A stretch of DNA of 64,000 nt from an uncultured Candidatus Saccharibacteria bacterium. Its GTDB lineage: Bacteria; Patescibacteriota; Minisyncoccia; Phycocordibacterales; Phycocordibacteraceae. The notes below the pieces were generated by a model, which made no database searches, was not told the origin of the DNA, and saw only the letters and a list, made by a program, of their open reading frames with translations. How positions within the stretch are numbered: the first letter of the stretch is position 1; every line of letters starts with the position of its first letter. Below are positions 1 through 64,000 of this stretch, one piece after another. The position numbers and the translations under genes were made by a program. The stretch covers positions 83,434-147,433 of the forward strand of contig CAZSKX010000001.1 in NCBI GenBank assembly GCA_964607655.1. Reading direction: 5' to 3'.

Positions 1-147
1 GCGTGCCCAGAGCTCGCGCTCCAGCTCCCACCGCTCACGCCGTGGACGAGCTCGACCGACACCACCTTTAAGCCCTAATACGGCCCCAAAAGGGAATCAA
101 CACCCCCGGCCTTGCGCCGGGGGTGTTGTTTATGGTATAATGCAAGG

Positions 148-1107
148 GTGGTAAAACGACATCTTTTAGGGGGGGTGGTAAGCGTCTTTGCGGGTGCCAT
201 TTTTGGCATTTTCACCCTCGCGTTTGTCAGCAACCATCTCTTAAACTCGCCTTCGCTCGCGGCGGTGATTTCGGCTGTGCTTGTCGACCTGACCAATGGC
301 GATCGAGCCGCGCACACGGTCGGCGGCCTCTCGGTAAATCCTCTCCTCACCGCCGCTGCACAGGCCAAGGCCAACGACATGGCAGCGCGCGGCTACTTCG
401 CGCACGTCTCCCCAGACGGGAAGAATTCCTGGTACTGGTTCCGCGAAGCGGGGTACTCCTTTATCTACGCGGGAGAAAATCTCGCGGTAGATTTCTATGA
501 TTCGGGAGATGTCGAGCGTGCGTGGATGAACTCACCGACCCATCGTCGAAATATCCTCGATGGCAACTTTACCGAGATCGGGATCGCGACGGCGCAAGGG
601 ACCTATCAAGGCCGCCCGACTACGTTCGTCGTACAGATGTTCGGCACTCCAGCGCGCGCTACCGCAGCCGTAGCTCCGGTACGCACGACGGCCTCGCCAG
701 CGGAGCCGACCGAGCCAGCACTCGCGACGACAGCGTTTGCTACGACCTCCACGGTTACGTCACCAGCCGCGGCTACGACCGTAGCCTCCGCGGTTACGGA
801 TCTGAACGCCTCACCAGAGACGACAGAGACTCCTGTGCTCGGTACTGCTGCGACCGGTCTCGCGACTCCCGATCAGGCTCCATGGTGGCAGCACCTCCTC
901 GCTTCGCCTAAGGAGCTTATGCGCTACGGTTACTATGCACTTTCTATAATCGTGCTCGGTGTGCTCGCGTACGTGACTGAGCTCGAGTTCCATCGTCGCC
1001 ATACGAGGCACCTCGTCGCGGCGATCGTACTCTTAGTCTTGATGGTGGCACTCATCGTTTTGGCAAATGTCTTCCTCTTCACGCAGCCGGTTATTGCTGC
1101 GCTCTAG
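148..1107 (+). CDS. Membrane-anchored SCP/CAP (cysteine-rich secretory protein family) domain protein with a Thr/Ala/Pro-rich linker and a C-terminal transmembrane segment. The start is uncertain (GTG at 148 or 175); the track ORF start at 112 lies inside an upstream hairpin.
   Basis: CAP/SCP motif block GYFAHVSPDGKNSWYWF...YAGENLA...WMNSPTHRRNIL. N-terminal hydrophobic helix, TAP-rich low-complexity spacer, C-terminal TM helix. Extended -10 TGgTATAAT at 132-140 just upstream. Confidence 0.6.
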   Translation: MVKRHLLGGVVSVFAGAIFGIFTLAFVSNHLLNSPSLAAVISAVLVDLTNGDRAAHTVGGLSVNPLLTAAAQAKANDMAARGYFAHVSPDGKNSWYWFREAGYSFIYAGENLAVDFYDSGDVERAWMNSPTHRRNILDGNFTEIGIATAQGTYQGRPTTFVVQMFGTPARATAAVAPVRTTASPAEPTEPALATTAFATTSTVTSPAAATTVASAVTDLNASPETTETPVLGTAATGLATPDQAPWWQHLLASPKELMRYGYYALSIIVLGVLAYVTELEFHRRHTRHLVAAIVLLVLMVALIVLANVFLFTQPVIAAL

Positions 1108-1252
1108 TATCGAACGTTTGAGGGATTACTGGAGGCCTCCAGCAAGTCCGGGGACGAGTGATAGCACCATCCCGACTCCCAGAAGGATAACGATAACTAC
1201 CGCAAAAAATCGTTTCATATAAAGGGAGGATACCAAATCTCGGCCGCTAGAT

Positions 1253-2977
1253 CTAGTGGGTATTAGTGCGGAGCATGTCGCGCTCGATGTCGGCGAAGGT
1301 GCCGCCGACTTTCTTGCCTGGATTGAAAATATTTTGAGGATCGAAGATTTGCTTGGTGCGTTCGAAAAGGGCGACCATCTCGGGGCCGAAGAGCATCGGC
1401 AGATACGGGGTGCGGATGATGCCATCGTTGTGCTCACCGGTGGTCGTGCCGCCTTCTTTGATCACGAGCTCATAGACCTTTGGTGCGAGCTCGAGAATGA
1501 TCTTCCGATTCTCTTCTTTAGTTAGATCCATAAGAGGGATCAGGTGGAAGTTGCCGTTGCCGACGTGTCCCGCGATCGTGTAGATCATGTGGTCCTTATA
1601 CTGGTCGAGGAGCGCCGTGAGCTTCGGGAGAAATTCTGGATAGCACTGGGGAGGCACGACGAAGTCGTCGATAAAGGGTACCGGATAGAGGTCTTTCATA
1701 TTCTTACGCAGTAGAGAGAAGCTCTCGCGGCGCACGATCCAGTATTTCTCAGATTCCTTCTCGTCCTTCTCGATCTTACACTTCACGTCGAGGTCGTGGA
1801 GGGCGAGCTTGGCCTCGCCGACGCGGCGATCGGCAGCCTCGATCGTATCAGCAGAGAATTCTGCCATGAGAATCATCTCAGGCACGCCACCAAAGAGGAC
1901 CATGAGCGTCTCGGGGATAAACTCGACCCCGAGTCGTGCTGCCTTAGCCATGCCCATCTGCTCGAGCATCTTGGGGAGGAATTTTACCGCGAGCTCGAAG
2001 GTGTGTTTGTCGTAGCTCTCAAATGATTCGGGGTTGAAAGGGAGAATGCGCTTCACGATCTCAGGCAGCGTCTCAAGATCTTTTAGGAAGATGACGAGCA
2101 TCGCGCGATGCTCCTTAGGCTTCACGAGCTTAAGCTTCGCCTTGGTCCAGAGCGCGAGGGTGCCCTGCGAGCCGCAGATAAGCTTGGCGAGGTTAGTCGC
2201 CCCCGTCTTCTCATCGCGAATACTCCAGAGCGCATACCCAGCTGAATTTTTAGATACTTTTGGCTTGTGTGTAGCGATGAGCTTCGCGTTCTCGGTGAGG
2301 AGGGCGTCCATCTCGCGATAGATATGACCCTCCATCGTACGCAGCTTCTTCTTCTCCTCGACCTCTTCGGGCGAGGTGGGCTTAAAGGTCGCCATCGAGC
2401 CGTCAGAGAGGACGACCTCAACTTCTTCGACATAACGCTCAGTCTGGCCATACTCGAGCGTGCGTTCGCCTGCAGAATTGTTCGAGACGATGCCGCCCAT
2501 CGCACAGAGCTCGCGGCTCGCAGGGTAGGAGGGGAGTATGAGCCCTTTCTCGAGCGTCGCCTTCTCGAAATCACGGTAATACACGCCGGGCTCCGTAATC
2601 GCGTACCCATCACTTGGGGGTGAAACCCCCAAGTGGACCTCGCCCATGGTGTTCATGTGTTCTTTAAACGAGACCATGATGCTGGTGGTGAGCGATCCGC
2701 CGGACATACAGGTCCCTGCCGCACGCGCGGTGAGCGAGACGTCGGTGTCACAGCTCTTTAGGTGAGCCACTTCTTTCACCAAGATCTGGAGATCGTCAGC
2801 GTCCTTAGGCGACACGACGACGGTGGGCGTGCGGGTGAAGAGGGAAGCGTCGCGACTGGCCTTGGCGAGTGTTGCTGGGTCTTCGCGTACCTCGCCCCGG
2901 AGTGCTTTTTTCAGAATAGGTTTCCAGTCTGCGCAATCAGGCATTCTTTCAGTATACTTGGCATATCGATTAATCAT
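1253..2977 (-). CDS. FAD-linked oxidase (GlcD / D-lactate dehydrogenase / FAD-binding PCMH family). The true start is possibly the internal Met at 2944 (MPDCADW...), which follows a TATACT box.
   Basis: FAD-binding-4 N-terminal region and C-terminal FAD-oxidase motif GGTTTGEHNDGIIRTPYLP...IFDPQNIFNPGK. 574 aa. Contains the in-frame 25-nt palindromic element (HLGVSPPS). Confidence 0.8.
   Translation of the reverse strand: MINRYAKYTERMPDCADWKPILKKALRGEVREDPATLAKASRDASLFTRTPTVVVSPKDADDLQILVKEVAHLKSCDTDVSLTARAAGTCMSGGSLTTSIMVSFKEHMNTMGEVHLGVSPPSDGYAITEPGVYYRDFEKATLEKGLILPSYPASRELCAMGGIVSNNSAGERTLEYGQTERYVEEVEVVLSDGSMATFKPTSPEEVEEKKKLRTMEGHIYREMDALLTENAKLIATHKPKVSKNSAGYALWSIRDEKTGATNLAKLICGSQGTLALWTKAKLKLVKPKEHRAMLVIFLKDLETLPEIVKRILPFNPESFESYDKHTFELAVKFLPKMLEQMGMAKAARLGVEFIPETLMVLFGGVPEMILMAEFSADTIEAADRRVGEAKLALHDLDVKCKIEKDEKESEKYWIVRRESFSLLRKNMKDLYPVPFIDDFVVPPQCYPEFLPKLTALLDQYKDHMIYTIAGHVGNGNFHLIPLMDLTKEENRKIILELAPKVYELVIKEGGTTTGEHNDGIIRTPYLPMLFGPEMVALFERTKQIFDPQNIFNPGKKVGGTFADIERDMLRTNTH
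2611..2635. repeat. Copy 1 of a 24-25 nt perfect palindromic hairpin element (CACTTGGGGG-TGAAA-CCCCCAAGTG), in-frame inside the FAD oxidase CDS.
   Basis: 10-bp perfect stem with a 5-nt loop. Identical 24-mer recurs at 26551-26574 inside leuS. Confidence 0.85.
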
Positions 2978-3050
2978 GAGTGGAAAACATGACGCAGTGT
3001 GGGTAGCGCTCCTTAGTGAGAGTTTTTTTGAAGTGCGGTAAAGTTAAGCG

Positions 3051-3773
3051 ATGAAGATACTTTTTCTTGATACCGAGACAACGGGGAATAGCGACAAGGA
3101 CCGCCTCTGTCAGCTCGCGGTTAAGGAGTGGCATGTAGACGAGCCGATCGTGAATGCGCTCTACAAGCCGCCCGTGCCGATCTCTATAGAGTCGATGGCG
3201 ATACACCACATCACCGAGCGGATGGTAGCAGACCGACCGGCGTTTAGAGACGCGCCCGAGTATGCAGATCTGAAAGACCTTCTCGAGAGTGAAGAGACAG
3301 TCGTCGTCGCACACAATGCCGCCTTTGATCTCGCGATGCTCTCGCGGGAGGGTATTATGCCGCGTCGATCTATCTGCACCTATAAGCTGGCCTATGCGCT
3401 CGATCCTGACGATCTGCTGCCGAATTATCGTCTCCAGTACCTGCGCTACCTGCTCGACCTCGAAGTCGAGGGCATTGCTCACGACGCGTGGGGCGACGTG
3501 CTGGTACTTGAGGCGCTCTTCGACCGACTGGCCAAGAAGATGGAGGAGCGACACGGGAGCGCGGAGGCGGCACTTGAGTCGATGCTCACCATCGGGGCGC
3601 AGCCACTCCTCTTCACCACGATCCGCTTCGGTAAGTACAACGGCAAGAAAATAGAAGAGGTCGTGAAGACGGACCGAGGGTACCTGGAATGGCTCCTACG
3701 CGAAAAGCGTAAGGATCCGGCAGCAGAAGGGGACTGGATCCACACCCTCGAGCATTACCTGAAGGGGGAGTGA
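3051..3773 (+). CDS. DnaQ-like DEDDh 3'-5' exonuclease with an exonuclease-X-type C-terminal domain.
   Basis: Exo I motif FLDTETTG at the N-terminus, HNAAFD (Exo II) and HDAWGD (Exo III with catalytic His). C-terminal KYNGKKIEEV...YLEWLL resembles the ExoX C-terminal domain. Confidence 0.7.
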   Translation: MKILFLDTETTGNSDKDRLCQLAVKEWHVDEPIVNALYKPPVPISIESMAIHHITERMVADRPAFRDAPEYADLKDLLESEETVVVAHNAAFDLAMLSREGIMPRRSICTYKLAYALDPDDLLPNYRLQYLRYLLDLEVEGIAHDAWGDVLVLEALFDRLAKKMEERHGSAEAALESMLTIGAQPLLFTTIRFGKYNGKKIEEVVKTDRGYLEWLLREKRKDPAAEGDWIHTLEHYLKGE

Positions 3774-3792
3774 GGAGAATTTTCCCCCACTA

Positions 3793-3824
3793 TTGACCCA
3801 TTTTAGATATTGGGTTAATATAAT
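3793..3824 (+). promoter_or_regulatory. Sigma70-like promoter (TTGACC - ~18 nt - TAATAT/TATAAT) upstream of a small peptide ORF.
   Basis: TTGACC at 3793-3798; TATAAT at 3819-3824 (spacer 20) or TAATAT at 3817-3822 (spacer 18). Confidence 0.45.
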
Positions 3825-3882
3825 AACTGACCCGTTCCCTAAACCCGCGACATCGCGGGCAAAACCATTCTGGAGGAGTAAA

Positions 3883-3981
3883 GTGAGAAAGCGCCATCAG
3901 TTTCTTGTCTGTTTGATGGTAGGCATGACCATCGGTATTGTGGTGTTCTACACTGCTGCCGTGGCTCGAGCCTGCCTGTGA
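3883..3981 (+). CDS. Small hydrophobic peptide (32 aa, MRKRHQFLVCLMVGMTIGIVVFYTAAVARACL), GTG start.
   Basis: Strong RBS GGAGGAG 5 nt upstream of GTG. Promoter upstream. Hairpin plus T-run downstream (about 4004-4035). Single TM helix. Confidence 0.35.
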   Translation: MRKRHQFLVCLMVGMTIGIVVFYTAAVARACL

Positions 3982-4097
3982 GGTGGAGAGGGTGTGAACC
4001 CGGGGCTGTCGAAAGACAGCCTTTTCCTTTTGTATACAAATAAAAAACGCCCCGGGGAGCGGAGCGAAGGAAGGTCCTTCGCTCCGCGTGGGGCGGG

Positions 4098-4637
4098 CTA
4101 GTCCATCTGAGTCACGAGTTTTACGAGTGCGTTGTCAGGATCTTGCCAAAAAGTGCTCCGTGTCTGCTTGAAAAACTGGCGGAAGAGCTCGGCCGCAGAG
4201 GCCGTCGCTTTCCCACTGGCTTGTTCCAGCTTAGGCAGGTCCTCCTTGAAACGTTCAGGTCGTATCCGTCTCGGAGCGCGGAGCAGATAGCTCCCGCCGC
4301 CGTGAGGATCAGGAATGGCATAGACGATGCGCGAGACGCGCATGCTAAGCAGCATTCCCATGCACATCACGCACGGCTCGAGAGTCGAATAGACCGTCAC
4401 GCCCCGGAGACTCCGTGGGCCGTTTCGGTTCGAGAGAGCGCTTCGGCAGGCGTGATACTCGGCGTGGTCGAGCCGGAAGTGCGCCTCACCCGTCTTCCGG
4501 CCGTGGGCGATTCGGTGGTCGTCCTTGGCGAAGATGACGCCAACGGGCAGTAGTTCATTTGTTAAAGCGATCTTCGCTTGATCGATCGCCAGCTGCATGA
4601 AATCATCATCGGTCCGGCTATGCATTGGTTTCCTCAC
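4098..4637 (-). CDS. tadA: tRNA-specific adenosine deaminase (CDA-fold zinc deaminase).
   Basis: H(A)E ... PCVMC zinc-binding motifs (HAEYHAC ... LEPCVMCMGML) with overall TadA-like layout. Confidence 0.75.
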   Translation of the reverse strand: MRKPMHSRTDDDFMQLAIDQAKIALTNELLPVGVIFAKDDHRIAHGRKTGEAHFRLDHAEYHACRSALSNRNGPRSLRGVTVYSTLEPCVMCMGMLLSMRVSRIVYAIPDPHGGGSYLLRAPRRIRPERFKEDLPKLEQASGKATASAAELFRQFFKQTRSTFWQDPDNALVKLVTQMD

Positions 4638-4683
4638 TCTGAACAGAATCTGTGTCCGCGGCCAGTATACCGCAGAGAGTGAT

Positions 4684-4742
4684 ATTAAAAAACCGCCCCT
4701 CTGCCGCGAGGTGAAGGGGTTTCCTTCACCTCGCGGGGGCGG
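4684..4742 (-). terminator. Intrinsic terminator module A, read on the minus strand as hairpin + GGCGGTTTTTTAAT. Shares a 29-nt identical core with module B.
   Basis: 14-bp stem CCGCGAGGTGAAGG/CCTTCACCTCGCGG plus an outer CCGCCCC/GGGGCGG stem. T6 run on the minus strand immediately 3' of gene 4747-5349. Confidence 0.7.
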
Positions 4743-4746
4743 ATGG

Positions 4747-5349
4747 TCAGATCTGCATGAGCATCTTCGCGTAGCGGATTTCTGGATCTGTCAGATACGC
4801 TATGCGATGAACACGTCTTCTCACGAGAGGGAACTCGAGCGGTTCGTCCATGTCGGGCGTCATGAGGCGACACATGACCACGAGTTCGTTTTCGAAGTCG
4901 CATTGCCAGAGTCCTCGATACCCGAACAGCATGCCGGTCAGATCGACCGCTTTTTCTTCTTGAAAGAGCGGGTGTCCGAGCGATTCGAGCGCGAGATGGG
5001 ATAGCTCGTGGGCGGCCGCAGTCACAGCAACTGCAAAAGGGGCTGCCGCGAGGAAAGGCTTCCTCATGCAAAGAGTTCTCCTTATGCGCGGGAAGAGACC
5101 CAAGCCGAAGAGAGAAACTTTTTCGAAGTGTACCCACGCCGGAGCGTTACCCGGGCCTGCGGCATCGACTAGGTCGATATTCAGATGATGCTTGATTCCG
5201 AACTGGGGTATCATTGCCTCAACCAGTTCGACGTAGCGGGCTTCAGTATGCAGTTCCTGGAGCGGTTTCGGATCGACGAGCGGACGCGGGTCACCGAACA
5301 GCTGAGTGAGCGTGGAGACCCAGGTGCGAATCTGGTCGAATGATTTCAT
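4747..5349 (-). CDS. Putative zinc metallopeptidase-like protein with an HExxH...H motif. Family uncertain, possibly YgjP/DUF45- or SprT-like.
   Basis: AAHELSHLALESLGHPLF motif. RBS AAGGGGG upstream of the start. Confidence 0.45.
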   Translation of the reverse strand: MKSFDQIRTWVSTLTQLFGDPRPLVDPKPLQELHTEARYVELVEAMIPQFGIKHHLNIDLVDAAGPGNAPAWVHFEKVSLFGLGLFPRIRRTLCMRKPFLAAAPFAVAVTAAAHELSHLALESLGHPLFQEEKAVDLTGMLFGYRGLWQCDFENELVVMCRLMTPDMDEPLEFPLVRRRVHRIAYLTDPEIRYAKMLMQI

Positions 5350-5444
5350 CGTGCGAACCCCCTTGTTTGATTAGTTTGGTACTCTCGGGCAAACGTCTAA
5401 ACGCATTGTACTTAACAGTGATGCTTTGTCAACGCTTGATTGCG

Positions 5445-5501
5445 CATTAAAAAACCGCCCCTCTGCCGCGAGGTTGGAAGATTTTTCATCTTCCAACCTC
5501 G
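5445..5501 (-). terminator. Intrinsic terminator module B. Same 29-nt core as module A but a different 15-bp stem.
   Basis: Stem GCGAGGTTGGAAGAT/ATCTTCCAACCTCGC with loop TTTTC. Lies 3' of the minus-strand gene ending at 5526, followed on the minus strand by GGCGGTTTTTTAAT. Confidence 0.7.
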
Positions 5502-5525
5502 CCGAGGTAGTGGTTATGTCGGCTC

Positions 5526-5798
5526 TCAGCCTGGAACCGGCTTTTCGTATGCGGTGAGACCGCCGATGAACGCAACGATGCCCATCGTGGTTGCCGGGTA
5601 TTTCAGCCAGTCGATGCTGAAGAAGACGCCGACAAGGGCGATTACAAGCGCCAGCAACATCATGACGAGGCACGCGATGCCCGGATACTTGAACTTGCGG
5701 CAGATCAACTGCGACAAGTCGCCGAGGCGGTGGTCGAGGTACAGGACGATTCCGTGGCTACGGATCCCTTTGCGGGGATCTCGGTCGGAAATAGGCAT
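5526..5798 (-). CDS. Small membrane protein (about 90 aa), function unknown.
   Basis: RBS AAGGAGG 10 nt upstream of the ATG at 5798. Two predicted TM helices. Terminator module B directly downstream. Confidence 0.45.
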   Translation of the reverse strand: MPISDRDPRKGIRSHGIVLYLDHRLGDLSQLICRKFKYPGIACLVMMLLALVIALVGVFFSIDWLKYPATTMGIVAFIGGLTAYEKPVPG

Positions 5799-5870
5799 TG
5801 CTAATATTCCTCCTTTCGAGCACTGCAATTGAGGTGTTAGGGCAGGCTCGCAATTTATATTGTACAGAAT

Positions 5871-7580
5871 ATGTACTCATTGTCAAGTAGTTTAGCCAAG
5901 GCCGTGATACACTTGGGATCTATGACACAGGGCGAGGCACTGACGATACTCAAGACGGGCGCCAACGTGTTTCTCACTGGCGAGCCGGGGAGCGGCAAGA
6001 CGCACACGATCAACGAGTTTGTCGCCTGGCTGCGCGCGAGCGGGGTCGAGCCCTCGATCACCGCGGCCACCGGTATCGCCGCGACGCACGTGGGCGGGAT
6101 GACGCTCCACTCCTGGAGCGGGATCGGGATCAATGAGTCGCTCTCGAGAAGCGAGGTGGATTTCATCGCGAGCAAAGAACGCATCGCCAAGCGGATCGCG
6201 AAAGCGAAAGTCTTGATAATCGAAGAAGTCTCGATGCTTGCAGCGCACACCTTCGAGATGGCAGATGCTGTCTGTAGGGAAGTGCGGCGAGTCGATGGGC
6301 CGTTTGGCGGGCTCACGGTTATTCTCGTGGGCGACTTCTTCCAGCTCCCGCCGGTGTCGCGAACGGGTGATGTGCAGTTTGCCTATGAGTCGCGCACCTG
6401 GCGCGACCTCCACCTCCTGACCTGCTATCTCACCGAACAGTTTCGACAGGACGATGCTGACTTTCTCGAGGTGCTCTCAGCGATCCGGCGAGGCGAGGTC
6501 GAAGAGCTCCACTTCGAGCATTTACAGGCACGTCAGGTCGGTGGCGAAGCGTTGCCAGAAGGCGCGCCGAAACTTTATTCCCATAATGCTGACGTTGATC
6601 GGCTGAACAACACCGAGCTCGCGAAGCTGCCGGGGAAAACGTACCCCTTTCGCATGGCGAGTAAGGGGAAGGACTCGCTCGTCGAAGGGCTGAAGCGCGG
6701 CTGTCTCTCACCCGAGAATCTCGAGCTTAAAGAAGGGGCGGTCGTGATGTTTACCAAGAATTCGCCGCAAGGGAAGTTTGTGAATGGGACGCTCGGCGTC
6801 GTCGAAGGGTGGGGAAGTGACGGATACCCCGTGGTGAAAACACGAGAAGGGACGAAGGTGACTGCCGAGCCGATGGAGTGGCAGCTCGAGGAACACGGTA
6901 AGGTGAAGGCGAGTGTCTCGCAGGTGCCGCTCCGGCTCGCGTACGCGATGACGGTACATAAGAGCCAGGGGATGAGTATGGACGCTGCGGTGATCGACCT
7001 CTCGAAGGCGTTTGAATACGGACAGGGGTACGTCGCGCTCTCGCGCGTGCGCCGCCTCGCCGGGGTGCACCTCCTGGGGATCAATCAGCGCGCGCTCGAG
7101 GTGCACCCCGAGATCCTCGAGAAGGACCAGGGATTCCGCGCCGCCTCAGAGGCGGCGCGCGAAGCCTTCGATGCGATGCCGCAGCCTGAAGTCGATGCGA
7201 TGCAGAAGAAGTTTGTAAAGGCGATGGGTGGCGCGTGGAGTACGGGTGCGATTGTGAAAAAGGGAAAGACGAAAAGCGCGGCTCTGCCGGGGCGTCTCGC
7301 GGAGACGCTTCAAGCAGTGAGAGACGGCTCGTCACTCAAGAGTGTTGCTAAAGAGCGTGGTCTCGCTGTCTCGACGGTCGTGACGCATCTCGAAGAGCTC
7401 GCCGAGCTCGGTAAGCTTACACGCGAAGATTTTATCCATCTGGTACCCACCGACTCTCTCGATGAGATCCATGAAGCGTTTAGAGAAGAGCAGAGCGATA
7501 AGCTCTCGCCAGTTTTTCATGCGCTGAAGGGTCGCTACTCGTTTGAAGTTCTTCGACTCGCGCGGCTTGCACGCTTGTAG
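5871..7580 (+). CDS. PIF1/RecD-family (AAA_30) ATP-dependent DNA helicase with a C-terminal helix-turn-helix region.
   Basis: Walker A LTGEPGSGKTHTI; PIF1-like motifs (LIIEEVSM, VGDFFQLPPV, MTVHKSQGMSMD...YVALSRV). C-terminal HTH-like SLKSVAKERGLAVSTVVTHLEEL. Confidence 0.8.
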   Translation: MYSLSSSLAKAVIHLGSMTQGEALTILKTGANVFLTGEPGSGKTHTINEFVAWLRASGVEPSITAATGIAATHVGGMTLHSWSGIGINESLSRSEVDFIASKERIAKRIAKAKVLIIEEVSMLAAHTFEMADAVCREVRRVDGPFGGLTVILVGDFFQLPPVSRTGDVQFAYESRTWRDLHLLTCYLTEQFRQDDADFLEVLSAIRRGEVEELHFEHLQARQVGGEALPEGAPKLYSHNADVDRLNNTELAKLPGKTYPFRMASKGKDSLVEGLKRGCLSPENLELKEGAVVMFTKNSPQGKFVNGTLGVVEGWGSDGYPVVKTREGTKVTAEPMEWQLEEHGKVKASVSQVPLRLAYAMTVHKSQGMSMDAAVIDLSKAFEYGQGYVALSRVRRLAGVHLLGINQRALEVHPEILEKDQGFRAASEAAREAFDAMPQPEVDAMQKKFVKAMGGAWSTGAIVKKGKTKSAALPGRLAETLQAVRDGSSLKSVAKERGLAVSTVVTHLEELAELGKLTREDFIHLVPTDSLDEIHEAFREEQSDKLSPVFHALKGRYSFEVLRLARLARL

Positions 7581-7653
7581 TCGCAGGCGTACGCTACGAG
7601 TACCCTCTGACCGCGAGAGGGACGGGACAGTATTCCAAGCGGAAAGGATGTAC

Positions 7654-7866
7654 ATGGGGCGACATTTGAGTACACATGGTGAAGGTCGAAGGCAGAGGAA
7701 TGGCTCCCGCCACAGAGAGGGGAGCTACCCGAGAGCGGTGCCGGAGGAGGCGCAGCATGCGCCGCCCAAGCCTCCCAAGCCGGCTCGGCCCGCAAAGAGA
7801 GAGATCATCAAGGTGCCGGACGAGAACGGGGACGGCATGAGAGAAATCGACATCACCGATTTCTGA
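7654..7866 (+). CDS. Possible small basic protein (about 70 aa), uncharacterised.
   Basis: RBS GGAAAGG 6 nt upstream of the ATG. Strong terminator directly after the stop. No similarity recognised. Confidence 0.25.
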   Translation: MGRHLSTHGEGRRQRNGSRHREGSYPRAVPEEAQHAPPKPPKPARPAKREIIKVPDENGDGMREIDITDF

Positions 7867-7871
7867 CGCAG

Positions 7872-7910
7872 GGGCCCAGGCGCGCACGCGCGCCTGGGCC
7901 TAGCTTTTTT
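7872..7910 (+). terminator. Rho-independent terminator.
   Basis: GGCCCAGGCGCG-CACG-CGCGCCTGGGCC followed by TAGCTTTTTT. Confidence 0.8.
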
Positions 7911-7936
7911 ATAGAAAATATTGTATAACTTAGGCC

Positions 7937-9148
7937 ATGCCTGAGGCGAAAATTACTGAGATTTTAAGCCGCCCTACGGTCTCGATTATCGAGCTGGTGG
8001 ACGCGCTCATCAGCGAAGCGCACTCCCGAGGAGCCTCGGATATACACGTAGATCCGTGTAAGGAGATGCTCCGGGTGCGGCTCCGTATCGACGGCGTCCT
8101 CACCGAGGCGTACCAATTCCCCAAGACGATCCACTCCGAGGTGATCGCTCGCGTGAAGATCCTCTCAGGCATGCGTACCGACGAACACCAGGCGACCCAG
8201 GACGGACGCTTCCGCCACCATTTTGATACTGGTGAGACGCTCGATATGCGTGTCTCGATCGCCCCTACCTACCATGGGGAAAATTTAGTACTCCGCCTCC
8301 TCTCCGACAGCGCGGCAAATCATACGCTCGAGATGCTCGGCTTTAGCGAGCAGGACCAGAAGAAGATCATGACCGCGATCAAGCGACCGCACGGCATGAT
8401 CCTCTCGACGGGCCCGACGGGAAGTGGTAAGACCACTTCGCTCTACACGATTATCAAGATGCTCAACACGCCAGGCGTGTCGATCGTCACGATCGAAGAT
8501 CCGATCGAGTACGCGGTTGACCACATCGAGCAGATCCAGGTGAACGCGCCGGCGGGACTCACGTTTGCAAACGGGCTCCGCTCCATCCTCCGCCAAGACC
8601 CGAACATCATCATGGTGGGCGAGATCCGTGACAGCGAGACAGCGACGATCGCCGTGAACACGGCGCTCACCGGCCACCTCCTCCTCTCGACGCTGCACAC
8701 TAACGACGCAGCAACCACGCTCCCACGCCTGCTCGATATGGGGATCGACACCTACCTCGTGGCCTCGACGATCAACATTGCGATCGGGCAACGACTCGTG
8801 CGCAAAATCTGCCCGGAGTGTAAGGAGGCGCATAAGATCACGCCTACCGAGGCCGCTGCGCTCGCGGTGATCCCGCTTAATACGCCGGTAAATGAGGGCG
8901 ATACCTTCTATCGTGGCAAAGGGTGTAAGGAATGTGGCAACTCGGGCTACACAGGACGACTTTGCATCAGCGAGGTGCTGGTCGCCGACAACGAGATCCG
9001 CGAAGCGATCATGCGCAAAGCCTCGGCCGCGGAGCTGCGAAATATTGCTATAAAGGGAGGTATGACCACCATGCTCGAAGACGGCTTCGCCAAGGCGCGC
9101 GATGGCCGCACTAGTATCGAAGAAGTGCTCCGCGTGGTATACGAGTAG
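7937..9148 (+). CDS. pilB: Type IV pilus / type II secretion assembly ATPase, PilB/GspE family. Short form lacking the N-terminal GSPII_E_N domain.
   Basis: Walker A GPTGSGKTT; Asp/His boxes; C-terminal tetracysteine CPEC...CKEC zinc motif typical of PilB/GspE but not PilT. Confidence 0.85.
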   Translation: MPEAKITEILSRPTVSIIELVDALISEAHSRGASDIHVDPCKEMLRVRLRIDGVLTEAYQFPKTIHSEVIARVKILSGMRTDEHQATQDGRFRHHFDTGETLDMRVSIAPTYHGENLVLRLLSDSAANHTLEMLGFSEQDQKKIMTAIKRPHGMILSTGPTGSGKTTSLYTIIKMLNTPGVSIVTIEDPIEYAVDHIEQIQVNAPAGLTFANGLRSILRQDPNIIMVGEIRDSETATIAVNTALTGHLLLSTLHTNDAATTLPRLLDMGIDTYLVASTINIAIGQRLVRKICPECKEAHKITPTEAAALAVIPLNTPVNEGDTFYRGKGCKECGNSGYTGRLCISEVLVADNEIREAIMRKASAAELRNIAIKGGMTTMLEDGFAKARDGRTSIEEVLRVVYE

Positions 9149-9154
9149 AGACAC

Positions 9155-10396
9155 ATGAGCAACGAAACCTTGATCAAGATTAAGAAGATTCGTGATCGGG
9201 TGACTCCTGCGCAGTCTCTCCGTATGCCACAGATGCCGGGGCTCCCAAAGTTTTCTAAATTTTCAATACCGCAGTTCTCAAAAAAGGGTGGGCTAGGAGT
9301 AGGTAAGCCAGGAACGTCCACATACTCGCTCAGCATGTCGATGGTCCGTTTCTCGTCTAAGGACCAGACACTCTTCGCAAAACGTCTCTCTTTTCTTATT
9401 AAAGCGGGCGTGCCGATCGTCGAATCGCTCCTCTTGCTGCGCACTCAGACGAAGAACAAAGGTAAGGCGCGCGTGCTCGACGCGGTAATCGCAGACGTCT
9501 CGAGCGGGCAGCATCTCTCTACGTCACTCGGGAAATTCAACCGCCTCTTCGGTGACTTCGCAGTGAACTTGATCCGTGTGGGAGAGACGAGCGGTATCTT
9601 GAGCCAGAACCTCGTGTATCTTGCCGAGGAACTACAGAAAAAGCAGGCCCTCCAACGCAAAGTGATCGGGGCGCTCGTGTACCCGATATTTATTAGTGTT
9701 GCAACGATCGGCGTCACCGCGATGCTGACGGCGTACATCTTCCCGAAACTCATGCCGATCTTTACGAGTCTCCACGTTGAACTCCCGCTCACCACGCGCG
9801 CGATGATCGCGGCCTCCGCCTATATCCGCAACTGGGGGTTGCTCACGGCACTGGGTATCGTCTTGTTTATCATGCTGTTTCTCTTTATCCGAAGCCGTTT
9901 CGAGCCGTTTCGTAAGGCGACCGATCGCCTGGTCCTCTATCTACCGCTCGCCGGCAGCATCGTGAAGACCTACAACCTCACCAACTTCACTCGTACTCTC
10001 GGGCTCATGCTGAAGAGTGGTATCAAGCTCACTGCTGCACTCGAGGTGACCGCCGACAGCACCAAGAATCGGGTGTACCGTGACGCCTGTAGGCACATGG
10101 CGACGCTCGTTGTGCGCGGTGAGCCGATCTCTAAAGGGCTCGCGGCGCACCCGCGTCTGTATCCCGACATCCTCACGCACATGGTGGCAGTGGGTGAGCG
10201 CACGGGCTCGCTCTCGAACACCCTCGCGTATCTTGGCGAGATGTATGAGAGCGAGGTCGATGATGCGACGAAGTCGCTCTCGAGCTCGATCGAGCCAGTA
10301 CTGATGATCTTTATGGGGCTCATGGTGGGAACGGTCGCAGTGTCGGTCATCACGCCGATCTACGACATCACGCAGCATCTTAATCCAAAAGGCTAA
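9155..10396 (+). CDS. pilC: Type IV pilus inner-membrane platform protein, PilC/GspF family.
   Basis: Two T2SSF-type repeats, three TM segments, typical length (413 aa). Positioned directly after pilB. Confidence 0.85.
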   Translation: MSNETLIKIKKIRDRVTPAQSLRMPQMPGLPKFSKFSIPQFSKKGGLGVGKPGTSTYSLSMSMVRFSSKDQTLFAKRLSFLIKAGVPIVESLLLLRTQTKNKGKARVLDAVIADVSSGQHLSTSLGKFNRLFGDFAVNLIRVGETSGILSQNLVYLAEELQKKQALQRKVIGALVYPIFISVATIGVTAMLTAYIFPKLMPIFTSLHVELPLTTRAMIAASAYIRNWGLLTALGIVLFIMLFLFIRSRFEPFRKATDRLVLYLPLAGSIVKTYNLTNFTRTLGLMLKSGIKLTAALEVTADSTKNRVYRDACRHMATLVVRGEPISKGLAAHPRLYPDILTHMVAVGERTGSLSNTLAYLGEMYESEVDDATKSLSSSIEPVLMIFMGLMVGTVAVSVITPIYDITQHLNPKG

Positions 10397-10397
10397 T

Positions 10398-10832
10398 ATG
10401 AACCGCGGTATGACCATGGTCGAGATACTGGTGACGCTCGCGATCTTCGCGCTCATCGTCGCGCTCGGACTTTTTATGAGCTTCGAGGCCTACCGTGGCG
10501 CGACGCGCCGGAGCGAGCGCGACACGATCGTCAGCCTGCTTGAGCGCGCGCGTAGCCGCGCGATGGCGAATATCGACCAAAGCGCGTGGAGCGTCTGCTA
10601 CGACGCAGGGAACTACATCATCGCGAAAGGTGCCTCTTGTAGCGACGCGATCGCCCATGACCGCGTCGAAGCGAACGCGGGCGTTGCGGCAGCGTCAAGC
10701 TTCAGCTCAACGTTCCCAACGGTAGAGTTCGAGCAGCTCACGGGGAACACTACCGCCGAAACCATTACCGTGGTGCAGGACGGCAAGAACGCAGTGATAA
10801 CAACCAACCATGAAGGCCGCATCAACTGGTAA
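10398..10832 (+). CDS. Prepilin-type (class III signal) pseudopilin / minor pilin.
   Basis: N-terminus MNRG|MTMVEILVTLAIFALIV: Gly-1, hydrophobic +1, Glu+5, hydrophobic helix. Confidence 0.7.
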   Translation: MNRGMTMVEILVTLAIFALIVALGLFMSFEAYRGATRRSERDTIVSLLERARSRAMANIDQSAWSVCYDAGNYIIAKGASCSDAIAHDRVEANAGVAAASSFSSTFPTVEFEQLTGNTTAETITVVQDGKNAVITTNHEGRINW

Positions 10833-12330
10833 ATTCCATAGGGGGGTGAGTATCGTCGAGATCCTGATCGCGCTCGCGATCCTGACCCTCACTGTCTCGG
10901 CGGTGATTATGGTCGTCTTCGGTAATCAGTCCCTCGCTGTCGATACCCAGACGAATATCGAAGCGTTGGCGAAGGCGCAGTCAGAACTGGAAGAAATCCG
11001 AAAGACGGCCAAAGGCAACTTTGTGGATGCGGTAACGGTCCCAACTCACGACTGGACTCCGCTAGGAGGATTAACCTACACCGCTTCCACTTCCGTGCGT
11101 GATGTGAACAAATGTCTGAAGCAGGCAACCAGTACTGTTTCTTGGACGATGGGCGGGCGTCATCTTGACGTATCTCTCACGACGTTTCTTTCCGATGTCG
11201 AAGAGGCCCTTGCGCTTGGTGGTCATTGTGCCACACCCCCAAAGGGCAAGTGGCAGACATTGGCTTCTGTGAGTGGCGGCGACGGCAGTGTCCACGCCAC
11301 AGACGTGTACGCGAAAGACGGGTACGCATTCGTCTCGGCCTACTCAGTGGCGGCCGGACCGGCAAAGAAGCCCGACCTGCTTATTTATTCTTACGACCCA
11401 GGGCCACCCAAAAGTGTGAATGAACACGGGACTCTGGACACCGCCGATATTCCGGCGCTGAGTACAAGTAACGGACTCAATGATCTCGTGGTAGTGGGTG
11501 ATTACGTGTACGCCGCGAATAACCAGAAGAATCAGCAGTTAGTTATCATCGATGTTGCAGACGTCGAGGATCCTCAATTCGTCAGCTCGGTGAATCTACC
11601 GAATATTACTAGCGGTTTTACATGCAATAACCCAACCAACTGTTTGCCGGGTGCTCGTAGTATTTATTATTACGACGGTTATCTATATATAGGAACCGGG
11701 TATCTTAGTTTCGGAACAGCTACCGAGAACCACGAATTTTATGTGTACTGTATTTCAGACACCAGTGTCCCGCTGTGTGCCCCAACGACTCCGGTCTTTA
11801 TTGGCAGCGTAAACATAGATCACAACGTAAATGATATCGTGGTGCGGGACGGATTCGCATACCTGGCTACGTCTGATGATCTTGGGGAGCTGACTATCGT
11901 TGATCTTAGTGACCTTAGCGCGTCGCCAGTACTCGTTAACGCGCCTGGGGATGACAATCGACATGGACTCAGTTTGTACCTAATCGGTAAGAAGCTCTAT
12001 CTGGGACGAGTCGAGGGATCAGCGGTCAAGCCGAATTTTATAATCTATGACGTTACGACCGGGGGAAGCGTGTCGTCGTGCGGCTCATGCGCTAAGCATC
12101 TTTCGTCTGGGAATATAAATGCGATTACGGTTTTCGACGACACGGCGTTTTTAGTCACAGAAGAAAAGCTAGAGATCCTCAACGTACAGAACTCATCAGA
12201 TATAAAAAACATTGCGTCATTGGCGTTACCAAAAGAGGGTACGGGCATTGATTATGATAGCGATTATCTCTACGTGCCGATAGTGGATCAGGGCGCGTAC
12301 CTCTTAAACATCTACTATTCAGGACCCTAG
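10810..12330 (+). CDS. Large pilin-like protein: prepilin N-terminal helix fused to an LVIVD-repeat beta-propeller. Candidate pilus tip/adhesin subunit.
   Basis: KFHRG|VSIVEILIALAILTL class III signal, then repeated LVIVD-type segments (LVVVGDYVYAANN...QLVIIDVADVEDP; IVVRDGFAYLATS...LTIVDLSDL; LEILNVQNSSD). Confidence 0.65.
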   Translation: MKAASTGKFHRGVSIVEILIALAILTLTVSAVIMVVFGNQSLAVDTQTNIEALAKAQSELEEIRKTAKGNFVDAVTVPTHDWTPLGGLTYTASTSVRDVNKCLKQATSTVSWTMGGRHLDVSLTTFLSDVEEALALGGHCATPPKGKWQTLASVSGGDGSVHATDVYAKDGYAFVSAYSVAAGPAKKPDLLIYSYDPGPPKSVNEHGTLDTADIPALSTSNGLNDLVVVGDYVYAANNQKNQQLVIIDVADVEDPQFVSSVNLPNITSGFTCNNPTNCLPGARSIYYYDGYLYIGTGYLSFGTATENHEFYVYCISDTSVPLCAPTTPVFIGSVNIDHNVNDIVVRDGFAYLATSDDLGELTIVDLSDLSASPVLVNAPGDDNRHGLSLYLIGKKLYLGRVEGSAVKPNFIIYDVTTGGSVSSCGSCAKHLSSGNINAITVFDDTAFLVTEEKLEILNVQNSSDIKNIASLALPKEGTGIDYDSDYLYVPIVDQGAYLLNIYYSGP

Positions 12331-12334
12331 ACGT

Positions 12335-12760
12335 ATGCGCGGATTCTCACTCATCGAAACGATCGTCTATATCGCGCTTCTGGGATTCATTATGTCGGGG
12401 GCGGTCATCACTGCGTATCAGGTAACGCAGAGCTCGTTTGTCGTGAGCGAGAAGGACACGGTCCAGGAGGAAGGGAACTTTGTGTTACGCAAGCTCGAGC
12501 ACGCGTTTGTTGGGGCACAAGACCTATACGTTAGCGGGAGCTTGCTTTCGGTCGATCCCTACACGGGATCGAATATCGTGTTCACTCTGTCTGGAGGCGC
12601 CCTGTTTGTAAATCGTGGATCAGGGGCAAAAGCGCTCACTACTGATAACGTTACGGTAAACAGCCTTGTTTTTACTGGGCATGCTGGCCCGCCTAAGGGG
12701 GTAACGGTGCAGTTCACTCTCGATGGGGAAGTGTTTACGCTTACAAAATATGTACGCTAA
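12335..12760 (+). CDS. Minor pilin (prepilin-type N-terminus).
   Basis: MRG|FSLIETIVYIALLGFIM with Glu+5. Confidence 0.65.
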   Translation: MRGFSLIETIVYIALLGFIMSGAVITAYQVTQSSFVVSEKDTVQEEGNFVLRKLEHAFVGAQDLYVSGSLLSVDPYTGSNIVFTLSGGALFVNRGSGAKALTTDNVTVNSLVFTGHAGPPKGVTVQFTLDGEVFTLTKYVR

Positions 12761-13148
12761 TTCGCACAAAGGCTTTATCGCACTGATGTCAGCCGTGATC
12801 ATTTCGGTGGTCCTGCTTCTCACGGTCGTAACGGGCGCCCTCTCGGGGATCTTCGCCCGGTCGAATGTGCTCGATGCTGAGCTGAAGACTCGGAGTAGGG
12901 CAGTGGCTGACGCTTGCCTCGAGCAGGCGCGGCTGCTTATCGCGAACAACTCCGCGTATGTCGCGGATGAGTATCAGAAGTTTAATGATCTGGATAGCTG
13001 CTATTTAGACGTTGACGATTCGGGGGCAGTTAAGCAGATATGGATACAAGGCAGCTCGACAGCAGCAGTCACGAATCTGGACGTGCTTTACGACCACCTT
13101 GCAGATCCGCCGAGCTTTATCTCTATAGAGGAGGTAGATAACCTCTAG
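12750..13148 (+). CDS. Minor pilin-like protein (prepilin-like N-terminus lacking Glu+5). Start overlaps the upstream stop.
   Basis: MYANSHKG|FIALMSAVIISVVLLLTVV hydrophobic helix. Position within the pilin gene block. Confidence 0.5.
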   Translation: MYANSHKGFIALMSAVIISVVLLLTVVTGALSGIFARSNVLDAELKTRSRAVADACLEQARLLIANNSAYVADEYQKFNDLDSCYLDVDDSGAVKQIWIQGSSTAAVTNLDVLYDHLADPPSFISIEEVDNL

Positions 13149-13226
13149 GCTTGCATTATTGATGAGATCTTGTATAGTCGCGGTAGGTAGCCCGTAGGGG
13201 CATATTTATTCAATAAATACAGATAA

Positions 13227-13679
13227 ATGAAGAAATTTAACAAAGCAGGAGGCTTTACGCTCATTGAGCTTCTCGTGGTGATCGGCATCATCGCGATCCT
13301 CGCTGCTATCGTTATCGTAGCTATCAATCCAGCTAAGCGCTTTGCTGACGCTCGTCAGAGCCAGCGCGCAGCTAACATTGAATCGATCTTAAGTGCTCTG
13401 CAGCAGAACATGGTAGACAACAACGGTATTCTTACTGGATCTGGATGCGACTCGATTCCGTCCGCAACCTCGACCATTGCTACCGGCCAGATCGACCTCG
13501 CGTCATGCTTGGCGGATTATCTAGCTATATTGCCTCTAAATCCGAGCACAACTACGGCTAAGTGGGAGAATAGCGGTGACTACTACACTGGATATCAGAT
13601 AAGAAAGTATGGCACCAATCAGATTGCAGTGATTGCTCCCGCAGAAGGAGTCGATCCGCAGATTATGGTCATTCGCTAA
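13227..13679 (+). CDS. pilA: Major type IV pilin (PilA-like).
   Basis: MKKFNKAGG|FTLIELLVVIGIIAILAAIVIVAI canonical class III signal with Glu+5. 150 aa. Strong terminator downstream. Confidence 0.8.
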   Translation: MKKFNKAGGFTLIELLVVIGIIAILAAIVIVAINPAKRFADARQSQRAANIESILSALQQNMVDNNGILTGSGCDSIPSATSTIATGQIDLASCLADYLAILPLNPSTTTAKWENSGDYYTGYQIRKYGTNQIAVIAPAEGVDPQIMVIR

Positions 13680-13702
13680 AGAATCCAATTCTTTAAATCA
13701 AA

Positions 13703-13727
13703 AACGCCCCGGCCGGGGCGTTTTTGA
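13703..13727 (+). terminator. Rho-independent terminator after the major pilin gene.
   Basis: CGCCCCGGCCGGGGCG followed by TTTTTGATTTT. Confidence 0.8.
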
Positions 13728-13852
13728 TTTTCATAAACTTCATCCACGCTTCAGTACACAAAGACTTTAATTAAGAAGCTCCTGACGTGGCGCAGCTCTA
13801 CGAGCTGGGCGAGGGTCATTAGCATTTTATTCGATCTTAAATTCTTATTATT

Positions 13853-15502
13853 ATGCCTCAATTATCATTCAGTGTTCGTTCACTCGCTGCGGCGGGCGTA
13901 AGCGTCGCGGCGCTCCTTGCGTTCGCCGCACCCACGTTCGCAGCACAAAGCCCAGCGGGCTGTAGTGCGGACAATAGTGTTGTGAATATCGCGAGTGATG
14001 TCTCAACATCTACCGCAGGAGACACCATCACCATTACGGTGCGTGCGGGTAACCCCACATCCGTCGTTGACGATGGGTGCGACATTACCGGTCGCACCAT
14101 GACCCTCACGCTCCCTGACGGGACGCAGAGCGTCTTTGGTCCCTTCAATTACCCGAATCCGACCGCACTCGAGTTCGTCGGCTCGGCTCCCTATGTCGCC
14201 GATAACGCAGACGCCGTAGGCGGCTTCTGGACAGCCAACGTCTCCTGGAACGGTACGCTCAAGAACGTCTCAGACGTCCCCTCGAGCGGGTCTAAGAACG
14301 CTGTAGTGGTGCAGATCCAAAAGGGTCGCATCATCGTCGATAAGGTGACTGACCCAGCGGCTGACCCGCAGTCGTTTGCCTTCACCACGAGCGGCACTGG
14401 CTACACAGGCTTTAGCCTGACCGACGCAGCCACGCCAAACGATCAAGAGCTCGACGCGGGCACTTACTCGGTAGCCGAAACAGCGGTTGCTGGTTGGACC
14501 CAAACGAGCGCGACCTGTACGGGCGGTGAGAATCCAGCGAACATCACCCTCGAAGCAGGGCAGACTGTTACCTGTACCTTCACCAACACCAAGAAGGGGC
14601 ACCTGATCGTCGAGAAGACGACCGTCCCTGGCGGTAGCGCCCAGAGCTTCGCGATCAATGCGTCAGGCACCGGTACCATCACAGGTGGCGGAGCCGGCTC
14701 GATCACTGATGCGACCGACAAGCATTACGAAGTTACTCCCGGTACGTACTCAGTCACCGAGACTCCGGTAGCGGGCTGGACAGAGACCTCAAACACCTGT
14801 GACGACGTCGTCGTGGCAGCGGGCGAGACCGAGACTTGTACGATCACCAACACACAGCAGTTGGGCCGGATCATCGTGGTCAAGCAGACCAATCCCGATG
14901 GCGACTTGCAAAGCTTCGAGTTCGACTCCAACTACGGCAGCAACTTCAATCTCGCCGATAACGGCCAGAACGATAGTGGAGAGCTTGCTGCGGGTACCTA
15001 CTCGGTAGCCGAGGTGAACATCCCTGCAAACTGGGCTCTCTCGAACGTCACTTGTAGCGATGGCTCAAATGCAAATAGTATCAATCTAGCGGCTGGTGAG
15101 ACGGTGACCTGTACCTTCACCAACACGTACACGCCACCGCCACCACCAGCGGGCGAGTACTGTAGTCCAGGGTACTGGAAGAATCATCCGCAGAGTTGGG
15201 TAGGGTATACGCCGAACCAGCTCTTCTCGAGTGTGTTCGAGAGCACGGCGATCAACTGGAGCGCCAAGGGTAAGCCCGGCTCAGTTGCTAACCCAACCCT
15301 CTTGCAAGCACTCGAGGGTAACGGCGGCGGCGTGACCTCACTCGCACGAGCTGCAGTCGGTGCACTCTTGAACGCTTCAGCGATCGACTCACCACTTGAA
15401 GTGGCTGACGTGATCAGCATCTTCAACGCTGCAAGCCCAAGTGGGAATCTCGAAGCGGCTAAGGCCGAGCTCACCTTCGCTGAGAACTGCCCACTTAACT
15501 AG
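13853..15502 (+). CDS. Secreted protein with a signal peptide, three tandem roughly 92-aa Cys-bracketed prealbumin/SdrD-B-like (SpaA-type) repeats and a C-terminal Cys-bounded domain.
   Basis: Signal peptide MPQLSFSVRSLAAAGVSVAALLAFAAPTFAAQS. Repeats share ...QSF.F...G...EL.AGTYSV.E...AGW....TC.....I.L.AGETVTCTFTNT. PPPPP linker. Confidence 0.65.
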   Translation: MPQLSFSVRSLAAAGVSVAALLAFAAPTFAAQSPAGCSADNSVVNIASDVSTSTAGDTITITVRAGNPTSVVDDGCDITGRTMTLTLPDGTQSVFGPFNYPNPTALEFVGSAPYVADNADAVGGFWTANVSWNGTLKNVSDVPSSGSKNAVVVQIQKGRIIVDKVTDPAADPQSFAFTTSGTGYTGFSLTDAATPNDQELDAGTYSVAETAVAGWTQTSATCTGGENPANITLEAGQTVTCTFTNTKKGHLIVEKTTVPGGSAQSFAINASGTGTITGGGAGSITDATDKHYEVTPGTYSVTETPVAGWTETSNTCDDVVVAAGETETCTITNTQQLGRIIVVKQTNPDGDLQSFEFDSNYGSNFNLADNGQNDSGELAAGTYSVAEVNIPANWALSNVTCSDGSNANSINLAAGETVTCTFTNTYTPPPPPAGEYCSPGYWKNHPQSWVGYTPNQLFSSVFESTAINWSAKGKPGSVANPTLLQALEGNGGGVTSLARAAVGALLNASAIDSPLEVADVISIFNAASPSGNLEAAKAELTFAENCPLN

Positions 15503-15532
15503 TTCTTTCACAACACGCCCATAGTGCGCCAG

Positions 15533-15561
15533 TCCACGCCGCCCTCACGGGCGGCGTGGAC
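15533..15561. terminator. Bidirectional terminator hairpin between convergent genes.
   Basis: GTCCACGCCGCCC-TCAC-GGGCGGCGTGGAC, 13-bp perfect stem. Confidence 0.6.
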
Positions 15562-15570
15562 CATTGTTGC

Positions 15571-16134
15571 TTAAGACTTCTTTGTGGATTCGCCGAAGGT
15601 CTTGTTAAGCGCGAGCACCTGAGCTTCGAGACGCTGAGTTCGCTCAGTCAAGCGATCTTCGAACTCCTTTACGTGCGTTGCGACACTCTCAGCGACGGCC
15701 ATCATCTCGCTGACATCTTCAATAGCAAGGAAGATGGTAGAAGGGAATGGTCTGGTCGTAGCGTCCTCGGTGAAGTGGATCTGACGAGCGTTTAGGATCA
15801 TCACCTTGCGGCCGATGGCAGGGAACTCGTGAGAGACTTCAAAACCCTTGAAGAAAGAATTTTGAGGCAAGATATTTTCCAGCAATTTTCTGAGGGCGGG
15901 TATATCCCACTGGCCATTGCCGAGGTCGTAGATGACTTCTCCCTCTGTTTCGCGACGGTCTACTTGGAACGTTTGGTAAAAGCAGTCATTGGCGGCCAAA
16001 ACGCGCAGGTCTTTGTCGAGTATGAGAATTGGTTCGTGCACAACATCAACGACCGTTTTGATGTAGGTCCAACTCTCATTCCATACTCGGTCTGCAAAGT
16101 TTGACGGAAGTGCTGGCGTTGTTTTGTTCGTCAT
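15571..16134 (-). CDS. Stand-alone PAS-domain protein.
   Basis: PAS-fold region ILDKDLRVLAANDCFYQTFQVDRRETEGEVIYDLG...; divergent from the ECF sigma gene. Confidence 0.55.
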   Translation of the reverse strand: MTNKTTPALPSNFADRVWNESWTYIKTVVDVVHEPILILDKDLRVLAANDCFYQTFQVDRRETEGEVIYDLGNGQWDIPALRKLLENILPQNSFFKGFEVSHEFPAIGRKVMILNARQIHFTEDATTRPFPSTIFLAIEDVSEMMAVAESVATHVKEFEDRLTERTQRLEAQVLALNKTFGESTKKS

Positions 16135-16287
16135 ACACTAGCACTGTCGCCCGGAGTGCATATGTATTACAAAAACCTCGGGCTGAGGCACGATCGGTGG
16201 TATACTGTATTTGTGTAATCGCCCACGATGGTGTGCGGCCTGTAATGTCTCTGTAATGGGGTGGAGCCTTAGTCGTCATCAGTACGT

Positions 16288-16812
16288 ATGATGTCGCCCA
16301 AACAAGAGCTCAGGCGTAGAGCTATTTTTACTCTGGCGTTCCGCGACTATGCTAAAAGCCTGGGTACCAGGGCGTATTTCAAAGTGCACAACAAGGATAC
16401 CAGCGACGACCTGGTCCAGGAGACATTTATGAAGATGTGGCTCTACCTGGTCAAGAACGGCAAGATCGATTCGATGCGAGCTTTTTTACATCACGTGTTA
16501 AATAACCTCATCGTTGACGAATATCGTAAACGTAGGACCACATCACTCGACCTTCTTTTCGAGAAGGGGTATGAGCCGGGGGTCGATGCACATGAGCGGC
16601 TCATCGACGTACTCGACGGGGCAAAGTCACTGCAGCTGATCGCTCGCCTGCCTTTGAAATATCAAAAGGTGCTTCGGATGCGCTATGTTGACGGACTCTC
16701 GCTACAGGAGATGGCACAGCTTACCGGACAATCTAAAAACACTGTCGCGGTACAAGCCCATCGAGGGCTTATTAAGCTGAAGGCGCTTCGCGAACACCAG
16801 CGAGTGTCATGA
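16288..16812 (+). CDS. ECF-type (sigma-70 family) RNA polymerase sigma factor.
   Basis: Region 2 (LVQETFMKMWLYL...LHHVLNNLIVDEYRKRR) and region 4 HTH (LSLQEMAQLTGQSKNTVAVQAHRGLIKLK). Confidence 0.8.
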   Translation: MMSPKQELRRRAIFTLAFRDYAKSLGTRAYFKVHNKDTSDDLVQETFMKMWLYLVKNGKIDSMRAFLHHVLNNLIVDEYRKRRTTSLDLLFEKGYEPGVDAHERLIDVLDGAKSLQLIARLPLKYQKVLRMRYVDGLSLQEMAQLTGQSKNTVAVQAHRGLIKLKALREHQRVS

Positions 16813-16879
16813 AAGCGCTCCTGTGTCGGCATTGAAGTAGGGTTAGCATAGCTCCGCATTATTTAATAACACTCACACT

Positions 16880-17242
16880 ATGGACTCAGAACACTCCGCG
16901 AGCACGAAGCCTCTCTATCGCGGCACACAAATTGTTTGGTATGTGCTCGGACTTGTCGAAGTATTGCTGGCATTTCGTTTCGCGCTGAAGCTTGCCGGAG
17001 CGAATCCGTCTGCCGGCTTCTCGAGCCTCATCTATAACGCTACCTATGCACTCGCGGCACCATTTCTGAGCGTGTTCCAGCAGACGCGGATCGAAGGAAA
17101 TATCTTTGAGTGGACAACTCTCCTCGCCATGCTTGTCTACTGGATGATCGCGCTCGGCATCATCAGGTTATTTTTGATGGGGAAGACCGTATCGACACCG
17201 GAGGCGTCTGCAAAGCTTGATTATCAAGAGCGTAACACCTAA
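16880..17242 (+). CDS. YggT-family (Ycf19-like) integral membrane protein.
   Basis: Two hydrophobic YGGT-like segments (VWYVLGLVEVLLAFRFALKL; LLAMLVYWMIALGIIRLFL). Confidence 0.5.
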   Translation: MDSEHSASTKPLYRGTQIVWYVLGLVEVLLAFRFALKLAGANPSAGFSSLIYNATYALAAPFLSVFQQTRIEGNIFEWTTLLAMLVYWMIALGIIRLFLMGKTVSTPEASAKLDYQERNT

Positions 17243-17248
17243 TAAGCT

Positions 17249-17380
17249 ATGTTGTGGACCATTATCGTTGTGCTCGTCGTGCTGTGGCTGCTCGGTTTTA
17301 GCTTCCAAGTGGGCGGCAATCTTGTTCACGCGCTGCTCGTCATCGCGCTCCTCGTTGTGCTTCTACAGCTGCTCTCGTGA
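17249..17380 (+). CDS. lmo0937-family small membrane protein (43 aa).
   Basis: MLWTIIVVLVVLWLLGF-FQVGGNLVHALLVIALLVVLLQLL matches the lmo0937 family signature. Starts 6 nt after the yggT-like stop. Not in the ORF track (shorter than 60 aa). Confidence 0.5.
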   Translation: MLWTIIVVLVVLWLLGFSFQVGGNLVHALLVIALLVVLLQLLS

Positions 17381-17466
17381 TCCGCTGTAATTCATAACAA
17401 ACGCGCGCGGCAGGAGATAAGGAGCGCACCCTCAAGCGCCTGAGATTTATACATAACAAAGCTACT

Positions 17467-17625
17467 ATGAACGAAAAAGATGACAAGCGACACGAGAAGG
17501 ATATCGAGGCCGACACTGCGGACGAGAAGGTCACCGATGCGCAGAAAGTAGCGGGAGATGCACACACGGCGGCCGCAGATTCGCACAAGGAGAAGACTAC
17601 GGAGTACGAAGAAAAGTCGACATAA
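17467..17625 (+). CDS. Possible small hydrophilic Lys/Glu/Asp-rich protein (52 aa).
   Basis: Intact ORF followed by hairpin CAAGACACCC-GTGCA-GGGTGTCTTG. No clear SD. Confidence 0.3.
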   Translation: MNEKDDKRHEKDIEADTADEKVTDAQKVAGDAHTAAADSHKEKTTEYEEKST

Positions 17626-17860
17626 CACTCCCATGAGTGAGTGACGATACAAGACACCCGTGCAGGGTGTCTTGTACGTTCCATTGCGACGATATGGGTG
17701 TTGTCAGCTATGCACTGCCACCCGTAGTTACTCGCATTCTCCTCACCGGTTTCTTACGCTCTGTAATGGGTATGTTCTGCGCTCGGCAGAGTAGATAGGT
17801 GTCACCAAGGTCGAGATTACTACGTAACTCATCATTTGCTCGTTATAGCTAACCTAATTT

Positions 17861-18124
17861 ATGAAAACTCCTACTCGTTTCTCTCGTCTCTCAACAAAAG
17901 CAGTTCTTGCAGCCGCGCTTGCCTCGTCGAGCCTTTTGGCTGTAGCGCTCCCGAGCTTTGCCCACGCTGCAACTTTTGCTTATGTGAACACGGCCGGTGA
18001 AGTTAATGCGGTGGTCGCCAACACGTGGATGGAGGCAATCGCCAACGCACCAAATATCCATGTACACAGCGGTGTCATGCTACTCACCAACCCTAGTGAC
18101 TCAATACTCAATACGAGCATCTAA
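17861..18124 (+). CDS. Small secreted protein (signal peptide), unknown function.
   Basis: N-terminal signal LSTKAVLAAALASSSLLAVALPSFAHA. Followed by hairpin AAGACACC-TGCGCA-GGGTGTCTT, a relative of the one at 17648. Confidence 0.4.
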   Translation: MKTPTRFSRLSTKAVLAAALASSSLLAVALPSFAHAATFAYVNTAGEVNAVVANTWMEAIANAPNIHVHSGVMLLTNPSDSILNTSI

Positions 18125-18193
18125 CGACGCACGCATTCGAGTAACCCCAAGACACCTGCGCAGGGTGTCTTTGTGGTAGGATGCACTGCCGAC

Positions 18194-18943
18194 ATGAACT
18201 TTTTGAGCTCGATGTTCTCGACGATACTCCACACCATCGGAGGAGTGTGCTCGACGATCGGCCTCGCGGTGTCGACATATTTTCTTGGGCTACCGCCGCC
18301 AATGCCCGCCGCGACCTCGACTCCGATCACGATCGAAAACGTTGCCACGTCGTCGCCACCAGCCGCCACTCCTTCGCGAGCGCCAGCGACGGAGCCTGCG
18401 AAGGTGGAGGTTCCCGTTTCCCCGGTGGTTAACAAGCCAATCCCGCCGCCACCTAAACCGCCCGTGGTCGAGACACCGCCCGTAAATCAAACCATAGGGA
18501 CCACGACACTCGTGGTGCAGACTATTCCGCTCCTCTCGGGAGGCGTGGTGCGCGCGGGACAGACGGTGCCTATTTCATATCTTCAAATTACTAACATCGG
18601 CACAGAAGGAGCGCGTCTAACGGGGTTTAGAGTGCAGCAAAACGGTTCTGCGCCAGACGCTGCAGTGATAGGGCTATCGACAGTCGATGATAGAGGCGGC
18701 TCGCGGGGCTTGGTCGGTGGCGACGAATCATCGCGCCCATTCCGGAATGGAGTAGCGCTCGCGCCAACAGACGCGTACTTCGCGCCGGGGCAAATGCGGC
18801 TCTTTACCATCAAAGCGATTCTTTCTGGACAAGCGTCGGCGCACATCGGCATGACACTTGCTGTGGTGGTCACCTCGGTCGAGACAACGGCGGATCCGAA
18901 AGGACAATTTCCTATAAGCGGTACGACCTGGACCATTCAGTAG
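18194..18943 (+). CDS. Membrane-anchored protein with a Pro/Thr-rich linker and a C-terminal globular domain, unknown function.
   Basis: N-terminal TM helix, PPPKPPVVETPP proline-rich spacer, roughly 150-aa C-terminal domain. Confidence 0.45.
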   Translation: MNFLSSMFSTILHTIGGVCSTIGLAVSTYFLGLPPPMPAATSTPITIENVATSSPPAATPSRAPATEPAKVEVPVSPVVNKPIPPPPKPPVVETPPVNQTIGTTTLVVQTIPLLSGGVVRAGQTVPISYLQITNIGTEGARLTGFRVQQNGSAPDAAVIGLSTVDDRGGSRGLVGGDESSRPFRNGVALAPTDAYFAPGQMRLFTIKAILSGQASAHIGMTLAVVVTSVETTADPKGQFPISGTTWTIQ

Positions 18944-19004
18944 CGCCGCTGTTTGTATAAAAAGTTGAAAGCGCCTCTGGTGTGAGACGCCTTCGGATGT
19001 GGGC

Positions 19005-19451
19005 TCATGACAGAATGACCTCCATAACGACTGGCCCGACGCCAGGTCCGGTTAGGCCGCACTTCTTAGCGGCTGCGAATGAGAAGTCGAGGACTCGTCC
19101 CTCGATGAAGGGACCTCGGTCGGAGACTTCGAGGTTGAAGTACGTGCCCGTGAGAGGGCAGTACACCCGAAGCTCGGTTCCGAGCGGCAGGCTCTTGTGC
19201 GCGACGATCGTCTCGTCGTACATGTCGAATTCCTCGCCGTTGGCCATTTCTAGCCCGTGGAACTGATCTGCATAGTAACTTGCGTAGACTACCCACAGCT
19301 GGGCATCAAGGCAGGTTTTTTCTGCGTAGACCAGAGGCACGGTCTCTGCCGCCGGGCAGACGTCACTGTTGATCCAGCAAACGCCCTGCGCAGCGGCGAT
19401 GGTAGGCATGAGCCCTGAGAGCATGAATAGAAAGAGCAAAATACGAAGCAC
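19005..19451 (-). CDS. RlpA-like double-psi beta-barrel (DPBB) domain lipoprotein/secreted protein.
   Basis: Signal peptide. DPBB signature YASYYADQFHGLEMANGEEFDMYDETIVAHKSLPLGTELRV...VSDRGPF. Confidence 0.7.
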   Translation of the reverse strand: MLRILLFLFMLSGLMPTIAAAQGVCWINSDVCPAAETVPLVYAEKTCLDAQLWVVYASYYADQFHGLEMANGEEFDMYDETIVAHKSLPLGTELRVYCPLTGTYFNLEVSDRGPFIEGRVLDFSFAAAKKCGLTGPGVGPVVMEVILS

Positions 19452-19765
19452 GAAAGAACCTCCTTGTGTTTGGTAAGCCTTGCCGATATGGCCGCGCTTA
19501 CTCTGGTACTTCTACCGTACCATATATTAAGTAGACGTGAAGAGTCAGATTTTCTTACAGAAAAGAAAATGGGTGCAGTCGCTTTCGCAACTGCACCCAC
19601 GGCTCTTTTCGTTCAGGGTAAGCCTAACCCCGCTAGTATGTTCACCTCAATCGTTTGCCTCCTTTTCGGCGCCGTATTGGCACTCCGGTCGTCTGGACCG
19701 GGGTTGTCGTGGATAGACATTGCAGAGATGGACGGTTCAGGCCGAACCGTCCGGGACGGGGCTCG

Positions 19766-20319
19766 TTACCCGAGCACCTCGACGAGCTCGCTGAGGATCG
19801 CGTCAGACGCGTCATCCGGACGAGCCCACACGAAGGCCTCGTTGAGCCTGGACAGCATCATGTCCAGGGAGTCGCGGTCGCCCTTCCCGCGCATCGCGGG
19901 GCGGCGCCACGCGACGAGCTGGAAGAGTCCCTGGACCGTGTCCTTGGTGAAGGTGACCTTGCGGCCCTTCACCGTGAGCTGCTGCTCGAGGATCGAGGAG
20001 AGCCGCGCCCAGAGGTCCTTCCCGGCGAGTTCTCGTGCGCGAGGCACGAGAACTCGCCGGGAAGGGCCATCATCAGCGGGAACACCGTGAGCAGGTGTTC
20101 CTTCGACTCCGCCGCGAAGCGGTTGCGCTCCGCGAGCGTGCGGTCGGGGCTCGGCGCCGCCGGGGCGGGGGCCTTCTGCCGGGAGGTCTTCTCCTGGCGG
20201 CTGACGCTCTCCTCGCGGTGGCTGTCGCGGCCCTTCTTCTGGTCGCGGCCCGGCTTCTCGTTGCGGTTCTGGTTGCGGTCGTTCTTCTGGTTCCTCGCCA
20301 TTGGGTTTCTCCTGCCCAT
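19766..20319 (-). pseudogene. Frameshifted gene with extreme GC3 codon usage. The N-terminal basic segment (frame of ORF 19969..20319) and the C-terminal segment (frame of ORF 19766..20380) join at a 22-bp perfect palindrome.
   Basis: Both halves show strong third-position G/C periodicity in different frames. Inverted repeat CCTTCCCGGCGAGTTCTCGTGC-GCGAG-GCACGAGAACTCGCCGGGAAGG at about 20019-20067. An arm length of 22 gives a +1 shift. Confidence 0.35.
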
Positions 20320-20499
20320 TTAAGGGCTCTGCGGACGTTTTGGCCCAGATCGGGATGATCGGGGTATCTGGGGAGATCATAGCACGAAGCTATAAATCTG
20401 TCAAGCACATGCTTGAAATATCTAGAAAATATGCTATATTTTTGAAAAAAAGAAGAGGGCGCGGCTGAGTATCAGCCGCGCCCGTTTTTGGCCCCTGGA

Positions 20500-21141
20500 T
20501 TAGGGCATCATTCCTTTCTCGATAAACGCTCTCTGCACGCCCGTGAGGGAGGGAGGCGTGGCGGTCGCCTGGTACTTCTCCCAGACGGGTTCCCAGTCGT
20601 CGCGGAAGACCTCGAAGAGCACTTCGTCGACGTAGGCTCCCTCGTGCAGGTGATGCTGCTTATAGCGACCCGCCGGTTTATAACCGCACTTCAAGAGGTG
20701 GCCGGCGCTCTGAGCATTGAATGCCTTCACGGTCGAGGTCAGCTTGCGCAGGCCGAGCACCATGAATGCGTGGTAGAGCAGGAGCAGCTTCGCCTCCGTG
20801 CCCAGTCCTCGGCCCTGTGCGCCCTCCGCGCCGATCATCGATCCGGTCGTTGCGAAGCCGTGCGGCCACGTAACGCCGTGGATCCCCATGTGCCCGACGT
20901 ACTGGTACGAGGTGCCGGCGCGCAGCAGCACTGCAAACACCTCCTTCTCGCCCTTGCTCTTGTCGAGCCCGCGGACCCACTCGACGCCACCAGCGTACGA
21001 GTAGGGAGGGCGCTGCAGAGTCCCTTCGACGCCGATGCGTCGATTGATCCACGGCAGAAAGAGTTTTACATATCCGGGGTGCATGAGCCCCAAGGCTACC
21101 TGCACCTTACCCTCATACGACACAGTATGACCATGTTTCAT
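20500..21141 (-). CDS. GNAT-family N-acetyltransferase (RimL/RimJ-like).
   Basis: Acetyl-CoA-binding motif region AEGAQGRGLGTEAKLLLLYHAF, typical GNAT fold length. Confidence 0.7.
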   Translation of the reverse strand: MKHGHTVSYEGKVQVALGLMHPGYVKLFLPWINRRIGVEGTLQRPPYSYAGGVEWVRGLDKSKGEKEVFAVLLRAGTSYQYVGHMGIHGVTWPHGFATTGSMIGAEGAQGRGLGTEAKLLLLYHAFMVLGLRKLTSTVKAFNAQSAGHLLKCGYKPAGRYKQHHLHEGAYVDEVLFEVFRDDWEPVWEKYQATATPPSLTGVQRAFIEKGMMP

Positions 21142-21170
21142 CTAGATTCTCCTATCAAGGTACATGCTCT

Positions 21171-21220
21171 GCTCCAGAAAACGAGAAATGCCTCGGCTCC
21201 CGCAGAGCCGAGGCATTTCT
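21171..21220 (-). terminator. Minus-strand hairpin + T-tract just upstream of the GNAT gene and downstream of a 24-codon ORF. Terminator or attenuator.
   Basis: AGAAATGCCTCGGCTC-CCGCAG-AGCCGAGGCATTTCT then CGTTTTCTGG on the minus strand. Confidence 0.5.
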
Positions 21221-21698
21221 AAGTGGTGGAGTAGTTGAGAAAGGCTTCGGCTATGCGCAAGCGAAGTGGGCAAGATCCGTAATCTTGCTCATCTCGCGCA
21301 CGCAGTAACCGAATACCTTGTTCATGAGATCAGTCTAGCTAAATTTCTCATCTTGTCAAGTGTTATAAACACTGGTGGCGCTTGACCGTGTATCGAGGAG
21401 GCGTACACTATAAGTGTAGATCTTTGGCATCTGATCTACCGCCGTTGATCCGGAGGATCAACAACGAGTGCAGCCTGTGAAGCTGACCGTTCGTATCGAG
21501 ACACTGATCATATGATCTCCGTCTCAGTTTTGGTCCGATTCACAAGCGCCTTTGGCCACCTTTCTCAAAAATATCGTTTTCTTCTTGCTCCTTCCTGCTC
21601 TTTCTAGACAATCTGTCATATCCCTCTTCCCGTCATTCCTTCTTCCTTCCTCTCCCGTCCTCCGCCCTCCTGTCCTTCCGCCCCTTGACCCATTGTCG

Positions 21699-21716
21699 CC
21701 CGAGCATATGCTCGGG
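21699..21716. promoter_or_regulatory. 18-bp perfect palindrome (CCCGAGCATATGCTCGGG) between TTGACC (21684-21689) and the ychF start. Candidate operator.
   Basis: Perfect dyad symmetry centred on CATATG, preceded by a roughly 100-nt polypyrimidine tract. Confidence 0.4.
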
Positions 21717-21773
21717 TTCTTTATTTTATGGGTGTGAGTTTCATTTTTGAGCTAAACAGTGTAAGTTGAGATT

Positions 21774-22871
21774 ATGTTAAAGATCGGCATTGTGGGTCTA
21801 CCGAACGTGGGGAAGTCCACGCTTTTTAATGCGCTTACTAAGGCAGCAGTACCGGCAGAGAATTATCCCTTCTGTACGATCGACCCATCGGTCGGCGTTG
21901 TCGGCGTGCCCGACGAGCGGCTCGAAGCGCTCGCCAAGCTTTCGAATTCAAAAAAGGTGATCCCAGCAGCCATCGAGTTCGTCGACATTGCTGGCCTCGT
22001 GAAGGGCGCTGCCGAGGGCGAAGGGCTCGGGAACCAGTTCCTCGCCAACATCCGCGAGTGTGACGCTATCCTCGAGCTTGTGCGCTTCTTCGACGACGGC
22101 AATGTCCACCATGTCTCCGGCGAGGTGGAGCCGTACAAGGATATCGAAGTGATTAACCTCGAGCTCGTGCTTGCCGACAGCGAGCAGGTACGTAAGCGCC
22201 GTGACAAGCTCGTAAGCGATATCAAGCGTCAGGATAAAGATGCGATCGCTGAGGATGCGGTCCTCGCGAAGCTCGAGCAAGGATTTAGTGACGGCAAACT
22301 TGCACTCCATGTCGATCTCTCCGAAGATGAGAAGAAGCGCGTGCAGTACCTAAACCTGCTCACGATGAAGCCGATCCTCTACGGGTTGAACCGTAAGAGC
22401 GGTGGGCACAATATCGACGAGCTCGCAGACGGTCGTGTTGACCGCGCTTTCGCGCTGATGAAGGAGCTCGGTAGCGGATATGTGTATCTCGACGCTGCTA
22501 CAGAGCGTGAGTTGAACGACGTGGCCGAGGAGGACAAGCAGACCTTCCGCCAAGAGCTCGGCGTACACGAAGACGGTCTCACCGGGCTCATCCGCGGCGC
22601 TTACCGCACGCTCGATCTTATTTCATTCTTCACTACAGGGCCTGAAGAGACGCGCGCATGGACTATTAAGCGGGGGAGTACTGCTCCGGTCGCTGGCGCG
22701 GCGATCCATACAGATTTTAAGGACAAATTTATTCGCGCAGAAGTAGTCGCGACGAACGACCTCCTCGCTGCCGGCTCATACGCCGCTGCGCGCGAACAAG
22801 CCAAGGTCCGTACAGAAGGGAAGGAGTACATCGTCAAAGACGGGGACGTCATCGTCTTCCTGCACGGTTGA
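21774..22871 (+). CDS. ychF: Ribosome-binding ATPase YchF (Obg-family GTPase with TGS domain).
   Basis: G1 GIVGLPNVGKSTLFNALT, NxxE YchF-type G4, C-terminal TGS (GDVIVFLHG). Confidence 0.9.
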   Translation: MLKIGIVGLPNVGKSTLFNALTKAAVPAENYPFCTIDPSVGVVGVPDERLEALAKLSNSKKVIPAAIEFVDIAGLVKGAAEGEGLGNQFLANIRECDAILELVRFFDDGNVHHVSGEVEPYKDIEVINLELVLADSEQVRKRRDKLVSDIKRQDKDAIAEDAVLAKLEQGFSDGKLALHVDLSEDEKKRVQYLNLLTMKPILYGLNRKSGGHNIDELADGRVDRAFALMKELGSGYVYLDAATERELNDVAEEDKQTFRQELGVHEDGLTGLIRGAYRTLDLISFFTTGPEETRAWTIKRGSTAPVAGAAIHTDFKDKFIRAEVVATNDLLAAGSYAAAREQAKVRTEGKEYIVKDGDVIVFLHG

Positions 22872-22952
22872 CGAATTAGTACTAATATTGTAGTCTAGCG
22901 ACAGACCCTCACGAGGCCTCTTGAAGGTGTGCGTGACGGAAGGAGACCGTCC

Positions 22953-23132
22953 ATGAGGAAAGCCATTCTTGTATTCGTTGGGTACGCGTCTGGCAACGCT
23001 CTTATCAACGACCTCAGATTCACTGAAATCGAAGTGGAACTACCTCCCGAAGGGCTCACCAGTGCGTTTCTGAAGAAGCACCGCGATGACCGAGGAGGGA
23101 CTCTCCTCAACGTGATCCATCTCGACGACTGA
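22953..23132 (+). CDS. Small protein (59 aa), unknown function.
   Basis: RBS GGAAGGAG 7 nt upstream of the ATG. Hairpin + T-tract terminator at 23185-23223. Confidence 0.45.
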   Translation: MRKAILVFVGYASGNALINDLRFTEIEVELPPEGLTSAFLKKHRDDRGGTLLNVIHLDD

Positions 23133-23184
23133 TTCCCACTGGAGGGCCTTCGTCCCTCCACCTCTCCGCAACGGAGCACCCCAA

Positions 23185-23223
23185 AGCGCCGGTAACCGAA
23201 AGGTCGCCGGCGCTCTTCTTTTT
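23185..23223 (+). terminator. Rho-independent terminator.
   Basis: AGCGCCGG...CCGGCGCT stem followed by CTTCTTTTTT. Confidence 0.6.
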
Positions 23224-23241
23224 GTGGTATAATCCACGCCT

Positions 23242-24192
23242 ATGGATACAAACAAAGCAAAGGCAACGCCGCGTGATTTCTTCCTCTGGGCAGGGGCTAT
23301 GGTCAGTTTTTACTGGAGCATTCTCGCGTTTATCTTCCTCCTTTTTAGTTACATCGACTACACCTTCCCGAACGCGCTGCAGTATTATCCTGCGAATCCC
23401 TATGAGAGCGGGATCAGTGCCCAGATGGCCTCGATCATCGTGCTTCTGCCGCTCTATCTAATACTTATCCGCGTGATCGCTAAGGATGCCGTCAAGGACC
23501 CGACGCGTCGCGAGATCTGGGTCCGTCGCTGGGCGCTCATCTTCACGCTCTTTGTCGCGGGTGTCGCTATCGCGATCGACCTGATCACGTTGCTCACCAG
23601 CTTCTTGAGTGGCGAAGCGCTCACTACAGCGTTCTTGCTGAAGGTATTGATCGTGCTGCTCGTCGCTGCCGGTGTGTTTATGCACTTCACCGCCGATCTA
23701 AAGGGTTACTGGGCGACCTATCCTAACCGTCGTCGTTATGTGAGTGTGGGGGTGGCAGTTGTCGCGGTCGCGAGTATCATTGCCGGATTCTTCATCGTCG
23801 GCTCGCCTTACTCCGCACGACAGACGCGCTTTGATGAGCAGAAGATCGAGGACCTGCAGCTTATACAGTCACAGGTCGCATACTTTTATCAGGCGAAACA
23901 ATCACTTCCTGCTACGCTCACCGAGCTCACAGACTCAGTGACCTTCGGCGGGACGGTGCCGGTCGACCCTGAGACGAATGAGCCATATGAGTATGAGATC
24001 ACGGACAAAACCTCTTTTAAACTCTGTGCGACCTTTAGCGCGGAGCGTCGGATCTATGATTCGATGGCGCCCTATGTCTACCGAAAGCAGGCGGGCATTT
24101 CTGACAATTGGGATCACGATGCCGGGCGTTTCTGTTTCGAACGAACCATCGATCCAGCCTTTTATCCTCCTCTCGGGAAAGGGATTGATTAA
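23242..24192 (+). CDS. Polytopic membrane protein with a C-terminal soluble domain, unknown function. Apparently leaderless.
   Basis: Five or six TM helices. Extended -10 TGgTATAAT at 23224-23232 ends 9 nt before the ATG. Confidence 0.55.
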   Translation: MDTNKAKATPRDFFLWAGAMVSFYWSILAFIFLLFSYIDYTFPNALQYYPANPYESGISAQMASIIVLLPLYLILIRVIAKDAVKDPTRREIWVRRWALIFTLFVAGVAIAIDLITLLTSFLSGEALTTAFLLKVLIVLLVAAGVFMHFTADLKGYWATYPNRRRYVSVGVAVVAVASIIAGFFIVGSPYSARQTRFDEQKIEDLQLIQSQVAYFYQAKQSLPATLTELTDSVTFGGTVPVDPETNEPYEYEITDKTSFKLCATFSAERRIYDSMAPYVYRKQAGISDNWDHDAGRFCFERTIDPAFYPPLGKGID

Positions 24193-24194
24193 TC

Positions 24195-27035
24195 GTGGCC
24201 TTCGATCATAAAAAAATTGAAAAAGAAGTACAGGCTAAGTGGGAGAGCCTGAATCTCTACGAGACCGATCTCGCGGACGACACAAAAGAACCGTACTATC
24301 TGCTCTGCGAGTTCCCGTATCCGTCGGGCGACCTGCACATCGGCCATTGGTACGCCTTCTCGGTGACCGATATCTACGCGCGTATCCTCCGCCTGCGCGG
24401 TAAGAATGTGCTCTTTCCGATAGGATTCGACGCGTTTGGGCTACCGGCAGAAAATGCTGCGATCAAGCACGGCCTCGATCCGAAGGAATGGACTTACGGC
24501 AATATCGAGCGCATGCGCGGCCAGCTCAAGAGCATGGGTGCGTCTTTCGACTGGAGTAAAGAGGTCGCTGCCTGCGACCCGAACTACTACCACTGGACGC
24601 AGGGGCTCTTTACCAAGCTCTTCGAGCACGGGCTCGCCGAGCATCGCGAGGCGAGTGTTAAGTGGTGCCCGAAGGACCTCACCGTGCTCGCGAACGAACA
24701 GATCATCGACGGCACGTGTGAACGTTGCGGAACCGAGGTAGAAGAGAAGCGTCTCACCCAGTGGTTCTTTAAGATTACGCAGTACGCCGAGCGCCTGCTC
24801 GAAGGGCTCGATACCCTCCCGTGGCGCGAAGAGATCAAGGAGGCACAGCGCGCATGGATCGGTAAGAGCGAAGGGGCTTATCTCGACTTCGCGGTCGCGG
24901 GTCGCGAGGAGAAGATTCGCGTCTTCACGACGCGGCCAGACACTCTTTTTGGATCCACGTACGTGGTGCTCGCGCCTGAACACTCTCTCGTACAGACTCT
25001 CGGCGATATTGTTTCTAATAAAGAAGAGGTCGACGCATATGTTAAAGCGACCGCGGCCAAGACCGAGCGCGAGCGCAGTGAGAATAAGGAGAAGACCGGC
25101 GTGTGTCTCGAGGGAGTGAAAGCGATTAACCCTGCGACTAAGGAGGAGATTCCAGTATACGTCGCCGACTATGTGCTCGGCTCTTACGGCACGGGTGCAG
25201 TGATGGCTGTCCCAGCCCATGACGAGCGCGACTTTGAATTCGCACAGAAATACAATCTTCCAATTAAGGATGTGGTGATGCCGGTGCTGCCTGATGTTTC
25301 TAATCCCCATCAGCCTGGCAAGGAGGTGGTATTCCGTAAAGCGACAATCAACGTCGTGTATGATCCAAAGAAGAAAAGATATCTCATTTTGAAATGGAAG
25401 AAGCAGCCGTGGATCACCTATGTGACGGGCGGTGTGGAGGAAGGGGAAGACCTCGTCGAGTCGGCAAAGCGAGAAATCGCAGAAGAGACGGGGTATACCG
25501 ATGTGAAGTTTGTGCGCAAGCTCGGCGGGGATGCGCAGGCAGAGTTCTACGCTGCTCATAAGGGTGTTAATCGGGTTGCGCGTAACTCCATGCTGTACTT
25601 TGAGCTACAGAGTGATCAGCGAGCTGACGTTGCCGAAGACGAGCAGGCACAACACGAAGTGGCGTGGGTAAGTAAAGACAAACTGCTCAAAACAAAGATC
25701 CAGCACTCAGAAGCGCAGCTGATACTCGATCGTCTCTTCGGCGGAATGGGTGCGCACACAGGGCCCGGGATACTTATTAGCTCCGGTGAGTTTGATGGCC
25801 GGTGGAACGAAGAGGCGAAGTGGGACATTGTTGCCTCTGCGGGAGGGGAGAAGGCCACGCAATATCGCCTGCGAGATTGGAGTATCTCGCGCCAGCGCTA
25901 CTGGGGCTGCCCGATCCCGGTCGTCTATGACCCAGAAGGGAAGCCGCATGCGATCCCAGCTGAGCATCTCCCGTGGCTCCTGCCGACCGATGTTGATTTC
26001 AAACCGACCGGCAACGCCTCGCCACTCGCGAGCTCGCAGGAGCTGAAAGATCGGGTGACGAGAATCTTTGGCGAGGGGTGGGCACCTGAGTTCGATACGC
26101 TCGACACCTTCGTCGACTCCTCGTGGTACTTCACGCGTTACCTCGATCCTAAGAATGATCACCAGTTCTCCGATCCTGCCCTGATGAAGAAGTGGTTGCC
26201 GGTGAATCGCTATTCGGGCGGGAGCGAGCACACGACCATGCACCTGCTCTACGCGCGCTTCTTCACCAAGGCGCTACATGATCTCGCACTCGTCGACTTT
26301 GACGAGCCATTTATCGAGCGCTTCAACCGCGGACTTATCCTCGGCCCCGACGGAGCGAAGATGAGCAAGTCGAAGGGGAACGTCATCAATCCCGACGAGT
26401 TTGTGCAGAAGTTTGGTGCTGATGCAGTGCGCATCTACCTGGCCTTTATCGGGCCATACAACGAACCGGGGAGCTATCCGTGGAATCTCGACGGGGTTAC
26501 CTCGATGCGTAAGTTCCTCGATCGCATAGAGCGCGTCGCCGATCGGGTCAACTTGGGGGTGAAACCCCCAAGTGAGGAGGAGGTGCTTAAGGGGGTGCTT
26601 GCAGTGGCGAGCCAGAAAATCTCAGTGGACGGTGATCGGTTTAAGTTCAACACAGCCGTGTCGGCACTGATGATCGCTCTTAACGAATTTGAATCTGCAG
26701 AGAGCGTCTCGATTGATGCGATGAAGACGTATCTCATTCTGCTTGCGCCATTCGCGCCGCATCTTGCTGAGCACCTCTGGGAGAAGCTTGGCGGGGAAGG
26801 CAGTGTGCACCAGCAGCCCTGGCCCGATCTTGCGGTCGAAGTAGCCGCTGAAGTAGAGGTGGTGGTGCAGGTTTCCGGTAAAAAGCGTGGGTCAATCACG
26901 CTGTCACTCGAGGCGTCAGAAGAGGAGGCTCTAGCTAGGGCGAAAGCCATACCTTCAGTCGCCACAGCCCTCGGGGACTCCGAGCCCAAACGGGTGGTGT
27001 ACGTGCCGGGCAAGATCCTTAACTTGGTCGTTTAG
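24195..27035 (+). CDS. leuS: Leucyl-tRNA synthetase carrying an inserted Nudix hydrolase domain (about residues 362-525) after the CP1 editing domain. Also contains copy 2 of the 24-nt palindromic element.
   Basis: HIGH (DLHIGHWYAF), CP1 (TRPDTLFGSTYVVLAPEH...GTGAVMAVPAHDERDFEFA), KMSKS, anticodon-binding and C-terminal domains. Nudix box GGVEEGEDLVESAKREIAEETGY matches GX5EX7REUXEEXGU exactly. Confidence 0.9.
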   Translation: MAFDHKKIEKEVQAKWESLNLYETDLADDTKEPYYLLCEFPYPSGDLHIGHWYAFSVTDIYARILRLRGKNVLFPIGFDAFGLPAENAAIKHGLDPKEWTYGNIERMRGQLKSMGASFDWSKEVAACDPNYYHWTQGLFTKLFEHGLAEHREASVKWCPKDLTVLANEQIIDGTCERCGTEVEEKRLTQWFFKITQYAERLLEGLDTLPWREEIKEAQRAWIGKSEGAYLDFAVAGREEKIRVFTTRPDTLFGSTYVVLAPEHSLVQTLGDIVSNKEEVDAYVKATAAKTERERSENKEKTGVCLEGVKAINPATKEEIPVYVADYVLGSYGTGAVMAVPAHDERDFEFAQKYNLPIKDVVMPVLPDVSNPHQPGKEVVFRKATINVVYDPKKKRYLILKWKKQPWITYVTGGVEEGEDLVESAKREIAEETGYTDVKFVRKLGGDAQAEFYAAHKGVNRVARNSMLYFELQSDQRADVAEDEQAQHEVAWVSKDKLLKTKIQHSEAQLILDRLFGGMGAHTGPGILISSGEFDGRWNEEAKWDIVASAGGEKATQYRLRDWSISRQRYWGCPIPVVYDPEGKPHAIPAEHLPWLLPTDVDFKPTGNASPLASSQELKDRVTRIFGEGWAPEFDTLDTFVDSSWYFTRYLDPKNDHQFSDPALMKKWLPVNRYSGGSEHTTMHLLYARFFTKALHDLALVDFDEPFIERFNRGLILGPDGAKMSKSKGNVINPDEFVQKFGADAVRIYLAFIGPYNEPGSYPWNLDGVTSMRKFLDRIERVADRVNLGVKPPSEEEVLKGVLAVASQKISVDGDRFKFNTAVSALMIALNEFESAESVSIDAMKTYLILLAPFAPHLAEHLWEKLGGEGSVHQQPWPDLAVEVAAEVEVVVQVSGKKRGSITLSLEASEEEALARAKAIPSVATALGDSEPKRVVYVPGKILNLVV
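26551..26574. repeat. Copy 2 of the 24-nt palindromic hairpin element (ACTTGGGGGTGAAACCCCCAAGTG), in-frame in leuS (encodes NLGVKPPSE).
   Basis: Identical to 2612-2635. Confidence 0.85.
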
Positions 27036-27756
27036 CTTTCCAAACCATCTCGAAGATTTGTCGCAGGGTGTCGGTGAGATCTTTGTTTTCAATAATAAGA
27101 ACCTTGCGATCTCGGTGGAGAAAGATTCGAACAAATGAGTCGGTGATTTCAATTGATGCGCGTGCGCTGAATTCATTCTCGGGCAAGTGGATGGTGGTTC
27201 GTTCCGGGAGCCTGTCGAACTTTTCAAATGCTTTAAGAGAGTGATGCTTGGGGACAAAGCTTCTTACTTTAGTTTTTTGTTTAGCGAGCCGCTCGTTGTG
27301 CTCGAGATAGACACCCGGGATCTTTTTCCCATCTGATTTAGCATAGAACGCCAACACCTCCTTACCGGTGAGGTCGCTCTCTTTATAGGCGATTGCTCGT
27401 GAGAGGTCGCTTGCCGTTTCGAAGAGGAGCATGCGCGTGCCTTTCTTGTGTTCGCGACTGAGTGCTAAGAGCTCAGGAAGTGCGCGCTTGGCGTAGGCGA
27501 GACGTTCTTCTTGGAGAGCGAAGAGTTCGTTTGGTTCGCGGGCGATAAACATTTGCTTCTTACTGTGCGGCACCTTAAGCGCGAGACCTTTGAGTCGAAG
27601 CTCGTCGAGGATCACATAGGTGATAGGGCGTTTAACATCGGCCTGTTTGGCAATGGCATATGCCGTGCCTCGCCCAAGCTCGACAAGCGCAATGTACACA
27701 CGAGCCTGCTTCTCGGTGAGGCCGAGCTCTTTGAGATGAGTGACTAGGTGCTCCAT
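27019..27756 (-). CDS. TrmB-family transcriptional regulator.
   Basis: N-terminal TrmB HTH LGLTEKQARVYIALVELGRGTAYAIAKQADVKRPITYVILDELRLKGL plus a C-terminal effector-binding domain. Confidence 0.7.
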   Translation of the reverse strand: MEHLVTHLKELGLTEKQARVYIALVELGRGTAYAIAKQADVKRPITYVILDELRLKGLALKVPHSKKQMFIAREPNELFALQEERLAYAKRALPELLALSREHKKGTRMLLFETASDLSRAIAYKESDLTGKEVLAFYAKSDGKKIPGVYLEHNERLAKQKTKVRSFVPKHHSLKAFEKFDRLPERTTIHLPENEFSARASIEITDSFVRIFLHRDRKVLIIENKDLTDTLRQIFEMVWKAKRPS

Positions 27757-27902
27757 ATAGGAGAGGGTAGCTCAGGGTTATAAATAGTCAATTATTTTGA
27801 CTACGTAACCCACTCGTCACCGCGAGCGATAGGTACGTGCTTTTATGCGCGGGCGAGTACGTTGTTGGTGACAAGGGTCTTTACGGCGCCTAGGCTAGAG
27901 GC

Positions 27903-28883
27903 ATGGCGAAGCTTGAAGTCAGAGACTTAGTGTTCTCGGGCAGGCACGGCACGACGGGCCGCGAGCGGTATGACGCGCAGCGGTTCAAAGTCGATATCGT
28001 GATCGATATTGATACCACACGCGCCGAGCAGTCTGACAGCATTACTGATACCTATGACTACAAGCACGCCAAGAATATAGCTCAGGAGGTGATCGAAGGA
28101 GCGCATCAGGTATTAATCGAAACGCTTGCCGCGCGCATCGCTGAGAGAGTCGCAGCGAAGAGTCCGGTCGAAGCGGCGACCGTTACGATCCAGAAGCTAG
28201 ACGCTTCTTCGAACGGTCTGCCGGCTATTACCATCGAGAAGAAACGCACACCGCAGGAACAGGAGGAACACTTGCTAGATTTTAATCTCATCAACACACT
28301 CACGCTCCTAGATACCCAGGGAGCGGTTTCTCTTCCCATCTTGAGCGAAGCGTATCGAAGGACGCTCCTCGAAGAGGCGCAGACCTACGAGTACGCCAAG
28401 CAGCCCGAGTTTGTCGGGCCTAACAACGTGCGCGAAGAGCTTTCTTCGGTGACCGATTTTCCGCGGCACAGCAAGTTCTGGCAGCTGAAGGAGGACTTCG
28501 AAGAATGCATCGGACGCAAGTGTGCGCAGGCGGGAGTCGATCCCTTTGTGCGGGTGGGGCCGTCCCGGTGGCCGCTCGATTTCAACGAGTTGTCGCTTCA
28601 GCACTATGCTCAGGGTAGCTTTGGGATTTCGCCGCACCAGGATTTCTCCAATCGGGTTAATCTCATTGCGGTGTTTATCCTCACGGGTAAGGCGCGGTTT
28701 GCCTTATGTGACGATAAAGCGGGTTCTAATCCGCGCTATCTCGACACGAGTCCAGGAAATGTGATCTTGCTGCGGGCCCCAGGCTTTCTGCGCTCGAGCG
28801 TACGACCTATCCACGTGCTTCGTGACATCGAAGAGGACCGGATCGTTTTCGGTCTTCGGCAGAAAGGAGAAGTTGATCTTTAG
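27903..28883 (+). CDS. folB: Fusion protein: N-terminal dihydroneopterin aldolase (FolB, T-fold) plus a C-terminal AlkB-like 2OG-Fe(II) oxygenase-type domain.
   Basis: FolB motifs LEVRDLVFSGRHG...FKVDIVIDID...YDYKH. C-terminal HxD (SPHQD) ... H (PIHVLRD) ... RIVFGLR resembling the AlkB HxD...H...RxxxxxR arrangement. Confidence 0.65.
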   Translation: MAKLEVRDLVFSGRHGTTGRERYDAQRFKVDIVIDIDTTRAEQSDSITDTYDYKHAKNIAQEVIEGAHQVLIETLAARIAERVAAKSPVEAATVTIQKLDASSNGLPAITIEKKRTPQEQEEHLLDFNLINTLTLLDTQGAVSLPILSEAYRRTLLEEAQTYEYAKQPEFVGPNNVREELSSVTDFPRHSKFWQLKEDFEECIGRKCAQAGVDPFVRVGPSRWPLDFNELSLQHYAQGSFGISPHQDFSNRVNLIAVFILTGKARFALCDDKAGSNPRYLDTSPGNVILLRAPGFLRSSVRPIHVLRDIEEDRIVFGLRQKGEVDL

Positions 28884-28902
28884 ATACTTTGCTCTTTCAT
28901 CC

Positions 28903-28938
28903 AGGGGTCCCGCCAGGGACCCCTGTTTGATTCTTTTT
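28903..28938 (+). terminator. Rho-independent terminator.
   Basis: AGGGGTCCC-GCCAG-GGACCCCT followed by GTTTGATTCTTTTT. Confidence 0.7.
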
Positions 28939-28952
28939 AATCCTCGACACCT

Positions 28953-29741
28953 ATGACCAAAATCATCGGAATCCTCAATCTCTCGTCTGAAAGTTTTAGC
29001 GGCGATGCGGTAGTCTCCCAAGCGGAGGTCCTGAGCCGAGCCGAAGAGATGGTCGCCCAAGGCGTTGACGTGATCGATGTGGGCGCTCAGACAACCAGGC
29101 CGCTCGCCACTCCGCTTACGGCCGAGCAAGAACTTTCTCGGGTGCAAGACGTAATCAGTGCTATACGACAAGCGTGTCCGCACACTCCGATTTCAATCGA
29201 TACGACTAAGGCAGAGGTGGCGCGCCTCGCGCTTCAGGAAGGGGCGAATATCGTCAATGACATATCGGGAGGTCGTTTTGACGAATCTATACTTTCCGTT
29301 GTGGCGGAAGCAGGCGCACAATATATACTGACTCACTCGCAGGGAACCTTTGCCCAAATGCATGCCCCCTATGTGTATGAGGACGTGGTGGGGGAGATTG
29401 AATCTTATTTCCATGAACGGATCGACTGTTGTCTGAAACAGGGGGTTGCCAAGGAGCACATTATCCTCGACCCGGGGATAGGTTTTTCCAAGTCTGAGCA
29501 AGAAAACAGAACCATCTTACGAGAGCTGCCTCGGCTCAGAGAGCTCGGATTCCCAGTCTGCGTGGGACTCTCTCGTAAGCGCTTTATTGGGACGTGGATC
29601 GGGGAGTCGGTGCCTGCTCGGCGGGATACGGCCACCACAGTGCTTCATGCCCTCTGCTGCATGCATGATGTAGAGTATCTGCGTACGCATAACGTCCGGG
29701 CGCTCTGGGAATGCCGTGAAGTTCTGGCGCAGATGGGCTAG
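28953..29741 (+). CDS. folP: Dihydropteroate synthase.
   Basis: Pterin-binding DHPS motifs (ILNLSSESFSGD, DVIDVGAQTTRP, SIDTTKAEVA, VNDISGG). Confidence 0.85.
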   Translation: MTKIIGILNLSSESFSGDAVVSQAEVLSRAEEMVAQGVDVIDVGAQTTRPLATPLTAEQELSRVQDVISAIRQACPHTPISIDTTKAEVARLALQEGANIVNDISGGRFDESILSVVAEAGAQYILTHSQGTFAQMHAPYVYEDVVGEIESYFHERIDCCLKQGVAKEHIILDPGIGFSKSEQENRTILRELPRLRELGFPVCVGLSRKRFIGTWIGESVPARRDTATTVLHALCCMHDVEYLRTHNVRALWECREVLAQMG

Positions 29742-29814
29742 CGCGGGGAGGATTTTGGTGGTATAAGGAAGGGGTATTGACGATTATTAACTGGTTTGCT
29801 ATAAATTAGACCAC

Positions 29815-30900
29815 ATGGCAACAGCAAAAAAGGCCGGAAAATCAATCAAATCGAAGGGTGTCAAGACCCAGGCGGCCTCTTTCTCTTTCGATAGTAATGC
29901 GCTGGTGAAAAAGCTGCTTGCGGCCGCTCCTGAGCGTAGCCGTAAGGTGCTGATGCAGCGCTTCGGCCTCGGCACTGACGCTGAGCGCGAGACCCTCGAG
30001 GCGATCGGGGATCGTTTGAATATTACGCGCGAGCGCGTTCGCCAGATCGAGGCAGCTGGTCTCTCAGCGATCCGCGCGAGCAAGGCCTTCAAGGAGGCTT
30101 CAGGAGCTTTTGATGAGATCAAGGAGCACATTGAGTCGATCGGCGTGATCATTTCTGAAGAGGAGCTCTTCACGATGCTCGGCAAGGATGAGAAGACGCG
30201 CAATCGTTTCAGGTTCCTCCTCATGGTCGGGTCGTCCTTCCTCCGCGAGCGCGAGACTGATGAGTTCCTCGCGCGCTGGCATGTCGACCACGCTACGGCT
30301 TCGAAGATTCACGAAGCACTTACGCGCCTCTACTCCTCACTCAAGGACGACGAAGTATTTACTGAAGCAGACCTCCTCGATCGTTTTCTTGATGAACTTA
30401 AGACGGTTAATGACGCCTACAAGAACGAAGAGGTTTTGAAGCGTTGGCTCTCCCTCTCTAAGGGTATCGGCAGCAATCCGCTCTCACAGTGGGGTAAGAC
30501 GAGCGCGCCGGCGATCCACATCAAGGGCATTCGCGATTACGCCTACCTCGCGGTAAAGCGTCACGGTAAGCCGATGCACTTCTCTGATGTATCGAAGGCG
30601 ATCGCACAGCTCTTCTCAAAGAAGGCACACGTTGCGACCACGCACAACGAGCTCATTAAGGACCCTCGCTTCGTGCTTGTTGGTCGTGGCCTCTACGCGC
30701 TCACCGAATGGGGCTACCAGCCGGGCGTGGTGCGCGACGTGATCAAGGAGGTGCTCGACAAGAACGGTCCATTGAAGAAGGACGACATCATCAAGCACGT
30801 TCGTCTCGCACGCTTCGTGAAGGACAATACGATTTTGGTGAACTTAAACGATTCGCGCTACTTTAAGCGCATGAAGGACGGACGTTTTGCAGTCGCGTAA
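29815..30900 (+). CDS. Sigma-70 region-4-like HTH DNA-binding protein with a long C-terminal winged-helix-like extension (CPR-typical sigma factor-like HTH protein).
   Basis: RFGLGTDAERETLEAIGDRLNITRERVRQIEAAGLSAIR (sigma region 4.2-like) at the N-terminus. No sigma regions 2/3. Confidence 0.5.
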   Translation: MATAKKAGKSIKSKGVKTQAASFSFDSNALVKKLLAAAPERSRKVLMQRFGLGTDAERETLEAIGDRLNITRERVRQIEAAGLSAIRASKAFKEASGAFDEIKEHIESIGVIISEEELFTMLGKDEKTRNRFRFLLMVGSSFLRERETDEFLARWHVDHATASKIHEALTRLYSSLKDDEVFTEADLLDRFLDELKTVNDAYKNEEVLKRWLSLSKGIGSNPLSQWGKTSAPAIHIKGIRDYAYLAVKRHGKPMHFSDVSKAIAQLFSKKAHVATTHNELIKDPRFVLVGRGLYALTEWGYQPGVVRDVIKEVLDKNGPLKKDDIIKHVRLARFVKDNTILVNLNDSRYFKRMKDGRFAVA

Positions 30901-30940
30901 GTACTAGAAACACCCGCGGCTCCGAAGGAGCCGCGGGTGT

Positions 30941-32329
30941 TTGCTATACTGGGTGCATTATATGGCTTCGCTCTTTGAAAGCGTCGACAAGAAAGTTGAA
31001 AAGCTGAGTGACAATTTCAGCATTAAGTTTGAAGCACGGCCGGTGTTCGTGGCGGTGCTGGTGGTCATCCTCGCGTTGAGCATGGTGTTCCCGGAGGTGG
31101 CTTCAGTCGCCATCAAGGGAGCGCTTTTCCTTGCGCCGGTATGGCTTCCTTTTCTTGTAGTCGGAGGAGCGATCGAGATGTGGTACATCCTTAAACAATC
31201 CGAATTTCTTTCCAATCAGAAATATATCCTGCTTGAGATTAAGCCTCCGCGTGAGCTCGTGAAGACGCCGCTCGCGATGGAGGCATTTATCTCGACGCTG
31301 CACCTTACCGGAGGCGAGAGTAACTGGTGGCAGAGGATTACGGGCGGCCTGCGCCCACACTGGTCGCTCGAGATAGTCTCCTTTGAAGGACAAGTACACT
31401 TCTTTATCTGGGGCAGGGCAAACTTCCGTCGACTGGTGGAAAGCCAGCTCTATGCGCAGTACCCTGGAACTCAAGTGGTAGAGGCGATCGATTATACGCG
31501 GACGATCTCAGCAACACCGGAAGAATGGTTTGTCTGGGGCGTTGATTTCAAAGCCCTCGATGCCGATCCCTTACCGATCAAAACGTACGTCGAGTACGGG
31601 CTCGAGAAGACTCAGAAAGAGCCCGAGCAGATCGACCCGCTTGCGAACCTCATCGAGTTTATGGGCTCGATCGGGAAAGGAGAGTATCTCTGGCTGCAGT
31701 ACGTTATCCGTGCTCACAAAGGGGAAAAGTATCATAAGCTCAACAAAGAAGGTAAGCCTTTTACCTGGGCTGACGAAGGGAAGGAGTTGATAGAAAAAAT
31801 TCGTGCTAAAACGCGCGATCCGTATCTCGATCCGGCGACGGGAGAGGAGCGGCCCGGCTTCCCGAACCCTACTAAAGGACAGTCTGAGAAAATTGCTGCG
31901 ATTGAACGTAACACAGGAAAACTCGCGTTCGACGTCGGGATTCGTGCGGTGTACATCACCAAGCACGACAAAGTGAACGGAGGTACGATCACCCACCTGA
32001 TTGCTCTCTTTAAACCCTTCACCAATACCGGCTGGAACGGTCTCGACTCCACAGGATGGCTAAAAAACTTTAACGATTACCCGTGGGATGCCTTTTGGAC
32101 GAACCGAAAGAAGGAGCACTATCGGCGGGAGCTTGTCGAGGCGTATCGCCGACGTCAGTACTTCTACCACCCTCGCTTCGAAGGGGCGCTAAAAGCAAGT
32201 AAGACTATGGTGATGAGTACGGAGGAGCTCGCAACGATATATCACATCCCGTCACGCTCGGTCGAGACGCCAGGACTCGGTCGTATCGCCTCGACGACAA
32301 GCGAAGCACCGGTTAATCTTCCTATATAA
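30941..32329 (+). CDS. Hypothetical membrane-anchored protein (462 aa).
   Basis: Long intact ORF with two N-terminal TM helices, immediately downstream of the HTH protein. No recognisable domain. Confidence 0.45.
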   Translation: MLYWVHYMASLFESVDKKVEKLSDNFSIKFEARPVFVAVLVVILALSMVFPEVASVAIKGALFLAPVWLPFLVVGGAIEMWYILKQSEFLSNQKYILLEIKPPRELVKTPLAMEAFISTLHLTGGESNWWQRITGGLRPHWSLEIVSFEGQVHFFIWGRANFRRLVESQLYAQYPGTQVVEAIDYTRTISATPEEWFVWGVDFKALDADPLPIKTYVEYGLEKTQKEPEQIDPLANLIEFMGSIGKGEYLWLQYVIRAHKGEKYHKLNKEGKPFTWADEGKELIEKIRAKTRDPYLDPATGEERPGFPNPTKGQSEKIAAIERNTGKLAFDVGIRAVYITKHDKVNGGTITHLIALFKPFTNTGWNGLDSTGWLKNFNDYPWDAFWTNRKKEHYRRELVEAYRRRQYFYHPRFEGALKASKTMVMSTEELATIYHIPSRSVETPGLGRIASTTSEAPVNLPI

Positions 32330-32330
32330 C

Positions 32331-33335
32331 ATGCTTGGATTCTGCGGACGACTGATCGGAGGGGCGCTTACAGCGCTACATTTCCATGTCATGCGGTTTT
32401 ATCGACACTACGTCACGGTTCTATTAGTCGCGCTCCTGCTCCTTATCGGGGTGTATTTCTTGTTGCGCGCACCGCTGAACTTTGCTCCGGGCATGATCAC
32501 GATTAACCAGGGAGAATCAGCTCTTCAAGTCTCTGAAAAACTTTCGGAGGCCAATATAACCACGAGCAAGTGGCCGCTCTGGCTTATGCTGCGTGTTTCG
32601 AAAGGGGACAGTCTTTTGCGTACGGGCACGTACCGCTTCGACAAACCTGAAAATGTCTTTTCGGTCGCACGTCGACTCCTGACTGCCGACTACGGCATGC
32701 CAGTGGCGAAGCTCACCTTCTTCGAAGGGATCACGGTGCGTGAGATGGCGCTGCTCGTGAACGAGGCATTCCCGAGCATTGGCGTGGAGCAGTTCACCGA
32801 GCTCGCGGCGGCGCACGAGGGCTATCTCTTCCCGGACACTTATTTTTTCCCACCTTCAAGTGATGCGCAGTCGATCATCGATACCATGAGAGACACGTTT
32901 GATACAAAGACGGCCGTTCTGCGCACGCAGGCCAGCGCAAAGGGGAGGTCGTTAAGCGACACGGTTATCATGGCCTCGCTGCTCGAGAAGGAGGCGCGCT
33001 CTGATGAGCATCGCCGCCTCGTCGCGGGCGTTCTCTATAACCGTCTCGGTAAGGACATGCCGCTCCAGGTGGATGCCGTCTTTGGCTATATTTTTAATCG
33101 GGATACCTATTCACCGAAGCCCGCTGACCTTAAGGTTGACTCACCCTACAACACCTACCGTAACAAGGGTCTCCCACCCGGGCCGATCAATAATCCAGGA
33201 CTTGCTTCGCTCGAGGCCGCGCTTAACCCCACCAAGACGGCGCATCTCTACTACCTCACGGGCAATGATGGCACGATGCACTACGCGACGACTTATACGG
33301 GCCATAAGACGAATCTTCAAAAGTATTTACAATAA
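32331..33335 (+). CDS. mltG: Endolytic murein transglycosylase MltG (YceG-like).
   Basis: N-terminal TM helix. YceG motifs (LLEKEARSDEHRRLVAGVLYNRL, DSPYNTYRNKGLPPGPINNPG). Confidence 0.8.
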   Translation: MLGFCGRLIGGALTALHFHVMRFYRHYVTVLLVALLLLIGVYFLLRAPLNFAPGMITINQGESALQVSEKLSEANITTSKWPLWLMLRVSKGDSLLRTGTYRFDKPENVFSVARRLLTADYGMPVAKLTFFEGITVREMALLVNEAFPSIGVEQFTELAAAHEGYLFPDTYFFPPSSDAQSIIDTMRDTFDTKTAVLRTQASAKGRSLSDTVIMASLLEKEARSDEHRRLVAGVLYNRLGKDMPLQVDAVFGYIFNRDTYSPKPADLKVDSPYNTYRNKGLPPGPINNPGLASLEAALNPTKTAHLYYLTGNDGTMHYATTYTGHKTNLQKYLQ

Positions 33336-33340
33336 TAATC

Positions 33341-34894
33341 ATGGAACATTACCGTACATGGGGCATACGAGCGATCGTGGTGCTCGTAGTACTCGTAGCG
33401 GCAGTAGGAGTGGCATATCTGATGCCAAAGCAAGAGCGTCCAGAGAAAGAACAGAATCAGAGTTGGGATCGTCCGAGTGCGCTTGAGAAACGGGACTACT
33501 ATAAATTTTTTGTGGTAAAAGCGGGAACACCAGAAACGCGGGTGCGGGAACTTCTAGAACCACACGGGGTTGCCATCCTCGAATCGTATCCAAATACAGA
33601 ATTGCGGATGGGAGAGTATCATACGCTCGAGCTTGCGTCATCTTCAGACGTTTACGCAGTCGATTTTGATTTTAAGAGAGAAGACATATTTCAGGTTCTT
33701 CGCCTTATTGAGCAAGAGGCAGCCGATGTTCGAGGGGAAATTACGTTCGATAAGCACAGCGAAGAATCAGAATCTGCGTCGGTACTAGCGATCGATGGCA
33801 GATACATCCTAGTGAGCAGAGAACACGGGTATGGCCCCACGCTTGCCGAACTTGTATGGCACGATCTGCGTACGGGCGCTCGAAGCTCCTTCGGTGCCGC
33901 TACCGGAAGTCCTACGGTGTATGCGCTCCCGAGGCAGAAACTTTTTTGGGTATATGAGAGTGCGCCGCTCCCTCGGTTTCGTCTGATCGATGCTACGACG
34001 GGGGTCGTGACGAGAGAGTTTGTCCCGCCCATGGGTAATGTGCAAGGCTTTGCCCAGCTCGCTGCGGTGATTACGCCCAATGATGAAAAGATCTTTTTCA
34101 GCCTGCAACATGACGATCTGATAGAACCAGAGAGCTCCGACCTTTTTCAGCTCGATCTTGCGACTCAGGAGACGCGCTTCATGGCGACCTTTCCGGGCGT
34201 GCGTTTTCCGCAATCGCAAGGGCTGCGCGATGGCCGCCTCTATTTGGCGAGTAACGCACCCAAAGGTTGCGCGTACTATCCGTACCTAGGGTATGTCGAT
34301 CTCACTGATTTAAGCGTGCATGAGCTTTCAGAAGCAGAGACCACTGCGCTTAGAGAAGCCCCTCCTCGATGGCGTTCGCCAGAAGGTGCTCTCGCCGTAG
34401 TGGGGTACCCGCACATTCCTCCACGTGAAGAACTCGGGATGTGTGGTGGCACCATGATGGGCGAACTAAGGATTGAAAAGGCTGGCGAGGAGCCGATAGT
34501 TGTTGAGAGAGCCACCGCAGCATATGACTTGTTCGGTATCTCGTGGAGTGCCGACAGTGGCTCTTTCTACTACATGCGAGGATATGGAGATGCCGAAGAA
34601 GAGGGCGCAGAGTGGCGACGAGAGTGCGTGCGCTACGTAGTGAAGCTGGGTGTGCGAGAGGCGCAGACGTCGCTCGATCTTTGCCAACAGCTCGCTACGG
34701 AGAACGTACCAACCCGGTATGCTGCGCATGTTGCCAGCATTGAGACGCAGTGGCGTGGCTACTGGGATAACACAGGTGCAGTGCTACAAAGGATTTTCGG
34801 CACGAGGATTATTTTTCAGGGAGAAGTCATTGAGGAGTCGGTCTCTCCGCGAGCAATCACTTTCCATTTCCCAATGGCGTTGCCCGAAGCATAA
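33341..34894 (+). CDS. Hypothetical membrane-anchored protein (517 aa), bracketed by a degenerate duplicate of the mltG 3' end.
   Basis: N-terminal TM helix, no recognised domain. Duplicate of mltG's last roughly 70 nt at 34922-34992. Confidence 0.45.
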   Translation: MEHYRTWGIRAIVVLVVLVAAVGVAYLMPKQERPEKEQNQSWDRPSALEKRDYYKFFVVKAGTPETRVRELLEPHGVAILESYPNTELRMGEYHTLELASSSDVYAVDFDFKREDIFQVLRLIEQEAADVRGEITFDKHSEESESASVLAIDGRYILVSREHGYGPTLAELVWHDLRTGARSSFGAATGSPTVYALPRQKLFWVYESAPLPRFRLIDATTGVVTREFVPPMGNVQGFAQLAAVITPNDEKIFFSLQHDDLIEPESSDLFQLDLATQETRFMATFPGVRFPQSQGLRDGRLYLASNAPKGCAYYPYLGYVDLTDLSVHELSEAETTALREAPPRWRSPEGALAVVGYPHIPPREELGMCGGTMMGELRIEKAGEEPIVVERATAAYDLFGISWSADSGSFYYMRGYGDAEEEGAEWRRECVRYVVKLGVREAQTSLDLCQQLATENVPTRYAAHVASIETQWRGYWDNTGAVLQRIFGTRIIFQGEVIEESVSPRAITFHFPMALPEA

Positions 34895-35075
34895 TTTGAT
34901 ACGGTCGGCATACTTACAAGAAAGTCTCACAAGATGGCACGATGCACTACGCCACTACCTACGACGGGCACAAAACAAATCTTCGAAACCATTTACAATA
35001 AGGGCTTCTGGGGGGTAATATTGTCCCTGGGACCGTACGCAGCGGGCGTAGGGCAGCAGATCTTCGGAGCGAGGA

Positions 35076-35543
35076 ATGACAGAGGACAATAAGGAGATAG
35101 TGAAGCGGTTCGTCCACCTGGTGCGCGTGCATGCCTGGGACCACCCGGTGCATCTTTCGAAGAAGGAGAGAGAGCTTTTCAAGAAAGTCGTTGAGGCTTC
35201 CGGTTACGGGGCTCAGGAGGTGGTGGCCCGCGTCGTGGACGTCGAGTGTGTCGGCGCTGACCAAAAGCCCACGGGCGAACGACGGGTGCTGAACATGCTT
35301 TCTAAGCATGCGGTGATCAGCGTCGATGGGGTCACAGCGCACGCGGAGGCAACCGAATGGCTGAACGATCTTGTCGTCTACGTCCGTAACGCACACCTGG
35401 AGATCCGGGAACACGAGCAGCCCGCACTGATTCAGGAAGTGTGTCGACTCATCAACAAGAAACGATACAAGTTTACCCCGGTGCCTGAAGGCACGGCGGT
35501 GGGTACCAGCAAGACGGTGCACAGTCTTCCGTTTACGGTCTAG
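35076..35543 (+). CDS. Hypothetical protein (155 aa).
   Basis: Intact ORF with a hairpin + T5 terminator immediately after the stop (35557-35590). The competing minus-strand ORF is Arg-rich shadow. Confidence 0.4.
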   Translation: MTEDNKEIVKRFVHLVRVHAWDHPVHLSKKERELFKKVVEASGYGAQEVVARVVDVECVGADQKPTGERRVLNMLSKHAVISVDGVTAHAEATEWLNDLVVYVRNAHLEIREHEQPALIQEVCRLINKKRYKFTPVPEGTAVGTSKTVHSLPFTV

Positions 35544-35556
35544 ACCGTGCTGCCTC

Positions 35557-35590
35557 GGGCGAGAACGCATCTGCGCTCTCGCCCTTTTTC
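35557..35590 (+). terminator. Rho-independent terminator.
   Basis: GGGCGAGA...TCTCGCCC followed by TTTTTC. Confidence 0.65.
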
Positions 35591-35619
35591 TATATGAGCC
35601 GGCGTGCTTAGATGGGATC

Positions 35620-36543
35620 ATGGAAGTGAAAGGGAAAGAGGTTTTTGTCGGGCTCTCAGGCGGAGTGGACTCCGCTGTTTCGGCGGCGCTTCTTAAGGAG
35701 CAGGGAGCGGCGGTCATCGGGGTGTTTATTAAGGGGTGGTACCCACCGGGTATGCCCTGCACCTGGGCGGCAGATCGTCGCGATGCGATGCGGGTAGCTG
35801 CTCGGCTACAGATCCCATTCCGCACGCTCGACGCGAGCGCTGAATATAAAAAAGCGGTTATCGACTACCTGCTTGAGGAATATCGTGCGGGACGTACTCC
35901 AAATCCCGACATCATGTGTAATAAGGAAGTGAAGTTCGGTGCGTTTTATCGTTATGCCATCAAAGAGGGTGCGGACGCGATCGCAACCGGACACTATCTC
36001 CAGGGAGAAAAAGACCAGAGATACTTTCTCTGGGCGGTGCCTAGAGAGGCGCTCGAGCGGACCATCTTTCCAGTGGGGCAGATGGAGAAGGGCGAGGTGC
36101 GACGACTCGCCAAGAAATATCGACTGCCGGTAGCAGAGAAGAAGGACAGTCAGGGTGTTTGCTTCCTTGGATCGATATCGGTTAAAGAATTTCTCGAACA
36201 CGAACTACGTACCGATAACCCAGCGGTCCTTCACACGCTCGGAGAAAAGGTGAACGGTCAGTATGTGATCGCTAAGAATATAGAAAAGCGAGAAATAACC
36301 CTCGCGCCGACGCTCGAGATCACGATACGGGAGATTCGCTTTACCAAAGCTAATTGGCAGCGAGACGCAGACGAGGCGGTTGAGGCGCAGACGCGCTATC
36401 GGGGCCCACGCCTCTCAGGACGGATCGACCGAGATCGCTTCGTTGCCGACGAAGCGCTTCCTGAGCTAGCTGCGCCGGGACAGTCGATCGCCTTCTATAA
36501 TTGTCGCGGGGAACTCGTTGGGGGTGGTATCATTATTGGATGA
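35620..36543 (+). CDS. mnmA: tRNA-specific 2-thiouridylase MnmA.
   Basis: PP-loop VGLSGGVDSAV. MnmA catalytic Cys region (NPDIMCNKEVKFG) and C-terminal barrel domain. Confidence 0.85.
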   Translation: MEVKGKEVFVGLSGGVDSAVSAALLKEQGAAVIGVFIKGWYPPGMPCTWAADRRDAMRVAARLQIPFRTLDASAEYKKAVIDYLLEEYRAGRTPNPDIMCNKEVKFGAFYRYAIKEGADAIATGHYLQGEKDQRYFLWAVPREALERTIFPVGQMEKGEVRRLAKKYRLPVAEKKDSQGVCFLGSISVKEFLEHELRTDNPAVLHTLGEKVNGQYVIAKNIEKREITLAPTLEITIREIRFTKANWQRDADEAVEAQTRYRGPRLSGRIDRDRFVADEALPELAAPGQSIAFYNCRGELVGGGIIIG

Positions 36544-36944
36544 ATCATAAGCGTTTGTACCTCGCCGCGGCGATTATCGCGGGCGTTCTGGTGATCGGTT
36601 TCATACTTTCTGTGCCTCGGGTGCGCGATGGCGAGGTGCCTAAGGAGACGGTAGAAAGTACGATCCTGCCACCCGTTGCTCTCCGCGACACCTACAAAAA
36701 AGGTACCCACACGATCACGGGCACAGTGACTGCGCCGAACGCCTGTGCCACGCTCGAGGCGACCGCTACGACTACCGGCGATCCCGTCAGCGCGATCGTT
36801 ATCGAGCTCACTCTTAGAGAAGAAGGAGGGATTTGTCTGCAGGCGTCTACGCCACTCAAGTTCTCTACGACCGTTACTGCACCCGAAGGATTGCCGGTCA
36901 GCGCGATGGTGAACGGCGTTGTCGCGACAACGACCGCGCTATGA
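36540..36944 (+). CDS. Hypothetical secreted/membrane-anchored protein.
   Basis: Signal/anchor MNHKRLYLAAAIIAGVLVIGFILS. Thr-rich. Confidence 0.4.
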   Translation: MNHKRLYLAAAIIAGVLVIGFILSVPRVRDGEVPKETVESTILPPVALRDTYKKGTHTITGTVTAPNACATLEATATTTGDPVSAIVIELTLREEGGICLQASTPLKFSTTVTAPEGLPVSAMVNGVVATTTAL

Positions 36945-37810
36945 CAAGCCTCCCGACGATTATTAAGGCCGATGGAACGCGCGAGGTCTTTGATCCGATG
37001 CGTTTAGTCGGGTCACTCGCGCGTGCGGGCGCGCCCGAGCACGTCGCCGAGAGGATTGCCGAGACGGTGACGAAGACGATCGCGCCTGGCTCGACATCGC
37101 GTGAGATCTACACCCGAGCGTTTACAATGCTTCGGCACGAGGCGCGACCGGTCGCCGCTCGTTATGCGCTGCGTCGCGCACTCTTCGAACTCGGGCCGAC
37201 GGGGCACCCCTTTGAGGATTTGGTCGCTCACCTCTACCGCGCTCTCGGCTGGAGCGTAGAGACGCGAAAGATTATCAAAGGTCACTGCGTGTCTCACGAG
37301 GTCGACTTCTACGCCACCAGTCCAGATGGTAAGGAGCATATTGCCGCTGAGCTTAAGTACCATAACGATCCTGGGTACAAGACTGACTTGAAGGTGGCGC
37401 TTTATGTAAAAAGCCGGTTTGACGACATATTTGATTGTGATCCGACGGTGCGCGCCTGCCCGATTGATCGCGGGCTTCTCGTAACGAACACCAAGTTTAC
37501 GACCGAGGCGATCGCATACTCCGAATGCGCGGGAGTAGAGCTTCTTGGGTGGGGGTATCCGCTCGGCAATAGTCTTTTTATGCAAATGAGCAAGGCGAAC
37601 ATTTATCCGATCACCACGCTCACGGGTCTCTCACGCTCAGAGAAACGCCTTCTTATCGATCAAGGAACGATTGCGGTCGACCAGCTCTTGAAGGATCGCC
37701 GGACGCTCACGCCGCTTCATCTGCCGCCCGAGCGGGTAGGGGAGCTCTTGGCCGAGGCAGACGGGCTCCTCTCGCTCCCGCACGCGCTGGAAGATCCAGT
37801 AACTGAGTAA
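36941..37810 (+). CDS. ATP-cone domain fused to an Mrr-like (restriction endonuclease-fold) catalytic domain and a C-terminal HhH-like tail.
   Basis: ATP-cone IIKADGTREVFDPMRLVGSLARAGAPEHVAERIAETV. Mrr_cat-like ALGWSVETRKIIKGHCVSHEVDFYATSPDGKEHIAAELKYH. ATGA overlap with the upstream gene. Confidence 0.6.
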   Translation: MTSLPTIIKADGTREVFDPMRLVGSLARAGAPEHVAERIAETVTKTIAPGSTSREIYTRAFTMLRHEARPVAARYALRRALFELGPTGHPFEDLVAHLYRALGWSVETRKIIKGHCVSHEVDFYATSPDGKEHIAAELKYHNDPGYKTDLKVALYVKSRFDDIFDCDPTVRACPIDRGLLVTNTKFTTEAIAYSECAGVELLGWGYPLGNSLFMQMSKANIYPITTLTGLSRSEKRLLIDQGTIAVDQLLKDRRTLTPLHLPPERVGELLAEADGLLSLPHALEDPVTE

Positions 37811-37811
37811 T

Positions 37812-38597
37812 ATGGCACGTACTAGCAAACTTTTTGATCCTGCGTCGACCGAGCCCTTCACGCTCAGTCGCTCGAAGCTCGATCTCTTCTGCGAGTGTCC
37901 GCGCTGTGCGTATCTCGACCTTCGCCTTGGCGTGAAGCGTGTGTCGGGACCCTCATTCACGCTCAACAACGCGGTCGACGAACTCTTCAAACGTGAATTC
38001 GACGCGCATCGTACCGAGAAAACTCCGCACCCACTGATGAAGGCGTACGGGCTCGACGCAGTCCCCTTCGACGACGAGCGCATGGAGGAGTGGCGCGATG
38101 CGCTCCGCCGCGGCATCAAGGTTCATCATCAGCCAACGAATCTAATCTTGCGCGGAGGTATCGACGATGTTTGGGTCACGCCCACAGGCGAGTTGATCAT
38201 CGTCGACTACAAGGCGACAAGCAAGAAGGTGGGGCCGAGTACCGAGGACGATCTGTACGACGCATACAAACGCCAGCTTGAAATTTATCAATGGCTCTTC
38301 CGCGGTAACGGCTTCACGGTCTCGCCGACGGGCTATTTTGTATATGCGAACGGACTGTCTGATAAAAAAGCTTTTGACGGCAAGCTCGAGTTCGATGTCG
38401 TGCTCGTCCCCTACACGGGCAGCGACGCGTGGGTCGAAGGGAAGCTGATAGCTCTCAAAGAGATGCTCGTGAGCGACGAGATCCCTCCAGTAGGCACCGC
38501 CTTTGGTGGTGGCCCCTGCGACTTTTGCAGCTACCGCGAGGCGGCGGGGAAGGCTCTTAAAGAAGCTCATGCAAAGCAGAAGAGCAACGGGAAGTAA
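37812..38597 (+). CDS. Cas4/RecB-like PD-(D/E)XK nuclease with Fe-S cluster cysteines.
   Basis: N-terminal CECPRCAY and C-terminal GGPCDFCSY cysteines; IIVDYKATSKK (D-x-K) and QLEIYQWLF (QxxxY) motifs. Confidence 0.6.
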   Translation: MARTSKLFDPASTEPFTLSRSKLDLFCECPRCAYLDLRLGVKRVSGPSFTLNNAVDELFKREFDAHRTEKTPHPLMKAYGLDAVPFDDERMEEWRDALRRGIKVHHQPTNLILRGGIDDVWVTPTGELIIVDYKATSKKVGPSTEDDLYDAYKRQLEIYQWLFRGNGFTVSPTGYFVYANGLSDKKAFDGKLEFDVVLVPYTGSDAWVEGKLIALKEMLVSDEIPPVGTAFGGGPCDFCSYREAAGKALKEAHAKQKSNGK

Positions 38598-38847
38598 CTT
38601 TGCGGAGCGTGTGCGTGAGGCGGTGCGCCAGATCCCAAAAGGAGAGACGCGCAGCTACGCAGAGGTGGCAGCGGCAGTGGGGCACCTGGGTGCCGCGCGA
38701 GCAGTAGGCACAATCATGAAAAATAATTACGATCCGACCGTGCCATGTCATCGCGTTGTCCGTAGTGACGGCACCATCGGTGCTTACAACCGCGGCGGCC
38801 CTTCTAAAAAACGCGCGCTCCTTAAGGCTGAGGGGGCGATGGTGTGA
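38569..38847 (+). CDS. ogt: Methylated-DNA-protein-cysteine methyltransferase (Ogt/MGMT) DNA-binding/active-site domain protein, small form.
   Basis: Active-site motif PCHRVV with flanking YAEVA...GHLGAARAVG...NRGGPSKK. Confidence 0.6.
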   Translation: MQSRRATGSNFAERVREAVRQIPKGETRSYAEVAAAVGHLGAARAVGTIMKNNYDPTVPCHRVVRSDGTIGAYNRGGPSKKRALLKAEGAMV

Positions 38848-39518
38848 GTATGGAAGTGAAGATTGAACAGAGCTGGAAGGAGCGCCTGAAAGGGGAGTTT
38901 GAGCAGGAGTATTTTAAAGAACTCACCGAGTTTGTTAAGAACGAATACAAAGAGGGGGCAGTATACCCAGCGCCGAAGAGTATTTTTAGAGCCTTTGATC
39001 TATGCTCATTTGATCAGGTGAAGGTGGTGATCCTCGGGCAGGACCCGTACCACGGGGCAGGGCAGGCGAACGGCCTCTGCTTCGCTGTGAACGACGGCGT
39101 GGCGCTCCCGCCCTCGCTGCAGAATATTTTCAAAGAGATCGAGAGTGACCTCGGCAAGCCGCTCATGCACCGTTCCGGGGATCTCACTCGGTGGGCCGAG
39201 CAGGGCGTGTTGCTCTTGAATGCGACGCTCACAGTCCGCGCCAGCACCGCGGGCTCGCATCAGAATCACGGCTGGGAGCAGTTTACCGACGCGGTCATCA
39301 AGGCGCTCGCTGAGGAGCGTGAGAATCTGGTTTTTATACTCTGGGGGAATTACGCGAAAGCGAAGGGCGCACACATCGATCGTTCCAAACACCTCGTGCT
39401 CGAGTCGGCGCACCCGTCCCCGTTCTCGGCCTACAGGGGCTTCTTCGGCTCGAAGCCGTTTAGCAAGACGAACGAGTATCTGGCCGCGTGCGGTGAGACA
39501 CCGATCAATTGGTTGTAG
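38844..39518 (+). CDS. ung: Uracil-DNA glycosylase, family 1.
   Basis: VVILGQDPYHGAGQANGLCFAV water-activating loop, HPSPFSA (HPSPLS-like) motif. Confidence 0.85.
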   Translation: MSMEVKIEQSWKERLKGEFEQEYFKELTEFVKNEYKEGAVYPAPKSIFRAFDLCSFDQVKVVILGQDPYHGAGQANGLCFAVNDGVALPPSLQNIFKEIESDLGKPLMHRSGDLTRWAEQGVLLLNATLTVRASTAGSHQNHGWEQFTDAVIKALAEERENLVFILWGNYAKAKGAHIDRSKHLVLESAHPSPFSAYRGFFGSKPFSKTNEYLAACGETPINWL

Positions 39519-39603
39519 CGCTTGACACCAGTCCTTCGATATGCTACGGTAATCAGCGGCAAGATCCACAAATCACCAGCCTAGAGCTGGCCAAAGGAGC
39601 ACC

Positions 39604-40011
39604 ATGCACGGATCGGATTTGCAACTGATACCCATTTCTTCGCGTGGGCGCGCCGCGCTCAAGCACACCAAGAAGCATGACAGGCGTCGGCTCGAGGAAG
39701 AAGAGGTCAACGACTTCGACCCTGGGTTCGATTTTCCGGGCGAGCGTTTCTACGTCGCTCGGAGCGAGATGGACAAGGACTTCGATCTCCTCGACAACTT
39801 CGGCCAGAGGCGCTACGTCAGCCTGTTCGATCTCGATGACGAGGAAGAAGACCTCGGTCCGTACGATCGTCGTGGCCAGCTCGTCGGCGATCCCGACCCC
39901 GGCATGGACTGGTGGTTCTCAAGCGAGAACGACTGGCCCGATGACGAGGACGACTTCGGCTACGAGCTCGGCCGTCGCGACGAAAGGTTCATCGAGTCGG
40001 CTGCGGACTGA
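39604..40011 (+). CDS. Acidic hypothetical protein (135 aa).
   Basis: Intact ORF; Asp/Glu-rich. Hairpin GGCGGGGGCCG...CGGCCCCCGCC downstream (40018-40047). Confidence 0.35.
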   Translation: MHGSDLQLIPISSRGRAALKHTKKHDRRRLEEEEVNDFDPGFDFPGERFYVARSEMDKDFDLLDNFGQRRYVSLFDLDDEEEDLGPYDRRGQLVGDPDPGMDWWFSSENDWPDDEDDFGYELGRRDERFIESAAD

Positions 40012-40095
40012 ACCGTTCGGGCGGGGGCCGTTACAGCGGCCCCCGCCAAGAACAAATCTCTTCGATACAGTGGTATCTGAAGGGATTTTTTAATT

Positions 40096-40671
40096 TTGTA
40101 TACTAGGCACATGAACCATACGCCACAGATCAAGAAGGCGATACAGTTTGCCGCGCGTAAGCACCACGGCCAGATGCGTCGGGAGACTGAACCCTTGCCG
40201 TACATCACGCACCCGTTTTCAGTAGCGATCTTGGTGGCTGAAGATGGTGCTGAGGATGATGTGGTCACCGCTGCGCTCCTGCACGACGTGATCGAAGATA
40301 CGGGTACGACACGAGAAGAGATCGTTGAAGCTTTTAATGAGCATGTCGCGGCACTCGTTCAAGCAGTCACCGAGCCTAAAGACCTCGAATGGCGAGAGCG
40401 TAAAGAGGCGTATTTTAAAAATCTCCAGACCGCGCCCGTAGAAGCGTTGCTCGTCATGGCCGCGGACAAGATCGACAATATTGAGAGTAAGATCGAGGCG
40501 TATGAGAAGGAGGGGGAGGGTCTGTTTGCGCGCTGGCAGCGGCCAAAAAGTGACTATCTCTGGTATCACGGCGAGGCGCTCCGGCTGGCCGAAGAACGCA
40601 TTCCTGAGCATTCGCTCACCAAGCGTCTTGCCGAAGCACACGAGCGGGAGAAGCAGATTTTTGGCAGCTAG
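40096..40671 (+). CDS. HD-domain phosphohydrolase (RelA/SpoT-like HD_4; putative (p)ppGpp hydrolase).
   Basis: H...HD metal-binding motifs: KHHGQMRRETEPLPYITHP ... LLHDVIEDT. Leaderless-looking start after TGTATACT. Confidence 0.65.
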   Translation: MYTRHMNHTPQIKKAIQFAARKHHGQMRRETEPLPYITHPFSVAILVAEDGAEDDVVTAALLHDVIEDTGTTREEIVEAFNEHVAALVQAVTEPKDLEWRERKEAYFKNLQTAPVEALLVMAADKIDNIESKIEAYEKEGEGLFARWQRPKSDYLWYHGEALRLAEERIPEHSLTKRLAEAHEREKQIFGS

Positions 40672-40695
40672 ACCTGCATTTGTTAGAGTGGGTGG

Positions 40696-42021
40696 ATGGC
40701 GAAAGCAAAAGCTCCTATGAAGTCAGTCAAGCGTATGAAGCTCCCGGGTGTGACCTTCGTCCGTGAGCAGGGCGGTATCAGCGAGTACACGCTCGACAAA
40801 AACGGCCTTCGCATACTCCTCGCGCCAGATACGACTGTGCCGGTAGCGGGAGTGATGGTGACCTATCATGTCGGCTCGCGCGATGAGGCGACAGGGTACA
40901 CGGGCGCGACCCATATCCTCGAGCATCTCCTGTTTAAGGGTTCAAAGAAGTTCAACAGCAAGAGGGGAAATGGTGTATCAGAGCTCCTTGAGGTTAAGGG
41001 CGCCCTCTTAAACGCCACGACCTGGGTTGATCGTACTAATTATTATGAGGTGGTGCCCAAGGAGACGCTCTCTTCAGCGCTCGCACTCGAGGCTGACCGC
41101 ATGCGCCACGCGTTTATCAGAGAAGAAGATCGGCAATCTGAAATGACGGTGGTGCGGAACGAGATGGAAATGCACGAAAACACCGCATTTGAAGCCGTTG
41201 ATACGCAGCTATGGGCGTTGGCATTCCTCGCGCATCCGTATCACCACTCGACCATCGGATGGCGGAGCGATGTTGAGAACGTGCCGATCGAGCGACTACA
41301 GAAGTTTTATAACGACTTTTATCATCCCGATAACGCCACACTCACGGTGGTGGGGGACTTCGACGCGCAGCAGGTACTCGCGCAGGTAGCCAAGGAGTTT
41401 GGCGCGCATCCGCGACCGCGAACCCCGCGTCCGGTCATGTACACGCAAGAGCCTAAGCAAGAGGGAGAGCGTCGTGCGACGATCAAGCGGGCCGACACTA
41501 ACAACCGAGTCGGCATCGCACACAAGGTCCCCTCTGCTCAGGATCCCGACCAGCACGCCCTGCTCATGCTCTCGCTGGTTCTTGGCGATGGTAAGACCAG
41601 TCGACTCTATCGCGCACTTGTAGATACGGCAAAAGCGACGGACGTGTCAGTGATGAACTATCAGCTAAAGGATCCTTCACTACTGACCTGTCACGTCACC
41701 CCTACGCCGGCCACGACACACGCTGAGATTGAATCGGTGGTCAAGCAGGAGTATCGCAATATCGCCGAGAAGGGCATTACCGTTAAAGAGCTCGCTCACG
41801 CAAGGCAATCGATTCGTAGTTATGTGGCCTCGCGTCGTGACGGCCCGTATGCCTTGCTCAGCAATCTAAACGAGGAGATCGCGGTTGGGGACTGGACTCG
41901 TTTTGTGACGGTGCCCGAGGCGCTCGCTAAGGTAACCCCTAGGGATATCCAGCGTGTCGCTAAGAAGTACTTAGTCGACGAACAGAGCGTGGTGGTCTAT
42001 TACATCGGTACTGCAGTATGA
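40696..42021 (+). CDS. M16-family zinc peptidase (pitrilysin/insulinase-like), catalytic subunit.
   Basis: Inverted zinc motif HILEHLLFKG (HxxEH) and downstream E. Confidence 0.8.
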   Translation: MAKAKAPMKSVKRMKLPGVTFVREQGGISEYTLDKNGLRILLAPDTTVPVAGVMVTYHVGSRDEATGYTGATHILEHLLFKGSKKFNSKRGNGVSELLEVKGALLNATTWVDRTNYYEVVPKETLSSALALEADRMRHAFIREEDRQSEMTVVRNEMEMHENTAFEAVDTQLWALAFLAHPYHHSTIGWRSDVENVPIERLQKFYNDFYHPDNATLTVVGDFDAQQVLAQVAKEFGAHPRPRTPRPVMYTQEPKQEGERRATIKRADTNNRVGIAHKVPSAQDPDQHALLMLSLVLGDGKTSRLYRALVDTAKATDVSVMNYQLKDPSLLTCHVTPTPATTHAEIESVVKQEYRNIAEKGITVKELAHARQSIRSYVASRRDGPYALLSNLNEEIAVGDWTRFVTVPEALAKVTPRDIQRVAKKYLVDEQSVVVYYIGTAV

Positions 42022-43286
42022 GCACACAAACAAAAGCACAAGAATTTGCACTCTTTGGTGGCGGCAGGCTTATCGTCGCTCCGACACACGCTAAGGATGT
42101 GGTGACCATCCAAGGGAGCGTGCTCGGTGGCCCAAATTATTTCTCGAGTGACGAACGAGTGGTCCCCGGGCTTGGCTCGACGCTTCTCGACGCGGGTACC
42201 AGGACTAAATCTAAGGACGTAATTCGCGAAGGACTCGCAGAACGAGGGATGTCACTTAGCTTCTCGGCAGGAGGAGACCGAGTTAATTTTTCTGCACAGT
42301 GTTTTCCTGAAGACGTGTCGAAGTTGTTGGCGATCATTGCTGAATGTTTGGGCGAGGCCTCATTCCCTGAACAAGAGGTGGCGACCGCTAAAGCGGTCTT
42401 ACTCGCAGAGCTTGAAGAGGAGAGGTCAGACACGAGGGCACGAGCCGAGCGAGCGTTGGCGGGCCTGCTGTATGATCCGGCACATCCTCACTACGCCCGG
42501 CCGCTCGAGGAAGTGCGCGCGAGTGTCGAGCGGATCACTCGCGCAGACTTACAGGCGTTTCGTAAACGCCTCGGTAAGGCGGGGCTGTTATTGGTCGTAG
42601 CTGGCGACGTGGAGGCGGAAGCGATGCCTCGCGTAGTGGAAATAGCTTTTTCGAGGCTTGGGATAGGGGAGTCAGTGCCCCCAGTGAAGCCCATAAATGC
42701 CAAAGCGGTGCGCGCATCCGAGGTCGTAGTGCCGATCGCAGACAAGGCGAACGTCGATTTCCGGCTCGGTGTAGCGGTCCCTATCACGCTACTCGATCCT
42801 CAATACCGGCCTCTGTTTGTGCTCACGCAGATGCTCGGAAGCGGCACCTTCGACTCGCACCTCATGAAGACTATCCGCGATCGTGACGGACTTACGTATG
42901 GGATATGGGCTCAATTGACGGGCTTTGCATACGATACCGACGGATATTTTAGACTCGGAGCAACCTTCTCGCCGCTTTTGTACGGGCAAGCCGTGGTTGC
43001 GGTACGTCGGGAGCTGAAGGAGTTTCTAACGCGCGGTCTTACCGATAAGGCGTTCAAGAGTACTAAAGAGCGTCTGGCTGGGTCGTATAAGGTCTCGCTG
43101 GCGACGACCCGCGGGCTCGCGGTTACGCTCCACAACTTTGCGAGAAATGGCTATGCGGTTTCGTACCTTACCGAGTATCCGAAGTTGATCGAACAGGTCA
43201 CTCTGAAGGAGGTGAAAGAGGCGGCCACGCTGATCCCGCTCGACAAGCTCACCCTTGCTGCCGCAGGCACCTTCACGAAGAAATAA
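42018..43286 (+). CDS. M16-family peptidase, non-catalytic partner subunit.
   Basis: M16 fold length and layout without an HxxEH motif. 4-nt overlap with the upstream M16 gene. Confidence 0.65.
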   Translation: MSTQTKAQEFALFGGGRLIVAPTHAKDVVTIQGSVLGGPNYFSSDERVVPGLGSTLLDAGTRTKSKDVIREGLAERGMSLSFSAGGDRVNFSAQCFPEDVSKLLAIIAECLGEASFPEQEVATAKAVLLAELEEERSDTRARAERALAGLLYDPAHPHYARPLEEVRASVERITRADLQAFRKRLGKAGLLLVVAGDVEAEAMPRVVEIAFSRLGIGESVPPVKPINAKAVRASEVVVPIADKANVDFRLGVAVPITLLDPQYRPLFVLTQMLGSGTFDSHLMKTIRDRDGLTYGIWAQLTGFAYDTDGYFRLGATFSPLLYGQAVVAVRRELKEFLTRGLTDKAFKSTKERLAGSYKVSLATTRGLAVTLHNFARNGYAVSYLTEYPKLIEQVTLKEVKEAATLIPLDKLTLAAAGTFTKK

Positions 43287-43387
43287 GCGATCGAATAGGG
43301 CAGGTGCAAGGCCTTGCTCACTGTAATTTGCTATTGTATAGTACGAATTGGTTTTCAGTTCCACATACGTCAGAAGGAGACAAGCAG

Positions 43388-44692
43388 ATGATCAAAGTGA
43401 GCTTCGAAGCTCGTGGCAGTTGGCGTTCACGCGGGGGAGCGGTGCACGAAAAGATGGCGACCGAATCGGTTCGCACATTTTTTCGGACATACGAACAACC
43501 GCCCGAAGAGGTGCTGGTCGTGGCCTATTCGGCCGAGCGCGGAGGGCACGGTCACAATCCGGTCCGCCTAGTAAAGACAAAGCCGGACCCTCGCGCCGCA
43601 GGTGTACCGGTCATGATCCACGTCAAGGGATCACAGGGGCTCAAGTGCCTCGTGCAGGTCCCTGGATGGACCGATCGGCACCTCGAGAAGGTGATCTCCG
43701 ATGGTCCGTACCTAGTGAAGCGCAAGAGGTGCGACAACGGTGCGGAGGCGGAGATCATCGACCAGGCTCAGGAGTCTGCCGAGGTGCCGCAGGACGATCA
43801 GGCCATCGACTGGTCGGCGTACGAAGAGCCGGCGGGCGAAGCAGATCCGATCGAGGTTCCCGAGGAGCCGACAGCGCCCCCTGAGGAACGCGAGGTTGCG
43901 GTCGTGCTGACCGCTCCTGTCGTGCCGACAGTTCGGGAGACTCCGCTCGAGAAGCTGCGCAGGGCGAAGGTCCCACGGGAGGAGATCGAGCGGCTGCGGA
44001 CGACCATGGCATCGATCGTCTACCGTAAGGTGGGTGATAGGGAAGTCCCAAACACCCTGCAGATTTCGGTGACGGCCATCTCGACTGCGGCGCGTGAGCA
44101 CATGCAGCTTCCGATGAACAAAGTGGGCGACTATCGTGGAATTATCAACAATTTCTACAAGTCGCGCATCGCGCTCTTCGGCTACAAGCATGAAAGCTCG
44201 CTCGATCCCGACGCGCAGCTCGCCGACTGGATCATCGACGCCGAGCTCGTCATGGACTTCGTGGGCGGCAAGAATCAACTCGCCGCGCTGACGAAAGTTC
44301 GCGATCTCGAGGTCGCTGCCCGCAAGCGGCACGAAGAGGAGGCGGCAGCCGCTGTTCCTCCGCCGAGTGCAGTTGCGGTCGAGGAAGCCACAGAGACCGG
44401 TTTCCTCGAGGCCGAAGCGCTCCTCAACATGGCGGCACGAACGCTCGAAGCGCGTCGTGCTGCTGAGGAAGAGCTTCGTCTCGCGCGGGAGAACGCCGAG
44501 CAGCTTGCCGAAGAGGTCAGGCGTCGCGAGGCGGAGCTCACGGAGGCCAGGGCGGCTCACGAGAGCTCGCTCGCGCTCGTCGCCGAGGCAGAGACCAAGG
44601 TGGGCGAGTTTGTCCTCAGTCCTGACGTCGTCGAGAAGATCCGGAGAGCAAAGCAGCGCCTCGATGCGCTGGTGAGCGATCTCGGCATCTGA
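43388..44692 (+). CDS. Hypothetical protein with an acidic linker and a C-terminal coiled-coil.
   Basis: RBS AGAAGGAGA 7 nt upstream of the ATG. Long intact ORF. Ala/Glu/Arg-rich heptad-like C-terminus. Confidence 0.5.
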   Translation: MIKVSFEARGSWRSRGGAVHEKMATESVRTFFRTYEQPPEEVLVVAYSAERGGHGHNPVRLVKTKPDPRAAGVPVMIHVKGSQGLKCLVQVPGWTDRHLEKVISDGPYLVKRKRCDNGAEAEIIDQAQESAEVPQDDQAIDWSAYEEPAGEADPIEVPEEPTAPPEEREVAVVLTAPVVPTVRETPLEKLRRAKVPREEIERLRTTMASIVYRKVGDREVPNTLQISVTAISTAAREHMQLPMNKVGDYRGIINNFYKSRIALFGYKHESSLDPDAQLADWIIDAELVMDFVGGKNQLAALTKVRDLEVAARKRHEEEAAAAVPPPSAVAVEEATETGFLEAEALLNMAARTLEARRAAEEELRLARENAEQLAEEVRRREAELTEARAAHESSLALVAEAETKVGEFVLSPDVVEKIRRAKQRLDALVSDLGI

Positions 44693-44761
44693 TCGGATCG
44701 GCCCAAGGCCCTGTCGCGCAAGCGGCAGGGCCTTCCTTTTTTTGTTATAGTACTTTTCATC

Positions 44762-46633
44762 ATGACCGTCGCCGAAGTGCGCAGCCGATATCTCGAATTT
44801 TTTAAGAAACGAGGACATGTGGTGATCCCGTCTGCGCGCATAGTGCCGGGCAATGATCCTACGACGCTTTTTACCTCTTCCGGGATGCAACCCCTCTTGC
44901 CGTATTTCTTGGGAAAGCCACATCCAGAAGGTACGCGGGTGACCAACTCCCAACTTTCCTTCCGTGCAGGTGACATTGAGGAGATTGGCGACAATCGGCA
45001 CACCACCTTTTTCGAGATGCTCGGTAACTGGTCATTTGGTGACTATTTCAAACAGGAACAGTTGCCGTGGATTTTTGAATTTCTCACGAGTCCAGACACG
45101 GGATTCGGTATCGATCCTCAAAAGCTCTACATCACAGTTTACGCAGGGGACCCTGAGGCCGGTATCGCCGTAGACACTGAGGCGGTCGAGATCTGGCAGC
45201 GCCTCTTTAAAGAGAAGGGTATTGACGCAGGGTTTGCTTCAATTGGAAGCGAAGCAGCTGGATACGAGCGTGGGGTGCAGCAGGGTGAGCGAATCTTCGC
45301 CTATACCGATAAGAACTGGTGGAGCCGCTCAGGTGTGCCGGCCAAGATGCCCTCAGGAGAACCAGGCGGTCCAGATTCAGAAATCTTTTATGACTTCGGC
45401 ACACCGCATGATCCGAAATTTGGCACTCATTGCCACCCGAACTGTGATTGTGGACGGTTCGTGGAGATCGGGAATTCAGTGTTTATGCAGTTTGTGAAGA
45501 AGGAAGACGGCTCCTTTGAAGAATTACCGAGTAAAAATATCGACTTTGGTGGCGGGCTCGAGCGTATCACGATGGCGACTGTGGGCCCGGACATTTTCAT
45601 GCTTGATATTTTCGACCATGCGCGTGAGGTGTTAGGAAAGCGGGCAGGAGTGACCTACGGGACAGACGAAGCGGCCACAAAATCATTCCGCATCATTCTC
45701 GACCATATGCGCGCGGCCGCCTTTATGCTCGCAGAAGGTCTTACGCCGTCCAATACTGAAGCGGGCTACATCTTGCGTCGACTTATTCGCCGTTCTATCA
45801 GAGAGGCCGATCGCTTGGGGATCAAGGAGGCCGTTTTGGCAGATGTTGCAGAAGGTTTTGGTATGGCGTACGCAGACTTCTATCCATTCGTCTTAGACGC
45901 GGCCAGTAAGATCCGCGAAGAGTTAGAAAAAGAAGAAGAGCAGTTCCGTAAGACGCTCGTACAAGGCATGCGCGAACTCGAGAAGATGGGGCAGGAAATC
46001 GATGCGTTTACACTCTTCACGACCTACGGCTTCCCGGTTGAGCTCACTGCTGAGATAGCGAAGGAGCGGGGCGTTGCGCTTGATCTCGAGGCGGTACAAA
46101 AGAAGATGGAGGAGCACCAGGCGCTCTCGCGTGCGGGCGCAGCGCAGAAGTTTGCGGGCGGGTTGGCTGACCACGCCGAGCAGACGGTGCGTTACCACAC
46201 CGCACACCACATCCTCTTGAAAGCACTTCAGATAGTGCTTGGGCCCGAGGTGCACCAGCGCGGCAGCAATATTACAAGTGAGCGCCTGCGCATCGACTTC
46301 TCCTACGGGGCCAAGATGACCGACGAGCAGAAGAGGGAAGTGGAAAAGACTGTGAACGAGAAGATCGCAGAAGCGATTCCGGTCATCCGCACCGATATGC
46401 CGAAAGATGAAGCTGAGAAGCTTGGTGCTGAGCACGAGTTCGGCGCGACGTATCCAGACACGGTATCGGTCTACTCGGTAGGCTCGCTCGACAATGCGTT
46501 TTCAATAGAATTTTGTGGCGGGCCGCACGTCTCTAACACCAGCGAGCTCGGCGAGGGTGGGAAGAAATTTAAAATAGTTAAAGAAGAGGCTTCGTCAGCG
46601 GGTGTCCGGCGTATCAAAGCGGTTTTGGAATAG
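44762..46633 (+). CDS. alaS: Alanyl-tRNA synthetase, short form (catalytic + tRNA-recognition + editing-core; C-terminal C-Ala/oligomerisation domain absent).
   Basis: Class II motifs (FTSSGMQP, GNWSFGDYFK), editing HxxxH (HTAHHILLKALQIVLG) and CxxxH-region equivalents. 623 aa versus about 875 in typical bacteria. Confidence 0.85.
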   Translation: MTVAEVRSRYLEFFKKRGHVVIPSARIVPGNDPTTLFTSSGMQPLLPYFLGKPHPEGTRVTNSQLSFRAGDIEEIGDNRHTTFFEMLGNWSFGDYFKQEQLPWIFEFLTSPDTGFGIDPQKLYITVYAGDPEAGIAVDTEAVEIWQRLFKEKGIDAGFASIGSEAAGYERGVQQGERIFAYTDKNWWSRSGVPAKMPSGEPGGPDSEIFYDFGTPHDPKFGTHCHPNCDCGRFVEIGNSVFMQFVKKEDGSFEELPSKNIDFGGGLERITMATVGPDIFMLDIFDHAREVLGKRAGVTYGTDEAATKSFRIILDHMRAAAFMLAEGLTPSNTEAGYILRRLIRRSIREADRLGIKEAVLADVAEGFGMAYADFYPFVLDAASKIREELEKEEEQFRKTLVQGMRELEKMGQEIDAFTLFTTYGFPVELTAEIAKERGVALDLEAVQKKMEEHQALSRAGAAQKFAGGLADHAEQTVRYHTAHHILLKALQIVLGPEVHQRGSNITSERLRIDFSYGAKMTDEQKREVEKTVNEKIAEAIPVIRTDMPKDEAEKLGAEHEFGATYPDTVSVYSVGSLDNAFSIEFCGGPHVSNTSELGEGGKKFKIVKEEASSAGVRRIKAVLE

Positions 46634-46742
46634 GGCCCAACCCAAGTTTGACGGTAGATTCTAAAAAGGGTATACCTTTCTCCAGTTGGTTCTGCTGTAA
46701 ATTTTCTACGGCAGATCGTGCAAAGAAAAGGAGAGGGTTCAT

Positions 46743-47048
46743 ATGGTCAAAGTCACGTTGCTTTTGCATTTCTACGATGACGACGGCGTCTTCATCGCGC
46801 AACGTCTCACGCCGATCGAAGCGCCAAGTCTCGAGGTCCTGCAGGAGTTGATCGCGCAGGTGGAGCAGGTTGGGGATGGCGAGCCTTCCGCGCTTCCACT
46901 TCTTTTTTCGCTGGGCAAGGAAGATATTGCCTTCGTGCACAGACGCATCAAGGACCTGTTCCTTGTCGCAAGTCCTGACGGAGACAATCTCGGCTCGATT
47001 CGCGTCATGCAGGTCCTTCCGTACGATCTCACCAAGCTCGGGGCCTAA
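46743..47048 (+). CDS. Hypothetical small protein (101 aa).
   Basis: Intact ORF followed by a terminator hairpin at 47052-47094. Confidence 0.35.
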   Translation: MVKVTLLLHFYDDDGVFIAQRLTPIEAPSLEVLQELIAQVEQVGDGEPSALPLLFSLGKEDIAFVHRRIKDLFLVASPDGDNLGSIRVMQVLPYDLTKLGA

Positions 47049-47051
47049 AAG

Positions 47052-47094
47052 CACCCGGCAGGGGCCCTGGCCTCTGCCGGGTGTCCTCTTTTAT
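47052..47094 (+). terminator. Rho-independent terminator.
   Basis: CACCCGGCAG-GGGCCCTGGCCT-CTGCCGGGTG followed by TCCTCTTTTAT. Confidence 0.7.
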
Positions 47095-47143
47095 GTGCAC
47101 CCCTGCCATTGTGATTTTGGAGAGACTGCTATACTAGGAGGGT

Positions 47144-48355
47144 ATGCACAAATTTGACGACATCATCCCCCCATCACGCCGTAAGGATGGGGAAGCTATC
47201 AGCAATGCTCCTCGTGCCCATCGCCGCAGCCGGTTCCCGTATCTGACCGTTGGCGTCGTACTCGTTATTATCATTGGTTCGGTTGCTGCGCTCATGTACT
47301 TCTCGAGCGCTCGGATCGAGGTAACGCCAAACTCTGCCACGGCAGAGGTGCAGAGCACCTTCACCGCGACCGCAGGCACGGGGGAGCTTCCTTTTAAGGT
47401 CATCACGGTAGAGAAGATCGCTTCACAGAGCGTGAAGGGCACCGGCACGAAGAACGTCACCTCCTCGGCTTCAGGGATGATCACGATCTATAACACCCAG
47501 AGTAAGCCACAGACGCTTATCACCAAGACTCGTTTCCAGACCACGGCTGGTTTGGTTTACCGTATTCAGGCACCCGTCACGATCCCCTCAGGGTCGACTG
47601 ATAAGCCAGGCAGCGTTACGGCAAAGGTTGTTGCCGATCAGCCGGGGAGCTCGTACAACGTAGGTCCGAGCTCCTTCACGGTCCCGGGCTTCGCCGGTAC
47701 GCCTCAGGCTGACCAGGTCTATGCTAAGTCAACCGCGCCGATGGCGGGCGGAGCTTCGGGGGCTGTGCCGACGGTCGCGCCGAGCGATGAGGTCCAGGCA
47801 CGCGCAGCCCTTAAGACGGCTCTGGCGACCGATCTGCAGAAGGGTCTCGAAGAGCAGCTCGCTACTACCTACCCAGGTTACGTACTCCTTCCGGGCTCGG
47901 CCACGACCACCTACACCGCGCTCGAAGCAGCTCCTTCAACAACCGAAGGTATGGCCGACGTAAAAGAGCAGGGGACTATCACAGCAGTTATATTCCCGAA
48001 CCAGGCGCTCGCTAAGGCGGTGGCCGCATCAGTCGCAGGTCTCGGATATCAAGGCGAGGCCATCCTCTTCTCCTCGACGGACAGCTTGAAGATTGCTCCA
48101 ACGGCAGGCTTTCCTGACGCAAACGCTGCCTCCTTCAGCTTTGCGCTCTCGGGTACTGCACCGCTTGTCTATGATGTGGACACGTCGCGTATCGCAGCTG
48201 CCGTAGCGGGTAAGACTAAAACAGCTGCCGAGACAGCGCTTACGGCCTATCCAGAGGTAAGCAGGGCGATCATCATCCTGCGCCCCTTCTGGAAGCAGAC
48301 CTTCCCCGAGGACCCAGCGGCCATAGAGGTCACGGTCGTTGAGCCGGCTAAATAG
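47144..48355 (+). CDS. Membrane-anchored Thr/Ala-rich extracytoplasmic protein, unknown function.
   Basis: RBS AGGAGGG 4-5 nt upstream of the ATG with TATACT upstream. One TM helix (LTVGVVLVIIIGSVAALMYF). Confidence 0.5.
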   Translation: MHKFDDIIPPSRRKDGEAISNAPRAHRRSRFPYLTVGVVLVIIIGSVAALMYFSSARIEVTPNSATAEVQSTFTATAGTGELPFKVITVEKIASQSVKGTGTKNVTSSASGMITIYNTQSKPQTLITKTRFQTTAGLVYRIQAPVTIPSGSTDKPGSVTAKVVADQPGSSYNVGPSSFTVPGFAGTPQADQVYAKSTAPMAGGASGAVPTVAPSDEVQARAALKTALATDLQKGLEEQLATTYPGYVLLPGSATTTYTALEAAPSTTEGMADVKEQGTITAVIFPNQALAKAVAASVAGLGYQGEAILFSSTDSLKIAPTAGFPDANAASFSFALSGTAPLVYDVDTSRIAAAVAGKTKTAAETALTAYPEVSRAIIILRPFWKQTFPEDPAAIEVTVVEPAK

Positions 48356-48384
48356 TTGACCAAAGAGAGCCTTCCTGATAGATT
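48356..48384 (+). promoter_or_regulatory. Sigma70-type promoter (TTGACC - 17 nt - TAGATT) for the infA-rpmJ-rpsM-rpsK-rpsD-rpoA-rplQ cluster.
   Basis: Near-consensus -35 and plausible -10 with 17-nt spacing, 16 nt upstream of the infA ATG. Confidence 0.55.
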
Positions 48385-48399
48385 AATGCAGTACCCCGC

Positions 48400-48636
48400 A
48401 TGAGTGATGGAACAGTGAAAGAAACGACGGTAGGCACCGTTGAAGAGGTGTTGCCTGATTCGCTTTTTCGCGTTCGTATTCCTGCGGTCGAGGAGGGAGG
48501 TGAGGGACAGCTCGTGCTCGCCTATTTGGCGGGTAAGATGCGCCTTCACCGCATCCGCGTGTTGGTCGGTGACCAGGTCGATATGGTGCTCGACCCCTAT
48601 GGGGGACGGGCCCGCATTGTGCGTCGTTTATCGTAA
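48400..48636 (+). CDS. infA: Translation initiation factor IF-1.
   Basis: S1-like OB fold; [16 protein letters not shown]...[10 protein letters not shown] matches the IF-1 consensus. Confidence 0.85.
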
Positions 48637-48656
48637 ACTTAAGCTTTATCCCATTC

Positions 48657-48773
48657 ATGAAAGTTCGAGCCTCTATCAAGAAGCAACAGCCGGGAGATCA
48701 GCTCGTTCGCCGTGGCGGACGCCTTTTTCGTATTAATAAAAAGAACCCGCGCCGCAAGGCTCGCCAGGGTTAA
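48657..48773 (+). CDS. rpmJ: 50S ribosomal protein L36, cysteine-free (C-minus) form.
   Basis: MKVRASIKK...RRGGRLFRI...KARQG matches the L36 frame, but all zinc-ligand Cys/His are replaced. Not in the ORF track (38 aa). Confidence 0.7.
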
Positions 48774-48784
48774 TTCGTTTTCGT

Positions 48785-49165
48785 ATGCGTATTGCCGGTG
48801 TAACCATCTCTGACGAAAAGCAGCTCTCATACGCACTGCCGTATATCTTCGGCATTGGCCCGATGCGCGCTAAGGAAATCCTCACCAAGGCGGGCGTCGC
48901 CTTCACCAAGAAGGGTAAGGAGCTCACCTCAGATGAAGAGCAGAAGATCCGCTCGCTCGCTGAAGCGTTCCTGATCGAAGGCGAGCTTCGCCGCGAGGTC
49001 GCTCAGAACGTTAAGCGTTTGAAGGATATTAAGAGTGCACGTGGCGAGCGTCACGCGCGCGGGCTCCCCGTACGCAACCAGCGCACGAAGACTAATTCGC
49101 GCACGCGCCGCGGCAACGTCCGTAAGACGATGACGTCAGGTCGCCGTACGCTTGAAAAGACATAA
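48785..49165 (+). CDS. rpsM: 30S ribosomal protein S13.
   Basis: MRIAGVTISDEKQLSYALPYIFGIGPMRAKEIL. Confidence 0.9.
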   Translation: MRIAGVTISDEKQLSYALPYIFGIGPMRAKEILTKAGVAFTKKGKELTSDEEQKIRSLAEAFLIEGELRREVAQNVKRLKDIKSARGERHARGLPVRNQRTKTNSRTRRGNVRKTMTSGRRTLEKT

Positions 49166-49170
49166 TCACC

Positions 49171-49605
49171 ATGGGTAAAAAACGAATCATTAAGAAGAGC
49201 GGGAAAGGACTCGATGCGGGACGCAAGGACCGCGCGATGGGCAAGGCGACCAAGCGTCACCTCGAGAAGGGCGTGCTCCACATCGAGGCAACCTTCAACA
49301 ACACCAAGGCCGTCCTTACCGACGAGAAGGGCAATGCTGTCGTGAGCTCGTCAGCGGGCGCACTCGGCTTCTCTGGTGCGCGCAAGTCGACGCCGTACGC
49401 AGCAGCGAAGGTCGGCGAGTTCCTCGGCGAGAAGGGTACGATGATCGGCCTTAAGGAGGCATCAGTAGTGATCCGTGGTGTTGGCGCTGGCCGCCAGTCG
49501 GTGCTCCGCGCGTTTGCAACGAAGGGTATCCAGATCCGCTCGATCAAGGACGCAACCCCGGTGCCACACAACGGTCCGCGCCCACCACGCCCACGCCGCG
49601 TATAG
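49171..49605 (+). CDS. rpsK: 30S ribosomal protein S11.
   Basis: HIEATFNNTKAVLTDEKGNAVVSSSAGALGFSGARKSTPYAA. Confidence 0.9.
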   Translation: MGKKRIIKKSGKGLDAGRKDRAMGKATKRHLEKGVLHIEATFNNTKAVLTDEKGNAVVSSSAGALGFSGARKSTPYAAAKVGEFLGEKGTMIGLKEASVVIRGVGAGRQSVLRAFATKGIQIRSIKDATPVPHNGPRPPRPRRV

Positions 49606-49619
49606 TCTTTTAAATAAAT

Positions 49620-50237
49620 ATGAAAACTGGTCCACGATACAAAATAGCTAAGCGACTCGGCGTCTCTGTCTTTGAAAAGGCACAGACCCAGAAGTTCGCG
49701 CTCTCTGCTGACCGCAGCGCCCGTGCCAAAACTGGCAAGAAGGGGCGCGGTCGTCAGAGTGAATACGGTAAGCAGATGCTCGAGAAGCAGAAGGTGCGCG
49801 TCACCTATGGTCTTACGGAGAAGCAGTTCCGTAGCTATGTGAACAAGTCCCTTGCCGCTCGCAGCGCTAAGCCGACGGAGTTTCTTCACGAGCTCCTCGA
49901 GACTCGTCTCGACAACGTCGTCTGGCGTCTCGGGCTCGCGTCGACGCGCCGCGCGGCACGTCAGATGGTCGCTCACGGCCACGTGCTTGTGAACGGTAAG
50001 AAGGTTCGGGTGCCATCGCACGCGGTGAAGATCGGTGAAGCGATCGCCGTGCGCGAAGGTTCGAAGGGTCATGGTGCGCTCGTGGGCTTTGGTGAGCGTT
50101 TTCTCGAGCGCTCACTCCCGAGCTGGCTCTCCTTCGATGCTAAGACGATGGCCGGGTCGCTCAAGGAGCGTCCGACCATGGTCTCGGCAGATCCGGCCGG
50201 AGACTTGGGTCAGGTGCTCTCGTTCTACACGCGTTAG
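49620..50237 (+). CDS. rpsD: 30S ribosomal protein S4.
   Basis: N-terminal MKTGPRYKIAKRLGVS, S4 RNA-binding domain (RLDNVVWRLGLASTRRAARQMVAHGHVLVNGKKV). Confidence 0.9.
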   Translation: MKTGPRYKIAKRLGVSVFEKAQTQKFALSADRSARAKTGKKGRGRQSEYGKQMLEKQKVRVTYGLTEKQFRSYVNKSLAARSAKPTEFLHELLETRLDNVVWRLGLASTRRAARQMVAHGHVLVNGKKVRVPSHAVKIGEAIAVREGSKGHGALVGFGERFLERSLPSWLSFDAKTMAGSLKERPTMVSADPAGDLGQVLSFYTR

Positions 50238-50267
50238 TTTATTAATCTTAGGTAATACGATTTTGTT

Positions 50268-51218
50268 ATGGAATACCACATCACACTGCCAAGCAAGCCA
50301 CGCATTGTTTCAGAAGAAGGAGTGCAGGGCGTTTATGAAATAGATTCACTCTACCCGGGCTACGGTCACACGCTCGGTAACAGCCTCCGCCGGATTATCC
50401 TCTCATCACTCCCGGGTGCTGCGATCACGCAGGTCAAGATCGAGGGTGTTCCGCACGAGTTCGCGACCGTCGACGGTATGCGCGAGACGGTGATGGAGAT
50501 GCTTCTTAACTTGAAGCGTGTTCACTTCGTGCTTCACGGCGACGAGCCACAGACGATCACTCTGAACGCTAAGGGCGCAGGAGAGGTCACTGCAAAAGAT
50601 TTCAAACTCCCAAGTCAGGTCGAGATCCAAAACCCTGATCAGCACATCGCTGATCTTGAGGCGAAGGCCGTTCTCGAGATGGAAGTAACCATCGACCGCG
50701 GCCTTGGCTACGTTTCTCGCGAGGTGCTCACCAAGGAGAAGGTAAATATCGGCACGATCGCGCTCGACGCGACCTTTACCCCGATCCGCCGCGTGAACTA
50801 CGAAGTAGAGAACATGCGCGTGGGTGACCGCACCGACTTCAATCGTCTCCGCATCTTTATCGAGACGAACAACACGATCACGCCGCGCACCGCGCTTGAA
50901 AAGGCGATCGAGACGATGATCCACCAGCTTAAGGCGATTATCGGATTCCAGGAGGAGTCAGCGATCGGAAACGGAGGCGGCAAGGCTTCAAGCGAAGCTG
51001 ATGATTCGAGCTTCGACGCGGGTAAGGTAAAGGTCGCTGACCTTGGCCTCTCAGCACGCGTGACGAGCGCGCTCGAAGATGCGGGGATTAAGACCGCTGC
51101 CGGCCTCGCTCGTAAGAGCGCGGGTGCCTTGAAGGAGCTCGATGGTATCGGCGACAAGGCGGTCGACGAGATCGCGAAGGCACTCGCCGGTATGGGGCTC
51201 ACCCTGAAGGCCGACTAA
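50268..51218 (+). CDS. rpoA: DNA-directed RNA polymerase alpha subunit.
   Basis: Alpha N-terminal domain motifs (GYGHTLGNSLRRIILSSLPGAAIT) and C-terminal alpha-CTD HhH (LGLSARVTSALEDAGIKTAAGL). Confidence 0.9.
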   Translation: MEYHITLPSKPRIVSEEGVQGVYEIDSLYPGYGHTLGNSLRRIILSSLPGAAITQVKIEGVPHEFATVDGMRETVMEMLLNLKRVHFVLHGDEPQTITLNAKGAGEVTAKDFKLPSQVEIQNPDQHIADLEAKAVLEMEVTIDRGLGYVSREVLTKEKVNIGTIALDATFTPIRRVNYEVENMRVGDRTDFNRLRIFIETNNTITPRTALEKAIETMIHQLKAIIGFQEESAIGNGGGKASSEADDSSFDAGKVKVADLGLSARVTSALEDAGIKTAAGLARKSAGALKELDGIGDKAVDEIAKALAGMGLTLKAD

Positions 51219-51226
51219 CTAGGACT

Positions 51227-51580
51227 ATGGCGTACACGAAGAAAGCACGAGTATTTGGACGACCGGCGAATCAGCGCCGCGCTTTGATGCGCTCGCTTGC
51301 GCGCTCGCTCGTTATCCACGAGACGATCTCGACTACCGAGGCCAAGGCTAAGGAGCTGCGACCTTTTGTCGAGCGCCTGGTCACGTACGCCAAGACGAAC
51401 ACGCTCGCGAGTCGTCGTCTCGCTATAAGCCGTCTCCAGGACGAGGAGGCCGTAAAGAAACTCTTCACCGCTATTGGTCCTCGCTACGTCGACCGCAAGG
51501 GTGGCTACACGCGCGTGGTGAAGCGCGCAAAGCGCGGGAGTAACGACGGACGCAAGCTTGCGTACATCGCATTTGTCTAG
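51227..51580 (+). CDS. rplQ: 50S ribosomal protein L17.
   Basis: MAYTKKARVFGRPANQRRALMRSLARSLVIHETI. Confidence 0.9.
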   Translation: MAYTKKARVFGRPANQRRALMRSLARSLVIHETISTTEAKAKELRPFVERLVTYAKTNTLASRRLAISRLQDEEAVKKLFTAIGPRYVDRKGGYTRVVKRAKRGSNDGRKLAYIAFV

Positions 51581-51589
51581 TACGGTGCT

Positions 51590-51973
51590 TTGATCAAGGA
51601 CATGAAAAAAGTTACGAAACCAACATCCATCACCTACACGATCGACGCGACTGACCGTACGCTTGGTCGCGTATGTAGCGAAGCGGCACACGCTCTCCTC
51701 GGCAAGCGTTCAGTAACGTTCGCAAAGAATGTTACCGCCGACATTACGGTCATCGTCGAGAACGCGAGCAAGCTCCACCTCCCTAAGAAGCGTCAGGAGG
51801 GTAAGATCTACACGCACTACACCGGCTACCCGGGTGGTCTCCGCGAGGTGCGCATGGACATGATGATTAGCAAGAAGGGTATCGAGGAGGTCGTACGCAA
51901 GACCGTCGACGGGATGATCCCGCGCAACAAGCTACGCACCCCGCGCATGAAGCATTTGATCGTTAAGGCATAA
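51590..51973 (+). CDS. rplM: 50S ribosomal protein L13.
   Basis: TYTIDATDRTLGRVCSEAAHALLGK...HYTGYPGG. Confidence 0.85.
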   Translation: MIKDMKKVTKPTSITYTIDATDRTLGRVCSEAAHALLGKRSVTFAKNVTADITVIVENASKLHLPKKRQEGKIYTHYTGYPGGLREVRMDMMISKKGIEEVVRKTVDGMIPRNKLRTPRMKHLIVKA

Positions 51974-51975
51974 CT

Positions 51976-52371
51976 ATGGCAACTACTTTTATTACCGCAG
52001 TCGGGCGCCGCAAGACTTCAACCGCGAGTGTGCGCATGCAGAAGGCTGCCAAGAACAGTGTCACGGTTAAGGGCAAGAGCGTGCTCGATTTCTTTAAGAC
52101 GGCTGAGCGTGCCAAGGTCGCCGAGGAGGCGCTCAAGATCGCTGAAGCAGCTGAGAACTACGAGATCAAGGCACACGTCGAGGGAGGCGGTGTCGCTTCA
52201 CAGGCAGGCGCGCTTCGCCACGCGATCGCTCGCGCCCTCGTGAAGGCAGAGCCAGCGACGCGCGCTAAGCTCAAGGAAGCAGGATTCCTCACGCGCGACC
52301 CACGCGCTAAGGAGCGCAAGAAGCCGGGTCTTGTCAAAGCCCGCAAGCGTAAGCAATGGTCTAAGCGCTAA
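51976..52371 (+). CDS. rpsI: 30S ribosomal protein S9.
   Basis: GRRKTSTASVRM...GGGVASQAGALRHAIARAL...KPGLVKARKRKQWSKR. Confidence 0.9.
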   Translation: MATTFITAVGRRKTSTASVRMQKAAKNSVTVKGKSVLDFFKTAERAKVAEEALKIAEAAENYEIKAHVEGGGVASQAGALRHAIARALVKAEPATRAKLKEAGFLTRDPRAKERKKPGLVKARKRKQWSKR

Positions 52372-52378
52372 GCGCAGC

Positions 52379-52406
52379 AAAACCCGCCTCAGGCGGGTTT
52401 TGTGTT
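52379..52406 (+). terminator. Rho-independent terminator after rpsI.
   Basis: AAACCCGCC-TCAG-GCGGGTTTTGTGTTT. Confidence 0.8.
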
Positions 52407-52717
52407 TATGGGTAAAACGAAACCCGCGACATGCGCGGGTAGTGAAGGTGCAAGAAAGTAAACGAGGCGGGGTCGGACGGAGAGAGAAAGGAGATGAAAC
52501 TCCCTCCGTCCGACCCCTTGAGGGCGCGAGCGGGTATCGCGCGTCCGAGGTGGGGGGGGATGGCTCGGACACGACACGCCCCCATGGCCGCAAAGGATGG
52601 AGGGCCTCCTTCTGCGTCCAGCTCTACTATAGCACCATTTCGAAATGATATTCAAGCCAGTCAACTGTACAGGTGCGGAATGTGCTAAGCTCGAAGCAGA
52701 TCAAGGAGGTTGATACG

Positions 52718-53011
52718 ATGGGATACAAAGGTCGCCAGTCCGTAGCAGAGAAGCGGCGGCACGACGCTGCGAAGGAACTCGCGAAGAAGCGCGCAGCGGT
52801 GCTCGGACACTTTATCGGAAGCTGGTGGGAAGTCTCTGGAGGATGGCGCGGGGGATGCGTGAATCCCGACTGCCAGGCGCATGTGATTCTGAGCACCAGG
52901 TCGATAAATTTCGGAGAAGTCTCAAGTCCGACATCGCTGAAGCGGAGCTGTCCGTATATCGTGCGGGAAGTACGGATCAAGGGTCGCAAGATGCTCAAGC
53001 AAGCGTCCTAA
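52718..53011 (+). CDS. Small Cys-containing hypothetical protein (97 aa).
   Basis: Strong RBS AAGGAGGT 7 nt upstream of the ATG. CVNPDC...C motif. Confidence 0.45.
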   Translation: MGYKGRQSVAEKRRHDAAKELAKKRAAVLGHFIGSWWEVSGGWRGGCVNPDCQAHVILSTRSINFGEVSSPTSLKRSCPYIVREVRIKGRKMLKQAS

Positions 53012-53055
53012 GACGCAACAAGGCCGGGAGGTTCTACCTCCCGGCCGGTTTCGTT

Positions 53056-53382
53056 TCAGCTCGCGCGGCGGACGCCACGCATCGCCCGCGTGCGTCGCGC
53101 TCTCTTCCGCACTTCCTGCTTCCACAGGTCGTACTGGACGATCTTGCCGCCGATGGTCTCCTGGAAGACCTCGAGCTTGAGGTTGAGACGGGCGACGTTC
53201 GCGACCGCACGCCGCACTTCCTGGTAGCCGCTCGGGCAGCGGTAGAGATTGCGTCGTACGCCGTCAGAGCAGAGCATGTCGTGACATTCTGCCTCCGGGT
53301 GCTGCTCGCCGATGACCTGGGCGAGGAACTCGTTGGTGTGGGTGTTGTCGTTGATCGAATGCAAGTACCACCGCGTATCCAT
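53056..53382 (-). CDS. Small Cys-containing hypothetical protein (108 aa) with a basic C-terminal tail.
   Basis: RBS GGAGGAGG 6 nt upstream of the ATG on the minus strand. Convergent with the previous gene, with a shared hairpin at 53022-53046. Confidence 0.5.
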   Translation of the reverse strand: MDTRWYLHSINDNTHTNEFLAQVIGEQHPEAECHDMLCSDGVRRNLYRCPSGYQEVRRAVANVARLNLKLEVFQETIGGKIVQYDLWKQEVRKRARRTRAMRGVRRAS

Positions 53383-53448
53383 CCTGTACCTCCTCCGTAA
53401 GGGACTCCTGTTCTCACCCTACACCCACGCGAGAACAAGGAAAGGGGG

Positions 53449-53476
53449 TTGACAAATAGGCCTATTCGTGTATACT
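53449..53476 (+). promoter_or_regulatory. Sigma70-type promoter TTGACA - 16 nt - TATACT.
   Basis: Consensus -35 at 53449-53454 and -10 at 53471-53476, upstream of gene 53561-53905. Confidence 0.5.
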
Positions 53477-53560
53477 GGTACACAGTAAGTTCAGGGCCAG
53501 GCGTTTGTGGAGCCGGGTACCTATTTGACAACTACCACAGAACAGAAGGGAACCAAGAAG

Positions 53561-53905
53561 ATGAAAGAAATCTCTGCGGCTGTTGGCATCCTCGTGGGAG
53601 TGTTCGCCCTCGTCTGGGCGATCCAAGGCAACGATTTCTTCATGTACAAGGTGTTCGCACCGAAGTACGAAGAGGCGCGTCGCGAGGTCTTCGAGAACAC
53701 GAAGTCCTACAACGACGGCATGAAGCAGGAGCTCGAGAACATGCGTTTCGACTACGAGCAGGCCTCGCCCGAAAGCAAGGCGGCGCTCGCGTCGATCATC
53801 CTGCACCGCGTCGCCGGCTACGGAGAGGACAAGCTCTCGCTGGAGATGCAGAACTTCGTCAACAAGCTTCGCGCTCAGCAGAGCAGCAACAACTTCGCGC
53901 ACTGA
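53561..53905 (+). CDS. Small membrane-anchored hypothetical protein.
   Basis: RBS-like GAAGGGAACCAAGAAG upstream. N-terminal TM helix ISAAVGILVGVFALVWAI. Confidence 0.45.
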   Translation: MKEISAAVGILVGVFALVWAIQGNDFFMYKVFAPKYEEARREVFENTKSYNDGMKQELENMRFDYEQASPESKAALASIILHRVAGYGEDKLSLEMQNFVNKLRAQQSSNNFAH

Positions 53906-53930
53906 GCGCGAGAACAAGGAGACTGAAGAA

Positions 53931-54458
53931 ATGAACCTGAAGAAGTGTCTCGTCGTACTGGGCGTCCTCGTGGCGCTCGGCGGATGCGGTCCTCTGCCGG
54001 AATCGTCGGATCAGAAGCAGCGTCGCGAGCAGGAAACGATCCTGCAGGAAGCGACCGCGCAGACGGGGATGCCGGCCATCAAGAACTTCCGCGAGCGGAA
54101 GATCCTGAAGGACATCATCGAGCTGCGCGACCAGGAAGGCCTGGTGACCTTCACCTACCTCTACAACGAGATGACGGGCAAGCTCGTCTTCCTCGGTGAG
54201 AGCGTGGGATACGGGATCCCGTACGCGACGCAGTACACGAATCCCGAGAAGGTGATCTACCACGATCTCGCGATTCCGCAGGCGGATCCGAACGGGCTCT
54301 TCTCACCGGCGTCCGCAGATGGGACCTGGGTCCTCCTGAAAAACCCGAATGGCAACGACGTGAGGCCGGTGTTCATCGAGCCTCGCATCATCGTTTCGCC
54401 GTTCAAGCTGAACGCCGAAGGTAGCCCGGTCACCTCGACCGGTAAGCCGACGTCGTAA
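53931..54458 (+). CDS. Lipoprotein, unknown function.
   Basis: Lipobox LVALGG|C after a signal peptide. RBS AAGGAGA upstream. Terminator 54475-54527 downstream. Confidence 0.55.
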   Translation: MNLKKCLVVLGVLVALGGCGPLPESSDQKQRREQETILQEATAQTGMPAIKNFRERKILKDIIELRDQEGLVTFTYLYNEMTGKLVFLGESVGYGIPYATQYTNPEKVIYHDLAIPQADPNGLFSPASADGTWVLLKNPNGNDVRPVFIEPRIIVSPFKLNAEGSPVTSTGKPTS

Positions 54459-54474
54459 GGCGCCATAACAACGT

Positions 54475-54527
54475 CCCCGTGTGGAGCTAGCAATCCAGCT
54501 AGTAGCCACACGGGGCGTTTTCTTTTT
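54475..54527 (+). terminator. Rho-independent terminator.
   Basis: CCCCGTGTGG ... CCACACGGGG followed by CGTTTTCTTTTT. Confidence 0.75.
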
Positions 54528-54560
54528 GACTACGCAAACCATTTCAGGCATAGTGGGAGC

Positions 54561-55109
54561 ATGAAGCCCTGGCACGGAGACGATATTGCAGACGAAGATA
54601 TTATGCTCGAAGCAGAGAACAATGAGCCCCCGAAGGGTGGTGATGCTGAGAAGAAGGTGGCGAAGCTTAAGGCCGACCTCGCCGCAGCGCTTGAAGAGAA
54701 GCAGGCGAACCTAGACGGCTGGCAGCGAGCTAAGGCCGACTATGTGAACCTCTTGAAGCGCGGAGAAGACGCTGCCAAGGCAGCAGAGCTAAAGGGTAAG
54801 CTGAAAGCGGTTGAGACGCTTCTCCCGGCCTTCGATGCGCTCGAGCGGGCGAAGGAGCACGGCGAGGTGCCCGAAGGTTTTGTTGGGATCGCCAAGCAGC
54901 TCGAGAGCGCGTTCGCCTCACTTGGTCTCGAGGCAGTGGGGGAGGTGGGTGAAGAATTTAATCCAGCCCTGCACGAAGCGTTTGGTCAGGACAAGACTGA
55001 GAAACCCGAAGAGGATGGTAAGATTACGGCCGTACTTGAAAAGGGCTGGAAGATCGGTGATCAGGTGATTAGGGCTGCGAAGGTGCGCGTGGGACAGCAC
55101 GGTAGCTAA
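54561..55109 (+). CDS. grpE: Nucleotide exchange factor GrpE.
   Basis: GrpE coiled-coil plus C-terminal beta-domain (FNPALHEAFGQ...GWKIGDQVIRAAKVRV). Confidence 0.85.
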   Translation: MKPWHGDDIADEDIMLEAENNEPPKGGDAEKKVAKLKADLAAALEEKQANLDGWQRAKADYVNLLKRGEDAAKAAELKGKLKAVETLLPAFDALERAKEHGEVPEGFVGIAKQLESAFASLGLEAVGEVGEEFNPALHEAFGQDKTEKPEEDGKITAVLEKGWKIGDQVIRAAKVRVGQHGS

Positions 55110-55219
55110 TTTCCATACATTGACAAACTGTTCTCAGTATGCTATGCTGAACATAGCGTATTAACGGTCTTTCTAGACCACAGCACACCCTGTGATTCAG
55201 GGTACAAAGGAGACCTGCC

Positions 55220-55828
55220 TTGGCAACGAAACTCGAAATGATCTCTTCCCGCAAGGGATTCTGGCATTCGCTCTTCTGGTCGCTCGTCTGGCTCGCGGTG
55301 CTCGGCGCCATTGCGTTCACTCTGTACGGGTGGGCGCAGGCCCAGCTGTGTCCGGACGATGGCTGGCGGAGCTGGCGTGGGTACTGCTCCTACGACGGCG
55401 AGGACGCCTACTGGTTGTACATGTTCCTGACCTGCGTGATGTCCGGCGTCATGGGCCTCATCGTGGTCGGTACCATCTGGGGCCTCGTCTACGGCTTCGG
55501 CGACACGCTTGCCTTCGAGATGGGCGAGAACGGTGTCTGGCACAAGGCCACGAAGAAGGGATACAGCTTCCCGGCCGGCGCCTACGCCATCGAGACTCTG
55601 TTCAACCGCGTTCTTCGGGTCGAGGTCGATCAGTCGACGATCAATCGTCTCTTCGATGTGGGCACGGTCCGTGTCCACGTGGTGACGTTCGTCAACGCCG
55701 AGATCGAGGAGCATGCCTTCTGCCTTTCGTCGGTGCTCCATCCCAACGAGCTGGCAGCAGCGATCATGTGGCACGCTGGCAAGCACGAAGGGATGGATCT
55801 CCGCATCGAAGACAAGCCCAGGGCCTAG
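55220..55828 (+). CDS. Membrane protein with a bacterial PH (bPH_2/DUF304-like) domain, inserted between grpE and dnaK.
   Basis: Three or four TM helices, then ETLFNRVLRVEVDQSTINRLFDVGTVRVHVV resembling bPH_2. Own terminator at 55851-55890. Confidence 0.5.
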   Translation: MATKLEMISSRKGFWHSLFWSLVWLAVLGAIAFTLYGWAQAQLCPDDGWRSWRGYCSYDGEDAYWLYMFLTCVMSGVMGLIVVGTIWGLVYGFGDTLAFEMGENGVWHKATKKGYSFPAGAYAIETLFNRVLRVEVDQSTINRLFDVGTVRVHVVTFVNAEIEEHAFCLSSVLHPNELAAAIMWHAGKHEGMDLRIEDKPRA

Positions 55829-55850
55829 GAAGCCTTGAACGGCCCCAACC

Positions 55851-55890
55851 GGGCCCGCGTACCTCACAGGTACGCGGGCCCGTTCTCTTT
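55851..55890 (+). terminator. Rho-independent terminator.
   Basis: GGGCCCGCGTACC-TCACA-GGTACGCGGGCCC followed by GTTCTCTTTT. Confidence 0.75.
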
Positions 55891-55893
55891 TAC

Positions 55894-55922
55894 TTGCACC
55901 ATACTTTTTCTTTCAGTAGAAT
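55894..55922 (+). promoter_or_regulatory. Sigma70-type promoter TTGCAC - 17 nt - TAGAAT upstream of dnaK. No CIRCE inverted repeat present.
   Basis: Good -35/-10 with 17-nt spacer, 28 nt before the dnaK ATG. Confidence 0.55.
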
Positions 55923-55949
55923 GAACACTCTAAATCACATTTACACACT

Positions 55950-57851
55950 ATGGCAAAAATTCTTGGAATTGACTTGGGTACGACCAACTCCGCGATGGCG
56001 ATCGTTGAGGGTGGTGAGCCGCGTGTTCTCGAGAATGCAGAGGGCGCCCGCACCACTCCCTCGATCGTCGCGGTAGGGAAGAGTGGCGAGCGCATCGTCG
56101 GCACGCTCGCGAAGCGTCAGTCGGTGACGAATCCGCTGAACACGATCTTCCAGATCAAGCGCTTTATCGGCCACAACTTCGACGAGGCCGATGTCCAGAA
56201 GGATAAGACCGTGGTGCCCTTCGAGATGCAGAAGGCGGCCAACGGCGGCATCGAGGTCAAGATGAACGATAAGTGGTATCGCCCTGAGGAGATCTCGGCG
56301 ATGATCCTCGGTAAGCTCAAGGCCGATGCCGAAGCTAAGACGGGCGAGAAGATCACCGAAGCGGTGATCACCGTGCCCGCATACTTCAACGACGATCAGC
56401 GCAGTGCCACCAAGGCAGCAGGCGAGATCGCCGGACTTACAGTCAAGCGCATCATCAACGAGCCGACCGCTGCTGCGCTCGCGTACGGATTCAATAAAAA
56501 GAAGGATGAGAAGATCGCCGTCTTCGACTTCGGCGGGGGCACCTTCGATATCTCGATCCTCGATGTTGGCGATGACACTATTGAAGTGAAGAGTACCGAC
56601 GGCGATGCACACCTCGGTGGTAAGGACATCGATCAGAAGATCATCAATTGGCTTGCCGATGAATTTAAGAAGACCACGGGTGTCGACGTGCGTAATGACG
56701 CGCTCGCGCGCCAGCGTCTCGACGAGGCGGCTGAGAAGGCGAAGATCGAGCTCTCGAGTGCTGTGGAGACCGAGGTGAACATCCCATTCCTCACCTCGAC
56801 CGACGCAGGACCACAGCACCTTTTGGTAAAGATGAGTCGGGCCAAGCTTGAAGAGCTCACGGGTGAATACATCGAGCGCGCAATGGCGATCACTAAGCGC
56901 GCGATGGAGGCTTCGCCCTTTAAGGTTGCGGACATCAACGAGGTGATCCTTGTGGGCGGCCAGACTCGTATGCCAGCGATCCAAGCAGCGGTAGAGAAGT
57001 TCTTCGGTAAGAAGCCGAACCTTTCGGTAAACCCTGACGAAGTGGTCGCGATGGGCGCAGCGATCCAGGCAGGTATTCTCCAGGGCGACGTGAAGGACAT
57101 TCTCCTCGTCGACGTGATCCCGCTCTCGCTCTCGATCGAGACGATGGGTGGCGTCGCGACGAAGCTCATCGAGCGAAACACTGCGATCCCAACCAGCCGC
57201 TCACAGATCTTCTCGACAGCTGCAGACAACCAGCCGTCCGTAGAGATCCACGTGACCCAAGGCGAGCGCGCGATGAGTGCCGATAATAAGTCGCTCGGTA
57301 AATTTATGCTCGACGGGATTCCACCCGCACCACGTGGCCTGCCACAAGTGGAGGTGACCTTCGACGTGGACGCTTCAGGCATTCTCACTGTGAAGGCGAA
57401 GGAGAAGACAACCAATAAAGAGCAGTCGATTCGCATCGAGGGCTCGACGGGTCTCTCAAAGGACGACATCGAGAAGATGAAGGCCGATGCCGCGACACAC
57501 GAGGTTGAGGACAAGAAGCGTCAAGAGCTCGTCGAGGCACGCAACATCGCCGACCAAGCAGTCTACGCAGCCGAGAAGGCGGTTAAAGAGAACGGTGATA
57601 AGGTCACGCCTGAGGTAGTGAAGGAAGTACAGGACAAGATCGAAGCGGTGAAGACTGCTCAGAAGGGTGAGGACGCCGCGACGATCAAGACGGCGACCGA
57701 GAACCTATCGCAGAGCCTAATGAAGATCGGCGAGGCGATGATGAAAGCGCAGGAGAATCAGACACCACCAGCCGCAGACGGCGGTACACCACCTCCGCCA
57801 GAAGGTGCTGGTCCAACGGACGCAGAGTTTACCGAGAAGCCAAAAGAGTAA
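55950..57851 (+). CDS. dnaK: Molecular chaperone DnaK (Hsp70).
   Basis: [29 protein letters not shown] motifs. Full-length 633 aa. Confidence 0.95.
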
Positions 57852-57972
57852 ATTTAGAACATGTGTCCGCAAGACCCGCCGCGAGGCGGGTCTTGACTTA
57901 TATAATAAAGTTGTGTACTCTGATTGCAGAGCGGCCTAGGAATGCTAGCGTTGCAAAAGGAGGTGGAAGTCA

Positions 57973-58470
57973 ATGACGAATCGGACGAAGCAGAAACTGA
58001 TGATCGCTGGAGCAGGAATCCTGGCCTACGTAATCGTGTGGGGTTCGGTGATGGCCGGCAGGGCGTGGGGAGCAGAAACGGCGGATTCAGTGGCGGCGTC
58101 TTACGCGGAGCAACTCCGAGTGATGTACGTTGCTTTGACGCCCGAGAAGCGCTCGGTCGTCGAAGAGAGCGCGAGGCTCTACTACGCCAACATCAAGTCC
58201 GTGCGGCCGAGTGGGGCTCAGGTCTACGAAGACGATCCCGAAGCTGTCGAGGTGGTGAAGATCACCTTCACGTGCAAGGTGGGCGTCCTCAACAAAGTAC
58301 AGAAGGGGGATCTCCGCACAGCAATCGGCGTCGCCAATGCGCAGTGTGACTGTGTCAACAGTTCTCTGTCCAAACGTAAGGACCTGAACGGGATCGCTCT
58401 CGTATGCGGTTGGAGAAACCAGGCGCAGCCGGAGGAGTGGAAGCCGCGGCCTTGGATCAGGCTTCAATAG
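57973..58470 (+). CDS. Hypothetical secreted/membrane-anchored Cys-containing protein, inserted between dnaK and dnaJ.
   Basis: RBS AAAGGAGGTGG 5-7 nt upstream. N-terminal TM/signal segment. Four cysteines. Confidence 0.5.
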   Translation: MTNRTKQKLMIAGAGILAYVIVWGSVMAGRAWGAETADSVAASYAEQLRVMYVALTPEKRSVVEESARLYYANIKSVRPSGAQVYEDDPEAVEVVKITFTCKVGVLNKVQKGDLRTAIGVANAQCDCVNSSLSKRKDLNGIALVCGWRNQAQPEEWKPRPWIRLQ

Positions 58471-58512
58471 CGGACATCCTAAAACCAATCCGAAAACAAG
58501 GAGGCGAAAGCC

Positions 58513-58737
58513 ATGATGAGCAAAAGGTCGAAGAAGAGGTTCTACTCGGGGGTGCTCTGTGTCGTCATGGGGATCCTCGTGATCCCGATGATCTTCGTCC
58601 TCGTCGGAGGCGACGGTGGTCCTTCCCCGGATGAGGTGCAGAAGTGCCTGGACTCGTATCTCGGCGACGGCGCGGATACGTGGTCCGCAGACTGGGCGTC
58701 GGCTCATCGCTGGTTCCTCAAATTCTGCTCCGAGTAG
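58513..58737 (+). CDS. Small membrane protein (74 aa).
   Basis: RBS AAGGAGG upstream. One TM helix. Terminator at 58763-58799. Confidence 0.45.
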   Translation: MMSKRSKKRFYSGVLCVVMGILVIPMIFVLVGGDGGPSPDEVQKCLDSYLGDGADTWSADWASAHRWFLKFCSE

Positions 58738-58762
58738 CAGACAGACGGCGACGCGAGCAGCA

Positions 58763-58799
58763 GCGGCGCGGGAGAGGAAACTCCCCGCGCCGCTTTTCA
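58763..58799 (+). terminator. Rho-independent terminator.
   Basis: GCGGCGCGGGAG-AGGAAA-CTCCCCGCGCCGC followed by TTTTCAT. Confidence 0.75.
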
Positions 58800-58843
58800 T
58801 ACATTTTGCATACAAAAACCACAAAGCGTATACTTGAGAAAAC

Positions 58844-59932
58844 ATGGCGAAGGATTACTACAACGTACTGGGCGTCGACAAGAAAGCCTCTCCTGATGAT
58901 ATTAAAAAGGCGTTTCGTAAGCTCGCGCACAAGTACCACCCTGACAAAGGCGGTACGGACGAGGCTAAGTTTAAGGAGATCACTGAGGCGTACTCAGTCT
59001 TAAGCGACGACAAGAAGCGTCGTGAGTACGATGCGTATGGACAGTCTTTCCCGGGTGGTGGCGCGCCAGGTGGGGCGGGCGGTAATCCGTTTGGCGGCTT
59101 CGACTTCTCACAGTTCCAGCAAGGGTTCGGTAATGGCGGTGTAGAGTTCGACTTCGGCGATATTTTCGGCGACATCTTTGGTGGTCGTAGCGCCCAGCGC
59201 GGTACGCCGCGCGGTCGCGATATCTCGATCGACATCGAGCTTACGTTTAAAGACGCAGCGTTTGGCGTCGAGCGCGACGTGCTCATTGGTAAAGTTTCTA
59301 CCTGCGACATCTGTAGCGGGCACGGCGCGAAGCCGGGCACCGAGCTCGAGAGCTGTAAGACCTGTAACGGGAGCGGGAAGGTCCACGAGGTGCGTAATTC
59401 GATCCTCGGTCAATTCGCCTCGGTCCGTACCTGTGCCACCTGCGACGGTTTAGGGAAAGTGCCTAAGGAGAAATGCACGAACTGTAAGGGTCACGGCACC
59501 TTGCGTAAACAGGAAGAGATTCATATCAAGATCCCAGCCGGTATCGACAACGGCGAGATGATCCGGATGCCGCGCCAAGGCGAGGCGGTGAAAGGGGGAG
59601 TCGCGGGCGATCTCTACGTGAAGGTGCACGTGAAGCCGCACAAGCTCTATCGGCGTGAAGGTCAGAATCTCGTTATGGACCTCCCAGTCAAGCTCACCGA
59701 CGCGCTCCTCGGCAGCACAGTAAACATCGAGACGATAGACGGGAAGACGCTCGAAGTGAAGATTCCGGCGATGAAGCGCGCTGAAGAACTCCTCCGCGTG
59801 CGGGGGCAAGGGATCCCGGGTGCCGGCTCTCAGCGCGGCGATCTGATCATCCGCCTCGAAACTGCCTTGCCACAAAAACTCTCAAACAAAGCACGCAAGG
59901 CACTCGAAGATCTAAAGGGGGAGGGACTCTAG
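58844..59932 (+). CDS. dnaJ: Molecular chaperone DnaJ (J domain, G/F region, four CxxCxGxG zinc-finger repeats, C-terminal domain).
   Basis: HPD motif (KYHPDKG); [32 protein letters not shown]. Confidence 0.9.
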
Positions 59933-59933
59933 A

Positions 59934-60257
59934 ATGAAAACTCTTAAGTTCTCGGCCGATCTGGTATCTCTGATTCGATCGGGTACGAAGACTTCGACCT
60001 GGCGGTTGTTTGACGATAAGGATCTGCAGGTTGGTGATGAGGTGGCGTTTTATAATAAAGAGACCGGCGAGCAGTTCGGCACGGCTTGTATAACCGTCCT
60101 CACTATCCGTACGCTCGGCACCCTTACCGAGGCTGACTGGGAGGGTCATGAACGGTACGCGTCTGAAGAAGAAATGTATGAGAATTTTAGAAAGTATTAT
60201 GGACCACAGGTAAATCCCGATACGGAGGTAAAAATACTAACGTTTGATTTTAAGTAA
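59934..60257 (+). CDS. ASCH (PUA-like) domain protein.
   Basis: MKTLKFSADLVSLIRSGTKTSTWRLFD...GDEVAFY pattern typical of ASCH. Confidence 0.6.
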   Translation: MKTLKFSADLVSLIRSGTKTSTWRLFDDKDLQVGDEVAFYNKETGEQFGTACITVLTIRTLGTLTEADWEGHERYASEEEMYENFRKYYGPQVNPDTEVKILTFDFK

Positions 60258-60258
60258 C

Positions 60259-60888
60259 ATGGAACTCTTCTTAACCTCGAGCGTGCATGCAGTGGCGCAC
60301 GATATCGCTAAAAAGGTAGATCTATCGAAAGGGAACAAGCTCGTGTTCATCACGACACCGGCCGAAGATCCGAAGTTTGCAGGAGAGGATACGCAGTGGC
60401 AGACGAACGATCGTCAGGCACTTTCTGATGCTGGGTGGGAGGTGACCGACTATACGATCACCGGTAAGACCGGCGAGCAGCTAGAGCAAGACCTTTCTGG
60501 CTATGACTTTATCTATGTGTCAGGCGGTCAGCCACCCTACATGCTCGAGCAGTCGCAGAAGAGCGGATTCATCCCCGTGATTAAAAAACTTGTGCGAGGA
60601 GGTAAGCCCTACATCGGTACGAGCACAGGATCTATTATCTGTGGCCCTAAGCTTCCAGAATGGTTTGACGATGACGCTATACAGTTTTCAGACCGCAGCT
60701 GCTATGGATTCGTTAATTTTATCATCGGCCCACACTGGGGCGAGAAATATTTTAAAGATGAGTATTTTGGCACGCGCATGAAGGAAATGTATCAAGAGAA
60801 TCAGGTCCCTTTAATTCTGCTCACGGATTCCCAATATGTGCATGTGCAGGACGATCAATTCAACATAGTCGATGTCAACAAAGTTTAA
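60259..60888 (+). CDS. Peptidase S51 (peptidase E / cyanophycinase-like, class I glutamine amidotransferase-like fold).
   Basis: Nucleophile-elbow region YIGTSTGSIICGP, preceded by FIYVSGGQP. Length about 210 aa. Confidence 0.6.
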   Translation: MELFLTSSVHAVAHDIAKKVDLSKGNKLVFITTPAEDPKFAGEDTQWQTNDRQALSDAGWEVTDYTITGKTGEQLEQDLSGYDFIYVSGGQPPYMLEQSQKSGFIPVIKKLVRGGKPYIGTSTGSIICGPKLPEWFDDDAIQFSDRSCYGFVNFIIGPHWGEKYFKDEYFGTRMKEMYQENQVPLILLTDSQYVHVQDDQFNIVDVNKV

Positions 60889-61489
60889 AGCCATCGGATT
60901 TGACTATGGGGGAGTTCTGGAGACTTTCGAGAATCCATTTCCTTTTGAAAAAATCGCGGACCTCGCCGGGGCGACCCTTGAGGACTATCGTCGCGAATAC
61001 TTGAAGCGTAATCATCTCTCGAATGTGCATAATCTCGATTGGTATGAGGTGGTTCGGCAGACCCTCGAGGCGCTCGGGACCCCGCCAGAGCAGCAAGTAG
61101 AGGCGATCGCTTTGCTTAGAAACCATGCGAGCGGAGCAGCACTAAACACCGAGCTCCTCAACGTCATCCCACGCTTGCGACAGCAAGGACTGAAGGTGGG
61201 TCTATTGAGTAATGCATGGGCCACGAGGCGCGAGATTGTCGAAGAGAATGGCGTCGCAGCACTCTTCGACGCAGTTTTAATCTCTGGCGAGATCGGCGCG
61301 CAGAAGCCCGATCGAGAGGCCTTTGATCCGCTCTTTAAGGCACTCGAGGTCAAGCCGAGCGAGCTTGTGTTTGTCGATGATTCTCCCTTTAGTCTCGCGA
61401 AGGCCGCCGAGATCGGCTACACGCCCATCTTGTACCAAAACAACGAACAACTTTTTGCTGACTTGCGTAAGCTAGGGATATCTACGTAA
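60872..61489 (+). CDS. HAD-superfamily hydrolase (subfamily IA-like).
   Basis: Motif I FDYGGVL, motif II LLSNA(S/T), motif III/IV K...VFVDDS. Confidence 0.7.
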   Translation: MSTKFKAIGFDYGGVLETFENPFPFEKIADLAGATLEDYRREYLKRNHLSNVHNLDWYEVVRQTLEALGTPPEQQVEAIALLRNHASGAALNTELLNVIPRLRQQGLKVGLLSNAWATRREIVEENGVAALFDAVLISGEIGAQKPDREAFDPLFKALEVKPSELVFVDDSPFSLAKAAEIGYTPILYQNNEQLFADLRKLGIST

Positions 61490-61519
61490 TCGTTAACAGC
61501 GAAGCGGTATACTAGACGC

Positions 61520-62041
61520 ATGAACGCGAGTAGCGGTTTAGATGGGGTGAATGCGCTGGCGACGAACACGGCGCTGTCAGTTTGGAATATCGCCGGTGAC
61601 TTTGTGATCGTGATCGTGCTGCTTGCAGTCTTCTTCGTCTTTGCGTGGTATGTGGGGAGGGGGCCCTTTGTTGCGACCTTGTTCGCGCTTTACGCGGCGT
61701 ACGCGACCTATATTGTTTTTCCGTACATGTCGTATCTCCCGTCGGCGCCGGCCTCGAGCTCGGTGCTGGCCCATATCGGCCTCTATGCAGCGCTGACGCT
61801 TATTTTCTATATCATCCTGCGCCGCGTGGTGGTCTCAGACTTCCTCTATATCGCAGTCTTGGGCCTGGTGATCTTAGCGCTCCTTGCGTCTGGGTTTGTC
61901 ATCGCGCTCGCGTACCACACGTTCGAAGTAACCTCTATATACCAATTCACCCCAGCTATCGACGCGCTCTTCGCGCCTAAGGAGTACTTCTTCTGGTGGT
62001 TTGCCGGCCCGGCTATCGGCCTCTTCTTCCTCGCTCGGTAA
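61520..62041 (+). CDS. Polytopic membrane protein, unknown function.
   Basis: Four or five hydrophobic helices across 173 aa. Confidence 0.45.
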   Translation: MNASSGLDGVNALATNTALSVWNIAGDFVIVIVLLAVFFVFAWYVGRGPFVATLFALYAAYATYIVFPYMSYLPSAPASSSVLAHIGLYAALTLIFYIILRRVVVSDFLYIAVLGLVILALLASGFVIALAYHTFEVTSIYQFTPAIDALFAPKEYFFWWFAGPAIGLFFLAR

Positions 62042-62062
62042 CGGTAGAGCTTAGTGGTATAA

Positions 62063-63850
62063 TTGCTCGTTATGACTTCAATGTGGCGTAATGATCTGCC
62101 ACGGAACACTAATCCGTTCCGTTTTATGCTTTTCTCCTCCCGCCCTCACGCGGTGGCGATGAGCATTGCTCTGCTTGCGGTGGTGTGTGCTTCTACGCTC
62201 AACATTGTCAGCACCTACGTGTTTAAAAATGTTGTGGACGCGGTGGCTGCCCTTAAGGGGGCGGGGGGCTCTCTTACGACCGTGCAGGAAGCGGTTATTG
62301 TGTATGTCCTGATATCGCTCCTCTCCACACTCCTCTGGCGTATCAGTGGATTTATCGGCATGCATTGGTCAACGGGGGTTCGAGCAACAGGTCGATATGC
62401 GCTCACAGCGTACGTCACCAAACATAGTCAGCAATATTTTTCGAATCGCTTCGCCGGTTCTATTTTGAGCAAGATAGCGAACGCATCAGGCAGTGTGAAA
62501 GATATGGTCGAGCAGATCTTGTGGCAGTTCACGGGATTTATCATCTCAATGATTGCGGCTGTTGTGGTGCTGTATTTTACAAATCAGACCCTGGCGGCCA
62601 TCTTCTTGGGGTGGGTTTGTATCATTACACCGCTGAATATCTACTTGGCGCGCCGCAGGACACCCCTCTCGTCAGCGACCCAGAAGGCAGAGACAGCGCT
62701 CGGAGGGGCCACGGTAGACGTGCTCTCAAACATGACAACGGTGCATGAATATGCCAATCGCCAGTACGAGCTCGGGCGGCTTAAAGATCTGATAATCGGT
62801 CGTCGAGTTACTGGTCTCCGAAATTGGCGCTACGGAGAATCGGTCTTGTTGGGTAATGGTCTACTCCAGATACTCTTCATTGGAGCTCTGTTGCTCGTGT
62901 CAGTAGAGCTGGTGCGCGACGGTCTGTTGTCGGCGGGCGATATTGCTCTTATTCTCATGATCGTGGTGTACGTAGAAGACCGACTCACGTTTATTGGTCA
63001 GCAGATGAACAATTTTGCCGACGCGTGGGGGCAGGTGTCCGAGAGTCTAGAAGACATCCTCGAGCCGCACGATGTTCCTGATCAGGATGAGGTGACAAGA
63101 CTTCCTGCGCTTCTTGAGTCAGTCGAATTCAAGGATGTCTCGTTTGATTATGAGAATCTTCGCGTATTTGACCAGTTCTCACTCCACATCCCCAAAGGTC
63201 AAAAAGTTGGGCTCGTGGGCAGGAGCGGGGCGGGTAAGTCGACGCTCGTCAAGCTCTTGTTGCGTCACTATGACCTCAGTGAAGGGGAGATTACGATCGG
63301 AGGGACGAATATAGCGCATGTCTCGAAAGAGCATCTGCGCGAGCACGTCGCCGTGGTACCGCAGGAGCCGCTACTATTCCATCGCACTATTCGAGAAAAT
63401 ATTTCGTATGGGAACCATAGCGCCACGGAAGAGCAGGTGCTAAACGCTGCGACTTTGGCAGAGGCGCACGACTTCATCATGCGGTTGTCTGAAGGGTACG
63501 ACTCGATGGTGGGCGAGCGGGGCGTGAAGCTCTCTGGCGGGCAGCGCCAGCGCATCGCGATCGCTCGAGCGATACTTAAAGACGCGCCGATCCTTCTCCT
63601 CGACGAGGCCACGTCAGCACTCGATAGCGAGAGCGAAGTGGCAGTCCAGAAGGCGCTCTTTAATCTCATGCAGGGCCGTACCGTGATCGCAATCGCGCAC
63701 CGGCTCTCGACCCTTCGAGCGATGGATAGGATTATTGTGATGGATCAGGGGCAGATTACTGAGGACGGTACTCACGAAGAATTGCTTGAGAAAAAAGGCC
63801 TGTATGCGAGCCTCTGGAGTCACCAGGCGAGCGGCTTTCTTGAGGAGTAA
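62063..63850 (+). CDS. ABC exporter, fused transmembrane + ATP-binding protein (MsbA/lipid-A or multidrug exporter family).
   Basis: Six-TM N-terminal domain. Walker A GRSGAGKST, signature LSGGQRQRIAIARA, Walker B ILLLDEATSALD, H-loop IAHRLST. Confidence 0.85.
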   Translation: MLVMTSMWRNDLPRNTNPFRFMLFSSRPHAVAMSIALLAVVCASTLNIVSTYVFKNVVDAVAALKGAGGSLTTVQEAVIVYVLISLLSTLLWRISGFIGMHWSTGVRATGRYALTAYVTKHSQQYFSNRFAGSILSKIANASGSVKDMVEQILWQFTGFIISMIAAVVVLYFTNQTLAAIFLGWVCIITPLNIYLARRRTPLSSATQKAETALGGATVDVLSNMTTVHEYANRQYELGRLKDLIIGRRVTGLRNWRYGESVLLGNGLLQILFIGALLLVSVELVRDGLLSAGDIALILMIVVYVEDRLTFIGQQMNNFADAWGQVSESLEDILEPHDVPDQDEVTRLPALLESVEFKDVSFDYENLRVFDQFSLHIPKGQKVGLVGRSGAGKSTLVKLLLRHYDLSEGEITIGGTNIAHVSKEHLREHVAVVPQEPLLFHRTIRENISYGNHSATEEQVLNAATLAEAHDFIMRLSEGYDSMVGERGVKLSGGQRQRIAIARAILKDAPILLLDEATSALDSESEVAVQKALFNLMQGRTVIAIAHRLSTLRAMDRIIVMDQGQITEDGTHEELLEKKGLYASLWSHQASGFLEE

Positions 63851-64000
63851 CGGGTGGTATAGTTGAGGCATGATTTTTAGAAAGGCGACGAACATACGAC
63901 CAAGTGATATTGGCTCGCTTGTGGCTAACTTGAAGGCTCGTGGGCTCGTCGAGCATGCGTCTGCTGACCTTGGTCTTATCCTGGGGACGCCGCGCACAGT

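What the first reader, a model, noticed from the sequence alone, without database searches (positions are those of the whole stretch)
2611..2635. A 24-25 nt perfect palindromic hairpin element inserted in-frame in two unrelated essential-type CDSs (FAD oxidase and leuS)
The exact 24-mer ACTTGGGGGTGAAACCCCCAAGTG occurs at 2612-2635, inside the minus-strand FAD oxidase gene, and again at 26551-26574, inside plus-strand leuS. It is a 10-bp perfect stem with a TGAAA loop. Flanking sequence is unrelated, so this is not a gene duplication. In both hosts it stays in frame and adds a near-identical octapeptide (HLGVSPPS versus NLGVKPPSE). It is read from opposite strands, which works only because the element is palindromic. 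In the oxidase the peptide falls where homologous FAD oxidases have no residues (between MNxxxEV and the xxTxEPGV strand). This looks like a miniature in-frame palindromic insertion element, comparable in concept to the much longer Rickettsia palindromic elements. I found no further copies in this window.
Basis: partly seen in the sequence, partly recalled or inferred. Interest (0 to 1): 0.8.

Follow-up and report, generated by a model that had tools for sequence, protein, structure and literature searches.

The report
REP-type hairpin repeats inside two genes
The two identical 24-base hairpins are copies of a small palindromic repeat that is common in ultra-small (CPR/Patescibacteria) bacteria and is tied to a REP-type tyrosine transposase; here both copies landed in frame in tolerant loops of two enzymes, which is a known kind of event seen in a new lineage.

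Summary
ACTTGGGGGTGAAACCCCCAAGTG occurs exactly twice, at 2612-2635 and 26551-26574, against 0 expected. Both copies are in frame, in an FAD oxidoreductase (minus strand) and in LeuRS (plus strand).

It is an insertion. The closest oxidase orthologs (91-93% identity) lack it, a net difference of 21 nt, and most LeuRS orthologs lack it.

It is not private to this window. The 21-nt core occurs in more than 120 metagenome contigs and in several Patescibacteria MAGs, and in no viral contig. The consensus is YCA-CTTGGGGGTGAAACCCCCAAG-TGR. Copies are strongly depleted from long ORFs (32% against 73% for random positions).

In every full-length case examined, the hairpin lies 7-27 bp from each contig-covered end of a 221-aa Y1/HUH transposase gene. 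That protein's best structural match is the E. coli REP-associated tyrosine transposase bound to its REP hairpin (4ER8).

The window therefore holds two intragenic singlets of a REP/RAYT-type system. Intragenic REPs, including some in tRNA synthetase genes, are already published for other phyla. I rate this a new member of a known kind.

Side results are more unusual:
- The transposase gene carries two in-frame copies of its own hairpin.
- Each genome has its own compensated hairpin variant.
- A different palindrome sits at the same oxidase site in another lineage.

The window holds no transposase gene.

The parts
2611..2635 (+). REP-type hairpin, copy 1: CACTTGGGGGTGAAACCCCCAAGTG. Stem of 11 bp with a GAA loop, and the TGAAA loop reads on the + strand. 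It is read on the minus strand as HLGVSPPS, residues 115-122 of the oxidase.
   Evidence: Exact match. Absent from orthologs of 91-93% identity, a net +21 nt. Matches the family consensus from 168 copies.
26551..26574 (+). REP-type hairpin, copy 2: ACTTGGGGGTGAAACCCCCAAGTG. Read on the plus strand as NLGVKPPS, residues 786-793 of LeuRS.
   Evidence: Exact match. Most of 120 LeuRS homologs lack it at this variable inter-helix linker, while some carry single, double or decayed copies there. Alignment to T. thermophilus LeuRS 1H3N places it in a variable-length linker.
1253..2977 (-). Host gene 1: FAD-binding oxidoreductase (FAD_binding_4 plus FAD-oxidase_C). The likely true start is the ATG at 2944.
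   Evidence: ORF. Homologs and their Pfam domains. Start position inferred from orthologs.
24195..27035 (+). Host gene 2: leucyl-tRNA synthetase carrying an internal NUDIX domain.
   Evidence: ORF. A 100% identical protein, P0121, lies on a 464,554-bp NCBI contig, and the homolog table gives the Pfam domains. PDB match to 1H3N.

Best explanation
The two hairpins are singlet copies of a REP-type (repetitive palindromic) element family found in Patescibacteria/CPR bacteria.

Shown by the evidence here:
- In related genomes the same hairpin brackets a RAYT-like Y1 (HUH) tyrosine transposase gene, and it also sits inside that gene.
- The hairpin is dispersed through those genomes, mostly between genes.
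- Both window copies are insertions relative to orthologs. Both lie in loops that vary in length among homologs.

Inferred, not shown:
- By analogy with E. coli TnpA-REP and IS200/IS605 TnpA, the transposase binds the folded hairpin in single-stranded DNA and cuts and rejoins it. Copies would spread this way.
- Most insertions into genes are lethal and are lost. A copy survives only if it lands in a tolerant surface loop and keeps the reading frame.
- This element is pre-adapted to survive. The one measured insertion adds 21 nt, a multiple of three. Five of its six frames are open. Its symmetry gives nearly the same peptide in either orientation.
- The window's copies were placed by a transposase encoded elsewhere in the genome, or by one that has since been lost.
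- Neither copy is followed by a T-run, so they are not expected to act as terminators inside these genes.
For: Family and consensus:
- It occurs in Kaiserbacteria, Minisyncoccia and other Patescibacteria MAGs and in no viral contig.
- The consensus from 168 copies is YCA-core-TGR, with otherwise unconserved flanks.
- Copies are depleted from long ORFs: 32% against 73% for random positions, p about 1e-30.

Transposase link:
- L145 2025..2690 matches Pfam Y1_Tnp above the gathering score.
- Homologs occur in at least 20 hairpin-bearing loci.
- In 9 of 9 full-length main-clade genes the hairpin lies 7-27 bp from each gene end that the contig covers, with 1-2 more copies inside.
- H83, H85 (the HUH motif) and Y143 are invariant.
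- The AlphaFold model's best PDB match is 4er8_A, the RAYT bound to a REP hairpin, at E 3.7e-5, followed by IS608 and ISDra2 TnpA.
- JGI names several homologs 'REP element-mobilizing transposase RayT'.

Co-evolution:
- One genome's variant ACTTGGGTGT-GAA-ACACCCAAGT carries a compensated base pair. It is shared by transposase-flanking, internal and dispersed copies.
- The two internal motifs often carry the same variant within a protein.

Insertion status:
- Close oxidase orthologs have an empty site.
- 42 of 90 parsed orthologs are empty and 12 are element-like.
- The LeuRS site behaves the same way.
- A RAYT and a REP-decorated oxidase lie on one 62.7-kb contig.

Other evidence:
- Other hosts of in-frame copies are PheRS beta, M17 peptidase, a class-V aminotransferase, TatD, an MBL hydrolase and RACo. 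All five open frames are used.
- Intragenic REPs, including some in tRNA synthetases, are documented in other phyla (PMC3733652).
Against: - No RAYT homolog lies in the 64-kb window. The rest of the source genome could not be retrieved.
- The window has only two copies, both intragenic. High copy number in this genome is therefore not shown.
- The element lacks the GTAG or CGTC tag of the described REP superfamilies.
- The NCBIfam RAYT equivalog model scores far below its cut-off, 23 against 80 bits.
- Sequence searches of the PDB did not reach 4ER8, so the link to RAYT is structural and contextual.
- No conserved target sequence and no orientation bias against GC skew was seen (25:16).
- Perfect copies at the same codon position in orthologs that are only 74% identical at the DNA level are not explained by a simple single insertion followed by neutral decay.
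- Transposition has not been demonstrated.
Confidence: 0.8

Rival explanations
1. The hairpin is a vertically inherited functional motif, for example a binding site in DNA or mRNA for a host factor or for the RAYT acting as a regulator. Selection keeps it at fixed positions, and it is no longer, or never was, mobile.
For: - The stems are 100% identical between the window and L242 at the same codon, while third positions are 51% identical.
- Hairpins inside the RAYT gene stay perfect while the protein diverges to about 60% identity.
- Some variants are compensated.
- The RAYT sits next to the rpsL-rpsG-fusA genes in two genomes, which suggests a domesticated, vertically inherited gene.
Against: - The closest orthologs lack the hairpin.
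- It occurs in many unrelated genes, in all open frames, and mostly between genes.
- Copies at the same site differ in loop orientation.
- Many variant copies have uncompensated mismatches: 71 one-sided against 46 compensated, and most of the compensated ones are at the outermost pair.
Confidence: 0.1
2. The palindromes arise locally, without a transposase. Template switching or snap-back synthesis at fragile, tolerant sites would create them, and shared sequence would reflect gene conversion between copies.
For: - The double copies in L243 leuS and L244 oxidase are exact inverted duplicates of an already mutated copy, giving 47-nt perfect palindromes.
- AT-rich contigs hold nested perfect palindromes of up to 28 extra bp.
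- A different palindrome, ATGTAGGACGT-ACC-ACGTCCTACAT, sits at the same oxidase site in L246.
- Loop flips (E to F) occur at fixed RAYT positions.
Against: - Local synthesis cannot explain an identical 21-27-nt consensus in hundreds of unrelated sites and several classes of bacteria.
- It also cannot explain the strict bracketing of a Y1 transposase gene.
- Local synthesis probably acts in addition to transposition, not instead of it.
Confidence: 0.07
3. The hairpins are inverted pairs of a DNA-uptake sequence, as in Neisseria and Haemophilus. That would fit the competence and pilus genes of CPR bacteria.
For: - Some copies form terminator-like hairpins with flanking T/A runs (L131, L165, L166).
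- The window encodes type IV pilin-like proteins (family D1).
Against: - The half-site ACTTGGGGGT never occurs alone in the window. There are 4 exact hits, all inside the two hairpins, and the one-mismatch hits are at chance level.
- Density is 2 per 64 kb, not about 1 per kb.
- Half-sites come in equal paired numbers in the related loci.
Confidence: 0.02
4. The hairpin is an assembly or adapter artefact.
For: None found.
Against: - The same element appears in independent JGI, ENA, NCBI and Logan assemblies.
- It is in frame and is conserved at orthologous positions.
Confidence: 0.01

Closest known systems
REP / RAYT systems ('REPtrons'; E. coli TnpA-REP, PDB 4ER8; Nunvar 2010, Ton-Hoang 2012, Messing 2012, Bertels & Rainey 2011)
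   Same: - A short GC-rich palindromic hairpin that is dispersed and mostly extragenic.
- The same hairpin flanks a Y1 HUH transposase gene on both sides.
- The transposase fold is closest to 4ER8.
- Each genome has its own hairpin variant, matching the copies around its transposase gene.
   Different: - There is no GTAG or CGTC tag, and the element is fully symmetric apart from the 3-nt loop.
- It occurs in CPR/Patescibacteria, for which the searched literature has no REP/RAYT report.
- The transposase ORF itself carries two in-frame copies.
- The sequence is far from the NCBIfam RAYT model.
- The window copies are singlets with no RAYT nearby.
Intragenic REPs (Di Nocera et al. 2013, PMC3733652)
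   Same: - Single or dimeric REPs inside ORFs of known proteins, including tRNA synthetases.
- The encoded extra residues are tolerated.
- Occasional same-site occupancy in orthologs (the Xanthomonas recB example).
   Different: - Those are GTAG- or CGTC-tagged families in Proteobacteria, Opitutus and Rickettsia.
- This family has a different sequence and a different lineage.
Rickettsia palindromic elements (RPE)
   Same: Palindromic repeats inserted in frame into genes that remain functional, in a small genome.
   Different: [quoted passage not shown] My own knowledge, not checked here, is that RPEs are about 100-150 bp.
- This element is 24-27 nt.
- No sequence relationship was tested or is claimed.
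IS200/IS605 insertion sequences
   Same: A Y1 HUH transposase that recognises DNA hairpins. The fold matches IS608 and ISDra2 TnpA.
   Different: - An IS has distinct left-end and right-end hairpins and moves as a whole unit.
- Here one short hairpin is dispersed on its own.

Membership tests
REP/RAYT system | Short (20-40 nt) GC-rich palindromic stem-loop | tested here: met
   The hairpin is 23-25 nt with a 9-11 bp perfect stem, and folds at about -19 to -21 kcal/mol.
REP/RAYT system | Many dispersed copies, mostly extragenic | tested here: inconclusive
   Met in related contigs: up to 5 copies per 2.7 kb, and 32% against 73% in long ORFs. The window has only 2 copies, both intragenic. The rest of the source genome was not retrievable.
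REP/RAYT system | Y1 transposase gene flanked by the same hairpins | tested here: met
   In 9 of 9 full-length main-clade genes in related loci the hairpin lies 7-27 bp from each gene end that the contig covers. None was found in the window.
REP/RAYT system | HUH motif, catalytic Tyr and RAYT-like fold | tested here: met
   H83, H85 and Y143 are invariant. Pfam Y1_Tnp scores 28.6 bits against a cut-off of 23. The best Foldseek match is 4er8_A at E 3.7e-5. However, the NCBIfam REP_Tyr_transpos model scores 23 bits against a cut-off of 80.
REP/RAYT system | Conserved GTAG or CGTC tetranucleotide at one end | tested here: not met
   The consensus flanks are symmetric, YCA...TGR, with no GTAG or CGTC.
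REP/RAYT system | Cleavage or mobilisation of the hairpin by the transposase | not testable with these tools
   This needs biochemistry or population data.
REPIN (inverted REP doublet) | Two REPs in inverted orientation acting as one unit | tested here: not met
   The window copies are singlets. Inverted doublets do exist in the orthologous genes of L243 and L244.
Rickettsia palindromic elements | Long palindromic repeat belonging to the RPE sequence families | tested here: not met
   The conserved element is only about 27 nt, far shorter than the long RPE-1-type insertions. The resemblance is functional only.
DNA uptake sequence | Single short motif over-represented genome-wide, also outside pairs | tested here: not met
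   The half-site occurs only inside the two hairpins.
MITE | Terminal inverted repeats with target-site duplication, 70-300 bp | tested here: not met
   There are no conserved flanks or direct duplications around the copies, and the conserved length is about 27 nt.

The most novel reading that the evidence does not exclude
The hairpins are not passive relics. The RAYT would keep a set of 'landing pads' occupied and uniform, including two inside its own ORF and fixed loops of conserved enzymes such as LeuRS, PheRS and the oxidase. It would do so by repeated site-directed re-insertion, exchange or loop flipping.

This would explain four observations:
- Perfect copies in either orientation at identical codons in diverged orthologs.
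- Each genome having its own compensated variant.
- Different palindromes occupying the same site.
- A transposase whose own coding sequence and mRNA carry its recognition hairpins, which could allow autoregulation.
Probability: 0.2. Interest if true: 0.7.

Novelty: new member of a known kind. Interest (0 to 1): 0.45.

Why it matters
- It extends REP/RAYT-type systems to the Candidate Phyla Radiation. The searched literature has no report of them there.
- It shows that in these gene-dense genomes roughly a quarter to a third of copies lie inside long ORFs, a share that includes the copies inside the transposase gene itself. Those copies decorate core enzymes such as aminoacyl-tRNA synthetases with hairpin-encoded loops.
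- For annotation, it explains recurrent LGV[KS]PPS, LGGETPK and TWGFHPQV peptides in CPR proteins, and the short contigs that break at these repeats.
- The transposase gene carries its own hairpins in frame. Several lineages show occupancy of the same site. Both offer a tractable system for studying how REP populations and their transposase co-evolve.

Tried and rejected
- **DNA-uptake sequence:** rejected. No lone half-sites occur.
- **Strand bias of the loop against GC skew,** as expected for lagging-strand ssDNA targeting: not significant at 25:16.
- **Rfam:** no family matches in the window.
- **Viral contigs:** no copy.
- **PDB sequence and profile searches with the transposase:** only marginal ISDra2 hits at E about 0.25. 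The fold search was needed.
- **Retrieving the source contig through the 100% identical LeuRS:** failed. Neither a genome-wide copy number nor a RAYT in the source genome could be checked.
- **A third intragenic perfect palindrome in the window,** CGCGCCGCCTCAGAGGCGGCGCG at 7137-7159 in a PIF1-type helicase: conserved as FRAASEAA in orthologs with no indel, so it is not an insertion.
- **The window's other perfect hairpins,** about 20 against about 1 expected: unique sequences that mostly lie near gene ends and look like terminators, not members of this family.
- **A conserved target sequence or exact insertion boundaries:** could not be defined from the one clean filled/empty pair.
- **The syntenic RAYT site next to rpsL:** the window lacks that operon, so this could not be checked.
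- **The first genome-collection scan:** the pattern was too loose, so most of its 120 loci are chance hits.

Full report
**Observation.** The 24-mer ACTTGGGGGTGAAACCCCCAAGTG is present exactly at 2612-2635 and 26551-26574. Dinucleotide-preserving shuffles gave no match. Neither a relaxed hairpin pattern nor searches at up to 4 mismatches found a third copy in the window.

The first copy lies in ORF 1253..2977 on the minus strand, an FAD_binding_4/FAD-oxidase_C oxidoreductase. The second lies in ORF 24195..27035 on the plus strand, LeuRS. Translation gives ..GEV-HLGVSPPS-DGY.. and ..DRV-NLGVKPPS-EEE...

Both copies have the TGAAA loop on the + strand. The two genes therefore read the element in opposite orientations, which works because the stem is a perfect palindrome. 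As RNA, either strand folds at about -19 to -21 kcal/mol.

**It is an insertion.** The three closest oxidase homologs (91-93% identity) read ..GEV-G[SN]DY... At the DNA level, the window has GAG GTC CAC TTG GGG GTT TCA CCC CCA AGT GAT GGG TAC. The ortholog on L241 has GAG GTA GGC AAC GAC TAT, a net difference of 21 nt.

Of 90 oxidase homologs that could be parsed at this site, 42 have the short 'empty' form. Twelve carry an LGV[SK]PPS-like peptide, three of them doubled. The rest carry other inserts of 5-14 residues.

A solved glycolate oxidase (9QGZ) has a gap at this point, in the turn before the ..T.EPGV strand.

In LeuRS, most of 120 homologs have a short linker here. A minority carry single, double or decayed versions such as NLGVKHPSNLGVSLPS, HLAVRPPSE, HLGAKHPSE and NLRGSPPSE. 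The T. thermophilus enzyme (1H3N) aligns with gaps and a different length at this point in the C-terminal anticodon-binding region.

**It is a widespread repeat family.**
- An over-loose scan of one genome per species returned mostly chance hits. The exact core with the same loop appeared only in Patescibacteria MAGs: three contigs of one Kaiserbacteria MAG, a Minisyncoccia MAG with two copies, and others.
Many are groundwater assemblies, and some carry up to five copies in 2.7 kb.
- Viral contigs had none.
- Across 168 copies the consensus is YCA-CTTGGGGGTGAAACCCCCAAG-TGR, with symmetric flanks and no other conserved sequence.
- The flanks often extend the palindrome with sequence specific to that copy. 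AT-rich contigs hold nested arrays of CACTTGGGGGT units.
- The half-site never occurs alone in the window, which argues against an uptake-signal reading.
- Copies are strongly depleted from long ORFs. Only 32% lie in stop-free frames of 150 or more codons, against 73% of random positions in the same loci (chi-square p about 1e-30).
- Intragenic copies use all five open frames: LGGETPK, LGGFTPK, xLGVKPPS, xLGVSPPS and TWGFHPQV.
- Pfam identifies the other hosts of in-frame copies as PheRS beta, an M17 peptidase, a class-V aminotransferase, TatD, an MBL-fold hydrolase and RACo.

**Link to a transposase.**
- In L145 four copies lie within 750 bp. Two flank a 221-aa ORF and two lie inside it in frame.
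- That protein matches Pfam Y1_Tnp above the gathering score. It matches the NCBIfam RAYT model only weakly.
- Homologs occur in at least 20 of the hairpin-bearing loci but not in the window.
- In all nine full-length members of the main clade, the hairpin lies 7-27 bp from each gene end that the contig covers, with one or two more copies inside.
- A more distant paralogous clade (33-37% identity) is not bracketed by the hairpin.
- The alignment shows an invariant HUH motif (H83, H85) and an invariant Tyr143.
- An AlphaFold model has mean pLDDT 68.5 and pTM 0.72. The two hairpin-encoded segments are low-confidence loops.
- The model's best PDB match is 4er8_A, the E. coli REP-associated tyrosine transposase bound to a REP hairpin (E 3.7e-5). 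IS608, ISDra2 and IS200 transposases follow.
- The protein family is large: 7101 hits at E of 1e-5 or better. JGI names several of them 'REP element-mobilizing transposase RayT'.

**Co-evolution of hairpin and transposase.**
- 99 of the 120 closest homologs carry two LGGETPK-like motifs at fixed positions. Within a protein the two motifs often carry the same variant, for example LGGSTAK twice or LGGPTAK twice.
- In one genome the gene-flanking copies, one internal copy and a dispersed copy all read ACTTGGGTGT-GAA-ACACCCAAGT. This is a compensated change in the stem.
- A RAYT homolog (P0257) and an oxidase with a doubled element (P0023) lie on the same 62.7-kb contig.
- In two genomes the RAYT lies next to the rpsL-rpsG-fusA genes, which fits vertical inheritance.

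**What remains unexplained.**
- The oxidase of L242 is 74% identical in DNA to the window gene and 51% identical at third codon positions. It carries the element at the same codon with stems 100% identical, but its loop is in the other orientation and has one change.
- The doubled copies in L243 (leuS) and L244 (oxidase) are exact inverted duplicates of an already mutated copy. Each forms a 47-nt perfect palindrome.
- Another oxidase lineage has a different perfect palindrome at exactly this site: ATGTAGGACGT-ACC-ACGTCCTACAT, which contains GTAG.
- These facts suggest recurrent targeting or exchange at a few permissive sites, plus local palindrome growth. I could not separate those processes from selection on the hairpin.
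- Variant copies show both compensated and uncompensated changes.
- No loop-orientation bias against GC skew was seen.

**Comparison with known systems.**
- The anatomy is that of a REP/RAYT 'REPtron'. Di Nocera et al. 2013 (PMC3733652) describe intragenic REPs, single or dimeric, in several species, including in tRNA synthetase genes.
- This family differs in four ways. It lacks the GTAG or CGTC tag. It occurs in CPR bacteria, for which full-text searches found no REP/RAYT report. Its transposase is distant in sequence from curated RAYT models. Its transposase ORF carries its own hairpins.
- Rickettsia RPEs are an analogy only.

**Verdict.**
- The element is best filed as a new member of the REP/RAYT kind. 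The window shows two in-frame intragenic singlets.
- Two points are not shown: that the source genome has a RAYT or many copies, and that the transposase moves the hairpin.

Noticed in passing
L145 2214-2234 and 2493-2513; also P0241-P0360: The RAYT-like transposase ORF carries two in-frame copies of its own hairpin, read as LGGETPK at about residues 60 and 153. 99 of 120 homologs have both, and the two often carry the same variant within a protein. Occasional E-to-F changes correspond to a flipped loop. I found no mention of REPs inside a RAYT ORF in the passages I read.
   Followed up: partly
L246 6300-6326 (oxidase ortholog P0036): A different perfect palindrome, ATGTAGGACGT-ACC-ACGTCCTACAT, contains GTAG and encodes NVGRTTSYM. 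It sits at exactly the oxidase site occupied by the element in the window. At least 9 orthologs share this peptide. Whether it is a repeat family is untested, since only one copy occurs among the fetched loci.
   Followed up: partly
L243 12378-12424 (leuS) and L244 8872-8918 (oxidase): The doubled elements are exact inverted duplicates of an already mutated copy. Each forms a 47-nt perfect palindrome that stays in frame (16 residues). This indicates local palindrome growth rather than a second independent insertion.
   Followed up: partly
L231, L126, L215, L223, L154 and other AT-rich (30-38% GC) metagenome contigs: These contigs hold nested perfect palindromes built from tandem CACTTGGGGGT units, with up to 28 bp of extra stem. 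A recurrent outer palindrome, TATGGACATCACATTAT, surrounds the core in several contigs (L179, L191, L218, L147).
   Followed up: no
L203 about 2200-2490: An unannotated ORF with no Pfam match contains four tandem repeats of about 28 residues. Each includes the hairpin read as TWGFHPQVN, so a hairpin-containing segment has been amplified inside a gene.
   Followed up: no
window 25428-25496 (inside leuS 24195-27035): LeuRS carries an internal NUDIX domain, with the Nudix box GGVEEGEDLVESAKREIAEETGY and Pfam family PF00293 in the homolog table. Nearly all close CPR homologs share it, and some also have an alpha/beta-hydrolase domain.
   Followed up: no
window 4684-4712 and 5446-5474: An exact 29-nt repeat, ATTAAAAAACCGCCCCTCTGCCGCGAGGT, forms the shared arm of two long hairpins (4704-4736 and 5468-5502) whose tips differ. 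Each is preceded by an A-run. They look like minus-strand terminators downstream of two small genes.
   Followed up: partly
window 7137-7159: A perfect 10-bp-stem palindrome, CGCGCCGCCTCAGAGGCGGCGCG, lies in frame in a PIF1-type helicase and encodes RAASEAAR. Orthologs conserve it without an indel, so it is not an inserted element.
   Followed up: yes
window 20017-20065, 13695-13730, 30908-30942, 55850-55882 and others: The window has about 20 unique perfect hairpins with stems of 9-22 bp, against about 1 expected from shuffles. Most lie at gene ends and look like terminators. The 22-bp stem at 20017-20065 is the longest.
   Followed up: partly
L052 1722-2384 and L245 10001-10666: In two different genomes the hairpin-flanked RAYT gene lies next to the rpsL-rpsG-fusA genes, which suggests a fixed, vertically inherited locus. 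The window does not contain that operon.
   Followed up: partly
window 10411-10463, 10847-10899, 13255-13307: Three related segments encode a hydrophobic N-terminal helix of the type IV pilin kind (direct-repeat family D1). A syntenic relative (L241) carries T2SSE, T2SSF and N_methyl genes.
   Followed up: no

What the first reader, a model, noticed from the sequence alone, without database searches (positions are those of the whole stretch)
7937..13727. Compact type IV pilus locus without secretin/alignment genes, carrying a pilin-anchored LVIVD beta-propeller
pilB (a short 403-aa form with the tetracysteine motif), pilC and five consecutive prepilin-type genes form one plus-strand block ending in a strong terminator. 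No pilM/N/O/P/Q or pilD is present in the window. That arrangement resembles monoderm/CPR-style pili. The second pilin gene (506 aa) fuses a class III signal/pilin helix to an LVIVD-repeat beta-propeller, which implies a large adhesive or tip-located subunit. Such a pilus could mediate host or cell attachment or DNA uptake.
Basis: partly seen in the sequence, partly recalled or inferred. Interest (0 to 1): 0.6.

Follow-up and report, generated by a model that had tools for sequence, protein, structure and literature searches.

The report
Minimal CPR pilus operon, swappable propeller tip
This is a seven-gene operon for a stripped-down type IV pilus, common in ultrasmall Patescibacteria (CPR), in which one tip subunit carries a seven-bladed beta-propeller that differs sharply even between close relatives, as expected for a part that recognises a host or surface.

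Summary
Window 7937-13730 holds one plus-strand block between two strong terminators. It encodes a short PilB/GspE-type ATPase (403 aa, tetracysteine motif), a PilC/GspF platform, four minor pilins in H-I-J-K order and a major pilin.

The 506-aa second pilin has a class III signal, a pilin head and a seven-bladed LVIVD beta-propeller (AF2 pLDDT 89.6). The fifth 'pilin' (g6) has no Glu5 and no HMM hit. It is pilin-like only by its N-terminus and predicted lollipop shape, like K-type cap subunits.

The same seven-gene order recurs in about 40 of the 58 related loci compared, all Patescibacteria where reliably named. None has PilM/N/O/T/D or a secretin beside it. Gene content equals the Firmicute comG operon, but every ComG, PilB and GspE equivalog cut-off is missed, so it is a separate lineage.

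The pilin-head-plus-propeller body of g4 is decoupled from the machinery. A syntenic relative has PilB 92% identical but a g4 body only 33% identical, with DNA similarity lost exactly over 10995-12340.

The best reading is a minimal type IV filament with an exchangeable tip adhesin. DNA uptake is not excluded. This is a new variant of known kinds (CPR pili, modular pilins, the TM7x PilX2 propeller pilin).

The parts
7872..7901 (+). Strong intrinsic terminator ending the upstream PIF1-helicase unit. It marks the 5' boundary of the pilus operon.
   Evidence: 13-bp stem with 11 GC pairs followed by a T-run.
7937..9148 (+). Short extension ATPase (PilB/GspE type, 403 aa). It lacks the N-terminal N1/MshEN-type domain and has a tetracysteine Zn motif.
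   Evidence: T2SSE 1e-121. GspE 482 bits, PilB 469, ComGA 252, all below the equivalog cut-offs, and the profile is matched only from position 107 (GspE) or 180 (PilB). Motifs. Homologues are 400-420 aa in more than 45 loci, with at least 6914 90%-identity clusters at E<=1e-100.
9155..10396 (+). Platform protein (PilC/GspF/ComGB type, 413 aa).
   Evidence: T2SSF 1.5e-51 with two repeats. GspF 284 bits and ComGB 151 bits, both below cut-offs.
10398..10832 (+). Minor pilin g3, H-type (GspH/FimU/ComGD-like). Leader MNRG|MTMVE.
   Evidence: N_methyl 22.3 bits and GspH 22.6 bits, both above cut-off. Weak ComGD/ComGE hits.
10810..12330 (+). Modular minor pilin g4 (506 aa) at the I position. Leader MKAASTGKFHRG|VSIVE, alpha1 helix at aa 11-69, four-stranded pilin head at aa 77-128, Cys102/Cys140, and a seven-bladed LVIVD beta-propeller at aa 148-504 (nt 11251-12321).
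   Evidence: LVIVD 25.0 bits against a 20.2 cut-off; weak ComGE/GspI hits. AF2 pLDDT 89.6, pTM 0.87, with 28 strands forming 7 blades. Foldseek matches only generic propellers. 61 full-length homologues.
10995..12340 (+). Replaceable or hypervariable block inside g4 (pilin head plus propeller). It is flanked by conserved sequence: the alpha1-coding 5' end and the start of g5.
   Evidence: blastn against the syntenic relative L059 gives 82% nt identity up to 10994, nothing over 10995-12340, and 71% again from 12341. At the protein level the N-terminal 55 aa are 87% identical and the rest 33%, while PilB is 92%.
12335..12760 (+). Minor pilin g5 at the J position. Leader MRG|FSLIE.
   Evidence: N_methyl in 28 of 28 family members. 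The head domain is unassigned by Pfam or PDB profile.
12750..13148 (+). g6, a K-type-like pilin (132 aa from the annotated start). Leader MYANSHKG|FIALM, no Glu5, with a conserved Cys56/Cys84 pair.
   Evidence: Family alignment. No Pfam or PDB sequence hit. AF2 gives helix 6-66 plus five strands, pLDDT 80.6. Foldseek is not significant. The 132-aa start comes from the public record.
13227..13679 (+). Major pilin candidate g7 (150 aa). Leader MKKFNKAGG|FTLIE, with Cys74/Cys94. It is preceded by the only sizeable intergenic gap in the operon (78 nt).
   Evidence: N_methyl 8.2e-8. Weak GspG and PilA hits restricted to the N-terminus. Last gene of the cassette in about 40 loci.
13695..13730 (+). 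Intrinsic terminator closing the operon.
   Evidence: 16-bp perfect stem, dG -24.8 kcal/mol, z = -6.0.
13853..15502 (+). Secreted SpaA-like (prealbumin-fold repeat) protein in a separate transcription unit. It may be functionally associated but is not a proven part of the system.
   Evidence: SpaA_4 7e-21 and SpaA_2 1e-17, with a signal peptide. A related protein lies within 6 kb of the cassette in 20 of 58 loci. It has its own terminator at 15532-15561.

Best explanation
The block is a self-contained operon for a minimal type IV filament of a Patescibacteria (CPR, Paceibacteria/Minisyncoccia-type) cell.

Proposed mechanism:
1. A prepilin peptidase encoded elsewhere cleaves the five pilins.
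2. The short PilB-type ATPase and the PilC platform polymerise the major pilin g7 from the membrane.
3. Assembly is primed by a four-subunit tip complex, g3-g5-g4-g6, equivalent to H-J-I-K or ComGD-GF-GE-GG. It is capped by the Glu5-less g6.
4. The I-type subunit g4 carries a rigidly attached seven-bladed LVIVD propeller. This places the propeller at the pilus tip, where it acts as the ligand-binding (adhesin) module, most likely for a host-cell or other surface.
5. Its head-plus-propeller body evolves or is exchanged independently of the machinery, between conserved flanks. This would retarget binding specificity.

Shown here: gene content and order, domain architecture, conservation of the cassette, absence of neighbouring accessory genes, and decoupling of the g4 body.
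Inferred: tip location, adhesin role, the ligand, independence from PilMNO and PilT, and the recombination mechanism.
For: - HMM assignments for the ATPase, platform and pilins. Prepilin motifs occur only in this block.
- The AF2 model of g4 is helix, pilin head and seven-bladed propeller, with pLDDT 89.6 and pTM 0.87. g6 is modelled as a lollipop shape without Glu5.
- The seven-gene order is conserved in about 40 of 58 loci from many Patescibacteria lineages.
- No second T2SSE-type ATPase (PilT) was found within 10 kb in any locus.
- No recurrent T4P accessory gene lies in the flanks. The recurrent neighbours are SpaA-like, CAP, PBP, DsbA-like and S41 proteins.
- The Com pilus shows that ATPase, platform, five pilins and a distant peptidase are sufficient for assembly. 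It also shows that the Glu5-less subunit caps a GD-GF-GE-GG tip complex (PMC10790768).
- In TM7x, a minor pilin bearing a beta-propeller (PilX2) is needed for efficient host binding but not for filament extrusion (PMC11623550).
- The g4 body is 33% identical between genomes whose PilB is 92% identical, and 58% identical to a more distant genome.
- Across locus pairs, Spearman correlation with PilB identity is 0.17 for the g4 body and 0.80 for PilC.
Against: - There are no experimental data for this family.
- No prepilin peptidase is in the window, and the rest of the genome could not be read.
- The propeller matches only generic WD40-like folds, and no ligand site is identifiable.
- g6's pilin fold is not confirmed by Foldseek.
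- H/I/J/K assignments rest on gene order, weak N-terminal HMM hits and the Glu5 pattern. No modelled complex supports them.
- CPR genomes commonly also carry PilM/N/O/T (PMC6744442), which might serve this cassette in trans.
- The decoupling of the g4 body could partly reflect saturation of a fast-evolving domain. Two triplets with reversed relatedness argue against that alone.
Confidence: 0.6

Rival explanations
1. It is a competence (DNA-uptake) pilus, the CPR counterpart of the Firmicute Com pilus. The filament captures extracellular DNA for ComEC-dependent import in organisms that cannot make nucleotides.
For: The gene content is identical to the comG operon, with the peptidase elsewhere. 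There is no PilT. CPR are thought to scavenge DNA, and ComEC is present in 86% of CPR genomes (PMC6744442). Weak ComGD/ComGE/ComGC-type HMM hits were found.
Against: All ComGA, ComGB and ComGC equivalog cut-offs are missed, and the ATPase scores about twice as high to GspE/PilB as to ComGA. The major pilin is last rather than third in the operon. No comEA, comEC or dprA lies in the window or recurs in the flanks. A large hypervariable propeller fits a variable ligand better than DNA. In TM7x the propeller-pilin system was dispensable for competence.
Confidence: 0.2
2. The cassette is not autonomous. It is the pilin/ATPase half of a conventional CPR type IVa-like pilus whose PilM/N/O, PilT and PilD are encoded elsewhere and are shared with it.
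For: PilD must be elsewhere in any case. PilB/T/C/M/N/O/D co-localise in many CPR genomes (PMC6744442). TM7x splits one system over two loci. The rest of the 464-kb contig could not be inspected.
Against: In 58 loci the seven genes travel together with no T4P accessory gene within 6-10 kb. The Com pilus shows this gene set suffices apart from the peptidase. The ATPase lacks the N-terminal domain seen in full-length PilB/GspE.
Confidence: 0.25
3. It is a type II-secretion-like endopilus that pushes proteins across the CPR cell wall or S-layer, for example the neighbouring SpaA-like surface protein.
For: The best HMM scores for the ATPase, platform and g3 are to GspE, GspF and GspH. A SpaA-like secreted protein lies within 6 kb in 20 of 58 loci, and directly downstream on the same strand in the window, L033, L038, L043 and L059.
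Against: There is no secretin and no GspC/L/M. A strong terminator separates the SpaA-like gene from the operon. 38 of 58 loci have no such neighbour. An endopilus has no obvious use for a large variable tip propeller.
Confidence: 0.08

Closest known systems
Com pilus of Firmicutes (comGA-GG operon plus comC; Mom et al. 2023, PMC10790768)
   Same: Both are seven-gene operons with one extension ATPase lacking a long N-terminal domain, one platform, one major pilin and four minor pilins, the last of which lacks Glu5. In both, the peptidase is elsewhere and there is no PilM/N/O, PilT or secretin. Both belong to cells without an outer membrane.
   Different: ComGA, ComGB and ComGC equivalog cut-offs are not met. 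The major pilin is the last gene, not the third. The I-type minor pilin carries a 360-aa propeller. The host lineage is Patescibacteria, not Firmicutes. No link to competence genes was seen.
Nanosynbacter lyticus TM7x T4P-2 with the PilX2 minor pilin (Grossman et al. 2024, PMC11623550)
   Same: Both are CPR pili whose large minor pilin carries a seven-bladed beta-propeller. For PilX2, deletion showed it is needed for efficient host binding but not for filament extrusion.
   Different: PilX2 has RCC1 repeats and a non-canonical signal. g4 has LVIVD repeats and a canonical G|VSIVE signal with Glu5. T4P-2 uses PilM2/N2/O2 and is split over two loci, whereas this cassette is compact and has none of them.
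Modular type IV pilins (Raynaud et al. 2021, PMC8179133)
   Same: [quoted passage not shown] Dataset S1 of that paper already lists IPR012902-IPR013211(xN) architectures, including CPR proteins. IPR013211 is the LVIVD entry by my own recollection.
   Different: That entry is only a catalogue line marked 'unknown function'. It gives no operon context, structure or variability analysis.
PilY1/PilC tip adhesins of type IVa pili with the FimU-PilVWX minor pilins
   Same: A beta-propeller is presented at the pilus tip by an H-I-J-K minor-pilin complex and acts in adhesion.
   Different: PilY1 is not a pilin and binds the complex non-covalently. Here the propeller is part of the I-type pilin. There is no PilY1/PilC Pfam hit, and PilY1 is not among the top 50 Foldseek matches.
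Type II secretion pseudopilus (GspE/F/G/H/I/J/K)
   Same: The best-scoring HMMs for the ATPase, platform and g3 are the Gsp models. The minor-pilin order is H-I-J-K.
   Different: There is no secretin and no GspC/L/M. All equivalog cut-offs are missed. The ATPase lacks the N1E domain that binds GspL.

Membership tests
Type IV filament superfamily (core machinery) | Extension ATPase of the T2SSE family with Walker A/B, Asp and His boxes | tested here: met
   PF00437 E=1e-121. Motifs at residues 159, 183, 224 and 252.
Type IV filament superfamily (core machinery) | Polytopic platform protein with two T2SSF repeats | tested here: met
   PF00482 E=1.5e-51 with two stretches.
Type IV filament superfamily (core machinery) | Pilins with a class III signal peptide (G-1, hydrophobic helix, Glu5) | tested here: met
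   Four canonical motifs, all in the block. N_methyl above cut-off for g3, g5 and g7. g6 lacks Glu5, like K-type subunits.
Type IV filament superfamily (core machinery) | Prepilin peptidase (Peptidase_A24) | tested here: not met
   Not found among about 55 window ORFs or as a recurrent neighbour in 58 loci. The rest of the genome is not readable here. The Com pilus peptidase is likewise a distant loner.
Com pilus (ComG system) | ComGA, ComGB and ComGC equivalog scores (NCBIfam) | tested here: not met
   ComGA 252 against 300, ComGB 151 against 240, ComGC 23 against 75 bits.
Com pilus (ComG system) | Seven-gene operon of ATPase, platform and five pilins, with the last minor pilin lacking Glu5 | tested here: met
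   The gene order differs, with the major pilin last.
Com pilus (ComG system) | Dedicated role in DNA uptake under competence regulation | not testable with these tools
   No competence genes lie nearby. A function assay is needed.
Type IVa pilus | PilM/N/O(/P) alignment complex, PilQ secretin and PilT retraction ATPase | tested here: not met
   None in the window. No second T2SSE homologue within 10 kb in any of 58 loci. No recurrent accessory cluster. Presence elsewhere in the genome was not testable.
Type IVa pilus | Full-length PilB (TIGR02538 equivalog) | tested here: not met
   469 bits against 675.65, and only profile positions 180-563 are matched.
Type II secretion system | GspE equivalog, GspD secretin and GspC/L/M | tested here: not met
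   GspE 482 against 630 bits. No secretin or GspC/L/M hits in the window.
Modular type IV pilins | N-terminal pilin module plus a C-terminal domain not specific to pilus biology | tested here: met
   AF2 model with helix 11-69, head 77-128 and propeller 148-504. LVIVD HMM hit.
LVIVD-repeat beta-propellers (PF08309) | HMM score above the gathering threshold and a beta-propeller fold | tested here: met
   25.0 bits against 20.2. Homologues reach E=3.7e-15. 28 strands form 7 blades. Foldseek finds propellers at E about 1e-8.
PilY1/PilC adhesins | PilY1/PilC C-terminal propeller domain in a non-pilin protein | tested here: not met
   No such Pfam hit. Not in the top 50 Foldseek PDB matches. g4 is itself a pilin.
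TM7x PilX2-type propeller pilins | RCC1-repeat propeller and a non-canonical signal peptide | tested here: not met
   No RCC1 hit, and a canonical signal with Glu5. PilX2 description from PMC11623550. No direct sequence comparison was possible.

The most novel reading that the evidence does not exclude
The head-plus-propeller body of g4 is a horizontally exchangeable host-recognition cassette. Homologous recombination between the conserved alpha1-coding 5' end and the g5 start would swap propeller alleles among Paceibacteria lineages. This would retarget the tip adhesin of a minimal pilus, and so the host range of these episymbionts, much as phages swap receptor-binding proteins. If true, propeller alleles would be a readable marker of host specificity in uncultured CPR.
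Probability: 0.3. Interest if true: 0.7.

Novelty: new variant of a known kind. Interest (0 to 1): 0.45.

Why it matters
Most Patescibacteria are uncultured, and how they find and hold their hosts is largely unknown outside one Saccharibacteria model. This cassette is very common in the large Paceibacteria/Minisyncoccia branch. It needs only seven genes plus a peptidase, and it carries one clearly demarcated variable module at the predicted pilus tip.

That gives three things:
- a concrete candidate for the host-recognition determinant, which can be tested by binding assays on the recombinant propeller;
- a second natural example, outside the Firmicutes, of a minimal type IV filament for studying assembly;
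- a sequence marker, the propeller allele, that could be correlated with host co-occurrence in metagenomes.

Tried and rejected
- The look-up of encoding contigs for the window's own g4 returned nothing on record. The source genome was also not among the GTDB representatives (best hit 37% identity). As a result pilD, pilT, pilMNO and comEC elsewhere on the 464-kb contig could not be checked.
- The 56-sequence alignment was too divergent for locus searching. A closer 11-sequence alignment worked.
- PDB profile searches with the g4, g5 and g6 family alignments gave nothing beyond N-terminal pilin helices.
- Foldseek on the g6 model gave no significant match. Its pilin identity rests on architecture and context.
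I rebuilt it from a database search.
- There is no paralogue or silent copy of the g4 propeller in the window, so a Neisseria pilS-like donor array next to the locus is rejected.
- A literature search for 'LVIVD' plus 'pilin' found one unrelated paper. Searches for comG genes together with CPR found none linking the two.
- Labels such as 'uncultured Candidatus Saccharibacteria' (TPA bins) and 'Bacillota' (L025) on loci with the complete cassette were treated as unreliable taxonomy.

Full report
**Observation**

- The first ORF (7937-9148, 403 aa) matches T2SSE at E=1e-121. It carries Walker A (residue 159), Asp box (183), Walker B (224), His box (252) and two CxxC pairs, CPEC at 292 and CKEC at 330.
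- It aligns only to positions 107-485 of the GspE profile and 180-563 of the PilB profile. It cannot be longer, because 7937 is the first start codon after a stop. It is therefore a true short form lacking the N-terminal domain.
- The second ORF (9155-10396) is a T2SSF platform (E=1.5e-51).
- A six-frame scan for G|(F/M/V)xxxE prepilin motifs found four in the whole 64-kb window, all in this block.
- g3, g5 and g7 pass the N_methyl threshold. g4 is just below it, but its Glu17 is kept in at least 90% of 56 homologues.
- g6 has no HMM or PDB sequence hit. Its family keeps a G-F-I-A-L hydrophobic N-terminus without Glu5 and a conserved cysteine pair.
- The AF2 model of g6 (pLDDT 80.6) is a 60-residue helix followed by a five-stranded sheet. 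Foldseek gave no significant match, so its pilin nature rests on architecture and context.
- The block is bounded by a strong terminator at 7872-7901 and a 16-bp-stem terminator at 13695-13730 (dG -24.8 kcal/mol, z -6.0).
- Genes are tightly packed, with gaps of 1-6 nt or overlaps of 11 and 23 nt. The exception is a 78-nt gap before the major pilin gene.

**The 506-aa protein**

- Pfam LVIVD scores 25.0 bits against a cut-off of 20.2. Homologues reach E=3.7e-15.
- With a 56-sequence alignment, AF2 gave pLDDT 89.6 and pTM 0.87. The model has helix 11-69, a four-stranded pilin head at 77-128, then 28 strands between 148 and 504, which makes seven four-stranded blades.
- Cys102 and Cys140, which are invariant or nearly so in the family, lie in the head and the linker.
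- Foldseek against the PDB returned only generic propellers such as Cdc4, NUP43, DDB1 and a phosphotriesterase. PilY1 was not in the top 50.
- A PDB profile search found nothing significant.
- The fusion of a class III signal and pilin to an LVIVD propeller is therefore real.

**Context and distribution**

- The window looks like a Patescibacteria genome. It has a DUF5671 protein, a 623-aa AlaRS and housekeeping genes, with no tRNA or Rfam hit.
- None of about 55 ORFs scanned is a prepilin peptidase, PilT, PilM/N/O or a secretin.
- g4 has 61 full-length homologues in the word-indexed database.
- An exhaustive profile search found 10,379 50%-identity clusters at E<=1e-30. At least 110 of the best 150 are 440-600-aa full-length pilin-propellers. 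The remainder are giant multi-propeller proteins.
- The short ATPase has at least 6,914 90%-identity clusters at E<=1e-100. Sources name them PilB or GspE/PulE, from Minisyncoccia and Nomurabacteria.
- A scan of species-representative genomes gave 54 loci in Nomura-, Kaiser-, Giovannoni-, Lloyd-, Zambryski-, Brenner- and Doudnabacteria, Paceibacterota and Minisyncoccia.
- BLAST mapping shows the order ATPase-platform-g3-g4-g5-g6-g7 in about 40 of them. There is never a second T2SSE-type ATPase within 10 kb.
- Clustering 894 flanking ORFs found no recurrent pilus accessory gene. The recurrent neighbours are SpaA-like secreted proteins (20 of 58 loci), CAP-domain proteins (9), a PBP (8), a DsbA-like thioredoxin (6) and an S41 protease (6).
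- The cassette therefore travels as a unit of exactly seven genes.

**What it resembles**

- The content equals the Com pilus of Firmicutes: a seven-gene operon with ATPase, platform and five pilins, and the peptidase as a distant loner. That set has been shown to be necessary and sufficient for assembly.
- The Com tip complex is GD-GF-GE-GG, equivalent to H-J-I-K, and is capped by the only subunit lacking Glu5 (PMC10790768).
- Here the order g3 (GspH Pfam hit, weak ComGD), g4 (weak ComGE/GspI), g5, g6 (no Glu5) reproduces H-I-J-K, with the major pilin moved to the end.
- Membership in the known families fails on score. ComGA is 252 against 300 bits, ComGB 151 against 240, ComGC 23 against 75, PilB 469 against 675 and GspE 482 against 630.
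- It works like a Com-type minimal filament but belongs to a separate lineage.
- The absence of a secretin in CPR and the wide occurrence of PilB/T/C/M/N/O/D there are already published (PMC6744442).
- Modular pilins are a described class. The IPR012902-IPR013211(xN) architecture is listed in that study's dataset as of unknown function (PMC8179133). The identification of IPR013211 with LVIVD is from my memory.
- A propeller-bearing minor pilin, PilX2 (RCC1 type), is required for efficient host binding by Saccharibacteria TM7x but not for filament extrusion or competence (PMC11623550).

**The added finding**

- A 22-kb metagenomic contig (L059) is syntenic with the window from the FAD oxidase gene through the SpaA-like gene. 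Amino-acid identities are FAD oxidase 92%, RNase T 94%, PIF1 89%, PilB 92%, PilC 84% and g3 77%. g4 is only 39% identical, and g5, g6 and g7 are 65%, 68% and 58%.
- Within g4, the first 55 residues after the cleavage site are 87% identical and the rest 33%.
- At the DNA level the two sequences align at 82% identity up to window position 10994. There is no detectable similarity over 10995-12340, and similarity resumes at 12341, the start of g5.
- A more distant contig (L060, PilB 79%) has a g4 that is 59% identical along its whole length. Relatedness is therefore reversed for this segment.
- The same reversal occurs in a second triplet. L005-L007 have PilB 86% and g4 body 35%, while L001-L005 have PilB 77% and g4 body 65%. 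For L008, the best g4-body match (58%) is L019, whose PilB is only 61% identical.
- Over about 600-1,000 locus pairs, Spearman correlation with PilB identity is 0.80 for PilC, 0.57 for the g4 N-terminus and 0.17 for the g4 body.
- The head-plus-propeller module is thus decoupled from the machinery and flanked by conserved sequence. This pattern is expected for a ligand-recognition module under diversifying selection or allelic exchange.
- No silent copy exists in the window.

**Mechanism and rivals**

I consider it most likely (0.6) that this is an autonomous minimal type IV filament. In this reading the H-J-I-K-type tip complex displays the g4 propeller as an adhesin for a host or other surface, and g4 allele turnover sets specificity.

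- A competence role (0.2) fits the gene content and the CPR lifestyle. It does not fit the HMM scores, the lack of linked competence genes or the hypervariable propeller.
- Dependence on PilMNO/PilT encoded elsewhere (0.25, not exclusive) cannot be excluded without the whole genome.
- A secretion endopilus serving the neighbouring SpaA-like proteins (0.08) is weakly suggested by the adjacency. The terminator between the operon and that gene, and the tip propeller, argue against it.

**Verdict**

The system is common rather than exceptional in CPR, and its elements are each known in kind. The compact Com-like cassette outside the Firmicutes, the propeller on the I-type subunit, and the sharply bounded exchangeable module are, as far as my literature searches show, not described. 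I rate it a new variant of a known kind, of moderate interest.

Noticed in passing
window 24195-27035 (+): The leucyl-tRNA synthetase (946 aa) has a NUDIX hydrolase domain (aa 381-509, E=8.6e-13) inserted just after the editing domain (aa 219-364). This is an unusual fusion.
   Followed up: no
window 13853-15502 (+); also L033 13625-17797, L038 13095-15524, L043 13545-16793, L059 12856-14982: A secreted SpaA-like (prealbumin-fold repeat) protein lies directly downstream of the pilus operon. A related protein is within 6 kb of the cassette in 20 of 58 loci, and it is the only strongly recurrent neighbour. In the window it is a separate unit between two terminators and has no LPXTG motif.
   Followed up: partly
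L058 9011-12415: A second LVIVD pilin (470 aa, signal FGH|STVE) sits outside the cassette. It is next to two sortase-like genes and small LPRTG-anchored proteins, which hints at a link between pilin-propellers and sortase-anchored surface proteins in some genomes.
   Followed up: partly
representative-library hits P0085-P0096 and others: The propeller profile also matches giant proteins of 3,000-6,000 aa with 10-18 propeller stretches. Two long proteins (P0085, 1998 aa; P0090, 1266 aa) begin with the pilin N-terminus, which suggests multi-propeller pilins.
   Followed up: no
L019, L022, L023, L025, L033, L043, L048 (g4 orthologues of 655-812 aa): Several orthologues of the propeller pilin carry an extra 150-300-aa C-terminal extension with no confident Pfam domain. 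One has a weak Big_3 hit.
   Followed up: partly
window 112-1107 (+); L001 4870-5904; L018 2768-3934; L059 1-243: CAP (cysteine-rich secretory protein) domain proteins recur within a few kb of the cassette, in 9 of 58 loci.
   Followed up: no
window 5871-7580 (+); L050 15018-16646: A PIF1-like helicase with a C-terminal HTH_40 domain lies immediately upstream of the operon. It is conserved in the close relative L059, and one is also near the cassette in L050.
   Followed up: no
window 36833-37810 (+) and 29815-30900 (+): Two odd domain combinations: an ATP-cone fused to an Mrr-type restriction endonuclease domain, and a Sigma70 region-4 protein with a HARE-HTH domain.
   Followed up: no
window 30941-32329, 33341-34894, 43304-44692, 47144-48355 (all +): Four large ORFs (403-517 aa) have no Pfam hit at E<=0.001. 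None is related to the g4 propeller.
   Followed up: no
L025 (JBLNCF010000002.1) and the many 'uncultured Candidatus Saccharibacteria' TPA bins (e.g. L008, L019): A contig labelled Bacillota carries the complete cassette with PilB 66% identical to the window's. Many TPA bins with Paceibacteria-like cassettes are labelled Saccharibacteria. These record names look unreliable as taxonomy.
   Followed up: no
L045, L054, L021: In these loci the four minor pilins and the major pilin are present, but BLAST finds no pilB or pilC upstream in the DNA held (about 10 kb in L045 and L054, about 4 kb in L021). The pilin half can therefore be separated from the motor half in some genomes.
   Followed up: no

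What the first reader, a model, noticed from the sequence alone, without database searches (positions are those of the whole stretch)
19640..20340. GC3-extreme island with a 22-bp perfect palindrome that frameshifts its only gene
Over about 700 bp the GC content jumps well above the neighbourhood. The coding signal is of the actinobacterial type, with nearly every third position G/C. This is best seen in the minus-strand segments MARNQKNDRNQNRNEKPGRDQKK... and ...LAGKDLWARLSSILEQQLTVKGRKVTFTKD.... The two segments lie in different frames. They join at the inverted repeat CCTTCCCGGCGAGTTCTCGTGC-GCGAG-GCACGAGAACTCGCCGGGAAGG at about 20019-20067. An arm length of 22 gives a +1 shift, and the peptide PGEFSC then appears in several frames. 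The possibilities are a recent horizontal acquisition later disrupted by a foldback duplication, a contaminating or chimeric sequence, or an assembly foldback artifact. If real, the hairpin could also work as programmed frameshift/regulatory RNA, but that is less likely.
Basis: partly seen in the sequence, partly recalled or inferred. Interest (0 to 1): 0.55.

Follow-up and report, generated by a model that had tools for sequence, protein, structure and literature searches.

The report
Template-switch hairpin frameshifts a GC3-extreme gene

Summary
A perfect 22-nt inverted repeat (20017-20038 / 20044-20065, 5-nt loop) lies inside a minus-strand gene (start 20301, stop 19766). The gene's GC3 is 0.93-0.99, against 0.64 +/- 0.07 for the window, and its two halves are in different frames.

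The interpretation needs correcting.

- **Not a recent import.** Intact single-frame orthologs (163-166 aa) sit in the same slot next to an RlpA-like DPBB gene in four related metagenomic contigs. A distant 144-aa homolog occupies the slot in two more. All of them are equally GC3-extreme (0.89-0.96) in about 56% GC genomes.
- **Nothing was inserted.** The palindrome is colinear with the orthologs. The promoter-proximal arm has the ortholog length and frame. The other arm is 2 nt too long and matches the first arm's complement exactly. In the closest relative the same two segments (22 and 20 nt) already form an imperfect palindrome.

This is the signature of a quasipalindrome template-switch mutation, giving a net +2 nt. 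The product is truncated to 110 aa and loses the helical C-terminal domain.

Whether the switch happened in the cell or during amplification or assembly cannot be settled without reads. Programmed frameshifting is not supported.

Side observations: the gene has a near-consensus promoter and conserved structured 5' and 3' untranslated regions. Its dN/dS is 0.6-0.9, and its dS is lower than that of its neighbours.

The parts
20376..20404 (-). The gene's own sigma70-type promoter, TTGACA-17 nt-TATGAT, with TG before the -10
   Evidence: 11 of 12 matches. It is conserved in the four loci that extend that far; homology with L001 and L003 begins at the -35 box.
20302..20369 (-). Conserved 5' untranslated leader: hairpin ACCCC..GGGG of variable length, hairpin GCCC-UUAnnU-GGGC, and a CC.CC stretch predicted to pair with the Shine-Dalgarno GGAG
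   Evidence: 16 predicted pairs, 4 with compensatory changes among 5 sequences. A covariance model finds it only upstream of this gene. No Rfam match. The transcription start is inferred, not shown.
20026..20301 (-). Gene part 1, native frame: ATG at 20301, a disordered basic tail, then ...FPLMMALPGEFSCLAHENS. This frame runs on to a premature stop at 19969-19971, giving a 110-aa product.
   Evidence: (GC3 0.987). The AGGAG ribosome-binding site 8 nt upstream of the ATG is read directly from the sequence.
20044..20065 (-). Arm A, the 5' arm on the coding strand (CCTTCCCGGCGAGTTCTCGTGC, encoding LPGEFSC). It has the ancestral length and frame and is the inferred template of the switch.
   Evidence: There are 9 codons between the conserved ATG and CTCGCG, as in L001 and L004. 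G and F are shared with P0003/P0004, and EF with the distant homolog's LPKEF.
20039..20043 (-). 5-nt loop (CTCGC on the coding strand), part of the conserved Leu-Ala codons CTC GCG
20017..20038 (-). Arm B, the 3' arm on the coding strand (GCACGAGAACTCGCCGGGAAGG). It is the overwritten segment and carries the net +2 nt; one placement of the extra bases is 20024-20025.
   Evidence: There are 14 nt between CTCGCG and GGGAAG, against 12 nt in all four orthologs. It is an exact complement of arm A. The homologous L001 segment is 20 nt and pairs with its own arm A at 13 positions with a 2-nt gap.
19766..20023 (-). Gene part 2, shifted frame: GKDLWARLSS...ELVEVLG and stop. It encodes the helical C-terminal domain, which is no longer translated from the native start.
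   Evidence: GC3 0.928; helical bundle, pLDDT about 77-94 per 10-residue block in the ortholog model.
19569..19765 (-). Conserved structured 3' region: hairpin 19730-19752 just after the stop, further conserved hairpins, and an intrinsic terminator at 19569-19600 (14-bp stem plus T run)
   Evidence: 41 predicted pairs, 8 with compensatory changes. No Rfam match.
19005..19451 (-). Downstream neighbour: RlpA-like DPBB_1 lytic transglycosylase, the conserved partner of the slot
   Evidence: PF03330, E 3e-12; for synteny
20500..21141 (-). Upstream neighbour: GNAT acetyltransferase (91% identical to that of L001), with its terminator at 20457-20483

Best explanation
The gene is a native, lineage-restricted small gene (about 165-177 codons). 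It has its own promoter, a structured leader and a terminator, and it encodes a disordered basic N-terminal tail plus a helical C-terminal domain of unknown function. Extreme G/C use at third codon positions is an inherited property of the whole family.

In this genome the gene was inactivated by a quasipalindrome template-switch mutation. The ancestral coding sequence (...LP.E[FL]..LA.E..GK...) already contained two partly complementary segments of unequal length, about 22 and 20 nt. During DNA synthesis the nascent strand, having copied arm A and the loop, folded back (or jumped to the opposite template) and copied arm A in reverse complement as far as ...GGGAAGG. It then returned to the correct template at the AAGG microhomology.

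This replaced the about 20-nt ancestral arm B with a 22-nt exact complement of arm A. The result is a perfect 22-bp hairpin and a +2 frameshift. Translation from the native start now ends at 19969-19971 (110 aa) and the C-terminal domain is lost. The very stable mRNA hairpin would in addition hinder ribosomes.

Shown: the palindrome, the frames, the colinearity, the location of the +2 nt, the ortholog quasipalindrome, and GC3 as a family trait. Inferred: the switch mechanism, its polarity, that it happened in vivo, and that it is recent.
For: - Perfect 22/22 arms, unique in the window and far beyond chance.
- Four orthologs are intact in one frame. Removing 2 nt from arm B restores a full 177-codon reading frame aligned end to end with them, and there is no other lesion.
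- The flanks and both arms are colinear with the orthologs. Arm A has the ortholog length. Arm B has 14 nt where all four orthologs have 12.
- In L001 the homologous segments are 22 and 20 nt and form a quasipalindrome: 13 complementary positions plus a 2-nt gap, in the top 4.3% of positions in that gene. L001 comes from a close relative (GNAT 91%, YchF 96% amino-acid identity). Copying arm A predicts exactly +2.
- Arm A residues are shared with other family members: G and F with P0003/P0004, and EF with the LPKEF of the distant homolog.
- Both halves still have GC3 of 0.93-0.99 and there are no further stops or indels, so the lesion is young.
- The mechanism is established. Imperfect inverted repeats are converted to perfect ones, with clustered substitutions and indels, through a switch to the nascent or opposite strand and back (PMC7202029; PMC5453318).
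Against: - No reads are available and no second assembly of this lineage was found, so an in vitro or assembly origin is untested.
- The nearest ortholog is only 65% identical in protein and 73.5% in DNA. The ancestral arm B is therefore not known exactly, and the local excess of differences in arm B is not itself significant (my hand count on the alignment: 9 of 22 positions against about 6 of 22 in the next 22 nt).
- The quasipalindrome signal is modest in L001 (p about 0.04) and absent in the other three orthologs.
- The single T-ending codon of the N part (CTT, Leu) lies in arm A and is the complement of AAG in arm B. Some copying in the opposite direction at the outer end therefore cannot be excluded.
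Confidence: 0.62

Rival explanations
1. The same switch-and-return copying happened outside the cell, during whole-genome amplification, PCR or library preparation, or was introduced by assembly or polishing. In that case the organism's real gene is intact.
For: Strand-displacing polymerases are known, from general knowledge, to make inverted chimeras at microhomologies. The window comes from a single NCBI assembly with no independent copy on record. The gene is otherwise undecayed, which fits a lesion that never existed in vivo.
Against: Foldback chimeras normally continue in inverted orientation or end contigs. Here only 22 nt are rewritten, and the sequence returns to the correct template in the middle of a 464-kb contig, with colinear flanks. 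A random chimera should not win the consensus at normal coverage. The event sits exactly where a close relative has a natural quasipalindrome with the matching 2-nt length asymmetry, as expected for replication-associated switching.
Confidence: 0.23
2. The hairpin is functional. It would be a programmed -1 frameshift stimulator, or a regulatory or phase-variable element, and the full-length protein would still be made.
For: The shift needed to rejoin the frames is -1, the common direction for programmed frameshifting. The stem is extremely stable (-51.5 kcal/mol as RNA).
Against: There is no X XXY YYZ slippery heptamer upstream of or within the element (sequence read). Homology shows that the native frame persists through arm A and the loop, and the change lies inside or at the end of the 3' arm, so the structure would be behind the ribosome rather than ahead of it. 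All four long orthologs and three short homologs are single-frame and lack the palindrome.
Confidence: 0.03
3. One reading: a recently acquired foreign (high-GC, actinobacterial-type) island that was later disrupted by a foldback duplication.
For: GC3 is more than 4 sd above the window's genes. The slot shows gene turnover among relatives: a MOSC gene instead of this gene in L085/L086, an extra gene in L001, no GNAT in L003. The target and the DPBB gene are far more diverged from L001 than the adjacent core genes are.
Against: - All seven copies examined have GC3 of 0.89-0.96 in hosts of 0.55-0.57 GC, down to 22% protein identity. Four-fold sites are near saturation between copies, with 62-71% the same third base where about 50% is expected. 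The bias is therefore maintained, not left over from a transfer.
- The promoter and leader are conserved with the gene.
- No homolog exists in any other lineage.
- Two-fold codon preferences run in the same direction as in the host's DnaK, S9 and GrpE.
- Nothing was duplicated or inserted at the palindrome.
Confidence: 0.05

Closest known systems
Quasipalindrome-associated template-switch mutations (Ripley 1982 model; E. coli thyA hotspot and lacZ QP5/QP6 reporters; PMC7202029)
   Same: An imperfect inverted repeat inside a gene becomes perfect by copying one arm from the other. The change combines substitutions and an indel and shifts the reading frame. The spacer is short (5 nt) and the arms are about 20 nt, comparable with the 18-bp quasipalindrome of the reporters.
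   Different: It is seen here as a fixed or consensus state in an environmental genome, not as a selected laboratory mutant. The ancestor is inferred from a 65%-identical ortholog, not observed. The inferred ancestral repeat was only about 60% complementary, so more was rewritten than in the classic hotspots.
Four-point template-switch events in comparative genomics (Loytynoja and Goldman 2017, PMC5453318; RNA hairpins, PMC8794818; yeast coding genes, PMC8604942)
   Same: A cluster of apparent substitutions plus an indel is explained by one reverse-complement copy of adjacent sequence, followed by return to the original template. The event creates a long perfect stem in one step.
   Different: Those studies use closely related genome pairs, so each event can be polarised. 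Here the outgroups are too distant for a formal four-point test. The outcome is gene inactivation, not a new RNA hairpin or protein innovation.
Inverted chimeras from multiple displacement amplification, and foldback artefacts of assembly
   Same: Reverse-complement joining at short microhomology, which gives a hairpin-like junction.
   Different: Artefacts usually involve a single switch, so the sequence continues inverted, with intervening deletions or contig ends. Here there is a switch and a return, with only 22 nt affected.
Programmed -1 ribosomal frameshift signals (for example dnaX and IS elements)
   Same: Two overlapping frames with a strong stem-loop at the junction, and a -1 relation between the frames.
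   Different: There is no slippery site, the structure is not downstream of the shift point, and the layout is not conserved in orthologs.

Membership tests
Quasipalindrome template-switch mutation | The product is a perfect (or improved) inverted repeat with a short spacer | tested here: met
   22/22 complementary arms with a 5-nt spacer
Quasipalindrome template-switch mutation | The ancestral or outgroup sequence at the same site is an imperfect inverted repeat | tested here: inconclusive
   In L001, 13 positions are complementary with a 2-nt gap, in the top 4.3% of positions in that gene. L002, L003 and L004 are not above background. The outgroups are 50-65% identical in protein, so the true ancestor is unknown.
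Quasipalindrome template-switch mutation | One arm keeps the ancestral state, and every difference in the other arm (substitutions and indel) is explained by reverse-complement copying | tested here: met
   Arm A has the ortholog length and frame. Arm B carries the +2 nt (14 against 12 nt in all four orthologs) and equals the reverse complement of arm A exactly.
Quasipalindrome template-switch mutation | Flanks remain colinear (switch and return), with microhomology at the switch points | tested here: met
   The alignment is colinear on both sides. GC/GCGC at the loop side and AAGG at the return point are shared by the window and L001; this is read from the alignment.
Quasipalindrome template-switch mutation | The event arose during DNA replication or repair in the cell | not testable with these tools
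   There are no reads and no second assembly of the lineage.
Amplification or assembly foldback chimera | A long inverted duplication, or sequence that continues in inverted orientation beyond the junction, often at a contig end | tested here: not met
   The inverted repeat is limited to 22-25 nt. Both flanks continue colinear with the orthologs, inside a 464,554-bp contig.
Amplification or assembly foldback chimera | Supported only by chimeric reads, or accompanied by a coverage anomaly | not testable with these tools
   No read data are available.
Programmed -1 ribosomal frameshift site | A slippery heptamer X XXY YYZ 5-9 nt upstream of the stimulatory structure | tested here: not met
   The coding strand upstream of the stem reads GTG TTC CCG CTG ATG ATG GCC, with no heptamer. 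The frame change maps within the 3' arm.
Programmed -1 ribosomal frameshift site | The two-frame architecture is conserved in orthologs | tested here: not met
   P0001, P0003, P0004 and P0005 are single open frames with no stem longer than 8 bp.
Recently acquired genomic island | Composition atypical for the host | tested here: met
   GC3 of 0.93-0.99 against 0.642 +/- 0.074
Recently acquired genomic island | Absent from the same position in related genomes, or a donor-like homolog elsewhere, or mobility genes, tRNA or direct repeats at the borders | tested here: not met
   The gene is present in the same slot in L001-L003, and a distant homolog in L087 and L089, each with the same GC3. There are no homologs outside the family, no tRNA and no flanking direct repeats of note. 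The slot does show turnover (MOSC gene in L085/L086).
Intrinsic terminator or repeated palindromic element | A stem followed by a T run, or multiple copies in the genome | tested here: not met
   The stem is not called as a terminator, and the arm sequence is unique in the window.

The most novel reading that the evidence does not exclude
The palindrome may be incidental, and the unusual object may be the cassette it hit. That cassette is an orphan gene family confined to one uncultured lineage and always placed beside an RlpA-like gene. It has a consensus promoter, a leader predicted to sequester the Shine-Dalgarno sequence, and a structured 3' RNA region, all more conserved than the protein. 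Its third codon positions are held at about 90-99% G/C. Its dS is lower than that of its neighbours, while its dN/dS is 0.6-0.9. This pattern would fit selection acting mainly on the nucleic acid: a dual-function RNA/protein locus, an mRNA selected for extreme stability or structure, or a local hotspot of GC-biased gene conversion. The frameshifted copy would then be a natural knock-out of the protein part only.
Probability: 0.12. Interest if true: 0.6.

Novelty: new member of a known kind. Interest (0 to 1): 0.3.

Why it matters
- **A clean natural example of a known mutation type.** One replication template switch creates a 22-bp perfect hairpin and a frameshift inside a gene of an uncultured bacterium. 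This mechanism is well studied in E. coli, phage T4, yeast and primates but is rarely documented in environmental genomes.
- **Annotation.** The public 204-aa protein call (P0002) is an artefact. Only its last about 88 residues are genuine, and the first about 116 are an out-of-frame translation.
- **A caution about composition.** An extreme compositional island is not by itself evidence of horizontal transfer. Here the GC3 bias is a maintained property of a gene family.
- **An open question.** Why this family keeps 90-99% GC3 in about 56% GC genomes while its protein evolves fast is unexplained and testable.

Tried and rejected
- **Protein family and structure searches.** Pfam, NCBIfam, PHROGs and PDB sequence searches on both halves or the family profile found nothing. 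An AlphaFold model of the ortholog was searched with Foldseek against PDB; there was no match with E below 1.
- **Collection scans.** Scans of genome contigs and metagenome contigs with the family profile found no relative. An exact-pattern scan of metagenome contigs with the conserved 3' RNA motif gave 0 matches. A genome-contig scan with the DPBB profile returned only generic RlpA genes, none next to a family member.
- **Independent copies of this lineage.** Exact look-ups of the window's own proteins (P0002, DPBB, GNAT) returned nothing on record.
- **Known RNAs.** Rfam at gathering and at permissive thresholds gave only sub-threshold chance hits; the hairpin resembles miRNA precursors trivially. 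No tRNA was found.
- **Repeated element.** The arm is unique in the window, so this was rejected.
- **GC3 explained by ordinary translational selection.** DnaK, S9 and GrpE share the preference for C/G in two-fold codons, but at four-fold sites they are 0.62 GC against 0.96 in the target. This explains the bias only in part.
- **Antisense ORF 19655-20323.** It is an automatic consequence of GC3 near 100%, because the codon-aligned antisense frame cannot contain stops. It was not pursued.
- **Removing whole units.** Deleting a whole arm (22 nt) or an arm plus the loop (27 nt) does not restore the frame. This is frame arithmetic done by hand on the sequence.

Full report
**1. The observation**

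The sequence at 20017-20065 is CCTTCCCGGCGAGTTCTCGTGC-GCGAG-GCACGAGAACTCGCCGGGAAGG. It is a perfect 22-nt inverted repeat with a 5-nt spacer, extendable to 25 nt with one mismatch.
- The arm occurs nowhere else in the window, and no shuffle produced a match.
- The single strand folds at -32 kcal/mol as DNA (z = -8.7) and at -51.5 kcal/mol as RNA.
- It is the longest perfect stem in the 64 kb. By my reading of the crude ORF coordinates, the other stems of 13 bp or more lie between genes and look like terminators; one of them (5468-5502) overlaps a doubtful ORF.

On the minus strand, an ORF starting MARNQKND... runs into the palindrome in one frame, and ...GKDLWARLSS...ELVEVLG leaves it in another.

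GC3 is 0.987 and 0.928 in the two parts. Sixty-eight crude ORFs of the window average 0.642 +/- 0.074, with a maximum of 0.841. The region gives the highest phase-specific GC in the window.

**2. What the gene is**

No Pfam, NCBIfam, PHROG or PDB sequence match exists.

A search of 5.8 billion protein clusters with the joined protein found three intact relatives: P0001 (163 aa, 60% identity) and P0003/P0004 (166 aa, about 50%). It also found the window's own mis-called 204-aa ORF, P0002. A profile search of 1.84 billion representatives added only P0005.

All relatives are single open frames. An AlphaFold model of P0001 gives a disordered basic N-terminal 55 residues and a confident helical bundle (pLDDT about 77-94 per 10-residue block). 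Foldseek found no PDB neighbour.

The gene is a separate transcription unit.
- Its promoter is TTGACA-17-TATGAT at 20404-20376.
- Its about 68-nt leader is conserved in all five loci.
- An AGGAG ribosome-binding site precedes the ATG at 20301.
- A conserved 3' region ends in an intrinsic terminator at 19600-19569.

**3. It is native, and the GC3 bias is a family trait**

In L001 the order is GNAT, one extra gene, the target, then the DPBB gene. In L002 and L003 the target is followed by the DPBB gene. The window has GNAT, target, DPBB.

L001 comes from a close relative: GNAT is 91%, YchF 96% and the DUF5671 protein 92% identical, with 83-86% DNA identity.

Every ortholog is as GC3-extreme as the window's copy (0.886-0.957), while its neighbours are at 0.47-0.81.

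A search with the DPBB neighbour found further contigs.
- In L087 and L089 the slot between YchF and the DPBB gene holds a 144-aa gene. This gene is a distant homolog of the C-terminal domain (hhalign probability 96.9%, E 2e-10, 22% identity).
- That gene also has GC3 of 0.924, against 0.63-0.75 around it.
- In L085 and L086, whose DPBB protein is 84% identical to the window's, a MOSC gene occupies the slot instead.

Between diverged copies, four-fold sites share the third base only 62-71% of the time, where about 50% is expected if only G or C is allowed. Synonymous sites have therefore turned over while staying G/C.

The bias is thus maintained by some continuing force and is not a remnant of a recent import. 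No homolog exists in Actinobacteria or anywhere else.

The cause is unexplained.
- The host's DnaK, S9 and GrpE lean the same way at two-fold codons (C 0.67 and G 0.83, against 0.56 and 0.68 in the background).
- They do not at four-fold sites (0.62 GC against 0.96 in the target).

**4. Anatomy of the lesion**

In the DNA alignment of the five genes the palindrome region is colinear with the orthologs.
- From the invariant ATG (Met) to the conserved CTCGCG (Leu-Ala), the window has 9 codons, as do L001 and L004. Arm A (CTT CCC GGC GAG TTC TCG TGC, encoding LPGEFSC) lies in this stretch, in frame.
- From CTCGCG to the conserved GGN AAG GAC CTC TGG (GKDLW), all four orthologs have 12 nt and the window has 14. 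The +2 nt therefore lies in arm B.
- Deleting 2 nt there gives a 177-codon reading frame aligned end to end with the family, with no other defect.

Arm B is the exact reverse complement of arm A. Its interior has taken arm A's length (15 nt) in place of the ortholog length (13 nt).

In L001 the homologous segments are GCTCCCCGAGGAGCTCAAGCGC (22 nt) and GCGCGAGCAGAGCGGCAAGG (20 nt). They pair at 13 positions with a 2-nt gap, better than 95.7% of equally spaced segment pairs in that gene. This is partly because the Leu-Pro and Gly-Lys codons, and CTCGC/GCGAG, are natural complements.

Arm A also shares residues with other family members: G and F with P0003/P0004, and EF with the LPKEF of the 144-aa homolog. 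This fits arm A being the unaltered arm.

**5. Mechanism**

The pattern has four elements:
- one arm is ancestral;
- the other arm is rewritten to perfect complementarity, with several substitutions and an indel;
- the flanks are untouched;
- short microhomologies lie at both ends (GC/GCGC next to the loop, AAGG at the return).

This is the classic quasipalindrome template-switch mutation. The nascent strand uses itself or the opposite strand as a transient template and then returns, which makes an imperfect inverted repeat perfect (PMC7202029; four-point model, PMC5453318).

The consequences are as follows.
- There is a +2 frameshift, and translation from the native start stops at 19969-19971 (110 aa).
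- The helical domain is lost.
- No start codon with a ribosome-binding site for the C-terminal part was noticed on reading the sequence.
- Both halves keep their extreme GC3 and there are no further lesions, so the event is recent or never existed in the cell.

**6. Rival explanations**

- **Artefact.** An in vitro or assembly origin with the same geometry cannot be excluded without reads. Foldback chimeras normally do not return to the template after 22 nt in the middle of a 464-kb contig, and the site coincides with a natural quasipalindrome that has the right length asymmetry. I give this about 0.23.
- **Programmed -1 frameshifting.** It fails its defining tests. There is no slippery heptamer, the frame change lies inside the 3' arm so the stem is not downstream of it, and the layout is not conserved.
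- **Recent foreign island plus duplication.** It fails on synteny, on the family-wide GC3 and on colinearity. The slot does, however, show gene turnover and unusually high divergence relative to the adjacent core genes.

**7. Other things seen**

- **Substitution rates.** dN/dS of the target is 0.59-0.93 in all five pairs examined (window against L001: dN 0.283, dS 0.305). The values for GNAT, YchF and DUF5671 are 0.03-0.08. The target's dS is lower than that of those neighbours, 0.31 against 0.56-1.27.
- **Untranslated regions.** The promoter, leader and 3' region are better conserved than the coding sequence. Predicted hairpins keep their pairing through compensatory changes: 4 of 16 pairs in the leader and 8 of 41 in the 3' region. 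Five sequences are too few to prove structure. A covariance model of the leader finds it only at this gene.
- **DPBB promoter.** The scan of 19400-20600 found no sigma70-like promoter on the DPBB gene's strand between the terminator and its start. That gene may therefore depend on read-through.
- **Organism.** It is not identified. The gene content (type IV pilus genes, DUF5671) and a 36% full-length DPBB match to a Patescibacteria MAG are only hints.

**8. Verdict**

The finding is real but largely explained: a native orphan gene was disabled by a template-switch event that created the hairpin. It is a new natural instance of a known mutational mechanism, with an unresolved question of in vivo against in vitro origin. 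The more intriguing and still unexplained feature is the conserved extreme GC3 and the regulatory architecture of the gene family it hit.

Noticed in passing
window 20302-20404 (minus strand); L001 5783-5883, L002 40-147, L003 1558-1665, L004 1-83: The promoter (TTGACA-17-TATGAT) and an about 68-nt 5' leader are more conserved than the coding sequence. The consensus fold has a hairpin of variable length (ACCCC..GGGG), a hairpin GCCC-UUAnnU-GGGC, and a CC.CC stretch pairing with the Shine-Dalgarno GGAG. There is no Rfam match. A covariance model finds it only upstream of this gene family.
   Followed up: partly
window 19452-19765 (minus strand); alignments A7 and A8: The 3' region between the gene's stop and the DPBB start is highly conserved; between the window and L003 it is nearly identical. 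It holds a series of hairpins with compensatory changes, an extra inserted hairpin in L002 and L004, a terminator at 19569-19600, and then a conserved leader for the DPBB gene (CACGTCTAC invariant). No sigma70-like promoter for the DPBB gene was found. This is a possible attenuator or a new cis-regulatory RNA. There is no Rfam match, and an exact-pattern scan of metagenome contigs gave no hits.
   Followed up: partly
window 19766-20301 compared with L001-L004: The gene family evolves fast at the protein level (dN/dS 0.59-0.93), yet its dS (0.31 against L001) is lower than that of the neighbouring GNAT, YchF and DUF5671 genes (0.56-1.27, with dN/dS 0.03-0.08). Synonymous sites appear more constrained than in core genes. 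Codon selection, RNA-level selection or GC-biased gene conversion were not distinguished.
   Followed up: partly
L085 1533-1994, L086 4116-4577, L087 3423-3857, L089 1946-2380, L001 4736-5701: The slot upstream of the RlpA-like DPBB gene turns over among close relatives. It holds the full-length family member in some, a 144-aa homolog without the basic tail in L087 and L089 (also GC3 0.92), and a MOSC-domain gene in L085 and L086. L001 has an extra 321-aa gene, and GNAT is absent in L003. Homology with L001 and L003 begins at the -35 box (window 20405/20406).
   Followed up: partly
window 20409-20441 (minus strand) and L002 1-33: A 33-nt AT-rich element (AAATATAGCATATTTTCTAGATATTTCAAGCAT) just upstream of the -35 box is identical in the window and L002. 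It is absent at that position in L001 and L003, although L003 is L002's close relative. It is single-copy in the window. It could be an operator or a recombination junction.
   Followed up: partly
window 19766-20380 (minus strand): The public protein call for this locus (P0002, 204 aa, NCBI) is a chimeric ORF. Its first about 116 residues are an out-of-frame reading of the leader and the N-terminal half, and only the last about 88 residues are genuine. The locus should be annotated as a frameshifted pseudogene.
   Followed up: yes
window about 20260-20279 (minus strand): There is an in-frame 12-nt insertion relative to all four orthologs in the basic tail (RNQNRNE). It looks like a tandem duplication, with ACCGCAAC repeated at a 12-nt spacing. 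A second in-frame insertion of about 13 codons (LAERN...EHLL) lies further downstream.
   Followed up: no
window 13695-13730, 30908-30942, 21184-21220, 55850-55882, 5468-5502, 4704-4736, 15532-15561: The window contains unusually long perfect-stem hairpins of 13-18 bp; the one at 13695-13730 is a 36-nt palindrome with no loop. By my reading of the crude ORF coordinates all but one lie between genes and are presumably terminators. They were not compared with each other or with relatives.
   Followed up: no
window 53507-53905, 53931-54458, 55220-55828: Three small membrane or lipoprotein-like genes around grpE-dnaK have the next-highest GC3 in the window (0.82-0.84). GrpE, DnaK and S9 themselves are ordinary (0.64-0.72).
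   Followed up: no
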